Shown in pieces: positions 1 through 32,000 of a DNA stretch of 32,000 bases (position 1 is the stretch's first letter; every line of letters starts with the position of its first letter). The stretch covers positions 1,357,436-1,389,435 of the forward strand of contig NC_003902.1 of assembly GCF_000007145.1 (NCBI RefSeq), given 5' to 3'. The translations under genes were made by a program, and so were the position numbers. The stretch comes from Xanthomonas campestris pv. campestris str. ATCC 33913. Lineage in GTDB: Bacteria > Pseudomonadota > Gammaproteobacteria > Xanthomonadales > Xanthomonadaceae. The notes beneath the pieces were generated by a model, which was not told where the DNA came from, did not search any database, and saw only the letters and a program-made list of their open reading frames with translations.

Positions 1-183
1 CGTACACGTCTGCGCTGACTGCGAAGCCCAAGTCTTCATGAGCCGTCGCAACACGAACGAACCCCATCGACCGTGCGCGTGACGTCGCGCCCGTGCAGCC
101 AAACACTCTGACTCAGGCGAGCTCCGTCAAGACGCCAGCAATGCCTGCACCGCTGCGTGATCTCCAAGCAGAGCAGCCGCAGC

Positions 184-969
184 TCAGCAAGCTGCGGTGC
201 GATTGACCGTATTGGACGTCATGCCCTTGGAAGGTGCCGCCGTGTTGCCGTCCGACAGCGCCAGTTCGAGCTTGTAGCCATGCGAATACACGGTGCGAAT
301 GCGCACCGCGCCACTGTGGTTGCACAGCCGCAGTTTCTTGCGCAGCTTGTAGATGTGCTGTTCCATGGTGCGGTCGGTGAACTCGGTATGGCTACCCCAG
401 ACCGCCTTGGCCAGCTGGCAGCGGCGGAAGCACACGCCCGGATTCGAAAACAGCAGCCAGGCGATGGAGAACTCGCGCGCGGTCAAGGCAATCGCGGTCT
501 CGTGCAGGTACACCGTGTTCTTCTCGCGGAGCAGCTGATACGGGCCCACCTTGATCTGCTGGGCCTGGATGCAGGTGGCTGCCATCGGCCAAATGGCGAG
601 CGATGCGCGCACATGCAACTCGTGTGAGTTGACTGGCAGGCTGAGCACTTCGTGGGCGCCGGCGCGATACCAGGCCAGCAAGTCGTCGGGGCACTCGAAA
701 CGGCCCAGCACAATCAGTGGGGTGGGGTGACCACTGTGGCAGCGCTGCCAGGCGAGCAGGGAACTGTCGTCCGATGCCACGCAATGGGCATCGAAAACCA
801 GAAGCTCGCACGGCGAGTGGCGCAGGCAGCGCAGCAATTCGAGTTCGTCTGAAAAGATGGTGACCTCTGGGACCAGAGTCGCCAGGCTGGCGTTGATCTG
901 TGATGCCAGCCGCGCGTCCTGCGTCAGTACGAATGCCGATCCTTGGCGGTCATTCGCAGCGGCGTCCAT
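184..969 (-). CDS. hrpG: OmpR/PhoB-family response regulator with degenerate receiver domain; interpreted as HrpG, master regulator of hrp/type III secretion genes
   Basis: ORF 184..984 (-). ATG at 969 is preferred (261 aa); GTG at 984 is possible. C-terminal winged-helix signature: GPYQLLREKNTVYLHETAIALTAREFSIAWLL...TMEQHIYKLRKKL...RTVYSHGYKL. N-terminal REC-like fold with Asp in ELLVFD. It is divergent from an adjacent 476-aa AraC-type gene, which is the Xanthomonas hrpG/hrpX arrangement. With the ATG-969 numbering, Glu44 (DELELL) and Asp60 fall where I recall the HrpG* E44K site and the phospho-acceptor (from memory, not searched). Confidence 0.7.
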   Translation of the reverse strand: MDAAANDRQGSAFVLTQDARLASQINASLATLVPEVTIFSDELELLRCLRHSPCELLVFDAHCVASDDSSLLAWQRCHSGHPTPLIVLGRFECPDDLLAWYRAGAHEVLSLPVNSHELHVRASLAIWPMAATCIQAQQIKVGPYQLLREKNTVYLHETAIALTAREFSIAWLLFSNPGVCFRRCQLAKAVWGSHTEFTDRTMEQHIYKLRKKLRLCNHSGAVRIRTVYSHGYKLELALSDGNTAAPSKGMTSNTVNRTAAC

Positions 970-1102
970 CACTCGCGCGCCCACGCCGGCGGTACGGGCG
1001 CAGCCCAGACCATGGAACTGAGCACAACAGGCTTACTAAAGGTATCCAGGCACATAGCCATATCACTCGACCGCTTCGGGGGGATCTGACCTGCGTCAGA
1101 CG

Positions 1103-1118
1103 AATGGTATATACCATT
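1103..1118. promoter_or_regulatory. Perfect 16-bp AT-rich palindrome AATGGTATATACCATT in the hrpG-hrpX spacer; candidate operator
   Basis: Read directly; the sequence is self-complementary over 16/16 positions. It lies about 135 nt upstream of the hrpG ATG and is preceded by a small hairpin CTGAC-CTGC-GTCAG (1086..1099). No binding protein is assigned. Confidence 0.3.
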
Positions 1119-1794
1119 GCGGAGGCGAAAAGTTTCGTTGCCTAGCGCGAATTCCGATCAGCGGAGTCATCCGCTTTAGCGGGTGGTCAGTTAGCCGCAA
1201 CACAGCTCTTACTCTCTAGTTATGCAATCGTCGTCTGACGCATAGGGCTGGTTGGGGCGTTTTAATTCGGTCGGGTTGCTGCACACAAAACCCCATGCTG
1301 GAGCGGCGGCATGCCAACGTGCAGGTGTAGACCAAGGTATAGAGATTTTGCTGACTCCCTGCGCGAGAAAGAATATCTCGAGGGACTTGACTATCGCGCC
1401 GCTGAACAAAATGCTCTTGTAATTACAGGTGGACCGGCGAATCGCCGGAAAACAGCGTGTGCCCTCATTGCACTGGATTAACGGCCATTTGACATTGAGC
1501 GCGAGCGATCGCAGATGTTTAGCGCGCCTTCGCGCATCTGCGTGCCGAACACCGCATCCGTACGCCCACGCATCGTCCTGTGATGCACCGTCAAGATACG
1601 CCGGCGCATCGTCTGGCCTTCGTCGCTATGCAGGTGCGGGATCCACTTCGCAGTTTGCAAGACAGAGTGAGAATTTTTGAATTTCTAGCTGCTGCGAAGT
1701 GAGAAATTCTATTGGATCCGCTGCATACAATCGTTTGCGCCCACCACAACGGCGCCTTTTGTTGTTTTTGCTCCTCCCCTTCAGAGAGCCCGGC

Positions 1795-3225
1795 ATGATC
1801 CTTTCGACCTACTTCGCAGCGATCTCTGCGTTGTCTTACGCAGACCGTCTTCCGATCTATACGAGCAGGATGCTTGTTGGTGCTTGGCCACAGGGTCTGC
1901 AGCACCTCCAGCAACGTCGCGAGGGGCAGGCAGCTCCGGATGGCAGCGACGACGAAGTCGCATTGCTGGGCGCCAGCGCCGATGCCTTGTTGATTCTGGA
2001 GTATCAGGAAGAGGCAGAGGATGCCTATCGGCAGGCGTCCAAGGCGATGCGTGGGCACCAGCGGCAGCTGCGCCTGCTGTCGTGCCGCAACACCGCGTGG
2101 CTGATGTTGAGCCAGCGCCGGCTGAGTGCAGCGCTCAATTGCTTTGCGCAACTGGCCATGGACCGCGATACCCCGGCGGTGCTGTGTGGCGAGAGCCTGC
2201 TCGGCAAGGCGCTGACCCACTTCCACCTGGGCCAGAGCACCCTGGCACTGCAGACGCTGGAACGCGCGCAAGAGGTGGTTTCCGAGCTGGAGCTCGGTGC
2301 GGCGGACTGGACGCGTGTGGTCGGCGCGCTGCGTCTGGACCTGATCGCCCAGCTGCGGATCCGGCGCGGCGAGCGCATGAGCGACCACGTGTTCTGGCAG
2401 GCCACGCTGCGCCAGGAAGATGCCGCGCATACCTTCGAGGCCAGCGAGCTGCGTGCCTGCATCGCCGATCTGTCCGAGAGCATGCCGGTGCTGGCGCAAC
2501 GCATGCGCCATGTGCGCAATCTGCTGCGCATTGCTGGTGGAGACATCTTCGGCTTCGACGCGCAGATCGATGCCTTGCCCGCAGCGGCCACCGGTTGCCC
2601 GCCATGCGCGCGGCAGGATGCGCAAGTGGAGCTGGCGCTGGCCGCATTGGCGGTTGGGCGTGCGGACCTGGCCGAACGCGCGCTGGCCGGTGCCGGGCGC
2701 CATCACGCGCCGCGCTGGAACCTGGAGTTCGAGTATTGCCAGGCCAAGATCAGCCAGGCACTGGGACGTGCCGAGCAAGCCTTGCTGCTCTACAACCGCT
2801 ACGCCCTGGGGGCTGTGCAATGCCTGCGCAGCGAGGTCCAGGCGCCGCGGTTGCTGGAAAGCGGCACACCGGCGCATGTCAGCGATGACATTTCCGCCCG
2901 CCTGCCGGCCAAGTACCGGCGTGCCTACGCGTACATGATCACCAATGCCCATCGATCGGACCTGTCGATCAACGAGGTCGCCGCGCAGATCGGGGTGACC
3001 GGGCGCGCGCTGCAGCAGGCCTTCAAATCAGCGACCGGCTTGTCGCCGACCCAGGTGCTGCGCCGGTATCGCATGCAGGGCATCCGCGATGAACTGTTGG
3101 CCGATGGCGGTTGTGGCAGCGTGCTGCAGGCGGCGAGCCGCTGGGGTGTGGGCAGTCGCTCGGCGCTGGCCAAGGGCTATCGCCAGCATTTCAATGAAGC
3201 GCCGATGGAAACCCTGCAACGCTAA
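1795..3225 (+). CDS. hrpX: AraC-family transcriptional activator with large N-terminal helical domain; interpreted as HrpX
   Basis: ORF 1699..3225. The in-frame ATG at 1795 (MILSTYFAA...) gives 476 aa, the length I recall for Xanthomonas HrpX. C-terminal AraC double HTH: DLSINEVAAQIGVTGRALQQAFKSATGLSPTQVLRRYRMQGIRDEL...SRSALAKGYRQHFNEAPMETL. Divergent from the OmpR-type gene at 184..969. Confidence 0.72.
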   Translation: MILSTYFAAISALSYADRLPIYTSRMLVGAWPQGLQHLQQRREGQAAPDGSDDEVALLGASADALLILEYQEEAEDAYRQASKAMRGHQRQLRLLSCRNTAWLMLSQRRLSAALNCFAQLAMDRDTPAVLCGESLLGKALTHFHLGQSTLALQTLERAQEVVSELELGAADWTRVVGALRLDLIAQLRIRRGERMSDHVFWQATLRQEDAAHTFEASELRACIADLSESMPVLAQRMRHVRNLLRIAGGDIFGFDAQIDALPAAATGCPPCARQDAQVELALAALAVGRADLAERALAGAGRHHAPRWNLEFEYCQAKISQALGRAEQALLLYNRYALGAVQCLRSEVQAPRLLESGTPAHVSDDISARLPAKYRRAYAYMITNAHRSDLSINEVAAQIGVTGRALQQAFKSATGLSPTQVLRRYRMQGIRDELLADGGCGSVLQAASRWGVGSRSALAKGYRQHFNEAPMETLQR

Positions 3226-3230
3226 GCAGG

Positions 3231-3260
3231 CCGCTGCCCTGCAGCAATGCAGGGCAGCGG
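3231..3260 (+). terminator. Perfect 13-bp stem with GCAA tetraloop, 6 nt after the hrpX stop; no U-tract
   Basis: CCGCTGCCCTGCA (3231..3243), loop GCAA, TGCAGGGCAGCGG (3248..3260). The arms are exact reverse complements. The following sequence TGAGCGGG is not T-rich, so intrinsic termination is uncertain. Confidence 0.45.
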
Positions 3261-3627
3261 TGAGCGGGTAGAGGGGTGGCACGCGGCGGCGATGCGCCCC
3301 TGTTCGCGCTGTGCCGGACGTTGGCTCAGCCGGCGTTTATGCGCAGCGCGCTTGCACGAAGCAGGCGTGACGTTTGCAGTTTTTGCCGGCAAATCCGGCC
3401 GTTTTGCAGCGCTTTGCAAGAGTGTGCTGCCGGGCCTTGAATACCCGGCACCTATGTAACGATGGATGTAACGCTGGGATCTGTTGCCTGAGAAGGCCGG
3501 CCTGTGCCGCCGGCGCGGCGCGTACGTGCGCGGTCCGTGGCTTGCGGCTATCCTTTCCGGCTCGCATTGCCACCCAGGCAGGCGTGTCCGAGGATGGACG
3601 CGGCCGCCAAGGACACGACGACCGATC

Positions 3628-5502
3628 ATGCAAGATCCCATCAATGAGGCGACGGACGCCTCGCAGATCCGCCGCGCAGGCGTCGATCTCAACGGGCTCA
3701 TGTCCGTACTCAGCAAGCATTTGTATTCGACGCCGGTGGTCGCGTTGCGCGAGCTGGTGCAGAACGCGCACGACTCGATCCTGCGCCGGCGCCTGGAGCA
3801 GCCGGAGTGGGGTGGTGCGTCGCTGATCGAAGTGCATGGCGATCCCGCCCAGGGCACCGTGCGCATCATCGATACCGGCGCCGGGCTGACCCAACAGGAG
3901 ATCCACGACTATCTGGCCACCGTGGGCGTGGGCTACACCCGCGGCCTGCGTCAGGGCGGGCATGAAGACAGCGGCCTGATCGGCATGTTCGGGCTGGGCT
4001 TCCTGTCGGCATTCGTCCTGGCACGGCGGGTCACCGTGCGCACCACCTCGTATCAGACGCCGACGCTGGGCCATTGCTATGTGTCCAGCAATGCCGAGCA
4101 ATACACGGTGAGCCCGATTGCCGCACGTGCCCAGGTCGGCACCGAGGTGGTGCTGGAGCTGCATCCGAATTATCTGCCGTTGGCCCAGGAGGGCCGCCTG
4201 CGCGAGATCCTGTCGCAGTACTGCGCGCTGTTGCGCGAGCCGATCCAGATTGGCCGCGATGCACAGCCGATCAACCCGGAGCCGCCGCCGTGGCGCATGG
4301 TCGATGCGGTGCCGTTGCATCCGGTGCAGGCCTGGCGCCGCCAGCGCGAATTTGCCGCGCGCTTCGAGCGTAACTTCGAGCCGTTGTGCTGCATGCCGGT
4401 GCGCAGCGACGAAGGCAGCGATGCAGTCGGTCTGTTGTGGGTGCAGGATGGGGCGACCTACGGCACCAGCGATAACCGCAATCTGTCGGTTTTTTTGCGT
4501 GGCATGTTGCTCCATGACAACGCGCGCGAATTGCTGCCGCCATGGGCCGGTTTCATCGGTGGGGTGATCGAATCCAACCGCTTGACGCCCACTGCCAGCC
4601 GCGAAGATTTGCAGCGCGATGCGGTGTACAGCGCGGTGCAACACGCACTCTCCGAAGCCTTGGTGCAAGGTCTGGCCGAGGTCGCGCGTCAGCAGCCGGA
4701 GGCATGGCGCCGCATCCTGCTCCGCCACAACGAAGCGCTGCTGGGCGCGGCGTTGTGCGACGAGCGCCTGTTCGAATTGTTGATGGAACACGTGCGCGTT
4801 CCCACCTCGCAAGGCGATCTGCCGGCGCAGCAACTGCCGGCGCATGGTGCGGTGCACGTAATCCTGGACAGCGACGCCGGCTTCGAGGAAATGCTGTTCC
4901 GCGCCATGGGCGTGCCGGTGGCCTATGGCAACCGCTATGCGGTGGTGCCGTTCCTGCGCCGCTGGGCGCAGGCCAAGGGCGTGCGGCTGGTCGAACTGGG
5001 CACCGAACAAGGCAACCGGCAGCTGTTCCATCTGGACAGCCTGCCTGCCGACGAACTGGCCTGGCTGGAGCAGCACCTGGGCGATGGCGAGGCCCTGGTG
5101 CCGGCGCGTTTCAGCCCGGAGGAATTGCCGCTGGTGGTGGTGCCCGACCGTGAGGCGGAGCTCAAGCGGCGTCTGGAACAGGACGAGAACGACAAGCGCG
5201 TCTCGACCGCGGCCTTGCGCCTGGCGCGGCAGTTCACCGCGCGCATCGAATCGCAACAGACCCAGCGGCTGTATCTGAATCTGGACACCCCTGCCTTGCA
5301 GTCGCTGCTGGCTGCGTACCGCGCGGGCAACCCGCAGGCGGCCGTCGCCGCGCGTTTGCTGCGTTCGCTCAAGGTGATTGTTGCTGCACAGGGCCGCACC
5401 CAGCAGACGCCAGGCGCGGCCGAAGCGGAGGCGGGTGTGTCTGCGTTGAATCGGGCCTTCGGCGATTTTGCCGCGGCTGTCACCCACTTGCTGGCGCGCT
5501 GA
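3628..5502 (+). CDS. Hsp90-family (HtpG-like) GHKL ATPase paralogue, 624 aa
   Basis: ORF 3484..5502; ATG at 3628 (MQDPINE...) is preferred. Bergerat-fold motifs occur in Hsp90 order: VVALRELVQNAHDSILRR (cf. Hsp90 ELISNASDA), VRIIDTGAGLTQQEIHDYLATVG (cf. DNGIGMT), GLIGMFGLGFLSAFVLA (cf. GQFGVGFYSAF). The remainder is not recognisably canonical HtpG by eye. No MEEVD-type C-terminus. Confidence 0.8.
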   Translation: MQDPINEATDASQIRRAGVDLNGLMSVLSKHLYSTPVVALRELVQNAHDSILRRRLEQPEWGGASLIEVHGDPAQGTVRIIDTGAGLTQQEIHDYLATVGVGYTRGLRQGGHEDSGLIGMFGLGFLSAFVLARRVTVRTTSYQTPTLGHCYVSSNAEQYTVSPIAARAQVGTEVVLELHPNYLPLAQEGRLREILSQYCALLREPIQIGRDAQPINPEPPPWRMVDAVPLHPVQAWRRQREFAARFERNFEPLCCMPVRSDEGSDAVGLLWVQDGATYGTSDNRNLSVFLRGMLLHDNARELLPPWAGFIGGVIESNRLTPTASREDLQRDAVYSAVQHALSEALVQGLAEVARQQPEAWRRILLRHNEALLGAALCDERLFELLMEHVRVPTSQGDLPAQQLPAHGAVHVILDSDAGFEEMLFRAMGVPVAYGNRYAVVPFLRRWAQAKGVRLVELGTEQGNRQLFHLDSLPADELAWLEQHLGDGEALVPARFSPEELPLVVVPDREAELKRRLEQDENDKRVSTAALRLARQFTARIESQQTQRLYLNLDTPALQSLLAAYRAGNPQAAVAARLLRSLKVIVAAQGRTQQTPGAAEAEAGVSALNRAFGDFAAAVTHLLAR

Positions 5503-5524
5503 GCGCCGGATCAAAGGACGCGTC

Positions 5525-7849
5525 ATGGAAATCTGGAACTGGGTGGAAAAACTGCAGGACGATCTGGGCGAAGCCGGGCAGCCGCAAAATGCGCAGCTGC
5601 TGACACGCCTGACCGATCACATCTGCGATCTGCAGATCGAGCGTGCCGAGGCGCTATTGCCGGAGGCGCGCGCGCTGGGCAAGACCCTGGCCAACCCGTG
5701 GCTGGAAGTGTTCGTCGGGCATTGGGAAATGCGCAACCGGGTGGGCAACCTGTGCGAGGGCGAACGTGCGTTGGGCGATGCGGTGTCGCTGTTCGAACGC
5801 GCGCACCGCCCCGATGCGGTGGAATGCCCGCAGTCGGTGTGTGTGACCCAGGACCTGGCGGCGTGTTACGCCAACATCGATGGCCCGGGCTGGGTGCAAG
5901 AGCGCATCGAGGTATGCGAAGAAACCCTGGCGCGCATCGACCCCAGCTGGTCGTGCTACCAGTGCCTGAGCTGCGAAAAGGCCGACGCCTTGCTCGACGA
6001 TGGCCGCGGCGATGCGGCGCTGGCGTATCTGGAGCAGCAGTCGGGAACCATCCTGGCGCACGGCGGCGAGATCTACGACGGCGTGCCGGACATGCGTATC
6101 TCGATCCTGCTGGCGCTGGGCCGCGCTGCCGAGGCGCTGGAACTGGTCGAGCAGCGCGAGCGCGAGGCTGCGCGCGAAGGCGCGGAGTGGGCCAACTGCA
6201 GCCAGCCGCGTCAGTTGCAGAAAACCCGCGCGCTGGCCTTGTTGGGGCGCGACGAAGAGGCCATGCAGGCCCTGCTGCTGTGGCGCGATGTGGCGCCGCG
6301 CTATCGCCTGCACTGGTTGCGTGCGGTGGCGGTGCTGGTGTCGCGCGCGCCCGAGCGCAACAGCTGGGACCTGGGCAGCCGCGTGCAGACCATGCTGGAC
6401 CACTACGCGCAGGTGGGTGCGCACCGCATCTTGATCGAAGCAGCGGAGCTTGCGATCGGGATGGCCTTGCAGCGCGGCGCGGTGTGGACCGCGCGCCGGC
6501 ACCTGGCGCTGGCCCGCGCGCATGTGCCCAGGCTGCGGCTGGACCGTGGCGCCACCGAGTTGCTGAACACCCTGGCCGCACGCATCGATGCGGCGCCGGT
6601 GAGCGCGCCGCCGCCGGCGCCCGCCGACCAGTTGCTGGCGTGGTTGTCCGCGCAGGACCAGGAGTCCGCGCGCAATCCGGAACAGGAAGCGCAGTGGTTG
6701 CTGCAGGCAGTGGCCGAGCGGCCCGACGATGCCGAACTGGTGGACACCACCGCATCGGCCTTGAGCGCATGCGCAGCCGATGAAGACGCGATCGCCTTGC
6801 TGTGGCAGTTCGTGCAGCGGCACGCCGATCGCGAAACCAGCCCCACGTTCCGGCTGATGAATCTCTTGCTCGGCCGTGGCGACGAGGCCAGCGTGTGCCG
6901 TCTGGCGCAGCTGTATCGTGCCCAGGTGCCGGTGGCGGCGTTGTGGTGCGAAGCGCAGCTGGCACAGCGGCTGGCCGACTGGCCCGCGCTGGAGCAGGCC
7001 TGCGCCGCATTGCTGGCGCTCTCGCCGAGCTCGCACGGTGCGCGCGGGCTGTTGGCGCGCATGTACCTCAACACCGGGCGTTTCGCCGAGTCGGCCGACG
7101 TCTATCGGCAGCTGACTGAGCTACTGGAAGAACCACGCTCGGCATATTGGGACCACATGACCGCCGCCAGTGCGGCGCAGGACTGGGACGCAGTGCGTGC
7201 CTGCGCGCAGGCAATCGGCATGGAGTTGAGCAGCACCAGTGGCGTGGTCGAGGAGACCTGGGGCTGGGTGATCATCCGCTGCATCGAAGACGGCGAAGTG
7301 GCCGAGTATTACGCGCGCCGCACCGGGCCGGTGACCGCACGCATCGTTGAAAATGCGCCGTCGCAGCGCCGCCAGCACGTGGGCGACTGGGTGGTGTTCG
7401 ACGCGGAGCTGGTGTATCCGCCGCCGGAGGATGAAGCCGAACGCGCACGCTTCGTGCCGACCTATCCGCAGGTGCATGTGCTGCAGGCCGGCGGCTACGG
7501 CAACAGCTGGCTGGTGGATGGCGTGCATCCGGGCGAGCCGGCGATCGACGCCTTGCGCAAGGACATTGAAGCGCGTGGGTGGACGCTGTGGGTGCACAGC
7601 CGCGACGACTATCGCCTGATCGATCCGGACAATGCAGATGCCTTCGATGCGGAAGACCCGCAGTCCGGATTGCCGGGCGTGCTGTTCACCGTCGCCCTGC
7701 CGGAGGCAGTGCCACCGCTGGAACTGCACCGCGCGCTGGTGATGGCGACGGCCGGCTGGCCGCACCGCATGTGCTGGATGCGGCTTGCCGAAGCCTGCGA
7801 CCAGGACACCACCCCGCATATGCAGGCGATCGAGCGCTACGGTCTGTAA
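5525..7849 (+). CDS. Uncharacterised 774-aa protein: Ala/Leu-rich helical-repeat (TPR-like) body, N-proximal 7-Cys cluster, distinct C-terminal domain of about 200 aa
   Basis: ORF 5468..7849. The ATG at 5525 is preceded by AAAGGA and lies 22 nt after the upstream stop. Coding is supported by length and by the following terminator. I recognise no family signature. The TPR-like call rests only on repeated helix-turn-helix-looking A/L/R/E-rich segments. Confidence 0.75.
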   Translation: MEIWNWVEKLQDDLGEAGQPQNAQLLTRLTDHICDLQIERAEALLPEARALGKTLANPWLEVFVGHWEMRNRVGNLCEGERALGDAVSLFERAHRPDAVECPQSVCVTQDLAACYANIDGPGWVQERIEVCEETLARIDPSWSCYQCLSCEKADALLDDGRGDAALAYLEQQSGTILAHGGEIYDGVPDMRISILLALGRAAEALELVEQREREAAREGAEWANCSQPRQLQKTRALALLGRDEEAMQALLLWRDVAPRYRLHWLRAVAVLVSRAPERNSWDLGSRVQTMLDHYAQVGAHRILIEAAELAIGMALQRGAVWTARRHLALARAHVPRLRLDRGATELLNTLAARIDAAPVSAPPPAPADQLLAWLSAQDQESARNPEQEAQWLLQAVAERPDDAELVDTTASALSACAADEDAIALLWQFVQRHADRETSPTFRLMNLLLGRGDEASVCRLAQLYRAQVPVAALWCEAQLAQRLADWPALEQACAALLALSPSSHGARGLLARMYLNTGRFAESADVYRQLTELLEEPRSAYWDHMTAASAAQDWDAVRACAQAIGMELSSTSGVVEETWGWVIIRCIEDGEVAEYYARRTGPVTARIVENAPSQRRQHVGDWVVFDAELVYPPPEDEAERARFVPTYPQVHVLQAGGYGNSWLVDGVHPGEPAIDALRKDIEARGWTLWVHSRDDYRLIDPDNADAFDAEDPQSGLPGVLFTVALPEAVPPLELHRALVMATAGWPHRMCWMRLAEACDQDTTPHMQAIERYGL

Positions 7850-7863
7850 GACCGCCAGTGGTT

Positions 7864-7900
7864 ACGGCGCGCTGCGGTTCTCGTGGCGCGCCGTTTTTTT
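7864..7900 (+). terminator. Rho-independent terminator after the 774-aa gene
   Basis: ACGGCGCGC (7864..7872), 13-nt loop, GCGCGCCGT (7886..7894), followed by a T7 run to 7900. It starts 15 nt after the stop at 7849. Confidence 0.65.
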
Positions 7901-8215
7901 AGTAGGGGAGCGCAATGCGGGCGCTGATGTCTTTAGCCCGGTAAGCGCGATGACCCTGGAATTTTTTTGACGCTCAAGCTGGCGTCATTGAATCTGCAGA
8001 AACAGCGGAATGTTCGCGTGGCTTGGGCGCGCACGCGAAATGGCGGCGTAACGCTTGCGTGTGATCTCGCAGCGACTGGCACGACATTTCTCGCGCTTAT
8101 GCCACGCGTTCTGCATCCGGCCAAACGTCCAGCAAGACTGGCGTGCACGATGCGCCGCGCCAGTCTGCGACCGTGTGCGTTGCATTTTCAGCAAGGCACA
8201 CCTTCAAGAGCTGAC

Positions 8216-9316
8216 TCAGCTGCGCTTGCCGTAACGTGCCAGCCAATGTGCGTAGGACGGCGGCAGCACCCGCGATGGGCGTTCTTCGCCCAGCGCCAAC
8301 GCGGCGTGATACGGCCAGTGCGGGTTGGCCAGATGTGCGCGGCCGACCATCACCAGCTCCATCTGCCCGGCCGCAACCACGCGGTCTGCTTCCAGCGGAT
8401 CGTCGATGTTCCAGGACGAGGCCACCGGCAGCGCGGCCTCGCGGCTCACGCGTTCGGCGATCGGTGCCAGCAGGGCAGGCCCCCACGGAATGACAGCGTT
8501 GGGCGTGCTGAAGCCCATGCTGACGTTGAGCAGATCCAGCCCATCGCGCTTGAAATTGCGGGTCAGTGCGATGGCTTCCTGCAGGGTTTCCTCGTCGCGT
8601 CCGTCGAACTCGATCACGCCGAAACGTGCGGTCAGCGGCAAGTGTTCCGGCCATACCGCGCGCACCGCCTGCAATGTTTCCAACAGAAAACGCGCGCGGT
8701 TTTCGGCGCTGCCGCCATAAGCGTCCTGGCGCTGGTTGGCATGTACGGAGAAGAAGCTCTGTGCCAGATAGCCATGAGCGAAGTGCAGCTCCAGCCACTT
8801 GAAGCCGGCAGCGAGGGCGCGCTTGGCGGCGGCGACAAAATCACCGCGCACGCGGGCGATATCGTCCAGGTCCATTGCACGCGGCAGCTTGGGCAGATTC
8901 GCACCGAACGCGACCGCTGACGGCGACAGCGTGTCCCAGCCGCGCGCATCGCCGTCGGCGATATGGTCGTCGCCTTCCCACGGCAGATTGGCGCTGGCCT
9001 TGCGCCCGGCATGGCCGATCTGTATACCGGGCACGGCGCCCGCGGCGCTGATGGAGGCGGCGATGCCTGCGAGTCCTTCGGCCTGGGCGTCATTCCACAG
9101 GCCCAGGCAGCCGGGGGTGATGCGGCCTTCCGGCGACACGCCGGTGGCCTCGACGATCACCAGCCCGGCACCACCGCGCGCCATGCTGGCGTAGTGCACC
9201 TGATGCCAGTCGTTGGTGAAACCGTCGGTGGCGGTGTATTGGCACATCGGTGGGATCGCGATGCGATTACGGAGCGAGACATCCTTGAGCTGATACGGCG
9301 AAAACAGCGATGACAT
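8216..9316 (-). CDS. NADH:flavin oxidoreductase, Old Yellow Enzyme family (YqjM-like class)
   Basis: 366-aa ORF. N-terminus LKDVSLRNRIAIPPMCQYTA..., then HYASMARGGAGLVIVEATGVSPEGRI, GIQIGHAGRKAS, LELHFAHGYLAQSFFS and DAYGGSAENRARFLLE are typical OYE TIM-barrel motifs. Confidence 0.85.
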   Translation of the reverse strand: MSSLFSPYQLKDVSLRNRIAIPPMCQYTATDGFTNDWHQVHYASMARGGAGLVIVEATGVSPEGRITPGCLGLWNDAQAEGLAGIAASISAAGAVPGIQIGHAGRKASANLPWEGDDHIADGDARGWDTLSPSAVAFGANLPKLPRAMDLDDIARVRGDFVAAAKRALAAGFKWLELHFAHGYLAQSFFSVHANQRQDAYGGSAENRARFLLETLQAVRAVWPEHLPLTARFGVIEFDGRDEETLQEAIALTRNFKRDGLDLLNVSMGFSTPNAVIPWGPALLAPIAERVSREAALPVASSWNIDDPLEADRVVAAGQMELVMVGRAHLANPHWPYHAALALGEERPSRVLPPSYAHWLARYGKRS

Positions 9317-9675
9317 CGGGGAGAGAGCCTTGGAAAATCAGGGAGCGATCAGAGCACGCCGCCGCGCGCATCAAAACACTGCCAGTAGCACAGCGCGTTG
9401 CAGCGGCTGAAGGCGCGCAGATCGCCGAGCTAGCAAACTTGATCGAGCGCTGCGGCGCGCGGCGGTGCAGCCACCGATTCGCAGGGCAATGCCGCGAAAC
9501 GCGACCTCAAAACAGTTCCGGCCACACGCAAACCCACGCAACAACGTGCAGCGAACACAGCCGTCACTGTGAGACACCGCCCGACGTGTCCTGACACGCA
9601 GCCCGCAGACCAGATCAGCTCTCTCATTTCGCCAACACGCCCCAGTAGCCACCGCACACATGCAGCGGCAGCCTA

Positions 9676-9787
9676 CGAATCCCGAATCCCGAATCCCGAA
9701 TCCCGAATCCCGAATCCCGAATCGCGAATCGCGAATCGCGAATCGCGAATCGCGAATCCCCATTCCCCATTCCCCATTCCCCATTCC
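9676..9787. repeat. Compound heptanucleotide tandem repeat: (CGAATCC)x6, (CGAATCG)x5, (CGAATCC)x1, (CCATTCC)x4
   Basis: Counted base by base: 16 contiguous 7-bp units with no interruptions. Intergenic, about 210 nt upstream of rsbR (9997) and about 360 nt upstream of the divergent OYE gene (9316). Confidence 0.95.
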
Positions 9788-9996
9788 CGCAGCCGTGGCC
9801 CGGCGCACGTTCAGCGCTCCGGAGCAATGTCAAACTGGCCTGGAGCGATCCAAATGACCGCTACAGGTTCGTGTCTGGTTGGCAAACCTGAATTGCTTTA
9901 ATCTGCAGCGCTTCGGCGTGGGGGCGCCGCGCCAACTCGGGCGCAGTCCAGCTCGCATGCCACGTCATCGTTTACTACTACTCGACGGGTGATCTC

Positions 9997-10839
9997 ATGG
10001 TGGCATTGCAGCAGCGCACGATCGATGCGATTCGTGGCCAGGAAGGCGGCTTGTTGTCGGCATGGCTGGGCTCCAGCCTGACCGCCGATGCGCGCATTTC
10101 GCACAAGGATGCACAGGCGCAGGGCGCCGACTTTCTGCGCTTGCTGGCGGCTTCGTTGAAGGACGGCGGCAGCAGCCTGGACAGTGCCGAATGGAGCGAA
10201 GTGCGCCGGTTCCTGGAGAACCTCTCGCGTGACCGCGCCACCCGTGGTTTCGATTCGCAGGAAACCGCCAACTTCCTCTTCTCGCTCAAGCGCGCGCTGT
10301 TTGAACTGGTGCAGCGCGAATACGCCGATACGCCGGAAGAACTCGGCCACCAGCTGTGGGCGCTGTCCGAGCTGATGGACGCGCTGGGCCTGCACACCAT
10401 CAAGGCGTTCCAGAAAACCCGCGAAGACATCATTGCGCGCCAGCAGGAAGAGATGCTGGAGCTGTCCACCCCGGTGGTGAAGTTGTGGGAAGGCGTGCTG
10501 GCGCTGCCGATGATCGGCACGCTGGATTCGCAGCGCACCCAGGTGGTGATGGAATCGCTGCTGCAGCGCATTGTCGATACCGGTTCGGAAATCGCCATCA
10601 TCGACATCACCGGCGTGCCCACCGTGGACACCCTGGTTGCCCAGCACCTGCTCAAGACCGTTACCGCCATCCGCCTGATGGGCGCCGATGCGATCATCAG
10701 CGGTGTGCGCCCACAGATTGCACAGACCATCGTGCATCTGGGCCTGGACCTGCAGGGCATCGTGACCAAGGCCAACCTGGCCGATGCGTTGGCGTTGGCG
10801 CTCAAGCGCACCGGCGTGACCGTGAGCAAGGCGGGCTGA
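9997..10839 (+). CDS. rsbR: Stressosome scaffold/sensor RsbR: N-terminal non-haem globin-like sensor plus C-terminal STAS
   Basis: 280 aa. STAS region: ELSTPVVKLWEGVLALPMIGTLDSQRTQVVMESLLQRIVDTGSEIAIIDITGVPTVDTLVAQHLLKTV...GADAIISGVRPQIAQTIVHLG. This is the classic RsbR pattern, followed by RsbS and RsbT. Confidence 0.85.
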   Translation: MVALQQRTIDAIRGQEGGLLSAWLGSSLTADARISHKDAQAQGADFLRLLAASLKDGGSSLDSAEWSEVRRFLENLSRDRATRGFDSQETANFLFSLKRALFELVQREYADTPEELGHQLWALSELMDALGLHTIKAFQKTREDIIARQQEEMLELSTPVVKLWEGVLALPMIGTLDSQRTQVVMESLLQRIVDTGSEIAIIDITGVPTVDTLVAQHLLKTVTAIRLMGADAIISGVRPQIAQTIVHLGLDLQGIVTKANLADALALALKRTGVTVSKAG

Positions 10840-10840
10840 C

Positions 10841-11203
10841 ATGGAGCGCATCCCGATCCTGCGGATGGGTGATCTGTTGCTGGTCACCATCCAGGTGGAC
10901 ATGCACGACCAGCTGGCGCTGACCCTGCAGGAAGACCTGTCGGAAAAGATCAGCGCCACCTCTGCGCGCGGCGTGTTGATCGACATCTCCGCGTTGGACA
11001 TCGTCGACTCCTTCATCGGCCGCATGATCAGCACCATCTCCGGGCTGGCGGCGATCATGGATGCCAAGACCGTGGTGGTGGGCATGCAGCCGGCGGTGGC
11101 GATCACGCTGGTTGAGCTGGGGCTGACCCTGCCCACCGTGCGCACCGCCTTGAATGTCGAGCGCGGCATGCGGCTGCTACAGCAACCTGTGCTCGATCCA
11201 TGA
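10841..11203 (+). CDS. rsbS: Stressosome STAS protein RsbS
   Basis: 120 aa, single STAS domain: IPILRMGDLLLVTIQVDMHDQ...GVLIDISALDIVDSFIGRM...VVVGMQPAVAITLVELG. The conserved phosphorylatable Ser lies in the DIVDSF context. It starts 1 nt after the rsbR stop. Confidence 0.85.
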   Translation: MERIPILRMGDLLLVTIQVDMHDQLALTLQEDLSEKISATSARGVLIDISALDIVDSFIGRMISTISGLAAIMDAKTVVVGMQPAVAITLVELGLTLPTVRTALNVERGMRLLQQPVLDP

Positions 11204-11601
11204 GCACGCCGGCTGGCTCGCAACCGGTGCGTACCGAGCAGGACGTGGTGATGGCGCGGCAGACCGTGCGCAAGCTGGTGGTGCAATGCGGCCTGCGCCT
11301 GGTCGACCAGACCAAGCTGGTCACCGCGGCCAGCGAACTGGCGCGCAATACCGTGATCTACGGTGGCGGCGGCGACATGGACTGGGCGCTGGTGGAGAGC
11401 GGCATCCGCAAGGGCGTGCAGCTGACCTTCCGCGACGAAGGCCCGGGCATCCCCAATCTGGACCTGGCGCTGACCGACGGCTGGACCTCCGGCAGCGGCC
11501 TGGGCCTGGGCCTGTCCGGCAGCCGTCGGCTAGTGGACGATTTCGTGCTGGACAGCGCGCCCGGCAAGGGCACGCGGATCACCATCACCAAATGGAAGTG
11601 A
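11200..11601 (+). CDS. rsbT: Stressosome switch Ser/Thr kinase RsbT (GHKL)
   Basis: 133 aa: LVTAASELARNTVIYGGGG...FRDEGPGIPNLDLAL...GSGLGLGLSGSRRLVDDF...GKGTRITITKW. ATGA start/stop overlap with rsbS (11200..11203). Confidence 0.85.
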   Translation: MSTPAGSQPVRTEQDVVMARQTVRKLVVQCGLRLVDQTKLVTAASELARNTVIYGGGGDMDWALVESGIRKGVQLTFRDEGPGIPNLDLALTDGWTSGSGLGLGLSGSRRLVDDFVLDSAPGKGTRITITKWK

Positions 11602-12602
11602 CGTTTGCAGGTGCGCCGACCCGGTCGATTCGTCTAGACGACGCAAGCCAGGTCGGGCAGGCACGCCGCGAAGCGGTGGCCCTGGCGCAGGCATTGGCGC
11701 TGGATGAGGCCAGCTGTGGGCGCGTGGCGCTGGTGGCCACCGAGTTGGCCACCAATGTGCTCAAGCATGGGCGTGGCGGCTGCGTGCAGCTGTCGCCGGT
11801 GGCCGGGCGCGCCGGCGTTGGCGTGGAGTTGTGCACGCTCGACAACGGCCCCGGATTTGCGCTTTCGCAGTGCCTGCGCGATGGCTATTCCACCTCCGGC
11901 ACGCCGGGCACCGGGCTGGGCGCGATCCACCGCCAGGCGCAGCTGCTGGATGCCTATTCCGATGCGAAGGGCGCCATTGTGGTGGCGCGCGTGTTTGCGC
12001 AGCAAGGCGCTGCCCAGGACCTGGCGTACGGCGCGCTGCGTGTGCCGATCCACAACGAAACCGTGTGCGGCGATGCCTGGCATCTGCAGATCCGCGAGGC
12101 GCGTGCCACGGTAACGGTGATCGACGGGCTTGGCCACGGTGCCGGTGCAGCGGAGGCGGCAGACGCCGGCACCCACGCGGCCGCGGCGGCCACCGGCGAG
12201 CCCGGCGAGCGGGTCACGCGCCTGCATGCCGCCATGTCCGGCACGCGTGGCGGCGCGGCAGCGGTGGCGCAGTTCGATAGCCGCAGCGGGCAGGTCCGCT
12301 TTGCCGGCGTGGGCAATATCGCGGCCGCGCTCTGCGACGGCGATGGCGTGCGCGGCATGCCATCGCATCCGGGCATCGTGGGCGTGCAGTTCCGCAAGGC
12401 GCAGCCATTCGATTTTCCACAGGCCACCGGCAAGCTGCTGGTGATGCACAGCGACGGGCTGCAATCGCGCTGGAATCTGCGCGATCATCCGGGTCTGCTG
12501 TCGCGCCATCCGCGCATCATCGCCGCACTGTTGGTGCGCGATCACGACCGCGGCCGCGACGATTGCAGTGTGTTTGTCATGCGCTTGGGAGGCATGTCAT
12601 GA
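11592..12602 (+). CDS. Fused RsbW-like anti-sigma-type kinase domain plus SpoIIE/PP2C phosphatase domain
   Basis: Reading frame of ORF 11154..12602. The ATG at 11592 (or GTG at 11598) overlaps the rsbT stop. N-terminal half: VALVATELATNVLKHGRGG...LDNGPGF...GTGLGAIHRQA (HATPase_c). C-terminal half: CGDAWH...VIDGLGHGAGAAEAA...LLVMHSDGL...RDHDRGRDDCSVFV (PP2C/SpoIIE pattern). Confidence 0.75.
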   Translation: MEVTFAGAPTRSIRLDDASQVGQARREAVALAQALALDEASCGRVALVATELATNVLKHGRGGCVQLSPVAGRAGVGVELCTLDNGPGFALSQCLRDGYSTSGTPGTGLGAIHRQAQLLDAYSDAKGAIVVARVFAQQGAAQDLAYGALRVPIHNETVCGDAWHLQIREARATVTVIDGLGHGAGAAEAADAGTHAAAAATGEPGERVTRLHAAMSGTRGGAAAVAQFDSRSGQVRFAGVGNIAAALCDGDGVRGMPSHPGIVGVQFRKAQPFDFPQATGKLLVMHSDGLQSRWNLRDHPGLLSRHPRIIAALLVRDHDRGRDDCSVFVMRLGGMS

Positions 12603-13477
12603 GTCACGCAAATGAGGTTCCCGCCATCGACGCGATGGCTGAACTGGAGAGCTTGCGCCAGCAGAATCAGGCGCTGCGCGAGGAACTGGACGAAACCAAC
12701 CAGGGCGTGCTGGCGCTGTATGCCGAGCTGGATCAGCAGGCTGAGCAATTGCGCGACGTGTCCGAGCTCAAGAGCCGGTTTCTGTCGTACATGAGCCACG
12801 AATTCCGCACGCCACTGGGCTCGATCCTGAGCATTACCCGGCTGCTGGAAGACGGCATGGATGGCCCGCTCAACGCCGAGCAGCTCAAGCAGGTGCGCTT
12901 TGTCAGCGCGTCCACGCGCGAGCTCAGCGAAATGGTGGACGACCTGCTGGACCTGGCCAAGATCGAAGCCGGGCGGGTCACCATCTCGCCGGGCTGGTTC
13001 GATCTGATGGATCTGTTTGCGGCCTTGCGCGGCATGTTCCGCCCGCTCACCGACGCCAACCGCACCACCTTGATCTTCGAAGATCCGCCGGTGTTGCCGA
13101 TGCTCTACACCGACGACAAGAAGCTGGCGCAGATCCTGCGCAACTTCATTTCCAACGCGCTCAAGTTCACCCCGCAAGGCCATGTGCGCGTGTTCGCGCA
13201 ACTGCAGGGCGACACCCACGTGCGCTTCAGCGTGCAGGACACCGGCATTGGGATCCCGGCCGAACTGCACGACGCGCTGTTCGAGGATTTCGTGCAGGTG
13301 GATTCGCCACTGCAGAAGCGCCTCACCGGCACCGGCCTGGGCCTGTCGATCTGCAAGCGCTTTGCCGAGTTGCTGGGCGGCACCGTGGGCATCAACAGCG
13401 TGGTCGGGCAGGGCTCGGAATTTTTCGTGGTATTGCCGGTGACGCTGGCGCCGCAGCAGGAGGATGGTCTTGCCTAG
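12599..13477 (+). CDS. Soluble histidine kinase with no sensor or TM domain (coiled coil + HisKA + HATPase_c)
   Basis: The ATG at 12599 forms an ATGA overlap with the upstream stop. About 45 aa of coiled coil (ELESLRQQNQALREELDETNQGVLALYAELDQQAEQL) is followed by the H-box SRFLSYMSHEFRTPL, N-box LRNFISNALKFT, and G-boxes DTGIGI / GTGLGLSI. Confidence 0.85.
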   Translation: MSHANEVPAIDAMAELESLRQQNQALREELDETNQGVLALYAELDQQAEQLRDVSELKSRFLSYMSHEFRTPLGSILSITRLLEDGMDGPLNAEQLKQVRFVSASTRELSEMVDDLLDLAKIEAGRVTISPGWFDLMDLFAALRGMFRPLTDANRTTLIFEDPPVLPMLYTDDKKLAQILRNFISNALKFTPQGHVRVFAQLQGDTHVRFSVQDTGIGIPAELHDALFEDFVQVDSPLQKRLTGTGLGLSICKRFAELLGGTVGINSVVGQGSEFFVVLPVTLAPQQEDGLA

Positions 13478-15404
13478 CAGTCATCGGATTCTGGTAGTGG
13501 ACGACAACGCGGTCACCCGCTACTCGGTGCGGCGCGTGCTCGAACACCACCAGTTCGTGGTCGAAGAAGCCGGGACCGGTGGCGAGGGGCTGGTGCGCCT
13601 GGCTGCCGAGGCATTTGCCGCCGTGGTGCTGGACGTCAACCTGCCGGACATGAGCGGCTTCGACATCGTGCGCACGCTGCGCGCCGAGCCGCGTACCGCG
13701 CTGCTGCCGGTGGTGCACGTCTCGGCGGCCTCGATTGCCACCGGTGACATGATCACCGGCCTGGACGCCGGCGCCGATGCCTACCTGATCCATCCGGTCG
13801 ACCCCAACGTGCTGGTCGCCACCTTGCGCACGCTGCTGCGCGCGCGCAATGCCGAAGAAGCGCTGCGGCTCAGCGAGGCGCGCTTTCGCGAAATCTTCGA
13901 GCACATCGGCGCGCCGATCGCGGTGGTCGATGCGCAGCTGCACACGCAGGAGGCCAATGCGGCGTTTCAGCGGCTGATCGGCAGCGCCACCCCATGCGAA
14001 GCGATCAACGTGCCCGGCCTGGACCAGTGCGCCACCGTGCAGGCCTTGACCGCCGCACTGGGCCGGCGCGAGCGCTGGAGCGGGACCTTGTCGATCCTGC
14101 GCGATGGCGCGGTGCGCGAGACCGAATGGCGGGTGTCGCCGTACCGCGAACCGGACCTGGGCCTGCTGTTTGTCGAAGACGTCACCGAGCAACGCCTGCG
14201 CGAGCGCGAGCAACGCCAGGAACTGGATACCGCCACCTCCGAGCTGGCGCATCAGATTGCCGAGCGCCAACGCACCGAAATCCAGCTGCTGCAGGCGCAA
14301 AAGATGGAAGCGCTGGGCAAGCTCACCGGCGGCATCGCGCACGACTTCAACAACCTGCTCACCAGCATCATTTCCGGCCTGGACATGATCCAGCTGGCGG
14401 TGGAATCCAACCGCATCGAACGCGTGCCACGGCTGGCGGAAATCGCCACCGGCTCGGCGCATCGCGCTGCTGCGCTGACCCAGCGCATGCTGGCGTTTGC
14501 ACGCAAGCAGTCGCTGGATGCGCAGCCGTTCGACGTCAATGCGCGGGTGCGCTCGCTGGAAGACATGCTGCGCCGTTCGATCGGCGAAAACATCGCACTG
14601 GAACTGCAGCTGGCGGAGGCGCCACTGGTGGCCATCGCCGATGCCAATCAACTGGAAAACGTGGTGCTCAACCTGGTCATCAACGCACGCGATGCGCTGC
14701 AGGGCCACGGCACCATCCGCATCCAGAGCGCGCCGCACACCGCCTACAACGACCCGGAGCTGGAGGACGGCGACTATGTCGCGGTGAACGTGATCGACGA
14801 CGGCAGCGGCATCGATCCGGCGATCCTGAGCCAGGTGTTCGAGCCGTTCTTCACCACCAAACCGATCGGCGAGGGCACCGGGCTGGGCTTGTCGATGACC
14901 TACGGGTTTGCGCGCCAGTCCGGCGGCACCGCACGCATCACCAGCACGCTGGGTAGCGGCACCACGGTGGCCTTGTTGTTGCCGCGCGGGCTGACCGTGG
15001 GCGAGGCATTGCCACCGCCGCCGCCGAATGCGCCGCGTGGGCGCTCGCAGCGCATCCTGCTGGTGGACGACACCGATGTGGTGCGCATGATGGTGAGCGA
15101 GGTGCTCAGCGATGCCGGGTACCACGTGATCGAGGCCGAAAACGCCGATGGCGCGCTGGCGCAGCTGCGCGCCGATGCACAGATCGACATGGTGGTGTCC
15201 GATGTCGGCCTGCCCGGCATGAACGGGCGCGACATGGCCGATGTGGCGCGTGATCTGCGCCCCGGGTTGCCGATCCTGTTCATCACCGGCTACGCCGAAA
15301 ATGCGGCCACCCGGCAGGAATTCCTCGCCGAAGGCATGGCGTTGCTGCCCAAGCCCTTCAGCCTCAACGACCTGCTCAATACCGTCAGCCGCATGCTGGG
15401 CTGA
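13464..15404 (+). CDS. Hybrid REC-PAS-HisKA-HATPase_c-REC sensor kinase/response regulator
   Basis: 646 aa. The ATG at 13464 is preceded by GCAGGAGG and overlaps the upstream gene by 14 nt. N-terminal REC: RILVVDDN...VVLDVNLPDMSGFD...YLIHPV. H-box: LGKLTGGIAHDFNNLL. ATPase: VINARDAL...DDGSGI...GTGLGLSM. C-terminal REC: RILLVDD...MVVSDVGLPGMNG...LLPKPF. Confidence 0.88.
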   Translation: MVLPSSHRILVVDDNAVTRYSVRRVLEHHQFVVEEAGTGGEGLVRLAAEAFAAVVLDVNLPDMSGFDIVRTLRAEPRTALLPVVHVSAASIATGDMITGLDAGADAYLIHPVDPNVLVATLRTLLRARNAEEALRLSEARFREIFEHIGAPIAVVDAQLHTQEANAAFQRLIGSATPCEAINVPGLDQCATVQALTAALGRRERWSGTLSILRDGAVRETEWRVSPYREPDLGLLFVEDVTEQRLREREQRQELDTATSELAHQIAERQRTEIQLLQAQKMEALGKLTGGIAHDFNNLLTSIISGLDMIQLAVESNRIERVPRLAEIATGSAHRAAALTQRMLAFARKQSLDAQPFDVNARVRSLEDMLRRSIGENIALELQLAEAPLVAIADANQLENVVLNLVINARDALQGHGTIRIQSAPHTAYNDPELEDGDYVAVNVIDDGSGIDPAILSQVFEPFFTTKPIGEGTGLGLSMTYGFARQSGGTARITSTLGSGTTVALLLPRGLTVGEALPPPPPNAPRGRSQRILLVDDTDVVRMMVSEVLSDAGYHVIEAENADGALAQLRADAQIDMVVSDVGLPGMNGRDMADVARDLRPGLPILFITGYAENAATRQEFLAEGMALLPKPFSLNDLLNTVSRMLG

Positions 15405-15487
15405 CGGCTGCACAGCGCTGCGTGCGCGGAGGAATTTTTCGCACCTCCATACCCGCGCCGAGAACGGCAGCGCGCCGGAACCACAGC

Positions 15488-15490
15488 TTA
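15488..15490. repeat. Left copy of the 3-bp target-site duplication (TTA) of the IS element
   Basis: TTA lies immediately outside IRL. An identical TTA lies immediately outside IRR at 16339..16341. Confidence 0.75.
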
Positions 15491-16338
15491 GAACCTGTTC
15501 ACGATCTTTCCTGATCAGTGCAGACTATGCGGATGCGCCAAAAGACCTATCCAAGTGACATGAGCCGGGAGCAGTTCGAACACGTGCTGCCGATTCTGGA
15601 ACAAGCGCGTAAGCGCACCAAGCCACGCCGTGTGGATATGTATGAGGTGTGGTGCGCAGTGTTGTACTTGCTGCGAACCGGTTGCCAATGGCGAGCGCTA
15701 CCCAGCGACTTTCCAAAGTGGCGGACCGTGCACTCGTACTTTGCCAAGTGGAGCGAGTGCAACGATGAGGGAGTGAGCCTGCTGGAGCAGGCACTTAAAA
15801 AATCAGGTTGGCGTGGTCCGCGCCAGACAGGAGCGCAACGCCTGCAGCAGGTTCTTGATCGTGGACGCGCAGAGCGTAAAGAACACCGACACAGCAGGGC
15901 AAAAGGGATATGACGCGGGCAAGAAGGTGTCGGGCATCAAGCGGCATATCGCTGTTGATACTCAGGGATTGCCCCATGCAATCGCGGTGACGACGGCGGA
16001 GGTGACCGACCGCAAAGGTGCGCTGCAGGCGTTGGAGCGCTGCCAGTCAAACTTGACGCATGTACAAACCTTACTGTGCGACAGCGGTTACACCGGCGTA
16101 CGGTTTGCCGACGGCGTGCGAGAGATTTAGGCGAGCAGCTCACGGTGCAGATTGCCAAGCGCAGCGAACTGCACACCTTCAAGGTCATGCCCAAGCGATG
16201 GATCGTCGAGCGTAGTTTTGCTTGGCTGGAGAAGAACCGAAGGCTATGGAAGAACTGCGAGCGCAAACTCAACACCAGCCTGCAGTTCATCCATTTGGCC
16301 TTCTTGGCACTATTACTCAGAAGATCGTGAACAGGTTC
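15491..16338 (+). mobile_element. IS5-family insertion sequence (IS427/IS1031-like size class), 848 bp, perfect 18-bp terminal inverted repeats
   Basis: IRL is GAACCTGTTCACGATCTT (15491..15508). IRR is AAGATCGTGAACAGGTTC (16321..16338). They are exact reverse complements. The element is flanked by TTA direct repeats and contains DDE_Tnp_1-type transposase coding sequence. Confidence 0.9.
15527..16330 (+). pseudogene. IS5-family DDE transposase split over three reading frames (orfA 15527..15913, middle 15813..16130, C-terminal 16076..16330)
   Basis: Part A: MRMRQKTYPSDMSREQFEHVLPILEQ...LLRTGCQWRALPSDFPKWRTVHSYFAKW. Middle: FLIVDAQSVKNTDTAGQKGYDAGKKVSGIKRHIAVDTQGLPHAI...LLCDSGYTG. C-terminal: FKVMPKRWIVERSFAWLEKNRRLWKNCERK. 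The frame changes lie at an A6 run (15797..15802) and a T3 run (16126..16128). The catalytic D, D residues are in the middle part and the E (VERSF) is in the last part. Confidence 0.8.
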
Positions 16339-16341
16339 TTA
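16339..16341. repeat. Right copy of the TTA target-site duplication; doubles as the TAA stop codon of the GH43 gene on the minus strand
   Basis: The reverse complement of 16339..16365 reads FGPYAYRP-TAA. The TAA is the TSD copy abutting IRR. Confidence 0.75.
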
Positions 16342-18006
16342 CGGCCTGTAGGCGTACGGGCCGAAGGTGGCGCCAAGAAAGCCGCCGGCGGTTTCGGTGC
16401 TGAGCAGGCTGGCGTCGCCGCGTTCGAGCAAGGTCTGCCATTGCCCGTCGCCTACCGCGAAATCCACGTGCACCGTTGCCGCATCCAGCGCAACGCGCAG
16501 CGTCACCGGTTGCGTGACCGCGGGCAGCGGCATGCGCGCCTGGACCACGCCGGTGGGCGGCTCCTGCGTGCCGGCGCGGCGGTACAGCACCACCGCATTG
16601 CCGGCGGCTTCGCGCACCAGCATGGCGGCCAGGAAATGACTTTCCTTGGCGACCACCGCCAGCCCGGCTTGTTCGCCAATGGAGAGGTCGCTGCCATCCA
16701 CGCTGGCCACCAGCGTGGCGTGGTGGTGCTGCAGGCGGTGGCCGAGATAGGCGGGCTGGCCCGCGCCTTCGGTGCCCAGTGCGATGGTCGACGGGGTGAT
16801 GCGCAGGCCGGTCGGGCCGGTGGCAAACCACGGCTGGCGTGGCGGGTGGATGGTCATCCACTGCATCGGCACGCGCGCGCCATCGAAGCGCTCGCTCCAG
16901 TGCATCGGCCCGCTGGTCGGCGTGGCCTGCGTGCCGGCCGGCAGCGGTGGGCGCGTGGCCACCGACGGGATCGCCTTGCCATGTGGCAACACCAGCGGCC
17001 AGCCATCGCGCCATTGCACCGGCAGCAGGAAGGTTTCGCGGCCCAGGGTGTAATGGTTGCCGCGGTACGGGCGGGTGGCCAGAAACACCGCCCACCAGCT
17101 GCCATCGGCAAGTTCCACAAACTGCGCATGGCCAGCGGAGGTGATCGGGGCCGGGCGCGCCGGGTCGAGGTCGCGCTGGGTCAACACCGGATTGCCCGAC
17201 CACGGCTCGTAGGGGCCGGCGATCTGGCGGCTGCGGTAGACCATCTGCGCGTGCTGTTCGCCGGTGCCGCCTTCGGCCGCGGTGAGGTAGTAGTAGCCAT
17301 CGCGCCGGAACAGATGCGGGCCTTCGATGTGCTCGGGATTGCTGGCCGGTTGGAAGCCGGAATCCACGATCACCTGGCGCGGGCCGACCAGCTTCATGCG
17401 CGCCAGATCCAGTTGCTGCAACCAGATGGCGCGGTGGCCGTCGTAGCGCAACGTGCCGGCCGGCACATCGTTGTTGACCAGCCAGGCGCTGCCGTCGTCG
17501 TCGAAGAACAGCGACGGGTCGATGCCCTTGGCGTCCAGCCAGATCGGATCCGACCACGGCCCGGCCGGGTCCTTGGCGGTGATCAGGAAATTGCCCCCGT
17601 CGCAGTAGAAACAGGTGTTGGCGATGTAGAACGTGCCGTCATGGTGGCTGATGCTGGCGGCGAACAGGCCGCGGGTGAGCGCGTCGTTGCCGTAGTTGAT
17701 CTGGCCGGGGCGATCGATGGCGTTGCCGATCTGGATCCAGTGCACCAGATCGCTGCTCTTGAACACCGGCAGGCCCGGGAAATACCCGAAGCTGGAAGTG
17801 ACCAGATAAAACGCGTTGCCGACGCGGATCGCCGATGGGTCTGGATAGAAGCCGGCCAGCACTGGATTGCGGTACTGCGCGTCAGTGGGCACCGCGCCAC
17901 CGTCATCGCCCTGGTAGTCCACCTGGGTGATCAGCGCCGTGCCGGCCATTGCCATCTGGCAGGCCATGGCTAGCGCGATGCCACACATCCATCGCAGTCG
18001 TTCCAC
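16339..18006 (-). CDS. Glycoside hydrolase family 43 beta-xylosidase/alpha-L-arabinofuranosidase with C-terminal concanavalin-like domain; secreted
   Basis: This is the C-terminal 555 codons of the 1285-aa ORF 16339..20196. GH43 motifs: RNPVLAGFYPDPSAIRVGNAFYLVTSSFGYFPGLPVFKSSDLVHW, DPSLFFDDDGSAWLV, IEGPHLFRRDGYYYLTAAEGGTG. The preferred start is GTG at 18006, preceded by GGGGGA-N6, giving signal peptide M-ERLRWMCGIALAMACQMAMA. The ATG at 17988 is an alternative. Confidence 0.85.
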   Translation of the reverse strand: MERLRWMCGIALAMACQMAMAGTALITQVDYQGDDGGAVPTDAQYRNPVLAGFYPDPSAIRVGNAFYLVTSSFGYFPGLPVFKSSDLVHWIQIGNAIDRPGQINYGNDALTRGLFAASISHHDGTFYIANTCFYCDGGNFLITAKDPAGPWSDPIWLDAKGIDPSLFFDDDGSAWLVNNDVPAGTLRYDGHRAIWLQQLDLARMKLVGPRQVIVDSGFQPASNPEHIEGPHLFRRDGYYYLTAAEGGTGEQHAQMVYRSRQIAGPYEPWSGNPVLTQRDLDPARPAPITSAGHAQFVELADGSWWAVFLATRPYRGNHYTLGRETFLLPVQWRDGWPLVLPHGKAIPSVATRPPLPAGTQATPTSGPMHWSERFDGARVPMQWMTIHPPRQPWFATGPTGLRITPSTIALGTEGAGQPAYLGHRLQHHHATLVASVDGSDLSIGEQAGLAVVAKESHFLAAMLVREAAGNAVVLYRRAGTQEPPTGVVQARMPLPAVTQPVTLRVALDAATVHVDFAVGDGQWQTLLERGDASLLSTETAGGFLGATFGPYAYRP

Positions 18007-18285
18007 AGCATTTCCCCCTGGTAGCGCGGCGCCTTGGATGGTGTTCCGGCGCGCTGCCAAGCATGACAGCCCGCCCGCAGTGCCGGCATGACGGTTTGCC
18101 ATGCGAGGTGTGCCGGCCGGAATGGCTGGAGGCGCGCTCTGATCGACGCATCGCGGCCGGCATCGCTGCCATAGAGCTGCAACATCGCTGACATATCGTG
18201 CGCGCGGCGCCACACGGCGCCTCCCACGGCTTGCGCACGCCGAACGGACGCAACCACGCGCCACCCACCCAAGGATCACCCTCGC

Positions 18286-20655
18286 ATGTCGCTGTACTCG
18301 CCTGTTGCTTCTTCCCTGTCCTGTCTTGCCGCACGCAGCGTGACACGCTCCAGCGCCGGCCTGCAGCGCACACCGCTGGCACGCGCTTGCGCCGCATTGC
18401 TGTTTGCATCGGTGGCCACTGGCGCGGCCGCGCAACAGGCGCCGGCGAGCCAGGGCGAAGCCAGCCCGACCGCGCTGGACACGGTCACCGTCACTGCCGA
18501 ACACCGCGAACAGAACCTGCAGGACGTGCCAGTGTCGGTGGGCGTGGTGCAGGGCGCGGCGATGCGCGAGTACACCGCCGGTGGCGACGACACGCTGTTG
18601 GCGCTGTCCGGCCGGGTGCCGGGCTTCTATGCGGAAACCACCACCGGGCGCATCTTCCCGCGCTTCTATATTCGCGGCCTGGGCAATATCGACTTCTATC
18701 TCGGCGCTTCGCAGCCGGTGTCGATCATCCAGGACGACGTGGTGCTGGAGCACGTGGTGCTCAAGTCCAACCCCGTCTACGACGTGGACCAGGTGGAAGT
18801 GCTGCGCGGCCCGCAGGGCACCTTGTTCGGCCGCAATACCACGGCCGGCATCGTCAAGTTCGACACCGTCAAACCCGGCGACACCTACACCGGGCGCGTC
18901 AACGCCAGCTACGGCAGCTACAACACCATCTCGCTGGATGGCGGCTTTGGCGGCCCGATCAACGATGTGCTGTCGTTCCGCGTGTCGGCGTTGTACCAGC
19001 ACCGCGACGATTGGGTAGACAACACCTTCGCCGGCAGCAGCGCCGACGGCACACGCACGCCGCGCAAGGACGCGATGGGCGGGTACAACGACCGCAACGC
19101 GCGCCTGCAGCTGCTGCTCAAGCCCAGCGAGGAATTCTCGGTGCTGGCGTCCGCACACACGCGCGATTACGACGGTACCTCCACGTTGTTCCTGCGCAAT
19201 GCGGTGACCCGTGGCAGCGACAAGGTGGATGTGCCGCGCGACCGCGTGGCCTATGACGAAGCGCACGACAACCCGCAGGCGTACAAGACCGATGGCGGCT
19301 CGATCAAGGCGGTGTACGACTTCGGCGGCGTGTCGCTCACCTCCATCAGCGCCTACGAAACCACCTCCGGCTATAGCCGGGGCGACACCGATGGCGGCGC
19401 GGCGGCCAATTATCCGGTCAACGGTGTGCCGAACGGCTTCGGCCAGTCGATGGGGCAGATCCGCGATCTCGACCAGTACACCCAGGAATTGCGCCTGGCC
19501 AGCGTGGGCGATGACGCGCTGCAGTGGCAGGTGGGCGGGTTCTATTTCGATGGCCGCGACACCACCGACTTCTACCAGCGCGCCTATTTCCTGCAGACCG
19601 CCGCGCGGAACCCCAACAACTGGGTGCGCCTGCGCAACACCAATACCTCCTGGGCCGGCTTCGGTCAGCTCAGCTACAAGGCCACCGATGCGCTCACCCT
19701 GACCGCCGGCATTCGCCAGACCAAGGACACCAAGGAAACCCGCCTGCTCAAGACCGCCGACACCGCTGCCGGCGCGGTCACCTACCGCGGCCGTCGCGAC
19801 GTGCGCCTGTCCGACACCCAGCCCAGCTGGGACCTGAGCGCGATGTACGAAATCAACCCGGACCTGAGCGTGTATGCACGCGTGGCCCGCGGCTTCCGCG
19901 GCCCCACCATCCAGGGCCGCAGCGCGGTGTTCAACTCGGACTTCACCACCGCCGATTCGGAAACCATCCTGTCCTGGGAAGCAGGCATCAAGAGCAGCCT
20001 GTTCGACAACCGCCTGCGCCTGAATGTCAGTGGCTTCACCTACACGGTGGACGACATCCAGCTCAACGGCAACGACGCCGACGGCAATGGCGTGCTGTTC
20101 AACGCCGACAAGGCCAAGGCCTACGGCCTGGAAGCGGACCTGGATTGGCGCCCGATCTCCAACCTGTCGCTGACCGCCGGCCTGAGCCTGCTGCACAGCG
20201 AAATCCAGGACAAGCGTGTGTATGCGCAGGCCTGTGCGCTCAACGGCGTGGTGGTGTGCACGGTCAACGACCCCACCATCCGCGTGGGCGCCAACACCTT
20301 CGCGCAGATCGATGGCAACCCGCTGCCCAACGCGCCCAAGTACAACCTCAACCTGGCCGCGCGCTACGACATTCCGGTGGGCAATGACGGTGCGTTCTTC
20401 GTGTCCACCGACTGGAACAAGCAGGGTGAAACCAGCTTTGTGCTGTACGACTCCACCGAGTTTCGCGCCGACGGTAACTTCGAGGGCGGGCTCAAGCTGG
20501 GCTACACCGGTGGCTACGGCGCGTGGGAAGTGGCGGCGTTTGCGCGCAACATCACCAACGAAAAGAACGTCAAGGGCGTGATCGAGAACTACATGGCCGC
20601 GGTCTACAACGAGCCGCGCATTGTGGGCGTGTCGGTCAACGTCAACTGGCAGTAA
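18286..20655 (+). CDS. TonB-dependent outer-membrane receptor
   Basis: 789 aa. Signal peptide: ACAALLFASVATGAAAQQ. TonB-box-like: ALDTVTVTA. Plug motifs: NLQDVPVSVGVV, VEVLRGPQGTLFGRNTTAGIVKF. The long beta-barrel has alternating aromatic residues and ends in VSVNVNWQ. Divergent from the GH43 gene. Confidence 0.9.
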   Translation: MSLYSPVASSLSCLAARSVTRSSAGLQRTPLARACAALLFASVATGAAAQQAPASQGEASPTALDTVTVTAEHREQNLQDVPVSVGVVQGAAMREYTAGGDDTLLALSGRVPGFYAETTTGRIFPRFYIRGLGNIDFYLGASQPVSIIQDDVVLEHVVLKSNPVYDVDQVEVLRGPQGTLFGRNTTAGIVKFDTVKPGDTYTGRVNASYGSYNTISLDGGFGGPINDVLSFRVSALYQHRDDWVDNTFAGSSADGTRTPRKDAMGGYNDRNARLQLLLKPSEEFSVLASAHTRDYDGTSTLFLRNAVTRGSDKVDVPRDRVAYDEAHDNPQAYKTDGGSIKAVYDFGGVSLTSISAYETTSGYSRGDTDGGAAANYPVNGVPNGFGQSMGQIRDLDQYTQELRLASVGDDALQWQVGGFYFDGRDTTDFYQRAYFLQTAARNPNNWVRLRNTNTSWAGFGQLSYKATDALTLTAGIRQTKDTKETRLLKTADTAAGAVTYRGRRDVRLSDTQPSWDLSAMYEINPDLSVYARVARGFRGPTIQGRSAVFNSDFTTADSETILSWEAGIKSSLFDNRLRLNVSGFTYTVDDIQLNGNDADGNGVLFNADKAKAYGLEADLDWRPISNLSLTAGLSLLHSEIQDKRVYAQACALNGVVVCTVNDPTIRVGANTFAQIDGNPLPNAPKYNLNLAARYDIPVGNDGAFFVSTDWNKQGETSFVLYDSTEFRADGNFEGGLKLGYTGGYGAWEVAAFARNITNEKNVKGVIENYMAAVYNEPRIVGVSVNVNWQ

Positions 20656-20676
20656 GCGAAAGCGTTTGCGCTGTAA

Positions 20677-20707
20677 GCAGTGCGGCGGCCATGAGCCGCC
20701 GCACTGC
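20677..20707 (+). terminator. Perfect 13-bp GC-rich hairpin downstream of the TonB-dependent receptor gene; no U-tract
   Basis: GCAGTGCGGCGGC (20677..20689), loop CATGA, GCCGCCGCACTGC (20695..20707). It lies 22 nt after the stop at 20655. Confidence 0.45.
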
Positions 20708-20797
20708 GTTCAAACGGCTTGCAGCTTTCAAACGGCTTGCAGCGTTCAAACGGCTTGCAGCGTTCAAACGGCTTGCAGCGTTCAAACGGCTTGCAGC
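20708..20797. repeat. 18-bp tandem repeat GTTCAAACGGCTTGCAGC x5 (second unit starts with T)
   Basis: Five contiguous units at 20708, 20726, 20744, 20762 and 20780, directly abutting the hairpin. Located in the convergent intergenic region between the receptor gene and trxC. Confidence 0.95.
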
Positions 20798-20936
20798 GTG
20801 CAGGCGTCTCATCGTGCAACCTGCGCGTGGATCAACCACTGCTGCCAGTTGGCCGGCCGCTGATCGACCTCATGGCCTGACGCGCGCATGTGTCGCATGC
20901 ACACACGCATGCAGCACGCATCCGCATGCACGGACT

Positions 20937-21383
20937 TCAGTGGCTGGACAGCACCGAACGCGCCCAGGCGATGATCTGTGTGCTGCCCATGGCGCCGGAC
21001 TGACGGGCCAGTTCCTTGCCGTTGCGCAGGATCAGCAGGGTAGGGATGCTGCGAATTCCAAACCGCGTGCCCAACACCGGATGCAGATCGGTGTCCACCT
21101 TGGCCAGGCGCAGCTGCGGCTCCAGGCTGGCGGCGGCCGCGGCAAACTGCGGCGCCATGCTCAGGCACGGCCCGCACCACGGGGCCCAGAAATCCACCAG
21201 CAGCGGCAGTTCGCTACGTACCGCATGTTTATCGAAATCCGCCGACGACAGCGCCACCGGCGTGCCCAGGAACAAAGCGGTATGGCAGCTGCCGCACTTG
21301 GGCGCATCGCGCAGCCGCGAGGGCGGCAGCCGGTTCATTGCGGCGCAGCTGGGGCAGGCCACCAGTAGCGGTGTATCGGTCAT
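20937..21383 (-). CDS. trxC: Thioredoxin 2 (zinc-finger-containing thioredoxin)
   Basis: The ATG at 21383 is preceded by GGAGAG; 148 aa. N-terminal CxxC...CxxC zinc finger (CPSCAAMNRLPPSRLRDAPKCGSC). Active site: DFWAPWCGPC. Also RFGIRSIPTLLILRNGKE. It aligns by eye with E. coli TrxC along its whole length. Confidence 0.88.
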   Translation of the reverse strand: MTDTPLLVACPSCAAMNRLPPSRLRDAPKCGSCHTALFLGTPVALSSADFDKHAVRSELPLLVDFWAPWCGPCLSMAPQFAAAAASLEPQLRLAKVDTDLHPVLGTRFGIRSIPTLLILRNGKELARQSGAMGSTQIIAWARSVLSSH

Positions 21384-21425
21384 CAAGACTCTCCAGTGGG
21401 TACGCGCATTTGCCCGGCACGGCGT

Positions 21426-21452
21426 GTGCTGCATCGGCTTGCGATGCAGCAC
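21426..21452 (-). terminator. Perfect 11-bp hairpin between the DUF1428 gene and trxC; no U-tract
   Basis: GTGCTGCATCG (21426..21436), loop GCTTG, CGATGCAGCAC (21442..21452). It could terminate the upstream minus-strand gene or structure the trxC leader. Confidence 0.3.
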
Positions 21453-21558
21453 GCGCAGGCTGGTCAGTGTAATGCGCGCACCGCTGCAGCCTTGTGCAGG
21501 GCGGGTGGACGCACTGCCACTGGCGAATGCATCCACCCGCGGTTGCCGCGCAATGCGC

Positions 21559-21927
21559 TCAGCGGGCCGCCTTGCCCAGCGTGACGACCGGCACGAAGCC
21601 GCCGTAGATCATGCGCCTGCCGTCGAACGGCATCGGGTTGTTCTCCGGATCCATGCGCGGGTCGTCCATCATCTTCTGCATGCCGGCATCGCGGGTGGCC
21701 TTGTCTGGCCATTCGATCCAGGAAAACACCACGGTTTCGTCCGCGCTGGCTTCCACGGCGCGGTAGAAGTCGGTCTGCTTCCCATGGGCCACATCGTCGC
21801 CCCAGCATTCCACCACCCGCAGCGCGCCATGCTCCAGGCAGATCGCATCGCCGGTACGGGCGTGTTCGAGAAACTTCTCTTTGTTGGCAGTGGGCACGGC
21901 AAGCACAAACCCATCGATATACGACAT
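21559..21927 (-). CDS. DUF1428-family small cytoplasmic protein
   Basis: The ATG at 21927 is preceded by GGAGG; 122 aa. MSYIDGFVLAVPTANKEKFLEHA...VVFSWIEWPDKATRDAGMQKMMDDPRM matches my recollection of DUF1428 proteins. Confidence 0.7.
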   Translation of the reverse strand: MSYIDGFVLAVPTANKEKFLEHARTGDAICLEHGALRVVECWGDDVAHGKQTDFYRAVEASADETVVFSWIEWPDKATRDAGMQKMMDDPRMDPENNPMPFDGRRMIYGGFVPVVTLGKAAR

Positions 21928-22108
21928 GACAACCTCCGTTGGCAGGACGCACGGCGTGCGTCTGTAAATCACGACGAATGAAGCCTGCAAAAATCGACAT
22001 CAGAGACTGCGCGCGGCATTGCGTTGCACCGTGCGGATGAGGCTGCTTGCTGCTGTCCGTGCCGCGCCCAGTCATTGGGGCAGTTGCCAACAGCATCGCA
22101 GACCGGCG

Positions 22109-23233
22109 TCAGGCAGCCAGGTTGCGCCGGCGCAGTTTGGCCTCGAACACCACGTCGCCGTCTTCGTTGCGCGCCTGCAAGGTGCCGCCATGCGCCTTGA
22201 CGAACTGATCAGCGATGAATAACCCCAACCCCAGCCCCTGGCTGGCATGGAAGCTGGCCTTGAATGGTTCGAACAACCGCGGCATCAAGGTGTCGGGGAT
22301 GTGGCCGGTGTTGCGCACCGACAGCCGCAGGGTGTCGTGTTCACGGCCATCCAGGTGCACCTGCACCGGGTGGCGCCCACCATGCAGCACCGCGTTGCCG
22401 ACCAGGTTGGACACCACCTGCGCCAGGCGGTCGCCATCGCCATCGCCGTCCAGGTCGCCTTCGGTGCGCAGCTCGATCGGCGTATGCGGGTTGGCCTGCG
22501 CCACTTCGCCCACCACGCTGTGCGCCACCTCGCCCAGGTTGCATGGGCCGAACTGCATCGACAGCCCGTCGGTACGCAGGCGCGAGAAATCCAGCAATTG
22601 TTCGACCATGCGCGCCATGCGCCGCGCGCTGTTTTCCAGATGCTCCAGCGTGCGCGCGGCCGAGCCGTCTTCGGGCACGTCCAGGCCGAGCTTGTCCGCG
22701 CACAGCAGAATCACCGACAGCGGCGTGCGCAGGTCGTGGGTGAGCACCGCCATCATGGTTTCGTTGAGCGTGAGCGCGCGCTCGAGCGAGGCATTGCGGG
22801 CCTTGAGCAGGCGCCGCTGTTGGTACAACTCGATGAACACGTTGACCTTGCTCAGGATCACGTGCGGTTCGATTGGCTTGTGCAGGAAATCCACCGCGCC
22901 GGTTTCATAGCCCTGAAACGCACGCATCGGGTCGTTCGGCGAGGCGGTCAAAAAGATGATCGGCACATGCCGGCTGCGCTGCGAACCGCGCATCAGCTCG
23001 GCCAGCGAAAAGCCGTCCATCTCCGGCATGTGCACATCCAGCAATGCCAGTGCCACATCGTGTTCGAGCAGCAGCTCCAGCGCCTGCGCACCGGAAGCCG
23101 CGCACAGCACCTGGATCCCCTCGCGTTGCAGCAGCGCTTCCATGGCCACCAGGTTCTGCGGCACATCGTCGACGATCAGGATCTTGGCGGGTTCGTCGCT
23201 GCGGGCGGCGGCGCTGGTCGCGGTGAGGTTCAT
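22109..23233 (-). CDS. Response-regulator/histidine-kinase fusion (REC-HisKA-HATPase_c)
   Basis: Start MNLTATS at 23233, with an ATGA overlap with the cheB-like stop; 374 aa. REC: KILIVDDVPQNL...LALLDVHMPEMDGFS...FLHKPI. H-box: MMAVLTHDLRTPLS. ATPase: VSNLVGNAVLHG...GLGLGLFIADQFVKAHGG. Confidence 0.85.
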   Translation of the reverse strand: MNLTATSAAARSDEPAKILIVDDVPQNLVAMEALLQREGIQVLCAASGAQALELLLEHDVALALLDVHMPEMDGFSLAELMRGSQRSRHVPIIFLTASPNDPMRAFQGYETGAVDFLHKPIEPHVILSKVNVFIELYQQRRLLKARNASLERALTLNETMMAVLTHDLRTPLSVILLCADKLGLDVPEDGSAARTLEHLENSARRMARMVEQLLDFSRLRTDGLSMQFGPCNLGEVAHSVVGEVAQANPHTPIELRTEGDLDGDGDGDRLAQVVSNLVGNAVLHGGRHPVQVHLDGREHDTLRLSVRNTGHIPDTLMPRLFEPFKASFHASQGLGLGLFIADQFVKAHGGTLQARNEDGDVVFEAKLRRRNLAA

Positions 23234-23817
23234 GCGTGAAAGGCTTCCAGTCGGCTGCAGATCGCCTGCAGGGTGAGCACCGCATCGGCGCCGGCATGGG
23301 CGAGCGCGGAGGCGGGCATCAGGGGAGATGCGGCATCGTCGGGGCGCTGGATCCACGCGCTTCCGCCGGCAGTGCGCACCGCGGCCACGCCGGCACTGCC
23401 GTCGCTGCTGGCACCGGTGAGCAGGATCGCGAGCAGCCGCTGGCCGAACACATCGGCAGCCGATTCGAACAACGGGTCGATCGCCGGGCGCGAGAACAGC
23501 ACCGGTGCATCCATCGACAATGCCAGGCTGTCGCGGCCTTCCACCAGCAGGTGATAGTCCGGCGGCGCGATGGTCACCGTGCCGGGCTGCAGCGGTTGTT
23601 TGTCGATGGCTTCGCGCACCGGCAGCGCGCAGCGCGCATCCAGCAGCTCGGCCACCTGGCTGGGGCGGTCGCGCGGCAAATGCAGCACCACCAGCACCGG
23701 CATCGGCAGCGTGGCCGGCAGGCCGGACAACAGCGTCTGCAATGCCATCACGCCACCGGCGGAAGCGCCGATCACGATGGCATCGAATTCCAGATACTGC
23801 GGCGTGGCCGGGCTCAT
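23230..23817 (-). CDS. cheB: CheB-type protein-glutamate methylesterase/deamidase, catalytic domain only (no REC)
   Basis: 195 aa: FDAIVIGASAGGVMALQTLLSGLP...PVLVVLHLP...TIAPPDYHLLVE...SRPAIDPLFESAA...LLAILLTGASSDGSAG. ATGA overlaps occur at both ends. Confidence 0.85.
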   Translation of the reverse strand: MSPATPQYLEFDAIVIGASAGGVMALQTLLSGLPATLPMPVLVVLHLPRDRPSQVAELLDARCALPVREAIDKQPLQPGTVTIAPPDYHLLVEGRDSLALSMDAPVLFSRPAIDPLFESAADVFGQRLLAILLTGASSDGSAGVAAVRTAGGSAWIQRPDDAASPLMPASALAHAGADAVLTLQAICSRLEAFHA

Positions 23818-24638
23818 GCGGCCTTCCGGTACAACCGCTGCTCGCGCGCACAGGTTTCGAAGGCCTGTGCATGGGCGCCGAACTGCAGCGACTCCTTGCT
23901 ACCCAGCCCCAGGAAGCCACGGTGCACCAGCGCATCGTAGAACAGGCCCACCGCGCGATCCTGCAGGCTGCGGTTGAAATAGATCAGCACGTTGCGGCAC
24001 GACACCAGATGCACTTCGGAGAACACCGTGTCGGTGGCCAGGCTGTGATCGGCGAACACGATATTGCGCTTGAGCCGGCGGTCGAACACCGCGCCGTCGT
24101 AGGCGGTGGTGTAGTAGTCCGACAACGAACCGCGGCCGCCAGCGTCCAGATAGTTGCGGCTGAACTGGGCAATGCGGTCGATGCCGTAGGCGCCGGCCTC
24201 GGCCATGTTCAGTGCTTCGGGATTGATGTCGGTGGCGTAGATCACCGCGCGCTCCAGCAGGCCTTCTTCGTGCAGCAGGATCGCCAGCGACCAGACCTCT
24301 TCGCCGGTGCTGCAGCCGGCCACCCACAGCTTGATCGACGGATAGGTGCGCAACACCGGTACGGCGTGTTCGCGCAATACCCGAAAATACGCCGGGTCGC
24401 GAAACATTTCCGAGACCTGCACGGTAAAGAACTGCATTGCCTGGGCAAAGGTGTCCGGCTCGTGCAGCAAGCGGTGCTGCAGATCGGCCACGCGCGCGCA
24501 GTCGAAGCGGCCCATGGCGTGGCGCATGCGCCGGCGCAACGACGACACCGCGTAATCGCGAAAATCGTAGTGGTAGCGCTGGTAGACCGCTTCCAGCAGC
24601 ACGCGCAGCTCCAGGTCGAACAGCTCCACTTCAGTCAT
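23814..24638 (-). CDS. cheR: CheR-type protein-glutamate O-methyltransferase
   Basis: Start MTEVELF at 24638, with an ATGA overlap with the upstream kinase stop; 274 aa. FTVQVSEMFRDPAYF...IKLWVAGCSTGEEVWSLAILLHEEGL...IYATDINPEAL...LVSCRNVLIYF. Confidence 0.88.
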   Translation of the reverse strand: MTEVELFDLELRVLLEAVYQRYHYDFRDYAVSSLRRRMRHAMGRFDCARVADLQHRLLHEPDTFAQAMQFFTVQVSEMFRDPAYFRVLREHAVPVLRTYPSIKLWVAGCSTGEEVWSLAILLHEEGLLERAVIYATDINPEALNMAEAGAYGIDRIAQFSRNYLDAGGRGSLSDYYTTAYDGAVFDRRLKRNIVFADHSLATDTVFSEVHLVSCRNVLIYFNRSLQDRAVGLFYDALVHRGFLGLGSKESLQFGAHAQAFETCAREQRLYRKAA

Positions 24639-27600
24639 TGCCGCGAGCACCACACCCGGCACAGCGACACCAGCTTGTCCACGTCGATGGGCTTGGCGAT
24701 GTAGTCGTTGGCGCCGGCCTGCAGGCAGTGTTCGCGGTCGTCGGCCATCGCCTTGGCGGTCAGCGCGATGATCGGCAGGTCTTGCCACTGGCGGTTGGCG
24801 CGGATCTGGCGCATCGCGGTGATGCCATCCATCTCCGGCATCATGATGTCCATTAGCACGAGGTCCACTTCGTGCTTGGCCAGGTGCTCCAGCGCCTCGC
24901 GGCCGTTGCGGGCGATCTGCAGGGTGACGCCCAGCGGTTCGAGCACGCTGGACAGCGCGAAGATGTTGCGCACATCGTCTTCGGCCAGCAGCACGGTGGC
25001 GCCATCGAGCACCGCATCGCGGCGGCGCGCTTCGCGCAGCAGGCGCTGCTGGTCGCTGGGCAGCGAGGCTTCCACGCTGTGCAGGAACAAGGTCACCTCA
25101 TCGAGCAGGCGCTCGGGCGAACGCACGCCCTTGATGATGATGCTCTTGGAGTAGCGGCGCAGGCGTTGTTCTTCGTCGCGGGTGAGCGCACGGCCGGTGT
25201 AGACGATCACCGGCGGGAAGGCCACCGCATCGTTGCCGGCCATGCGTTCGAGCAGGTCGTAGCCGCTGCCGTCGGGCAGGGCCAGGTCGGTGACCATGCA
25301 ATCGAATGTGGCGCTGCCCAGTTGGTCCATCGCCTCGGCAATGGTGCCGACTGCGACGATCTCCAGCTGATCGCGGGCCAGCAGCAGTTCCAGGTTGGCG
25401 CGCAGCGCGCTGTCGTCTTCGACGATCAACAGGCGGCGCAGTGCGCGGGCGTTGGTTTCTTCCAGCTGGCGGATCGCCCCGGCGAGCAGTTCGCGGGTGG
25501 CCGGCTTGATCAGGTAGCCCACCGCACCCAGCTCCAGCGCAATCTGGCTGCGCTCCAGCGCCGAGACCACGTGCACGGGGATGTGTCGGGTAGCCGGGTT
25601 GCGCTTGAGCCGCTCCAGCACGCTCAGGCCGGAGGCATCGGGCAGGCCGATGTCGAGCAGGATGCCGCTGGGGCGCAGTTCGGCGGCCAGCCGCAGCGCT
25701 TCTTCGGCATTGGGCGCCACCACACAATCGAAATCGAGCTCGTGCGCCAGGTCGACCAGGGCCTGCGCAAAGCGGGTTTCATCTTCCACCGCCAGGATCA
25801 GGCGGCCGGGGCGGGTGCGCTGATCGCGGTCATCCTCGGCGCGCACGCTCGGTGCCGCGTTGCTGGCAGGCGTTGTTACCGGCGCAGCACTGATTACGGC
25901 GGATGTGCGCGCTGCAAAGAGCTGCGTGGTGTCGCTGCGCGGGGTGGGCGCGAGGTGCGTCGCCGGTGCAGCAGCCGGGGCAGCTGCGTCGGCAGGTGCG
26001 CCGTCCACGGGCAATTCCAGGGTGAAGCAGCTGCCACGTCCGGGCTCGCTGTCCACGCTGATGCTGCCGCCCATGCGCAACGCCAGGTCGCGCGAGATCG
26101 ACAAACCCAGCCCGGTGCCGCCATAGCGCCGGCGGGTGCTGCCATCGGCCTGGCGGAACGCTTCGAAGATCACCTCGCTCTGCTCGCGCGCAATGCCGAT
26201 GCCGGTATCGCACACCACAAAGCGCACGCGCCCATTGCCGTGCGATTGCACCGCCAGGCTGACCTGGCCGTGCTCGGTGAACTTGATCGCATTGGCCAGC
26301 AGGTTCTTGAGGATCTGCTGCAGGCGCTGGTTGTCCACCACCAATTGCGTCGGCGCGGCGGCGTCGGCGCTGATCTCCAGCTGCAGGCCTTTCTGCCGCG
26401 CCAGTGGTTCGAAGGTGTCGCGCAGGCGCTGCACCACCGAGCTCATCGCCACGGTGTCGTCCGACAATTCCACATGCCCGGCTTCGATCTTGGACAGATC
26501 CAGGATGTCGTTGATCAGCGCCAGCAGATCGTTGTTGGACGAATGAATCGCCTGCGCGTACTTCACCTGCTCGGCGGTGAGCGTGTGGTCCTTGTTGTCG
26601 GCCAGCAGCTTGGCCAGGATCAGCGAGCTGTTGAGCGGGGTGCGCAACTCGTGCGACATGTTGGCCAGGAATTCGGACTTGTAGCGCGACGCGGTGGACA
26701 GCTCGTTGCTGTTGCGCACCAGTTGCCCCTGCGCCACCAGCAAGGCCTGTTTTTGCGCCTCCAGTGCCTGGGTGCGTTCTTCCAGCTGCACGTTGGTCTG
26801 TTCCAGTTCGGCCTGCTGCTGTTCCAGATCGCTCTGTGACTGCTGCAGGCTGCGGCTCTGTTCTTCCAGTTCCTCATTGGCCACGCGCAGTTCTTCCTGC
26901 TGCGTCTGCAATTCCTCGCTCTGCCGCTGGGTTTCTTCGAGCAGGCTCACCAATTGGGCGCGCAGCAGCGCGGTGCGCAGGGCAACGCCGATGTTCTCGC
27001 CGCAGCGGGCGAGCAGCTCTTCTTCGCGGGTGGCGGCCGTGCCCGGCGCGCCCGTGCGGCCCAGCTCGACGATGCCGATGATGCGGCCGTCGGCAGTGAC
27101 TGGCGCCAGCAGCAATTCCTGGCAATCGCTCTTGCCCAGGCTCGAGGCAATCTGCAGGTGCCCGGCATCCACGCCACGCACGCGGCGCACGCTGCCGCGC
27201 TGCAGGGTTTCGCCCAGCTGGCCGAGGTTGGTGGGCAGGGTGCTTGGTACGTCCTCGGCCAGCGCGGCGCCGCCGGTCAGGCGCAGGCGCTCGCCTTCCA
27301 GCCGATACAGCGCGCCAACTTGCGCTTCCAGCGTGTCGCACAGGGCGCGCACGGCGGCATCGGCCAGCGCTTCCGGGCTCTGGTCGCCGCGTAGGCTCGC
27401 TTCGACGGTGTTTTCGGCCTGCTGCAGCCACAGCGCGGTTTCGGCCTGGCGGCGGGCGCGGATCGCCTGCATCACCACCAGCGCCATGGCCAGAAAGGAG
27501 ATGCCGCCGATGCTGCGGTTGACCGAGGAGAAACTCGAATTGGTGCTGGACGGGGCCAGGTGGAAACCGATTGCCAGCAACACGCACGACAGCACGCCCA

Positions 27601-27775
27601 CCACCAGCGGCACGCGCACATGGTTCTGGAACACGGTGACGCCGACGGCGACAAAGTAGGTGAGCCACACCGCGTACCCCAGCGGCGTGACCAGTTCCAC
27701 CCCCAACGTGCCGGCCATCAACCCTGCTGCGATCACCCAGATCCAGCGGTCGCGCGAGGTCGTGATGTTCTGCAT
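24635..27775 (-). CDS. Membrane-anchored hybrid sensor kinase: about 4 TM helices, GAF, Q/E-rich coiled coil, HisKA, HATPase_c, then three REC domains
   Basis: ORF 24635..27832. ATG at 27775 (MQNITTSRDRW...) gives 1046 aa; TTG at 27832 is possible. No clear SD precedes either start. H-box: FLANMSHELRTPLNS. ATPase: LKNLLANAIKFT...DTGIGI...GTGLGLSISR. REC domains: LILAVEDE...ILLDIGLPDASG...LIKP; LLIVEDD...MVTDLALPDGSG; VLLAEDD...VLMDIMMPEMDG...YIAKPI. Confidence 0.85.
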   Translation of the reverse strand: MQNITTSRDRWIWVIAAGLMAGTLGVELVTPLGYAVWLTYFVAVGVTVFQNHVRVPLVVGVLSCVLLAIGFHLAPSSTNSSFSSVNRSIGGISFLAMALVVMQAIRARRQAETALWLQQAENTVEASLRGDQSPEALADAAVRALCDTLEAQVGALYRLEGERLRLTGGAALAEDVPSTLPTNLGQLGETLQRGSVRRVRGVDAGHLQIASSLGKSDCQELLLAPVTADGRIIGIVELGRTGAPGTAATREEELLARCGENIGVALRTALLRAQLVSLLEETQRQSEELQTQQEELRVANEELEEQSRSLQQSQSDLEQQQAELEQTNVQLEERTQALEAQKQALLVAQGQLVRNSNELSTASRYKSEFLANMSHELRTPLNSSLILAKLLADNKDHTLTAEQVKYAQAIHSSNNDLLALINDILDLSKIEAGHVELSDDTVAMSSVVQRLRDTFEPLARQKGLQLEISADAAAPTQLVVDNQRLQQILKNLLANAIKFTEHGQVSLAVQSHGNGRVRFVVCDTGIGIAREQSEVIFEAFRQADGSTRRRYGGTGLGLSISRDLALRMGGSISVDSEPGRGSCFTLELPVDGAPADAAAPAAAPATHLAPTPRSDTTQLFAARTSAVISAAPVTTPASNAAPSVRAEDDRDQRTRPGRLILAVEDETRFAQALVDLAHELDFDCVVAPNAEEALRLAAELRPSGILLDIGLPDASGLSVLERLKRNPATRHIPVHVVSALERSQIALELGAVGYLIKPATRELLAGAIRQLEETNARALRRLLIVEDDSALRANLELLLARDQLEIVAVGTIAEAMDQLGSATFDCMVTDLALPDGSGYDLLERMAGNDAVAFPPVIVYTGRALTRDEEQRLRRYSKSIIIKGVRSPERLLDEVTLFLHSVEASLPSDQQRLLREARRRDAVLDGATVLLAEDDVRNIFALSSVLEPLGVTLQIARNGREALEHLAKHEVDLVLMDIMMPEMDGITAMRQIRANRQWQDLPIIALTAKAMADDREHCLQAGANDYIAKPIDVDKLVSLCRVWCSRQ

Positions 27776-27898
27776 GGAGGTGTGGACCAAACTGGGAGGG
27801 CGGTCATGGTAGCCGATAAATTTCACACGCAAATCGCCGGTTTTTTGACGGATTTACAGCCGTGTTGGCTTGCACATTGCCTTCACGGCTCCGTCACT

Positions 27899-29095
27899 AT
27901 GTTCGCGCGCTTTTCCGGGGGAAACCGCGCGATGGATGCGGAAACGGCCGTGGACAGCGTTGGGCCGCTTTCTTACGACAGCCGGCAATGCCATCTGTTG
28001 GTGCAGAGCGTGTCCGACTACGCGATCTATCTGCTGGATACCGCGGGCTTCGTGCGTAGCTGGAATCCCGGTGGCGAGCGCATCAAGGGCTACAGCGCCG
28101 ACGAAGTGCTCGGCACGCATTTCTCGCGGTTCTATCTGCCCGAAGACGCCGAGCGTGGCGAGCCTGCGCGATCGCTGGACACGGCGTTGCGCGAAGGACG
28201 CTTTTCCGCCGAGGGCTGGCGCCTGCGCAAGGATGGCAGCCGCTTCCGGGCCAGCGTGGTGATCGAGCCGGTGCGCGAGCATGGCGTGCTGATCGGCTTT
28301 GCCAAGGTCACCCGCGACATCACCGAGCGCCATGAAGCTCAGCAGTTGCTTCAGCACGCGCAGCAGGCGTTGCTGCAATCGCAGAAAGTCGAAGCGCTGG
28401 GACGCCTGACGCTGGGTTTGGCGCACGATTTCAACAACCTGTTGACCGTGATGGTGACCAGCCTGGACCTGATCGCGCTGCGCGCCGGCGAGGATGCACG
28501 CACGCGCATGCTGGTGGAGGCCGCGCAGACCGCGGTGGATCGTGGCACCTTGCTGACCCGGCAGTTGCTCGCCTTCGCCCGTGGACAACGGTTGGTGCCC
28601 GAGCGCCACGCACCCGCGGCGGTGGTGGAGCGCTCGCTCGAATTGCTGCGGCGCGCCTGCCCGGCCGGCATCAGCCTGCGCGTGGACTTTGCCGATGCGC
28701 TGCCCGACGTACGCGTGGACCCCGGCCAACTGGAGGCAGCCTTGCTCAACCTGGTGTTCAACAGCTGCGATGCGATGCCTGCCGGCGGCAGCATCGTGCT
28801 CTCTGCGTCCACGCAACAGCGCGCGCCGCTGGACGACCCGCACGGCTCCGCGCGCGCCTATGTCGGCATCGCCGTCAGCGACACGGGCCCGGGCATGTCT
28901 GCGCAGGTGGCGCAGCGTGCGAGCGAGCCGTTCTTTACCACCAAGGAAGTCGGCAAGGGCTCCGGCCTGGGGTTGAGCCAGGTGCACGGGTTTGCCGCGC
29001 AATCCGGCGGCTTTGTCGATCTGCAGACCGCGCCCGGCCGCGGCACCACCGTGACCCTGTTGCTCCCGGCGATTCTGGAGGCCGAGCATGACTGA
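27899..29095 (+). CDS. Cytoplasmic PAS-domain histidine kinase
   Basis: Frame of ORF 27560..29095. ATG at 27899 (MFARFSG...); ATG at 27935 is an alternative. PAS: VQSVSDYAIYLLDTAGFVRSWNPGGERIKGYSADEVLG...RKDGSRFRASVVIEPV...FAKVTRDITERH. H-box: LGRLTLGLAHDFNNLL. ATPase: NSCDAM...DTGPGM...GSGLGLSQV. Confidence 0.85.
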   Translation: MFARFSGGNRAMDAETAVDSVGPLSYDSRQCHLLVQSVSDYAIYLLDTAGFVRSWNPGGERIKGYSADEVLGTHFSRFYLPEDAERGEPARSLDTALREGRFSAEGWRLRKDGSRFRASVVIEPVREHGVLIGFAKVTRDITERHEAQQLLQHAQQALLQSQKVEALGRLTLGLAHDFNNLLTVMVTSLDLIALRAGEDARTRMLVEAAQTAVDRGTLLTRQLLAFARGQRLVPERHAPAAVVERSLELLRRACPAGISLRVDFADALPDVRVDPGQLEAALLNLVFNSCDAMPAGGSIVLSASTQQRAPLDDPHGSARAYVGIAVSDTGPGMSAQVAQRASEPFFTTKEVGKGSGLGLSQVHGFAAQSGGFVDLQTAPGRGTTVTLLLPAILEAEHD

Positions 29096-29450
29096 TTCCC
29101 TGCGCTTGCTGATGGTCGAAGACCAACAGGAACTGCGCGATCTCATCGGCGAAGCGCTGCGCGACGCCGGCATCACCGTCGATACCGCCGACGATGGCCA
29201 CTGCGCGCTGCGCATGCTGCGCGAGAACGGCCCCTACGACGTGGTGTTCAGCGACATCCGCATGCCCAACGGCATGTCCGGTATCGAACTGAGCGAACAG
29301 GTGAGCCAGTTGCTGCCGCAGGCACGCATCATCCTGGCCTCGGGCTTTGCCAAGGCACAGTTGCCGCCGCTGCCGGCCCAGGTGGATTTCCTGCCAAAAC
29401 CCTATCGCCTGCGCCAGCTGATCGGCCTGTTGAAGGGCGAGGGCGGCTGA
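29088..29450 (+). CDS. Single-domain (REC-only) response regulator
   Basis: 120 aa: LRLLMVEDQQELRDLI...YDVVFSDIRMPNGMSG...IILASGF...FLPKPY. It overlaps the kinase gene by 8 nt. Confidence 0.85.
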   Translation: MTDSLRLLMVEDQQELRDLIGEALRDAGITVDTADDGHCALRMLRENGPYDVVFSDIRMPNGMSGIELSEQVSQLLPQARIILASGFAKAQLPPLPAQVDFLPKPYRLRQLIGLLKGEGG

Positions 29451-29608
29451 GTCGCCTTACTGCTCAGAGCAGCTATCAAAACGACTGCGCAGCCGCCAGG
29501 CGGGCGCGGCCGGTGCTCGGAATCGGCATGTACCCACGTACACTCCGGTTCCTCCGCGCCGTCCGCACCCACCTGACGGCTGCTCGCTACGTTTTGTTAG
29601 CCGCTCTT

Positions 29609-29640
29609 AGTCTGCATCGCCGCGTGCGTAGCGATGCAGA
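29609..29640. terminator. Perfect 11-bp hairpin between the convergent REC and GH16 genes; no U-tract on either strand
   Basis: GTCTGCATCGC (29609..29619), 10-nt loop, GCGATGCAGAC (29630..29640). Confidence 0.3.
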
Positions 29641-29660
29641 CAAGGGGGCGCTGCCGGCGC

Positions 29661-31019
29661 TCAACGGCTCTGGTAGTAGACCTTGTCGATGGCGATCTCC
29701 ACCGGGCTCGCCGGCGGGTCGGCCACCAGCATGAACATCTGTTTGACCGATTGCAGATCCAGGTCATAGAAGGCACTGAAGGGGATGCTCACCTCGTGCC
29801 ACACGCCATCGCGCACCAGGCCGTACTGGTTGCCGCCCGGCACGAAGTCCACCCAACTGTCGCCAAAGCTGGTGTTGATGCCGATCTTGAAGGTCGACGG
29901 CGTGGTGGTCTTCAGATGCAACTTGAGTGAGCCGCCCGCGTAATTGCGCATGTCACGGTAGTCGGTCTGGATGCCCAGTCCATACCAGGCGCCGGCATTG
30001 GCGCGGTAGGCCATCACGTTGCCGCCTTCGAACGGTGCCTGCGCAATCGGGCTGAGGTTGTTCCACAGATACAGCTGCGCGTCCTGGCCGAAGGTGAGCC
30101 GCGCAGCGGTGTCGGTCTGATCGGTGAACACACCAAAGCGCCCGGCCGGCGCGGTGTGTTGTGCGCCCACATAGAGCGACGCGCCTGGGTTCTGATACAG
30201 CCGCAGGTAATCCACTTCCATCTTGCCCGGCAGCGGCGCGGTCACACCGCCCGGCGTGTTGATGCCGGTGAAGGTGCCGCCGACAGCCAGATTGAGCAGC
30301 AGGTAATGCTGCTGATGGAATTCGTGCAGCGAGGCGCCTTCGATATTGGAGATCGCAAATTCGAAGTACTGCTGGCCGTCGATGCTCATGCGGATGACGT
30401 TCGGGTCCCAGGTCATCCGGTACACGTGGAAGTCGTTATGCAGATCCACTGGGTGGGTGTAGCTGGTGTCGTAGTCGGCCTGCGCGCCGTTGTAGTCCCA
30501 GTGCACGGCCGCGCCGATGCGGCGATTGGCGGTGCCGTTGGCGATTGCCGCGGCCATGCCGGCTTCCATCAGATCGATCTCGCCGCGGCCGGGCCACACG
30601 CCGATGGTGCCGAGCATCCAGTACGCCGGCCACAGCCCGTTGCCGACCACCGGCGTCTTGATGCGTGCTTCCAGCGTGCCGTACTTGAAGTGCATGCGGC
30701 CCTCGGTCTTGAGCCGCGCCGACGTGAACGGCATGCCTTGAAACGCTTCGCGGCGCGCTTCGATCACCAACCGCCCGTTTTCGATGCGCGCGTTCTCGGG
30801 CCGGCTGGTGTAGTACTGCATCTCGCCGTTGCCCCAGCCGCACAAGCCGATCTGGCAGCCATTGCCGACGTCATAGGTCCACGTGTTGCCGTCGATGGCG
30901 GGGCCGTTGAAATTGTCTTCCCACACCAGTGTTTGTGCGCGCAGCTGCGGGGTGAGCGCTGCACAGGCGGTTCCCAGTAGCACGGCGACCTGCACAGCAA
31001 CATTGCATCGCATGTTCAT
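29661..31019 (-). CDS. Secreted glycoside hydrolase family 16 beta-glucanase (laminarinase/licheninase-like) with extra C-terminal beta-rich domain of about 170 aa
   Basis: The ATG at 31019 is preceded by GGAGAGAGAGG; 452 aa. Signal peptide: VAVQVAVLLGTACAALTPQLRA-QT. GH16 motifs: LVWEDNFNG...WTY, NGEMQYYT, GTLEARIK, LWPAYWMLG. Catalytic motif: GEIDLME (ExDxxE). The C-terminal part (SLYVGAQH...VEIAIDKVYYQSR) looks like a carbohydrate-binding module, family not assigned. Confidence 0.85.
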   Translation of the reverse strand: MNMRCNVAVQVAVLLGTACAALTPQLRAQTLVWEDNFNGPAIDGNTWTYDVGNGCQIGLCGWGNGEMQYYTSRPENARIENGRLVIEARREAFQGMPFTSARLKTEGRMHFKYGTLEARIKTPVVGNGLWPAYWMLGTIGVWPGRGEIDLMEAGMAAAIANGTANRRIGAAVHWDYNGAQADYDTSYTHPVDLHNDFHVYRMTWDPNVIRMSIDGQQYFEFAISNIEGASLHEFHQQHYLLLNLAVGGTFTGINTPGGVTAPLPGKMEVDYLRLYQNPGASLYVGAQHTAPAGRFGVFTDQTDTAARLTFGQDAQLYLWNNLSPIAQAPFEGGNVMAYRANAGAWYGLGIQTDYRDMRNYAGGSLKLHLKTTTPSTFKIGINTSFGDSWVDFVPGGNQYGLVRDGVWHEVSIPFSAFYDLDLQSVKQMFMLVADPPASPVEIAIDKVYYQSR

Positions 31020-31032
31020 TGCCTCTCTCTCC

Positions 31033-31051
31033 AAAAACGAACCCGGGTTCG
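31033..31051 (-). other. 14-bp perfect palindrome CGAACCCGGGTTCG followed on the minus strand by T5, immediately upstream of the GH16 ribosome-binding site
   Basis: Palindrome at 31038..31051. The minus strand reads CGAACCCGGGTTCG-TTTTT-GGAGAGAGAGGCA-ATG. It could be a weak terminator/attenuator for read-through from the DUF2798 gene, or a dyad operator. Confidence 0.3.
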
Positions 31052-31248
31052 TGGAGGGGCGACGCTGCGCAGCTGGTGGTACAGAGTCAAAGCAATTTGC
31101 GGTTGTAGTTCAGTTCCGTGGATTTCATTCCGGAATCATTGCGGCCAGCCATGACGGCGGTCGCAAACCGGCATGGCGCGATGCTGCGCGGCAGCACCTG
31201 CTTGCGTTGGCAAACCCGGCCGCTGCCGGCAGCCACAGGCGGCACGGC

Positions 31249-31518
31249 TCAGCGCGGCGGATGCACGGTCCAGGCCACCAGTTGCACGACCAATGGGCGC
31301 ACCACCAGCACACAGCAAAATGCAGTGGGCATGGCGATGCGGTAGGCATCCAACACCCGCCACAGGTAACCGGCAGCCAGGCCGGTGTTGGCGCCGGTGA
31401 TCACCAGGCACATCAGCAGCGCCATGATCGCGGCCATGTAGAAGGCGAACACGAACGGGGTGGCGCGCACGCCCAGCTTCCAGCGAGCACGGGCTAGGGC
31501 GGTGGGGGTGGCTGACAT
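31249..31518 (-). CDS. DUF2798-family small membrane protein
   Basis: Start MSATPT at 31518; 89 aa. Two hydrophobic helices: TPFVFAFYMAAIMALLMCLVITG...IAMPTAFCCVLVVRPLVVQLV. Divergent from a LysR gene, a common DUF2798 context. Confidence 0.65.
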   Translation of the reverse strand: MSATPTALARARWKLGVRATPFVFAFYMAAIMALLMCLVITGANTGLAAGYLWRVLDAYRIAMPTAFCCVLVVRPLVVQLVAWTVHPPR

Positions 31519-31603
31519 GCGGTGGCCTCGGGTGGAGTGCGGCGGAGCGGCCACTGTAGAAGCAGCTCACCCAGGCCGGTAGATCGCGTAGCCTTGTTGC
31601 TTA

Positions 31604-31620
31604 CGTAAGAAAATCTTACG
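31604..31620. promoter_or_regulatory. LysR-type T-N11-A dyad CGTAAG-AAAAT-CTTACG in the divergent promoter region
   Basis: 6-bp inverted arms with a 5-nt spacer. The T at position 3 and the A at position 15 are separated by 11 nt. It overlaps the 10-bp palindrome CTTACGTAAG (31600..31609) and lies 28 nt upstream of the LysR ATG. Confidence 0.4.
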
Positions 31621-31647
31621 AATCCATTGGTAAAACTGGCTGGGCAT

Positions 31648-32000
31648 ATGAACATTCTTCAGTCCATTCGTAGTTTCGTCAGCACGGTGGATGCCGGCAG
31701 CATCGCCGGCGGCGCCAAGCGCCTGGGTGTGAGCCCGGCCGCGGTGAGCCAGAACATCGCGCGCCTGGAGCAACACCTGGGTGTGCGCCTGCTGCACCGG
31801 ACCACGCGCAGCCTGGCACTGACCGAGCGCGGCGCGCTGTACGTGGAGCAGGTGCGGCAGATCGAACGCGACCTGGAGCGCGCGCGGCAACTGGTGGCTG
31901 GCCCGCAGCAGGCCCCGGCCGGCCGCCTGCGCGTGGCCAGCACCGCCGCCTTCGCGCGGCATGTGCTGGCACCGATGTTGCCGTCACTGCGGCAGCGCTA
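31648..32000 (+). CDS. LysR-family transcriptional regulator, N-terminal part (runs off the window)
   Basis: Not in the ORF track because no stop is reached. My translation from the ATG at 31648: MNILQSIRSFVSTVDAGSIAGGAKRLGVSPAAVSQNIARLEQHLGVRLLHRTTRSLALTERGALY... This is the canonical LysR HTH. Confidence 0.85.
   Translation, partial: MNILQSIRSFVSTVDAGSIAGGAKRLGVSPAAVSQNIARLEQHLGVRLLHRTTRSLALTERGALYVEQVRQIERDLERARQLVAGPQQAPAGRLRVASTAAFARHVLAPMLPSLRQR

Follow-up and report, generated by a model that had tools for sequence, protein, structure and literature searches.

A non-canonical Hsp90-family ATPase strictly linked to a candidate TPR-containing partner protein downstream of hrpX in Xanthomonas campestris

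We analysed a stretch of 32,000 nt from the genome of Xanthomonas campestris pv. campestris ATCC 33913 (contig NC_003902.1, positions 1,357,436 to 1,389,435), hereafter the window, in which two consecutive genes, here designated A and B, follow hrpX. The features of the locus, given in window positions with their supporting evidence in brackets, are:

3230..3261, + strand: perfect 14-bp hairpin directly after the hrpX stop codon (folding, shuffles)
3525..3627, + strand: conserved leader of about 105 nt directly upstream of A (cross-species conservation)
3628..5502, + strand: gene A, non-canonical Hsp90-family ATPase of 624 aa, ATG start
3682..4272, + strand: N-terminal GHKL/Bergerat ATP-binding domain of A, about residues 19-215 (invariant motif residues)
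4273..5082, + strand: Hsp90 middle domain of A, about residues 216-485 (S324-R325-E326, HtpG alignment)
5083..5499, + strand: C-terminal ~140 residues of A (486-624), at the position of the HtpG dimerisation domain (position, family conservation)
5513..5518, + strand: AAAGGA ribosome-binding site of B, 6 nt before the ATG
5525..7849, + strand: gene B, 774-aa candidate partner protein, ATG start, in no curated family
5525..6592, + strand: N-terminal alpha-solenoid of B, residues 1-356 (AlphaFold2 model, short Pseudomonas form)
5825..5965, + strand: Cys motif of B, C101-PQS[VI]-C106 ... C114 ... C144-x2-C147 (conservation)
6665..7213, + strand: TPR domain of B, residues 381-563 (Pfam TPR, AlphaFold2 model)
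7265..7846, + strand: C-terminal alpha/beta domain of B, residues 581-774 (AlphaFold2 model)
7864..7900, + strand: canonical intrinsic terminator closing the A-B unit (stem and T7)

Both reading frames were found where a preliminary description of this DNA had placed them, 22 nt apart on the same strand, as was the separate ribosome-binding site of B. That description had also seen the pair as bracketed by a strong hairpin (3231..3260) and a canonical terminator, and both elements were confirmed. The arms of the upstream hairpin (3231-3243 and 3248-3260) are 13 nt long and 100% complementary; the folding energy of 3230-3261 is -35.2 kcal/mol (z -6.4), which no shuffle equalled, and a T-run is absent from it. 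This hairpin probably serves to terminate or insulate transcription of hrpX, and it probably represents the upstream edge of the A-B unit. On the other side, the terminator stem (7864..7894) comprises 14 pairs, 10 of them GC, followed by T7, and no internal terminator of comparable strength was found within the unit. The leader is strongly conserved across 10 Xanthomonas species, whereas the remaining intergenic region is not, and it is presumed to be the promoter or 5'UTR of A; sigma-70 and PIP-box consensus sequences were looked for in it and not found, nor was covariation in favour of RNA structure. Hundreds of full-length homologues exist for A and for B, which are therefore genuine genes rather than open frames that arose by chance in GC-rich DNA; long antisense ORFs at the locus lacked homologue support of this kind. 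By inspection, no signal peptide was seen in either protein.

The three Bergerat/Hsp90 motifs reported earlier for A, ELVQNAHDS, IIDTGAGLT and GMFGLGFLSAF, were found again at residues 42, 80 and 119, correspondingly, in a protein of HtpG size. Residues E42, N46, D49, D82, G84, G86, G119-F125 and T172 are invariant among 24 homologues, and the blocks RELVQNAHDS, IIDTGAGLT and GMFGLGF (119-125) align to HtpG, as expected of a Bergerat/GHKL N-domain. The catalytic Arg R325 lies in TASRED, opposite LNVSRE of HtpG, with S324-R325-E326 invariant in the same 24 homologues. E. coli HtpG and TRAP1 were the top PDB matches, and hhalign placed A 22-485 against HtpG 14-473 with a probability of 99.7, collinear across the N and M domains. 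Judged from sequence, Hsp90 homology and intactness of the catalytic residues are thus shown for A. The earlier remark that A is not obviously a canonical HtpG past the ATPase domain did not stand for this collinear middle domain, but it held for the last ~140 residues: neither profile search nor hhalign detected similarity of residues 486-624 to the HtpG dimerisation domain, although their length and position fit such a domain and they are conserved inside the A family.

As for its placement among bacterial Hsp90 proteins, the top curated model for A was NF010683, “HSP90 family protein” (2.5e-81, residues 16-566), with the HtpG model in second place (2e-53, NCBIfam). The score against the HtpG equivalog NF003555 was 182 bits at a cut-off of 371, which argues against A as the orthologous HtpG and supports its assignment, already considered in the preliminary description, as a distinct Hsp90 paralogue; no canonical htpG is present in the window. 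With 274 bits, where 455 are required, A also falls outside the NF010683 / PRK14083 equivalog, although this model, which goes with the non-canonical HtpG paralogues (groups B/C), is the closest curated one. Compared with canonical HtpG of group A (E. coli HtpG, PDB 2iop), A has the same length of 624 aa, the same ATP-binding motifs and the same catalytic Arg, with ~27% identity over the aligned part, but its C-terminal ~140 residues are unalignable and it has B, whereas HtpG lacks a dedicated operon partner. Gammaproteobacterial HtpG sequences were assigned to groups A and C by Chen et al. 2006 (PMC1525184), and A may be a group C Hsp90 of that scheme. Non-canonical paralogues have been recognised but left uncharacterised, and were set aside by Press et al. 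2013 (PMC3708813); in the literature searched, we found neither mention of a conserved partner gene for them nor a description of the A-B pair.

Gene B had previously been regarded as unplaceable in any family, and this was borne out: Pfam, NCBIfam, PDB sequence search and Foldseek on the AlphaFold2 model gave no confident match to a characterised family, including none of unrelated function, and recognised no catalytic family. The model (pLDDT 92) consists of an alpha-solenoid, a proline-rich linker, a TPR domain and a C-terminal alpha/beta domain, in agreement with the helical TPR-like body and separate C-terminal domain proposed before. Paired helices extend over residues 381-563 and Pfam TPR families match residues 386-541 (TPR_19 in 23 of 35 family members, best E 6e-9; TPR_20 in 15 of 35), as expected of a bona fide TPR domain. 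The C-terminal domain, made of a beta-rich and then a beta-alpha subdomain and ending in a conserved IERYGL-COOH, shows good conservation that includes invariant polar and aromatic positions; Foldseek found no confident structural match for it in the PDB.

The strongest conservation in B falls on residues 41-160, inside the N-terminal solenoid. The cluster of seven Cys noticed earlier was located between residues 101 and 150 (101, 106, 114, 131, 144, 147 and 150). C101 is invariant in every alignment, and C106, C144 and C147 are invariant among A-linked homologues; in the wider alignment C106 is kept in >90%, and C144 and C147 are missing from two actinobacterial orphans. In the model these residues occupy a loop and the N-terminal ends of helices 103-135 and 143-158. 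Four conserved Cys in a CxnC...CxxC arrangement at helix N-termini make a Cys4 site for zinc or redox function probable. Such a motif recalls the redox-switched chaperone Hsp33 with its zinc redox switch, from which B differs in Cys spacing.

The preliminary description had suggested that A is hard-wired to a helical-repeat protein, which comparative genomics bears out. All 84 loci first examined have A immediately before B, on the same strand, with a gap of 21-194 nt, and five further loci, from Acinetobacter, Lysobacter, Desulfovibrio, a metagenome and a Pseudomonas with a short B, have the same order; among these, the Desulfovibrio pair (A 58% identical) has a gap of 13 nt and the pair of the metagenomic lineage (B 34% identical) one of 2 nt. 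Adjacency was seen in every A-linked locus examined, in Gamma- and Betaproteobacteria, Desulfovibrio and the metagenomic lineage, while the surrounding genes change from genus to genus, so that the objection of a lineage-restricted association fails. When 22 genomes are compared pairwise, the identities of A and those of B are correlated (r=0.96), B diverging 1.5 times faster than A. Strict adjacency is thus accompanied by co-inheritance. It should be added that in a Pseudomonas clade (about 10 clusters, 359-383 aa, 75-99% identity) only B residues 1 to ~360 are kept, and this short form, having lost the TPR and C-terminal domains, still adjoins A; this points to the N-terminal half of B as its core partner module, and the domain architecture of B is modular. 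Full-length actinobacterial B homologues (~30% identical) had no A within 6-8 kb, hence B can exist without adjacent A. We found neither a third gene conserved alongside the pair nor a regulon or phenotype that would indicate its physiological role.

Placement next to the type III master regulator had raised the question of virulence-linked regulation, i.e. of the pair as a member of the HrpG/HrpX regulon. In all 28 Xanthomonas loci carrying hrpX the pair does lie immediately downstream of it on the same strand, but hrpG/hrpX adjoin the pair in only these 28 of 94 loci and in no other genus; the strong hairpin separates hrpX from A, and the TTCGB-N15-TTCGB scan proposed earlier gave no PIP box in 3226..3627, even with one mismatch, the matches across the window being at chance level (16 observed vs 15.1 expected). 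Moreover, the pair is conserved without nearby hrpG/hrpX in Stenotrophomonas, Pseudomonas, Acinetobacter, Budvicia, Rhodocyclaceae and Desulfovibrio. Regulon membership is consequently very improbable, and the hrpX adjacency in Xanthomonas is best explained as a lineage-specific accident of synteny. Since the two genes stay together in distant bacteria without hrp genes, they would represent a machine of a chaperone and its dedicated partner rather than a module for virulence. A cluster which we take, from its locus-tag numbering, to begin right after hrpX is XCV1316-XCV1334. X. albilineans has lost XCV1316-XCV1334 (PMC2810307) and has a functional HtpG (Vivien 2005, as cited in PMC11764788), which would indirectly favour A being an additional Hsp90 paralogue beside a canonical htpG.

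An anti-phage conflict or signalling module, in which a GHKL-NTPase acts with a TPR-sensor/effector in a MORC/paraMORC or STAND-like manner, would account for a compact two-gene cassette in varied neighbourhoods, for TPR arrays combined with an unassigned C-terminal domain and for the patchy distribution across phyla, with 184 of 185,579 species representatives positive in a pattern scan. The GHKL ATPase and the large adjacent partner are likewise shared with MORC/paraMORC systems. The MORC-like proposal of the preliminary description nevertheless finds little in its favour in A itself, a true Hsp90 throughout its N and M domains with the SRE catalytic Arg kept. In PADLOC-DB 2.0, A matched only TmtA over the GHKL fold at noise level (E=0.013-0.029) and B matched nothing; nuclease, TIR and protease signatures are absent. 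A is 58-78% identical across phyla, a slower evolution than expected of a gene for defence; the pair is surrounded by housekeeping genes and not by defence islands, and no true case of carriage on a plasmid or phage came to light. Furthermore, among the best 80 loci of the scan the pair is present in 29 from Xanthomonas and in nearly all of the roughly 40 from Stenotrophomonas. Overall, we consider a conflict function improbable.

The explanation that we favour, with a probability of about 0.45, is that A and B constitute an obligate chaperone module with B as the dedicated partner of the ATPase. A would act as a catalytically competent, ATP-driven clamp, and B as its co-chaperone, adaptor or regulator, most likely docking on A via the highly conserved N-terminal solenoid with its probable Cys4 site, while the TPR and C-terminal domains may bring in clients or further chaperones; the module would be an ancient accessory unit, co-inherited and occasionally transferred. 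We infer a physical A-B interaction and likewise metal binding by B, the direction of the A-B relationship and the physiological role. Against the module speak the want of a conserved C-terminal TPR-clamp peptide in A, the actinobacterial B without adjacent A, the failure to find a third gene, regulon or phenotype, and a possible separate activity of the C-terminal domain of B.

The direction may also be the reverse. Some activity might reside in the C-terminal domain of B itself, in which case B would be a client or effector instead of a helper. Strict synteny and co-inheritance fit equally a large, multi-domain client that is difficult to fold and that is folded, held or activated by A, and so do the faster evolution of B, its unmatched but conserved C-terminal fold and the actinobacterial orphans. 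We regard this reading, in which the module exists for the sake of an activity of B, perhaps in the C-terminal domain or at the Cys site, as rather unlikely: the short Pseudomonas B stays with A while keeping the solenoid and not the putative activity domain, and the sequence and structure searches named above recognised no catalytic family in B.

Returning to the chaperone module, the functional tie of a TPR or helical-repeat protein to an Hsp90-type ATPase, as proposed for B, is familiar from Hop/Sti1, Sgt1, Tom70/71 and Unc45. Tom71-Hsp82 (3fp2) was among the generic TPR matches of B in Foldseek, with TM-scores <0.3 that indicate generic solenoid similarity only. Similarly, residues 381-464 of B resemble the TPR domain of CnoX/YbbN (PDB 7ywy, E=1.9e-4), a weak and possibly generic TPR similarity confined to the repeats, as B has no thioredoxin domain. 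The eukaryotic systems differ in that the Cys-solenoid and C-terminal domain of B have no counterpart in their TPR co-chaperones, and in that the linkage of A and B is a genomic one. They differ also in the tail of the ATPase: no conserved EEVD-like tail was found in A, the C-termini of the 24 homologues varying in sequence and length, so the eukaryotic EEVD/TPR-clamp docking mode is ruled against for A and B.

We tentatively suggest, as a possible though doubtful extension, that B is the first dedicated bacterial Hsp90 co-chaperone or adaptor, in which binding by the Cys4 solenoid replaces the EEVD/TPR clamp, and its TPR and C-terminal domains hand over one particular class of clients or couple A to DnaK or GroEL. 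If true, this would be at odds with the present view that co-chaperones of Hsp90 are confined to eukaryotes (PMC9478669), and would mean that partnered Hsp90 machines arose independently in bacteria.

The two plus-strand genes downstream of hrpX, A (a non-canonical Hsp90-family ATPase) and B (its proposed partner), are separated by a 22-nt gap with an AAAGGA, and the unit is bracketed by a hairpin and a terminator, just as the preliminary description had placed them:

Features of the A-B unit and its borders
184..984, minus strand: hrpG, upstream of the pair
1699..3225: hrpX, upstream of A
3230-3261: perfect 14-bp hairpin directly 3' of the hrpX stop, dG -35.2 kcal/mol, z -6.4, without a T-run
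3628..5502, plus strand: gene A, 624 aa
5513-5518, plus strand: AAAGGA before B, in the A-B spacer
5525..7849, plus strand: gene B, 774 aa, starting 22 nt 3' of A
7864-7894, followed by T7: canonical intrinsic terminator 3' of B

At 66% GC, the sequence also holds long antisense ORFs, and two of them, 3337..5526 (minus strand, 729 aa) and 5523..7010 (minus strand, 495 aa), overlie A and B without homologue support. These are typical high-GC artefacts, and in the window the length of an ORF by itself proves nothing. Homologues and domain matches were obtained for the two plus-strand ORFs and for none of the antisense ones, the nearest homologues of both A and B being those of Xanthomonas campestris (98-99% identity).

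Pattern scanning of one genome per species revealed B in 184 of 185,579 species, and an exhaustive HMM search (E<1e-30) returned 453 clusters at 50% identity, nearly all of 730-790 aa. Adjacency was assessed in the best 80 of the 184 loci from the scan and in four loci fetched individually; a homologue of A was located directly upstream of B, on the same strand, in all of them (84/84, with gaps of 21-194 nt). The taxa concerned were Xanthomonas, Stenotrophomonas, other Lysobacteraceae, Pseudomonas (aeruginosa/paraeruginosa and others), Rhodocyclaceae and Budvicia, and separate look-ups identified the same arrangement in Acinetobacter and Lysobacter. It was furthermore present in Desulfovibrio (B 37% and A 58% identical to the query, 13-nt gap) and in a metagenomic lineage (B 34% identical, 2-nt gap). 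The earlier notion of a hard-wired pair is thus upheld across all these loci, and co-occurrence extends outside the lineage of the query to Pseudomonas, Budvicia, Rhodocyclaceae and Desulfovibrio. Pairwise identities of A and of B across 22 genomes were tightly correlated (r=0.96), with B diverging about 1.5 times faster, which argues that the two are inherited, and where transferred have moved, as a unit. Four matches in a plasmid collection are apparently pieces of chromosomes, or chromosomes entered under the heading of plasmids, and therefore give no sign of mobility.

The genes flanking the pair vary by genus, and hrpG, hrpX, the OYE reductase and RsbR/S/T are its neighbours at Xanthomonas loci only. 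In the window, the gene for an OYE-family NADH:flavin oxidoreductase (8216..9316, minus strand; Pfam Oxidored_FMN, 7e-58) is convergent on the A-B terminator; it occurs near the pair in half of the Xanthomonas loci (14 of 28) and at no locus from another genus. Between this gene and rsbR there is a perfect-looking heptanucleotide tandem repeat (9676..9789, CGAATCC x16.3, 95% matches), possibly a regulatory array or else an element of the contingency or phase-variable type. It is followed by a stressosome-like module (9997..12602, plus strand) of RsbR (RsbRD_N and STAS), RsbS (STAS), RsbT (HATPase_c) and a kinase-like protein with HATPase_c_2 and SpoIIE/PP2C, syntenic with the pair in Xanthomonas only, and then by a histidine kinase and a hybrid kinase/response regulator (12563..15404). 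In Budvicia (locus L001, 10401..15167, with xseA) and in P. syringae (locus L090, 3633..6803) the pair adjoins guaB-guaA, perhaps as the trace of an ancient insertion site common to both, or else by chance. One record labelled Nocardiopsis yanglingensis (locus L056) has A and B at 75% and 62% identity to the query, values within the range seen for Stenotrophomonas maltophilia, and is probably contaminated or mislabelled rather than an actinobacterial occurrence.

The proposal that A and B make up a GHKL conflict or signalling module appears improbable: the neighbourhoods are of a housekeeping kind, A evolves slowly, PADLOC gave no matches of note for either protein, and among the best 80 of the 184 loci the pair is found in 29 from Xanthomonas and in nearly all of about 40 from Stenotrophomonas.

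Gene A matched the Pfam families HSP90 and HATPase_c_3, and its three Bergerat motifs were found at residues 42, 80 and 119. The top NCBIfam model was NF010683 'HSP90 family protein' (2.5e-81, residues 16-566), with 274 bits against a cut-off of 455; the HtpG equivalog scored 182 bits, below its cut-off of 371, which bears out the view that A is not canonical HtpG. Its closest solved relatives are E. coli HtpG and mitochondrial TRAP1. By profile-profile alignment, residues 22-485 are collinear with HtpG 14-473, so that the N and M domains are covered in full (probability 99.7, 27% identity; for the HtpG sequence used, the PDB alignment bears out residues 1-376 only). In the preliminary description A was not obviously canonical HtpG beyond the ATPase domain; this does not apply to the middle domain, but stands for the last ~140 residues, which are conserved inside the family and in which neither profile search nor profile-profile alignment detected any resemblance to the dimerisation domain of HtpG. 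At the extreme C-terminus the homologues vary and have no EEVD-like motif.

Invariant in 24 homologues of A were E42 (the catalytic Glu), N46 (the Mg-binding Asn), D82 (adenine-binding), G84, G86, the GMFGLGF lid motif, T172 and the middle-domain residues S324-R325-E326. Because the catalytic residues are invariant, ATP hydrolysis should be intact. Taken together, the scores, the alignment, the invariant residues and the C-terminal divergence place A, as judged from sequence, among the divergent paralogues of Hsp90 and outside the HtpG orthologues. Pseudomonas and Enterobacterales, both with the pair, carry canonical htpG. To our knowledge, non-canonical HtpG paralogues form a class that has been recognised since 2004-2006 and catalogued, and never studied. 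Chen et al. (PMC1525184) distinguished HtpG groups A, B and C and put gammaproteobacterial sequences in groups A and C; our gene A probably belongs to group C. Hsp90B and hsp90C were explicitly excluded from the analysis of Press et al. (PMC3708813).

For B, no family in Pfam, NCBIfam or PADLOC was above threshold. Weak TPR matches at residues 386-541 were consistent over the family, with TPR_19 matched by 23 of 35 members (best E 6e-9). The AlphaFold2 model, for which 35 sequences were aligned (pLDDT 92.3, pTM 0.77), has 29 helices over residues 1-563 and then a beta-rich domain at 581-774, in agreement with the TPR-like helical body and separate C-terminal domain expected earlier. With Foldseek, the full-length model retrieved generic TPR superhelices only (TM<0.3). 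The C-terminal domain modelled by itself (pLDDT 94) gave no confident match in the PDB and none below E=0.08 in BFVD. Its first-ranked match, 5ueb, a Tudor-like, DUF2314-related hypothetical protein, was too weak to be taken as a fold relative (E=5e-4, TM 0.31/0.40, rmsd 7.6), and the ferredoxin-like matches ranked after it were insufficient to assign a fold family. Profiles searched against PDB sequences returned designer PPR repeats only for the N-terminal half and no match for the C-terminal domain, so that B, as first thought, has no confident place in any family. Residues 381-464 are weakly similar to the TPR of chaperedoxin CnoX, which we treat as a lead only. Family members are labelled in databases as 'hypothetical', 'TPR repeat protein' or 'bacterial transcriptional activator domain-containing protein', the last of which is misleading.

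Residues 41-160 are the best conserved part of B (mean majority frequency 0.78, rising to 0.89 at 101-120), with H66, W67, C101-P-Q, C106, D110, D119, G122, C144 and C147 invariant; IERYGL-COOH, at the very C-terminus, is conserved too. The seven-Cys cluster noticed at the outset lies within residues 101-150; in the AlphaFold2 model, the loop and N-terminal end of helix 103-135 and the N-terminal end of helix 143-158 carry the Cys. Spacing of the form C-x4-C...C-x2-C is characteristic of Cys4 metal sites, and a putative site of this kind is therefore proposed for B.

Two groups depart from the full-length pair. In a clade of fluorescent pseudomonads (~10 clusters, 75-99% identity), A is followed by a protein of 359-383 aa that corresponds to the N-terminal half of B alone; carriers include P. 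poae, P. capsici and P. syringae pv. maculicola (L085 7885..9003; L090 2273..3367). In P. syringae pv. maculicola the short B is split by an in-frame stop into ORFs of 244 and 118 aa, which suggests a pseudogene. Since the short form keeps the solenoid only, the smallest partner retained is the N-terminal solenoid together with its Cys motif, the TPR and C-terminal domains being dispensable in that clade. The same short form drops the putative activity domain, which argues against B being a dedicated client of A, a reading that we hold to be unlikely. Actinobacterial homologues of B are full length and ~30% identical, with no A within 6-8 kb, and the Cys motif is mostly lost in two of three; although n=3, this fits a tie between the Cys region and A. 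At the orphan loci of Allonocardiopsis and Streptosporangiales (L088 3385..5753; L093 1686..3633) there are a DUF6315 gene and a common divergent ORF of 113-115 aa, of no family, which may be a different partner for actinobacterial B.

Virulence-linked regulation, suggested by the position next to hrpX, found no support. The PIP box TTCGB-N15-TTCGB, the HrpX-regulon site, was absent from 3226..3627 even with one mismatch allowed, and matches across the window were at chance level. Moreover, a hairpin lies between hrpX and A, and the pair is conserved where hrp genes are absent; a virulence function linked to HrpX is accordingly very improbable. The ~105 nt before the A ATG (3525..3627) are nearly invariant in ten Xanthomonas species, the upstream ~300 nt not being alignable, and presumably hold the promoter or 5'UTR of A. 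No sigma-70 consensus site occurred in 3100-8100, and none convincing for sigma-32 or sigma-54 was seen by eye in the conserved leader. The leader folds at -53.5 kcal/mol (z -2.06); RNAalifold found no compensatory pairs and AAGGA is not kept in X. melonis and X. cucurbitae, so an RNA thermometer or structured leader was rejected and no RNA claim is made. Rfam had no match in the leader; at 29528..29602 (plus strand) it matched the Xanthomonas sRNA sX9 (RF02228, 96 bits, full length). In X. campestris the hrpX-A spacer has ~175 extra nt, with a 12-nt palindrome, TTTGCCGGCAAA (about 3381-3392, by eye), and a tandem ATGTAACGNTGG x2 at 3454-3477.

The best supported reading, to which we give a little less than even odds (about 0.45), is that the pair constitutes a dedicated two-component Hsp90-type chaperone module with B as obligate partner. 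In such a module A would act as an ATP-driven clamp to which B would dock by its conserved Cys-solenoid, with the TPR and C-terminal domains of B serving clients or other chaperones.

Hsp90 co-chaperones are stated in current reviews and primary papers to be exclusive to eukaryotes (PMC9478669), and bacterial Hsp90 is described as doing without them. In the literature searched, we found no description of a bacterial Hsp90 paralogue with a TPR partner, or of this pair. The tags XC_3074/5, XAC1267/8, XCC1164-9 and XCV1316/7, which from hrpG/hrpX numbering are presumably those of A and B, retrieved solely the X. albilineans genome paper. XCV1316-XCV1334 presumably starts directly after hrpX. It is listed as a lost ancestral cluster in X. 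albilineans (PMC2810307), whose HtpG is cited as functional in a passage of PMC11764788.

For Xanthomonas biology, adjacency to hrpX is no sign of a virulence role. The partner gene, constant at the proteobacterial, Desulfovibrio and metagenomic loci examined, offers a testable handle on neglected Hsp90 paralogues, with two deletable genes, two co-purifiable proteins and a mutable conserved Cys motif, and the natural short B defines a minimal partner. Linkage to A likewise gives context to the large orphan family of B. If B turns out to be a genuine co-chaperone, bacterial Hsp90 would thereby gain its first, working without an EEVD/TPR clamp.

Follow-up and report, generated by a model that had tools for sequence, protein, structure and literature searches.

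The Xanthomonas campestris locus studied here raises the question of how a stressosome, built around a Ser/Thr kinase switch, could be connected to a His-Asp relay. In the 32-kb stretch of DNA that was analyzed (the window), genes for RsbR, RsbS and RsbT are followed by a kinase/phosphatase fusion (gene 4), a putatively sensor-less histidine kinase (HK5) and a hybrid kinase (HY6). Our reading, which we hold to be reasonably probable, is that a stressosome composed of RsbR, RsbS, RsbT and an RsbX-type reset enzyme has a two-kinase phosphorelay as its output, in place of the RsbU/RsbV/RsbW/SigB cascade. The combination of RSTX with a two-component system is an already known class and is not exceptional (Pane-Farre 2005; Heinz 2022, PMC9237108). 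An earlier note on this DNA also stated that RsbRST modules with non-sigma outputs had been noticed before. The six-gene form is an uncharacterized but widespread variant, unchanged in several bacterial phyla, and two of its conserved features hint at how the stressosome and the kinases connect.

The operon and its first four genes

All six genes lie on the forward strand (Table 1), and their ORFs and Pfam domains agree with the order given in the earlier note, namely RsbR, RsbS, RsbT, kinase/PP2C fusion, histidine kinase and hybrid. The junctions, described there as a 1-nt gap followed by ATGA, 10-nt, ATGA and 14-nt overlaps, were all exact on re-measurement (+1, -4, -10, -4 and -14 nt from rsbR to HY6). 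Going by these overlaps, the six genes may be translationally coupled. GC3 was 0.83-0.90 in the four operon genes scored as whole ORFs and 0.84 for 12563-13477, a slightly longer ORF containing the HK5 gene. A consensus scan for internal promoters and terminators in the operon gave none above shuffled expectation. Furthermore, the claimed absence of RsbV, RsbW and sigma-B was confirmed for the operon and the window, as the coding ORFs scanned in the 32 kb yielded no sigma factor, no RsbV and no stand-alone RsbW. RsbU_N was likewise found neither in the operon nor among the scanned window ORFs, and neither an Hpt protein nor an output regulator was found at the locus.

Table 1. Genes, domains and key residues of the six-gene operon (nucleotide positions are those of the window).
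Feature	Position	Strand	Remarks
rsbR	9997-10839	+	280 aa ORF
RsbR Ser178	10528-10530	+	phospho-acceptor, by alignment to known RsbR site
RsbR Thr212	10630-10632	+	phospho-acceptor, by alignment to known RsbR site
rsbS	10841-11203	+	120 aa ORF
RsbS Ser57	11009-11011	+	phospho-acceptor, by DS motif alignment
rsbT	11200-11601	+	133 aa ORF
Gene 4, rsbX-like kinase/PP2C fusion	11592-12602	+	336 aa ORF
Gene 4 GHKL kinase domain, RsbW/RsbT-like	residues 1-140		E51, N55, D84, G106-x-G108
Gene 4 RsbX-type PP2C phosphatase	residues 150-336		D161, D178, D288, D323
HK5, predicted sensor-less histidine kinase	12599-13477	+	292 aa ORF
HK5 conserved N-terminal helix, residues 26-51	12674-12751	+	LREELDETNQGVLALYAELDQQAEQL
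HK5 helix Thr33	12695-12697	+	exactly 34 residues ahead of the phospho-His
HK5 phospho-His H67	12797-12799	+	
HY6, REC-PAS-HK-REC hybrid	13464-15404	+	646 aa ORF; last operon gene

RsbR combines an N-terminal RsbRD_N domain (Pfam, 6.8e-20), which is of the non-haem globin type, with a C-terminal STAS domain (4.4e-13). By sequence, it comes closest in the PDB to RsbR of V. vulnificus and of Listeria, the alignment spanning the T175/T209-equivalent sites, and all 132 unique orthologues have the corresponding residues S178 and T212. Xanthomonas RsbR was earlier reported as a phosphoprotein, according to Musa 2013 as cited in PMC9237108. RsbS is a single STAS domain by Pfam. At 6.5e-31 it matches RsbS from Listeria and B. 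subtilis, whose known phospho-Ser aligns with its DS motif; all 134 unique sequences have S57. RsbT carries HATPase_c and HATPase_c_2 (Pfam) with N-box E46/N50, G1 D79 and G2 GSGLGLG motifs, of which E46, N50 and D79 are the same in all 148 unique sequences; among solved structures, the anti-sigma F kinase SpoIIAB is nearest to it. Since the best PDB matches of RsbR and RsbS are stressosome chains and the known phosphosites are kept, the first three genes are true RsbR, RsbS and RsbT orthologues, with predicted roles as co-antagonist/sensor, scaffold/antagonist and GHKL Ser/Thr switch kinase, respectively.

Gene 4 encodes HATPase_c_2 and SpoIIE (PP2C) domains by Pfam, and the catalytic residues of both are all invariant in 163 unique sequences. 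The PP2C is nearest by sequence to MtX (3zt9) and RsbX (3w40), and Foldseek with the AlphaFold2 model (pLDDT 88.6) placed 3zt9 first at TM 0.87 and 3w40 second, with 3ke6 (Rv1364c) also among the fold matches. The invariance of the kinase and PP2C centres across phyla speaks against decay of the kinase domain. Gene 4 is the equivalent of the reset phosphatase RsbX with an added, intact kinase domain, which makes the module an RSTX set plus a two-component system.

The HK5 helix and the hybrid kinase

HK5 comprises HisKA (residues 58-125) and HATPase_c (172-282) domains, with just 57 residues ahead of HisKA in which Pfam found neither RsbU_N nor any other N-terminal domain, and it is predicted to be a cytoplasmic histidine kinase without a sensor domain. 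This short N-terminal stretch carries a helix with the near-invariant motif EL-x-E-TN-x-GV-x-ALYAELD. In 139 HK5 sequences, picked by BLAST coverage and not by the helix motif, both T33 and H67 are invariant; the logo indicates that the helix is conserved as strongly as the H-box and that its 34-residue register to the phospho-His is fixed. The segment also hardly varies among 16 loci sampled from the 80 of related genomes. The motif was present in 237 protein clusters, and the true motif-bearing matches that were scanned with Pfam were all histidine kinases (19/19), with the motif just ahead of the DHp domain. Moreover, kinases with this helix adjoin RSTX genes in every locus examined. RsbT or the gene 4 kinase domain may dock on the helix or phosphorylate it, which would make the helix a concrete candidate point at which the Ser/Thr kinase switch gates the His-Asp relay; it could also be a mere structural element of its kinase subfamily.

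Long-form HK5 homologues with an extra N-terminal GHKL domain occur in 24 loci. This domain shares 41% identity with RsbT, the gene 4 kinase domain being more distant, and the fusion physically ties an RsbT-type domain to the HK5 kinase family. Since the loci concerned keep a separate RsbT, the fused domain is a paralogue and provides indirect evidence only for contact between RsbT and HK5. The receiver fused to long-form homologues resembles REC1 of HY6, not REC2, in 17 of 17 cases.

HY6 has the Pfam architecture REC1(D57)-PAS-HisKA(H293)-HATPase_c-REC2(D580), with D57, H293 and D580 conserved in 111-113 of 113 sequences, and its kinase core is CckA/PRK13557-like at NCBIfam scores below the family cut-offs. 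Effector domains, Hpt, RsbV/W and sigma factors were all absent from HY6 and from gene 6 of ten distant loci scanned, so the claim that the relay ends on a C-terminal REC without effector holds here and in those homologues. In the window, HY6 is followed by an IS element and by a GH43 gene in convergent orientation, and the next coding-like ORF after HY6 is on the opposite strand in 5 of 7 loci sampled from other genera.

Conservation and comparison with known systems

All 80 related genome loci (Xanthomonas, Stenotrophomonas, Luteibacter, Dyella, Pseudoxanthomonas, Luteimonas and two Pseudomonas) have the six genes in exactly this order, except where contigs end early, and the order also holds for a large majority of the 83 loci that are more distant. 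The cassette recurs in Cyanobacteria, Chloroflexota (Anaerolineales) and 80 metagenome loci. Among the distant loci, RsbRST lie 5' of the fusion gene in 49/49, a motif-bearing HK5 homologue lies directly 3' of it in 63/64, and the gene next after HK5 begins with a receiver domain in 46/52. The phospho-acceptor and catalytic residues of the six genes are invariant or nearly so in 113-163 unique sequences. Because the same order is found in related and distant loci, the arrangement is not due to chance. The wiring of the stressosome module to two kinases, as claimed earlier, thus gains support from strict synteny across phyla, although it is still a connection that we infer from sequence.

In Vibrio vulnificus and V. 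brasiliensis, rsbR-rsbS-rsbT-rsbX directly precedes the two-component genes D1 and D2 (Heinz 2022, PMC9237108; Cutugno 2023, PMC10014275; Jia 2016, PMC4976288). Both the Vibrio and Xanthomonas loci are Gram-negative RSTX modules without SigB, RsbU, RsbV or RsbW and with co-transcribed two-component genes directly 3'; in both, the downstream kinase lacks RsbU_N. However, Vibrio RsbR is a haem globin-coupled O2 sensor, whereas that of Xanthomonas has a non-haem RsbRD_N. RsbX of Vibrio, as described, consists of a PP2C domain alone, and its Xanthomonas counterpart is fused to an intact GHKL kinase. The outputs also differ, with c-di-GMP control predicted in Vibrio and no GGDEF, EAL or HD in the Xanthomonas operon, just the sensor-less kinase and the REC-PAS-HK-REC hybrid.

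Likeness to Bacillus subtilis and Listeria monocytogenes is evident in the RsbR STAS domain and RsbS, which align at 1e-30 to 1e-32 with the three phosphosites kept, in the intact RsbT kinase motifs and in the RsbX type of the reset phosphatase. In contrast to these species, the Xanthomonas operon has no RsbU, RsbV, RsbW or SigB, its downstream protein lacks the RsbU_N docking domain, the first RsbR phosphosite is Ser instead of Thr, and the phosphatase gene is directly 3' of rsbT and kinase-fused. The MtR-MtS-MtT-MtX-MtG system of Moorella thermoacetica (Quin 2012; PDB 3zt9) is also a stressosome with a non-sigma output, and no solved structure is closer to the gene 4 PP2C than MtX; yet MtX has no kinase domain, and the output is a diguanylate cyclase with RsbU_N rather than a histidine kinase pair without it. 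The fused PP2C and GHKL Ser/Thr-kinase regulators M. tuberculosis Rv1364c (PDB 3ke6) and P. aeruginosa HsbR resemble gene 4 in joining opposing kinase and phosphatase in one polypeptide with STAS-type partners, but their PP2C precedes the kinase, the reverse of gene 4, and they have extra PAS, REC or STAS domains and are not known to belong to an RsbRST operon.

A precedent for the HK5 helix is the activation of RsbU by RsbT, which binds and orders a helical coiled-coil linker leading into a dimeric effector domain (Baral et al. 2025, PMC12143880). These authors noted kinases adjoining rsbT in Proteobacteria and explicitly extended the linker mechanism to histidine kinases encoded beside rsbT. 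HK5 differs from RsbU in having only about 57 residues before HisKA and, instead of RsbU_N, another motif that is near-invariant.

Proposed signaling route and alternatives

By orthology, RsbT would be held on a scaffold of the RsbR and RsbS STAS domains. The RsbRD_N domain of RsbR would read the signal, upon which RsbT would phosphorylate RsbS Ser57 and RsbR Ser178/Thr212 and then be released. Conservation of these sites is what the alignments establish; the phosphorylating activity is one that we infer. Free RsbT may act on the sensor-less HK5 via the invariant helix, continuous with the DHp, either by ordering or dimerizing it, as with the RsbU linker, or by phosphorylating Thr33, and either route would alter HK5 autophosphorylation at His67. 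Gene adjacency and receiver subtype suggest that HK5~P passes its phosphoryl group to the N-terminal receiver of HY6 (Asp57), whose state would set the HY6 kinase core, where PAS would add a second input. His293 of HY6 would subsequently phosphorylate Asp580 of its own C-terminal receiver; from there the signal may proceed to a response regulator or an Hpt protein whose gene lies elsewhere; alternatively, REC2 may itself be a sink or protein-binding output. Finally, the gene 4 PP2C would reset the complex by dephosphorylating RsbR~P and RsbS~P, while its kinase domain may tether the PP2C to the STAS domains or be a second, opposing Ser/Thr kinase.

It is possible, if rather doubtful, that the gene 4 fusion and not RsbT directly regulates HK5, its kinase phosphorylating HK5 at Thr33 or at some other site while the PP2C reverses this. 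The fusion would then be a bifunctional switch like Rv1364c or HsbR, and what RsbT and the stressosome control would be the gene 4 protein rather than HK5. The ATGA overlap with HK5, the adjacency in 63/64 distant loci and the invariance of both catalytic centres across phyla would fit such a role, and fused PP2C and GHKL kinase proteins do exist (e.g., 3ke6). However, the PP2C is an MtX/RsbX-type enzyme, and the substrates known for this type are RsbR~P and RsbS~P; furthermore, the GHKL domain of long-form HK5 is nearer to RsbT than to the gene 4 kinase, and Ser/Thr phosphorylation of HK5 is hypothetical.

That HK5 and HY6 are independent of RsbRST, being just co-transcribed with it while HY6 answers only its own PAS ligand, seems improbable. 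The near-universal synteny in no fewer than three phyla and the overlap of the reading frames argue otherwise, as do the lack of any sensor domain in HK5, which has the invariant helix alone, and the occurrence of that helix only in histidine kinases adjoining RSTX in every locus examined. These observations have to be weighed against the PAS input domain that HY6 has of its own, and against the fact that no Gram-negative system is known in which the Ser/Thr module is physically linked to the kinases, the RsbT-D1 interaction having been undetectable in V. vulnificus (PMC9237108).

Equally improbable is an RsbU/RsbV/RsbW-like set with a sigma factor elsewhere in the Xanthomonas genome as the RsbT target, with the kinases serving as stressosome input or feedback: the analysis covers 32 kb of the genome, and two-component control of PP2C partner switches is known from B. 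cereus RsbK-RsbY (PMC7522486, PMC4574943), but no such genes are among the scanned window ORFs, the same six genes are kept in phyla whose sets of sigma factors differ widely, and the kinases lie 3' of RSTX, matching other stressosome output modules (PMC9237108).

A stressosome module with a kinase-fused phosphatase

The operon consists of six genes on the + strand (see table): rsbR, rsbS, rsbT, a fourth gene encoding a kinase/PP2C fusion, a fifth encoding the sensor-less histidine kinase HK5, and a sixth encoding the hybrid histidine kinase HY6. ORF calls, junctions and Pfam matches agree with the coordinates, overlaps and domain content claimed for these ORFs in the earlier note, whose description and interpretation of the operon were both judged correct. 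Consecutive genes are spaced by +1, -4 (ATGA), -10, -4 (ATGA) and -14 nt, the first ATGA being the 4-nt overlap of rsbT with rsbS. The G+C content of the window is about 65%, and the gene 4 product shares 99% identity with a protein of X. campestris; GC3 ranged from 0.83 to 0.90 in the four genes assessed as whole ORFs and was 0.84 for a slightly longer ORF containing gene 5. NCBIfam returned nothing additional for the six proteins at the curated cut-off, and a consensus scan of the operon for internal promoters and terminators found none exceeding the shuffled expectation.

Features of the operon and its surroundings (positions within the window)
Feature	Position	Strand	Content
Gene pair upstream of the operon	3484-7849	+	Hsp90/HATPase_c_3-like paralogue (672 aa) overlapping the start of a 793-aa protein without significant Pfam domain
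Heptamer tandem array	9676-9789		CGAATCC about 7, CGAATCG 5, CCATTCC about 4 copies; 16 in total, 95% matches
rsbR (gene 1)	9997-10839	+	RsbRD_N + STAS
rsbS (gene 2)	10841-11203	+	STAS; 120 aa
rsbT (gene 3)	11200-11601	+	HATPase_c; 133 aa
Gene 4	11592-12602	+	HATPase_c_2 + SpoIIE (PP2C)
HK5 (gene 5)	12599-13477	+	HisKA + HATPase_c
HY6 (gene 6)	13464-15404	+	REC-PAS-HisKA-HATPase_c-REC
IS5-family (IS427-like) element	15490-16339		Complete, about 850 bp; perfect terminal inverted repeats (GAACCTGTTCACGATCTT...), TTA target duplication
GH43 beta-xylosidase gene	~16339-17880	-	Glyco_hydro_43 + GH43_C2; convergent with the operon
Second signalling cluster	22109-29450	- and +	Histidine kinases, receivers, CheB, CheR

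[quoted passage not shown] RsbR combines an N-terminal RsbRD_N sensor domain with a C-terminal STAS domain; in the solved stressosomes of V. vulnificus and Listeria, the RsbR chains match this STAS half at about 1e-32, and Ser178 and Thr212, invariant in 132 sequences, align with the two established phosphorylation sites. RsbS consists of one STAS domain matching Listeria and Bacillus RsbS (6.5e-31 for Listeria), and its Ser57, which aligns with the known phospho-Ser, is invariant in 134 sequences. The rsbT gene directly follows rsbS and encodes a small Ser/Thr kinase of the GHKL type, in which the N, G1 and G2 boxes are intact and E46, N50 and D79 invariant; SpoIIAB is its closest solved relative. 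By orthology to the proteins of solved stressosomes, RsbR and RsbS would assemble into a pseudo-icosahedral complex of megadalton size and thereby sequester RsbT. X. campestris RsbR has been described as a growth-phase-dependent phosphoprotein (Musa 2013, as cited in PMC9237108), and rsbR expression on leaf surfaces has been noted for X. perforans (PMC13488318).

We regard gene 4 as the RsbX equivalent, because the nearest relatives of its PP2C half are two phosphatases, MtX (3zt9) from the stressosome module of Moorella and RsbX (3w40) from B. subtilis, as judged by sequence and also by a confident AlphaFold2 model of the fold (pLDDT 88.6; Foldseek TM 0.87). The metal-binding Asp residues are invariant. 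An RsbX-type PP2C directly after rsbT corresponds to the RsbR-RsbS-RsbT-RsbX (RSTX) module of Heinz 2022. However, compared with that description, gene 4 has an additional N-terminal half, a GHKL kinase domain with invariant E-x3-N, D-x-G-x-G and G-x-G motifs, which may serve as a STAS tether, as a second kinase acting on RsbR/RsbS, or as a kinase of HK5. No description of a kinase-fused RsbX was found in the searchable literature, and Pane-Farre 2005 might already list the architecture.

Conservation of the cassette and of the HK5 helix

A gene 4 profile scan with one genome per species returned 417 relatives, and the best 80 of these, belonging to Xanthomonas, Stenotrophomonas, Luteibacter, Dyella, Pseudoxanthomonas, Luteimonas and two Pseudomonas, were compared. 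The order R-S-T-X-HK5-HY6 is kept in all 80, bar contigs ending early, the flanks differ between genera, and for five of the seven loci sampled from other genera the next coding-like ORF past HY6 is read from the opposite strand. The six genes therefore appear to be a conserved unit. The same cassette occurs in a cyanobacterium, an Anaerolineales genome and an unassigned metagenome contig, as well as in 80 metagenome loci with gene 4 identity down to 38%. Among the distant loci, RsbR, RsbS and RsbT are encoded upstream of the fusion gene in 49 of 49, a motif-bearing histidine kinase follows that gene directly in 63 of 64 loci, and the gene after the HK5 homologue begins with a receiver in 46 of 52, being a hybrid kinase in 41 of those 46. 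RsbR S178/T212, RsbS S57, the RsbT motif residues, both catalytic centres of gene 4 and the HK5 and HY6 sites are invariant in 113-163 unique sequences. Neither the six-gene Xanthomonas operon nor the constancy of its genes across phyla is the subject of any paper that we found in the searchable literature.

HK5 has 57 residues ahead of its HisKA domain. Among 16 genomes sampled from the 80 related ones, the first 20 residues are freely variable and residues 26-51 (LREELDETNQGVLALYAELDQQAEQL) are essentially invariant, the helix having the near-invariant consensus EL-x-E-T-N-x-G-V-x-A-L-Y-A-E-L-D. Thr33 in this segment and the phospho-His H67 are invariant across loci; the spacing from the invariant Thr to the phospho-His is 34 residues in 60 of 62 unique cassette kinases, and positions outside the search pattern are 90-100% conserved in these 62. 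An exhaustive search with a 46-residue HK5 stretch against 1.84 billion representative proteins yielded 237 clusters. Nineteen of the 20 matches scanned with Pfam were histidine kinases with the motif immediately ahead of the DHp domain, several of them with a tandem copy. The twentieth (P0122) was a generic coiled-coil false positive, and the true matches scanned with Pfam included no output type other than histidine kinases. Our search of the literature gave no description of this conserved kinase helix motif.

A long form of the gene-5 kinase, with an additional N-terminal GHKL domain, is encoded in 24 of 63 loci (L081, L082, L083 and 21 metagenome loci, e.g. L119, L129 and L160), and 16 of the 24 have a C-terminal receiver too. 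The additional domain is 41% identical to RsbT, to which it is closer than to the gene 4 kinase domain. It could be thought that such HATPase_c_2-histidine kinase fusions (e.g. proteins P0172 and P0148) represent RsbT fused to HK5; this was ruled out, since a separate RsbT is still encoded. The fused GHKL domain is therefore a third paralogue and gives only indirect evidence that RsbT contacts this kinase family. Long-form cassettes outside the Xanthomonadales encode three RsbT/RsbW-like domains, and their kinase often carries one or two C-terminal receivers. In all 17 cases (17/17) the receiver fused to the long form resembles the N-terminal receiver of HY6 (REC1) and not the C-terminal one (REC2), which fits phosphotransfer from HK5 to REC1.

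Proposed coupling of RsbT to the phosphorelay

According to later accounts (PMC9237108, PMC10014275), Pane-Farre 2005 described SigB-less bacteria in which two-component genes follow an RSTX module; such modules have since been investigated in V. vulnificus and V. brasiliensis (PMC9237108, PMC10014275, PMC4976288). The type of system is therefore known already; the X. campestris form is widespread. In Vibrio, the sole Gram-negative system studied, no connection of RsbT to the kinase downstream could be shown (PMC9237108). The Vibrio type has a haem globin-coupled O2 sensor on RsbR and a c-di-GMP output, whereas in the X. campestris operon RsbRD_N is the sole Pfam match at the RsbR N-terminus, with no haem globin-coupled sensor, and no GGDEF, EAL or HD domain was detected by Pfam in HK5 or HY6.

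A SigB cascade was not found in the operon or among the window ORFs scanned: Pfam matched RsbU_N on none of the six operon proteins, which rules out HK5 as an RsbU_N-bearing target of RsbT, and the coding ORFs scanned in the 32-kb window comprise no sigma factor, RsbV, stand-alone RsbW or Hpt protein. The earlier observation that RsbV, RsbW and a sigma factor are missing was thus borne out for the window ORFs scanned. The residues of a two-component relay, on the other hand, are present and conserved in HK5 (H67) and HY6 (D57, H293 and D580), together with ATP-binding domains; the three HY6 residues are invariant across loci, except for two sequences in which D580 is unalignable. Neither an Hpt domain nor a terminal response regulator with an output domain was found in the operon or the flanking ORFs scanned. 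The Pfam domains of HY6 and of ten distant gene-6 homologues, which are REC-PAS-HK proteins, most with a terminal REC and none with an Hpt or effector domain, confirm the earlier claim that the relay ends on a receiver without an effector. At L081, gene 6 is reduced to a lone 122-aa receiver. The Hpt or terminal regulator may be encoded elsewhere in the genome.

HY6 was also considered as the Xanthomonas kinase StoS, and this was ruled out. StoS of X. oryzae is a hybrid histidine kinase with two PAS domains, preceded in its operon by two hypothetical genes (PMC4783713), whereas HY6 combines a single PAS domain with an N-terminal receiver and lies downstream of RsbRSTX and HK5.

In the best-supported reading, released RsbT would act on the sensor-less HK5 via the conserved helix, HK5 would then phosphorylate the N-terminal receiver of HY6, and HY6 would integrate its PAS input and end on its own C-terminal receiver, while the PP2C domain of gene 4 would reset RsbR and RsbS. 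RsbU is reported to be activated when RsbT orders its coiled-coil linker, and the authors extend this principle to kinases encoded beside rsbT (PMC12143880). For systems without RsbU_N, Heinz et al. propose that RsbT phosphorylates the downstream kinase (PMC9237108), and the invariant Thr33 is an obvious candidate for such a site on HK5. A more specific proposal, which we consider rather unlikely, is that the helix is a dedicated receiver site for GHKL Ser/Thr kinases, with Thr33 phosphorylated by RsbT or by the kinase half of gene 4, the phosphate removed by the PP2C half, and phospho-Thr on the DHp stem directly gating His autophosphorylation. If true, the Thr33 switch would be a general, cross-phylum means of coupling partner-switching modules to two-component systems, and would explain the fusion of the reset phosphatase to a kinase in the cassette. 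Domain identity, residue conservation and synteny are what is observed; the rest of this account is inferred.

How stressosomes signal in bacteria without SigB is a general question, and two features of the cassette make the coupling directly testable. The cassette is simpler and far more widespread than the Vibrio form, with six genes, soluble proteins, a sensor-less kinase and one short invariant helix, and what is learnt in Xanthomonas should hold for Cyanobacteria, Chloroflexota and many soil bacteria as well. Regarding plant pathology, it represents a conserved stress-sensing pathway in Xanthomonas and Stenotrophomonas.

Genomic surroundings of the operon

Upstream, the + strand encodes an AraC-type regulator, the Hsp90-like ATPase paralogue and the 793-aa protein without domains, and an Old-Yellow-Enzyme-type oxidoreductase is encoded on the - strand. 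The 672-aa paralogue, the 793-aa gene and the AraC-type gene upstream of them are kept together in most Xanthomonas loci, and PADLOC models gave no match to the neighbouring genes of unassigned function, this pair included. The heptamer array lies about 210 nt upstream of rsbR, within an intergenic region of 680 nt, and no such array precedes rsbR in 25 other Xanthomonas loci; as a possible variable-number repeat, it might affect the promoter region of the operon.

Downstream, the IS5-family element, with two overlapping ORFs (DUF4096 and DDE_Tnp_1), is inserted 83 nt past the HY6 stop, its insertion point coinciding exactly with the TAA stop codon of the convergent GH43 gene. The possibility that it severed an output gene from HY6 was ruled out, as it is a clean insertion with TTA duplications and the convergent GH43 gene comes next. 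The element is absent at the same site in other Xanthomonas species and homology resumes right after it, so no output gene has been cut off. The GH43 gene, beyond which lies a TonB-dependent receptor gene, is present between HY6 and that receptor in only some Xanthomonas species, and the intergenic region between the two is therefore variable.

The second signalling cluster encodes a REC-HisKA-HATPase_c protein, a CheB methylesterase, a CheR methyltransferase and a GAF-HisKA-HATPase_c hybrid with three receivers on the - strand, and a PAS histidine kinase and a single-domain receiver on the + strand. The cluster is similar to hybrid kinases associated with CheR/CheB, for example B. cereus RsbK/RsbM.

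Follow-up and report, generated by a model that had tools for sequence, protein, structure and literature searches.

The operon and its surroundings

Within the window, by which we mean the whole 32,000-nucleotide (32-kb) stretch of Xanthomonas campestris DNA that was analyzed, four minus-strand genes extend from 27775 down to 22109 in the order hybrid histidine kinase (HHK), CheR, CheB and REC-HK, as determined from the sequence and Pfam. These genes, the parts of the HHK and a divergently transcribed pair are the following:

24635..27775, minus: hybrid histidine kinase HHK, CfcA-like, 1046 aa, with a TM region, GAF, long coiled coil, HisKA, HATPase_c and three REC (translation, Pfam, public gene calls)
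27461..27775, minus: N-terminal membrane region of the HHK, residues 1 to ~105 (four hydrophobic stretches seen by eye in the translation; no Pfam match)
26978..27376, minus: GAF domain, residues 134-266 (PF01590/PF13185)
26600..27031, minus: residues 249-392, predicted as a single uninterrupted helix that starts as the last GAF helix, spans the coiled coil and enters DHp helix 1 (AlphaFold2 model)
26759..26941, minus: coiled-coil core, residues 279-339, LLEETQRQSEELQTQQEELRVANEELEEQSRSLQQSQSDLEQQQAELEQTNVQLEERTQALE, candidate methyl-accepting segment (near-invariant in alignment A1 and in a 22-sequence column table)
26003..26680, minus: kinase core, HisKA 366-433 and HATPase_c 481-591 (Pfam)
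26651..26653, minus: codon of the phospho-accepting His375 in the H-box YKSEFLANMSHELRTPLN (sequence)
24656..25801, minus: three receiver domains, ~659-772, 781-897 and 926-1040 (three stretches of Pfam Response_reg)
23814..24638, minus: CheR-family SAM-dependent glutamate methyltransferase, 274 aa, CfcB/CheR3-like subfamily (PF03705 (CheR_N) and PF01739)
23230..23817, minus: stand-alone CheB methylesterase/deamidase catalytic domain, 195 aa (PF01339 only)
22109..23233, minus: REC-HisKA-HATPase_c kinase (REC-HK), 374 aa, CfcD-like (Pfam)
27806..29095, plus: PAS-HK, divergent from the operon (gene calls, Pfam, NCBIfam)
29088..29450, plus: single-domain REC, divergent from the operon (gene calls, Pfam, NCBIfam)

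Read on the minus strand, the HHK starts with the ATG at 27775, and each junction is an ATGA overlap, at 24638..24635 (the HHK stop TGA over the CheR ATG), 23817..23814 (CheR/CheB) and 23233..23230 (CheB/REC-HK), with the REC-HK stop ending at 22109. These three overlaps, together with the four-gene content of a TM-GAF-HK-REC3 protein, CheR, a REC-less CheB and a REC-HK, had been described in a first-pass annotation and are confirmed by the sequence, Pfam and public gene calls; NCBI genomes with an identical CheR show the same four genes with the same starts. The overlaps are unremarkable in themselves, because a 4-nt ATGA overlap is the commonest junction between bacterial genes; the CheR/CheB overlap is seen again in many related loci.

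The same annotation had remarked on the absence of chemotaxis partners, and our searches agree with it: neither precomputed Pfam assignments (~10 kb to either side), nor a Pfam analysis of the remaining long ORFs, nor phmmer with Tsr and CheW seeds against all window ORFs no shorter than 70 aa revealed an MCP, CheA or CheW in the 32-kb window. The MCP seed recovered MCPs at four other loci; detection of CheW and CheA is weaker than that of MCP, sensitivity for CheW being limited. Gene calls and Pfam likewise revealed no CfcR-like REC-GGDEF-EAL gene in the window. Promoter and terminator scans yielded nothing exceeding shuffles, GC3 by itself fails to tell genes from antisense ORFs in DNA of 66% GC such as this, and PADLOC detected zero defence genes among the upstream unknown ORFs. 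The divergent PAS-HK and single-REC genes are also found in the Stenotrophomonas loci L008 and L009, and single-REC genes adjoin the cassette in Pseudomonas and beta-proteobacteria; the pair (27806..29450) is possibly an associate of the cassette.

Domain analysis of the encoded proteins

CheR has two Pfam matches, of 120.7 and 37.8 bits (cut-offs, 27), the SAM motif is present, and R80 and Y220, both invariant in alignment A2, align with R98 and Y235 of Salmonella CheR (1BC5/1AF7). The score against the NCBIfam equivalog for E. coli-type CheR is low (60.5 versus a cut-off of 435), which marks a distinct CheR subfamily. Moreover, CheR retains the basic helix SLRRRMR; in Salmonella work the basic N-terminal helix of CheR is said to dock on the methylation helix. 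CheB matches PF01339 with 186.8 bits and has no N-terminal receiver by Pfam within its 195 aa, as is the rule among related loci. In alignments with 3SFT and 6YMZ, its S18, H46 and D139 coincide with the positions that we take to be those of the Ser-His-Asp triad, and 1CHD also matches; against the NCBIfam CheB subfamilies it scores 141-142 versus cut-offs of 293-342. The catalytic residues of both enzymes are kept across phyla, and to judge from these residues both look active.

The architecture of the HHK, with GAF, coiled coil, kinase core and three receivers in this order, is common to ~70 loci. The Xanthomonas HHK has no Pfam match to CHASE3, and the ~100 residues that form this domain in relatives (matches with E 1e-30 to 1e-42) are absent from it in alignment A1; it is a sensor variant of the same cassette, not another cassette. 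The inputs of HHK relatives comprise CHASE3, 4HB_MCP_1, dCache with HAMP, or poly-HAMP, and the presence of such chemoreceptor-type modules supports a presumptive receptor-like nature of these kinases. GAF is the least conserved folded part (mean pairwise identity among 20 relatives, 0.38), compared with 0.82 for DHp and 0.65 for CA in the same set. The H-box FLANMSHELRTPLN, which occurs alongside GAF and the C-terminal receivers, is identical across the family. The receivers, with a conservation of 0.60-0.72, are always found together with CheR, and their expected acceptor Asp (D708, D830 and D976) and Lys (K757, K882 and K1028) residues are invariant in A1; Pfam detects no Hpt domain in the HHK. 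The REC-HK, which lies downstream of CheB in most related loci, is a receiver-controlled second kinase that likely relays the signal to an output regulator.

A mobile cassette that links CheR to the kinase

Sequence comparison indicates that the locus is the Xanthomonas ortholog of a widespread four-gene cassette, cfcABCD of P. putida. Over 10 phyla harbor the cassette, as do conjugative plasmids, and the gene order is the same in Pseudomonas loci L015-L026 and ~60 others; CheR identity amounts to 83-86% between Xanthomonas and Stenotrophomonas and to 55-63% with the plasmid copies of alpha- and beta-proteobacteria. On Allorhizobium, Rhizorhabdus and Pseudochrobactrum plasmids the four genes lie between IS elements and unrelated genes. 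Thus, the cassette is self-contained and mobile.

Linkage was assessed in both directions. Among 83 loci picked by CheR similarity only, 74 had at least 3.6 kb of upstream DNA, and 70 of these 74 encode a member of the kinase family immediately upstream of CheR, with the EEL heptad motif in 69 of the 70. Conversely, CheR lies 2-3 kb downstream in 56 of the 60 best kinase-selected plasmid matches, so that co-localisation is 93-95% either way; in the plasmid tblastn with the coiled coil, the E/Q-rich half of the query was masked as low complexity, and the matches rest on the distal coil and the H-box. Of 88 sources, only 4 have an MCP within 10 kb, encoded on the opposite strand, and none has CheW, as assessed with the Tsr and CheW seeds and their limited CheW sensitivity.

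The association has exceptions. Four CheR-CheB loci are without such a kinase nearby, and kinases of a Caballeronia/Burkholderia clade keep most of the motif with no CheR or CheB within 6 kb; the motif thus does not strictly require enzymes encoded next to it. CheB is absent from the Firmicutes, Deinococcus and some Sphingobium versions, which is awkward for a reversible adaptation cycle. In the Firmicute versions, CheR and the coiled coil are retained and the HHK has a single receiver. A connection to c-di-GMP is apparent in a CheR-REC-GGDEF-EAL fusion (P0198) and in a diguanylate cyclase that adjoins the Deinococcus cassette.

A conserved coiled coil as candidate methyl-accepting helix

In the AlphaFold2 model (mcc09990017b7) the long helix of the HHK occupies model residues 29-172, with pLDDT of 97-98 across HHK residues 270-360. 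In the heptads of the core, EE pairs occupy b-c, d is Leu and a is Asn or Gln, and the EE pairs recur at heptad spacing (287/288, 294/295 and 301/302). Heptad phases 3-4 are rich in E, and the next position is L in 79% of the heptads. This register extends to relatives: in 61 of 73 motif-bearing HHKs from many phyla, every N[EQ][ED]L motif is offset by 5 mod 7 relative to the phospho-His, and 269 of 313 [EQ][EQ]L triads share one heptad phase. A helical hairpin, akin to the four-helix bundle of MCPs, was considered for the internal repeat and rejected, given that the model shows one unbroken helix and the motifs fall in one heptad phase.

Mean identity among 20 relatives is 0.76 in the core and 0.73 at core surface positions, versus 0.38 at the surface of the adjacent distal coil; E295, E301, E302, E318 and E323 are present in 22 of 22 sequences of the column table, and the core b, c, e, f and g positions are near-invariant whereas the neighboring distal coil varies. 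Such conservation is not unique to the coiled coil, as the whole kinase, including DHp and REC, is highly conserved.

As in MCPs, the Glu/Gln pairs are heptad-spaced on the exposed face of a long predicted helix. Glu/Gln interchange among orthologs is typical of MCP methylation sites; in the coiled coil it is rare, the candidate positions being E in 20-22 of the 22 tabulated sequences with at most two Q. Alexander and Zhulin reportedly defined, in 2007, the MCP methylation consensus as [ASTG][ASTG]-x-x-[EQ][EQ]-x-x-[ASTG][ASTG]; inspected by eye, the pairs 287/288, 294/295 and 301/302 depart from it, with flanks of Q, R, T, N, L or V and not two small residues. The match of the coiled coil to MCPsignal is weak and not significant (E 0.11). 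Queried with the 97-aa coiled coil, a word-index search yielded short fragments only, whose precomputed family, PF28019, is absent from the Pfam set used; the other families were generic eukaryotic coiled-coil ones, below cut-offs. A similar 'NEEL' repeat may occur in CheB-CheR-PAS kinase fusions; the one locus in which CheR-CheB is followed by a PAS_10 kinase (L043) is without the motif.

The hypothesis, advanced in the first-pass annotation, that a kinase in the operon is the methylation substrate gains comparative support from the self-contained mobile cassette, the CheR-kinase linkage and the Glu-rich helix with its conserved surface, and it is as a hypothesis that we retain it. The sequence features point to the first (hybrid) kinase, at residues ~279-339, and not the REC-HK, as the putative methyl acceptor.

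Alternative roles for CheR and CheB

CheR and CheB are both canonical in fold and catalytic residues, many MCPs are encoded in Xanthomonas genomes, and the departure of the coiled coil from the MCP consensus means that a classical substrate would suit the ancestry of the enzymes. The pair might act in trans on conventional chemoreceptors whose genes lie elsewhere in the genome, the operon merely co-expressing adaptation enzymes with a two-component system. We consider this unlikely: this CheR subfamily, distinct by its equivalog score, accompanies the kinase in 70 of 74 loci, the vicinity being all but free of MCP and CheW; the cassette travels as a unit on plasmids; and it is present in Deinococcus and Bacteroidota, which are generally not known to have chemotaxis genes. 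Furthermore, a role of CfcB and CfcC of P. putida in chemotaxis is reported to be excluded (PMC4951495, citing Garcia-Fontana 2013).

The substrate could also be a receiver, whether one of the three in the HHK, that of the REC-HK or a neighboring single REC, methylation of whose acidic residues would tune phosphotransfer. The Firmicute versions, however, preserve CheR and the coiled coil with one HHK receiver only; heptad-spaced Glu pairs on a long exposed helix are far closer to known CheR substrates than a globular REC surface; and the basic helix retained in CheR reportedly docks, as noted, on a methylation helix. Against these points stand the conservation of the receivers and their constant presence with CheR, the frequent adjacency of single-REC genes, and the reported precedent of PhoP methylation in Salmonella (PMC8546571); on balance we find methylation of a receiver improbable. 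Another possibility is that the coiled coil is conserved only as the signal wire of the kinase or as a docking site for its own receivers, with CheR and CheB having a different target or a non-catalytic scaffold role. This would fit the Caballeronia solo kinases that keep most of the motif, the even stronger conservation of DHp and the dispensability of CheB in several lineages; yet a plain structural coil needs only its a and d positions, whereas here the core surface is near-invariant next to a distal coil that is free to vary, the conserved catalytic residues of both enzymes across phyla argue for catalysis, and the co-localisation is tight in both directions, all of which makes this a distinctly improbable account.

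Proposed mechanism and implications

We give roughly an even chance to the explanation that we prefer as a whole, namely that the operon is an ancient self-contained cassette in which CheR and CheB tune the coiled coil of the HHK and thereby provide adaptation or memory in a phosphorelay. The membrane/GAF sensor would control the kinase through a metastable parallel coiled coil whose d positions are Leu, whose a positions are polar (Asn/Gln) and whose surface bears Glu pairs. CheR could methylate some of these glutamates, the best candidate sites being the c-position Glu of the EEL triads (E288, E295 and E302) and the e/f pairs E304/E305 and E332/E333; methylation would neutralize charge and shift the on/off balance of His375 autophosphorylation, and CheB would take the methyl groups off. 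Because CheB lacks a receiver domain, the source of feedback would be the conformation adopted by the substrate helix, as is the case for E. coli receptors, or else the three receivers of the HHK, and not CheA. Phosphoryl groups would pass to the receivers and the REC-kinase and on to a regulator, often a c-di-GMP enzyme in relatives, with adaptation or memory within the two-component phosphorelay as the outcome.

More tentatively, at somewhat less than even chances, these proteins may constitute a 'methyl-accepting histidine kinase' family of chemoreceptor-like sensors, in which an adaptation helix is fused in phase to DHp and served by a dedicated CheR and usually CheB, in the absence of MCP arrays, CheA and CheW, across more than 10 phyla and on plasmids, often with c-di-GMP outputs. 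A two-component phosphorelay would thereby acquire adaptation or memory of the methylation-based kind known from chemotaxis. Methylation-based adaptation is the textbook mark of chemotaxis as opposed to ordinary two-component signaling. If the proposal is correct, histidine kinases of soil, aquatic and plant-associated bacteria, and of the plasmids that these carry, would have adaptation available as a portable add-on, and the orphan CheR3 and CheB3 of Pseudomonas would be explained. The question is narrowed to a 60-residue helix and about six glutamates. In the plant pathogen Xanthomonas, biofilm or stress behavior may be governed by the pathway, as it is by the Pseudomonas homolog.

Comparison with known systems

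Clusters of this type had been called functionally unexplained in the first-pass annotation, which holds for the role and substrate of CheR and CheB but not for the clusters themselves, given the publications on cfcABCDE (PMC4951495) and on bmsA and 3082-3079 in biofilm formation and motility (PMC8175716); the literature searched contained no report of a substrate of the cassette CheR/CheB or of evidence for methylation. In P. putida cfcABCDE the HHK comes first, followed by CheR/CheB and a REC protein, CfcA being the hybrid kinase PP_3761, CfcB CheR3, CfcC CheB3 and CfcD the REC protein (PMC4951495). CfcA activates the diguanylate cyclase CfcR (PMC4951495, PMC6849547). CfcA has been described as a salt-responsive CHASE3/GAF kinase and CfcR as a REC-GGDEF-EAL protein. 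According to an unpublished statement, P. putida mutants in other cfc genes retain the CfcA-dependent phenotype (PMC4951495), and CheR and CheB would therefore be at most modulators. The Xanthomonas operon shares with cfcABCDE the gene order, the GAF and hybrid architecture and the H-box, as well as the coiled-coil motif in the sampled Pseudomonas loci. The published primer for CfcA H496A encodes ANMS(H>A)EL (PMC4951495), and its reconstructed wild-type form is exact in L016, L023 and L060, with 2 mismatches in the P. putida locus L026. The differences are that CfcA has a periplasmic CHASE3 whereas the Xanthomonas HHK has membrane helices only, and that neither a CfcR-like gene nor a fifth, single-REC gene follows the Xanthomonas operon. 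The P. alkylphenolica bmsA cluster and P. brassicacearum 3082-3079, with a kinase, CheR, CheB and a hybrid kinase, are alike in gene content by published description alone (PMC8175716).

Canonical chemotaxis systems (MCP, CheA, CheW, CheR and CheB) have in common with the cassette the two enzyme families with their catalytic residues, the chemoreceptor input modules also used by HHK relatives, and, as proposed here, a substrate in the form of a long helix with Glu pairs seven residues apart. In contrast to them, the Xanthomonas cassette is without MCP, CheA and CheW, its kinase is covalently joined to the receptor-like part via DHp, its CheB lacks the receiver that CheA phosphorylates, and its coil is a predicted parallel two-helix structure continuous with DHp, not an antiparallel four-helix bundle, and departs from the MCP site consensus. 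The Wsp system (WspA, C, F, E and R) similarly employs CheR and CheB homologs for a non-motility output, often c-di-GMP (PMC8846402), but retains an MCP along with CheW proteins and a kinase of the CheA type, none of which is found in the cassette. Finally, Salmonella CheR reportedly methylates the response regulator PhoP at E8/D9 and E107/E108 (PMC8546571), a precedent for CheR acting on a non-chemoreceptor two-component protein; there, a housekeeping chemotaxis CheR acts on a REC/DNA-binding regulator, whereas the cassette has a dedicated CheR encoded together with its presumed kinase target.

Organization of the operon

The operon comprises four minus-strand genes:

27775..24635, minus, hybrid histidine kinase (HHK) with GAF, HisKA, HATPase_c and three receivers (Pfam)
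24638..23814, minus, CheR with CheR_N and SAM-binding domain (Pfam)
23817..23230, minus, CheB with methylesterase domain and without receiver (Pfam)
23233..22109, minus, fourth gene, a REC-kinase, REC-HisKA-HATPase_c (Pfam)

The first-pass annotation had described three 4-nt ATGA overlaps, this domain make-up including the REC-less CheB, and the absence of MCP, CheA and CheW from the 32-kb window. All three junctions lie in the minus-strand sequence at exactly the coordinates it named (24635..24638, 23814..23817 and 23230..23233), Pfam matches the domains, and no MCP, CheA or CheW was found in the window, where precomputed Pfam annotation covered the flanks, a Pfam search covered the other long ORFs, and phmmer was run with Tsr and CheW seeds. 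Such ATGA overlaps are an ordinary mark of translational coupling. The same gene calls surround the identical CheR in several NCBI genomes, and the closest named relatives of this CheR are from Xanthomonas, with 99% identity to X. campestris pv. raphani.

Divergent from HHK are a PAS-kinase and a single-domain receiver (27776..29450, plus), a pair also present in the related Stenotrophomonas loci L008 and L009; in Pseudomonas and beta-proteobacteria the cassette is flanked by single-REC genes. The start codons of HHK and the PAS-kinase are ~30 bp apart, and therefore the promoters must fall within coding DNA. Signalling genes are unusually frequent in the window and include a stressosome-like set running straight into two further kinases (9997..15404, plus):

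9997..10839, plus, RsbR-like protein, RsbRD_N and STAS
10826..11203, plus, small STAS ORF
11154..12602, plus, HATPase_c_2-SpoIIE fusion
12563..13477, plus, HisKA/HATPase kinase
13464..15404, plus, REC-PAS-HK-REC protein

The segment 3484..7849 (plus) holds an HSP90-family paralog (NF010683, 273 bits, under the cut-off of 455) and, overlapping and following it, a 793-aa ORF that has no Pfam, NCBIfam or PADLOC match.

CheR and CheB enzymes and spread of the cassette

CheR retains the SAM motif, the residues aligning with R98 and Y235 of Salmonella CheR and the basic helix SLRRRMR of the N-domain, and CheB retains the Ser-His-Asp positions. Both belong to a subfamily of their own, since their scores lie far under the cut-offs of the NCBIfam chemotaxis equivalogs. 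Among 31,755 CheR-like cluster representatives, about 982 fall at E <=1e-30. Members of the CheR subfamily also occur fused to CheB, which may come first or second, and to a REC-GGDEF-EAL regulator (P-numbers are related proteins retrieved):

P0198, CheR-REC-GGDEF-EAL fusion
P0161, CheB-CheR fusion
P0167, P0180, P0200, P0218, P0226, P0232 and P0281, CheR-CheB fusions (n=7)

The cassette is very widespread. With the window CheR as tblastn query, 331 plasmid records match at E <=1e-20 and 83 at E <=1e-60, with 55-63% identity in alpha- and beta-proteobacteria; on Allorhizobium, Rhizorhabdus and Pseudochrobactrum plasmids the same four genes lie between IS elements and unrelated genes. A scan with the CheR alignment (one genome per species) yielded 80 loci from Proteobacteria, Verrucomicrobiota, Planctomycetota, Bdellovibrionota, Cyanobacteria, Bacillota, Bacteroidota, Gemmatimonadota, Deinococcota and Acidobacteriota.

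Linkage of CheR and the kinase

The HMMs used to annotate the loci were derived from the window and three plasmid copies. Almost all loci encode, in order, [sensor]-GAF-coiled coil-kinase-REC-REC-REC, CheR, CheB and REC-kinase. Of the CheR-selected loci, 74 have at least 3.6 kb of upstream sequence; in 70 of these a kinase with the family H-box lies directly upstream on the same strand, and 69 of the 70 kinases carry the EEL heptad motif. CheB follows CheR in 66 of 81 loci, being absent mainly in Bacillota and Deinococcus. Of 88 sources, 4 have an MCP within 10 kb, in each case >6 kb off and on the opposite strand, and CheW was found in none (phmmer). The reverse test took the best 60 plasmid matches to the distal coil and H-box of the kinase: in 49, CheR is 2-3 kb away on the same record, and the remaining 11 comprise seven with CheR directly downstream and four solo kinases, so that CheR stands beside the kinase in 56 of 60. 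The four solo matches form a single Caballeronia/Burkholderia clade.

Several loci depart from this arrangement. The solo kinases, on Caballeronia/Burkholderia megaplasmids (L088 6660..10115, L096, L097 and L098), have metabolic neighbours and no CheR or CheB within 6 kb. Conversely, CheR of the same subfamily occurs without such a kinase within 10 kb at L013, L043 and L068, where CheB and then a REC-kinase also occur, and at L048, with CheR only; the L043 REC-kinase is a 1280-aa REC-PAS(x4)-PAS_10-kinase without the EEL motif. CheB-less loci, with kinase, CheR and usually REC-kinase, are found in Bacillota (L045, L049, L050, L058, L067, L072, L074, L078, L079, L081, L083 and L084), Deinococcus (L070 and L089) and Sphingobium (L095). 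A Bacillota subset has one-receiver kinases of ~900 aa (L072, L074, L079, L081, L083 and L084), other Bacillota kinases of the family having two or three receivers.

The sensor ends of related kinases are chemoreceptor-type modules, namely CHASE3, 4HB_MCP_1, dCache with HAMP, or arrays of 6-13 HAMP domains preceding GAF:

L059 2853..7784, tandem HAMP kinase, 6-13 HAMP before GAF, Gemmatimonadota
L064 3904..7716, tandem HAMP kinase, 6-13 HAMP before GAF, cyanobacterium
L070 4903..7842, tandem HAMP kinase, 6-13 HAMP before GAF, Deinococcus

The GAF-HisKA coiled coil

In a four-way alignment of gamma- and alpha-proteobacterial kinases, the GAF-HisKA stretch is almost invariant (ETQRQxEELQxQxEELRVxNEELEEQ...LEQQQxELEQTNxQLEE), and members of the family carry one to three copies of the unit QQEELRxxNEELEEQ. 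All N[EQ][ED]L motifs lie 5 mod 7 from the phospho-accepting His in 61 of the 73 HHKs that have the motif, from many phyla; 269 of 313 [EQ][EQ]L triads share one phase, and lineages differ in coil length by whole heptads. One core position is Leu (79%), the other Asn/Gln or Gln/Ser, and the two positions preceding Leu are mostly Glu. Judged by this composition, the coil has a polar core and an acidic surface, and its stability is expected to be no more than marginal. In the AlphaFold2 prediction, residues 249-392 form a single uninterrupted helix that runs through His375 (pLDDT 97-98).

Conservation was assessed on 20-22 sequences from six groups, namely four proteobacterial classes, Verrucomicrobiota and Planctomycetota. 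Within residues 279-339, the solvent-facing positions (b, c, e, f and g) have a mean pairwise identity of 0.73, compared with 0.38 for the adjoining distal coil surface, 0.38 for GAF and 0.65 for the ATPase domain; E295, E301, E302, E318 and E323 are identical in 22 of 22 sequences. Phase, composition and conservation thus indicate that the stretch is more than a linker, and a surface conserved to this degree implies that it contacts a macromolecular partner which is conserved too. Only CheR and, usually, CheB always accompany the conserved coil. Precomputed Pfam family PF28019.1, found on coiled-coil fragments P0002, P0003 and P0006 (matching window 26759..26941), may already describe the helix of residues 279-339.

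Proposed mechanism and alternatives

The first-pass annotation proposed that a kinase of the operon is the methylation substrate; narrowed here to the first kinase and its residues 279-339, this proposal is plausible, with roughly even chances of being correct. We propose that signals from the membrane and GAF would pass down a parallel coiled coil to the DHp, and that CheR would methylate glutamates exposed on the EEL repeats; the neutralised charge would stabilise or re-register the coil, resetting kinase activity, and CheB would undo the methylation. Given the absence of CheA and of a receiver on CheB, feedback would come from the conformation of the substrate or from the kinase's own receivers. 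The REC-kinase would relay onward to a regulator. If true, such methylation of the cassette's own kinase would be general.

Several observations count against coil methylation. The motif is largely retained in solo kinases, the first EEL repeat being intact and the second having lost several acidic residues (LANQKSELEQTN in place of LETQQAELEQTN); moreover, there are CheB-less lineages and four CheR loci without the kinase. The classical MCP site consensus does not occur around the coil EE pairs inspected, and Glu/Gln toggling is rare to absent at the candidate coil positions in a 22-sequence table. The DHp and the receivers are, like the coil, highly conserved, and the REC domains are a live alternative substrate of CheR; Salmonella CheR is reported to modify a receiver protein (PMC8546571). 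Alternatively, CheR and CheB could act in trans on MCPs encoded elsewhere in the Xanthomonas genome. MCPs are indeed present elsewhere in Xanthomonas genomes, and we consider this explanation unlikely. The literature searched, which omits most subscription journals, yielded no paper identifying the methylation substrate.

Comparison with the Pseudomonas cfc cluster

The P. putida cluster cfcABCDE was described by Ramos-Gonzalez et al. (PMC4951495). Activation of the diguanylate cyclase CfcR requires the product of cfcA (PP_3761), a CHASE3/GAF hybrid kinase; cfcB and cfcC encode one of the three CheR/CheB pairs of P. putida, and the cfcD product carries a receiver (PMC4951495). The mutagenic primer for cfcA H496A encodes ANMS(H>A)EL (PMC4951495), which is the H-box of the window HHK, and its reconstructed wild-type form matches related loci. 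A kinase, CheR, CheB, hybrid-kinase context is also reported in P. brassicacearum and in the P. alkylphenolica bmsA cluster (PMC8175716). According to unpublished results of the P. putida authors, the CfcA-dependent phenotype persists in mutants of the other cfc genes (PMC4951495). In Pseudomonas, the role of the kinase is partly known. Three observations suggest that c-di-GMP enzymes are commonly the output: the Pseudomonas data, the P0198 fusion and a Deinococcus neighbour, a sensor diguanylate cyclase that comes after the cassette on D. deserti plasmid 2. The window locus is a copy of this known cassette with a CHASE3-less sensor variant: whereas P. putida CfcA has CHASE3, the sensor end of the Xanthomonas and Stenotrophomonas kinases consists of membrane helices only.
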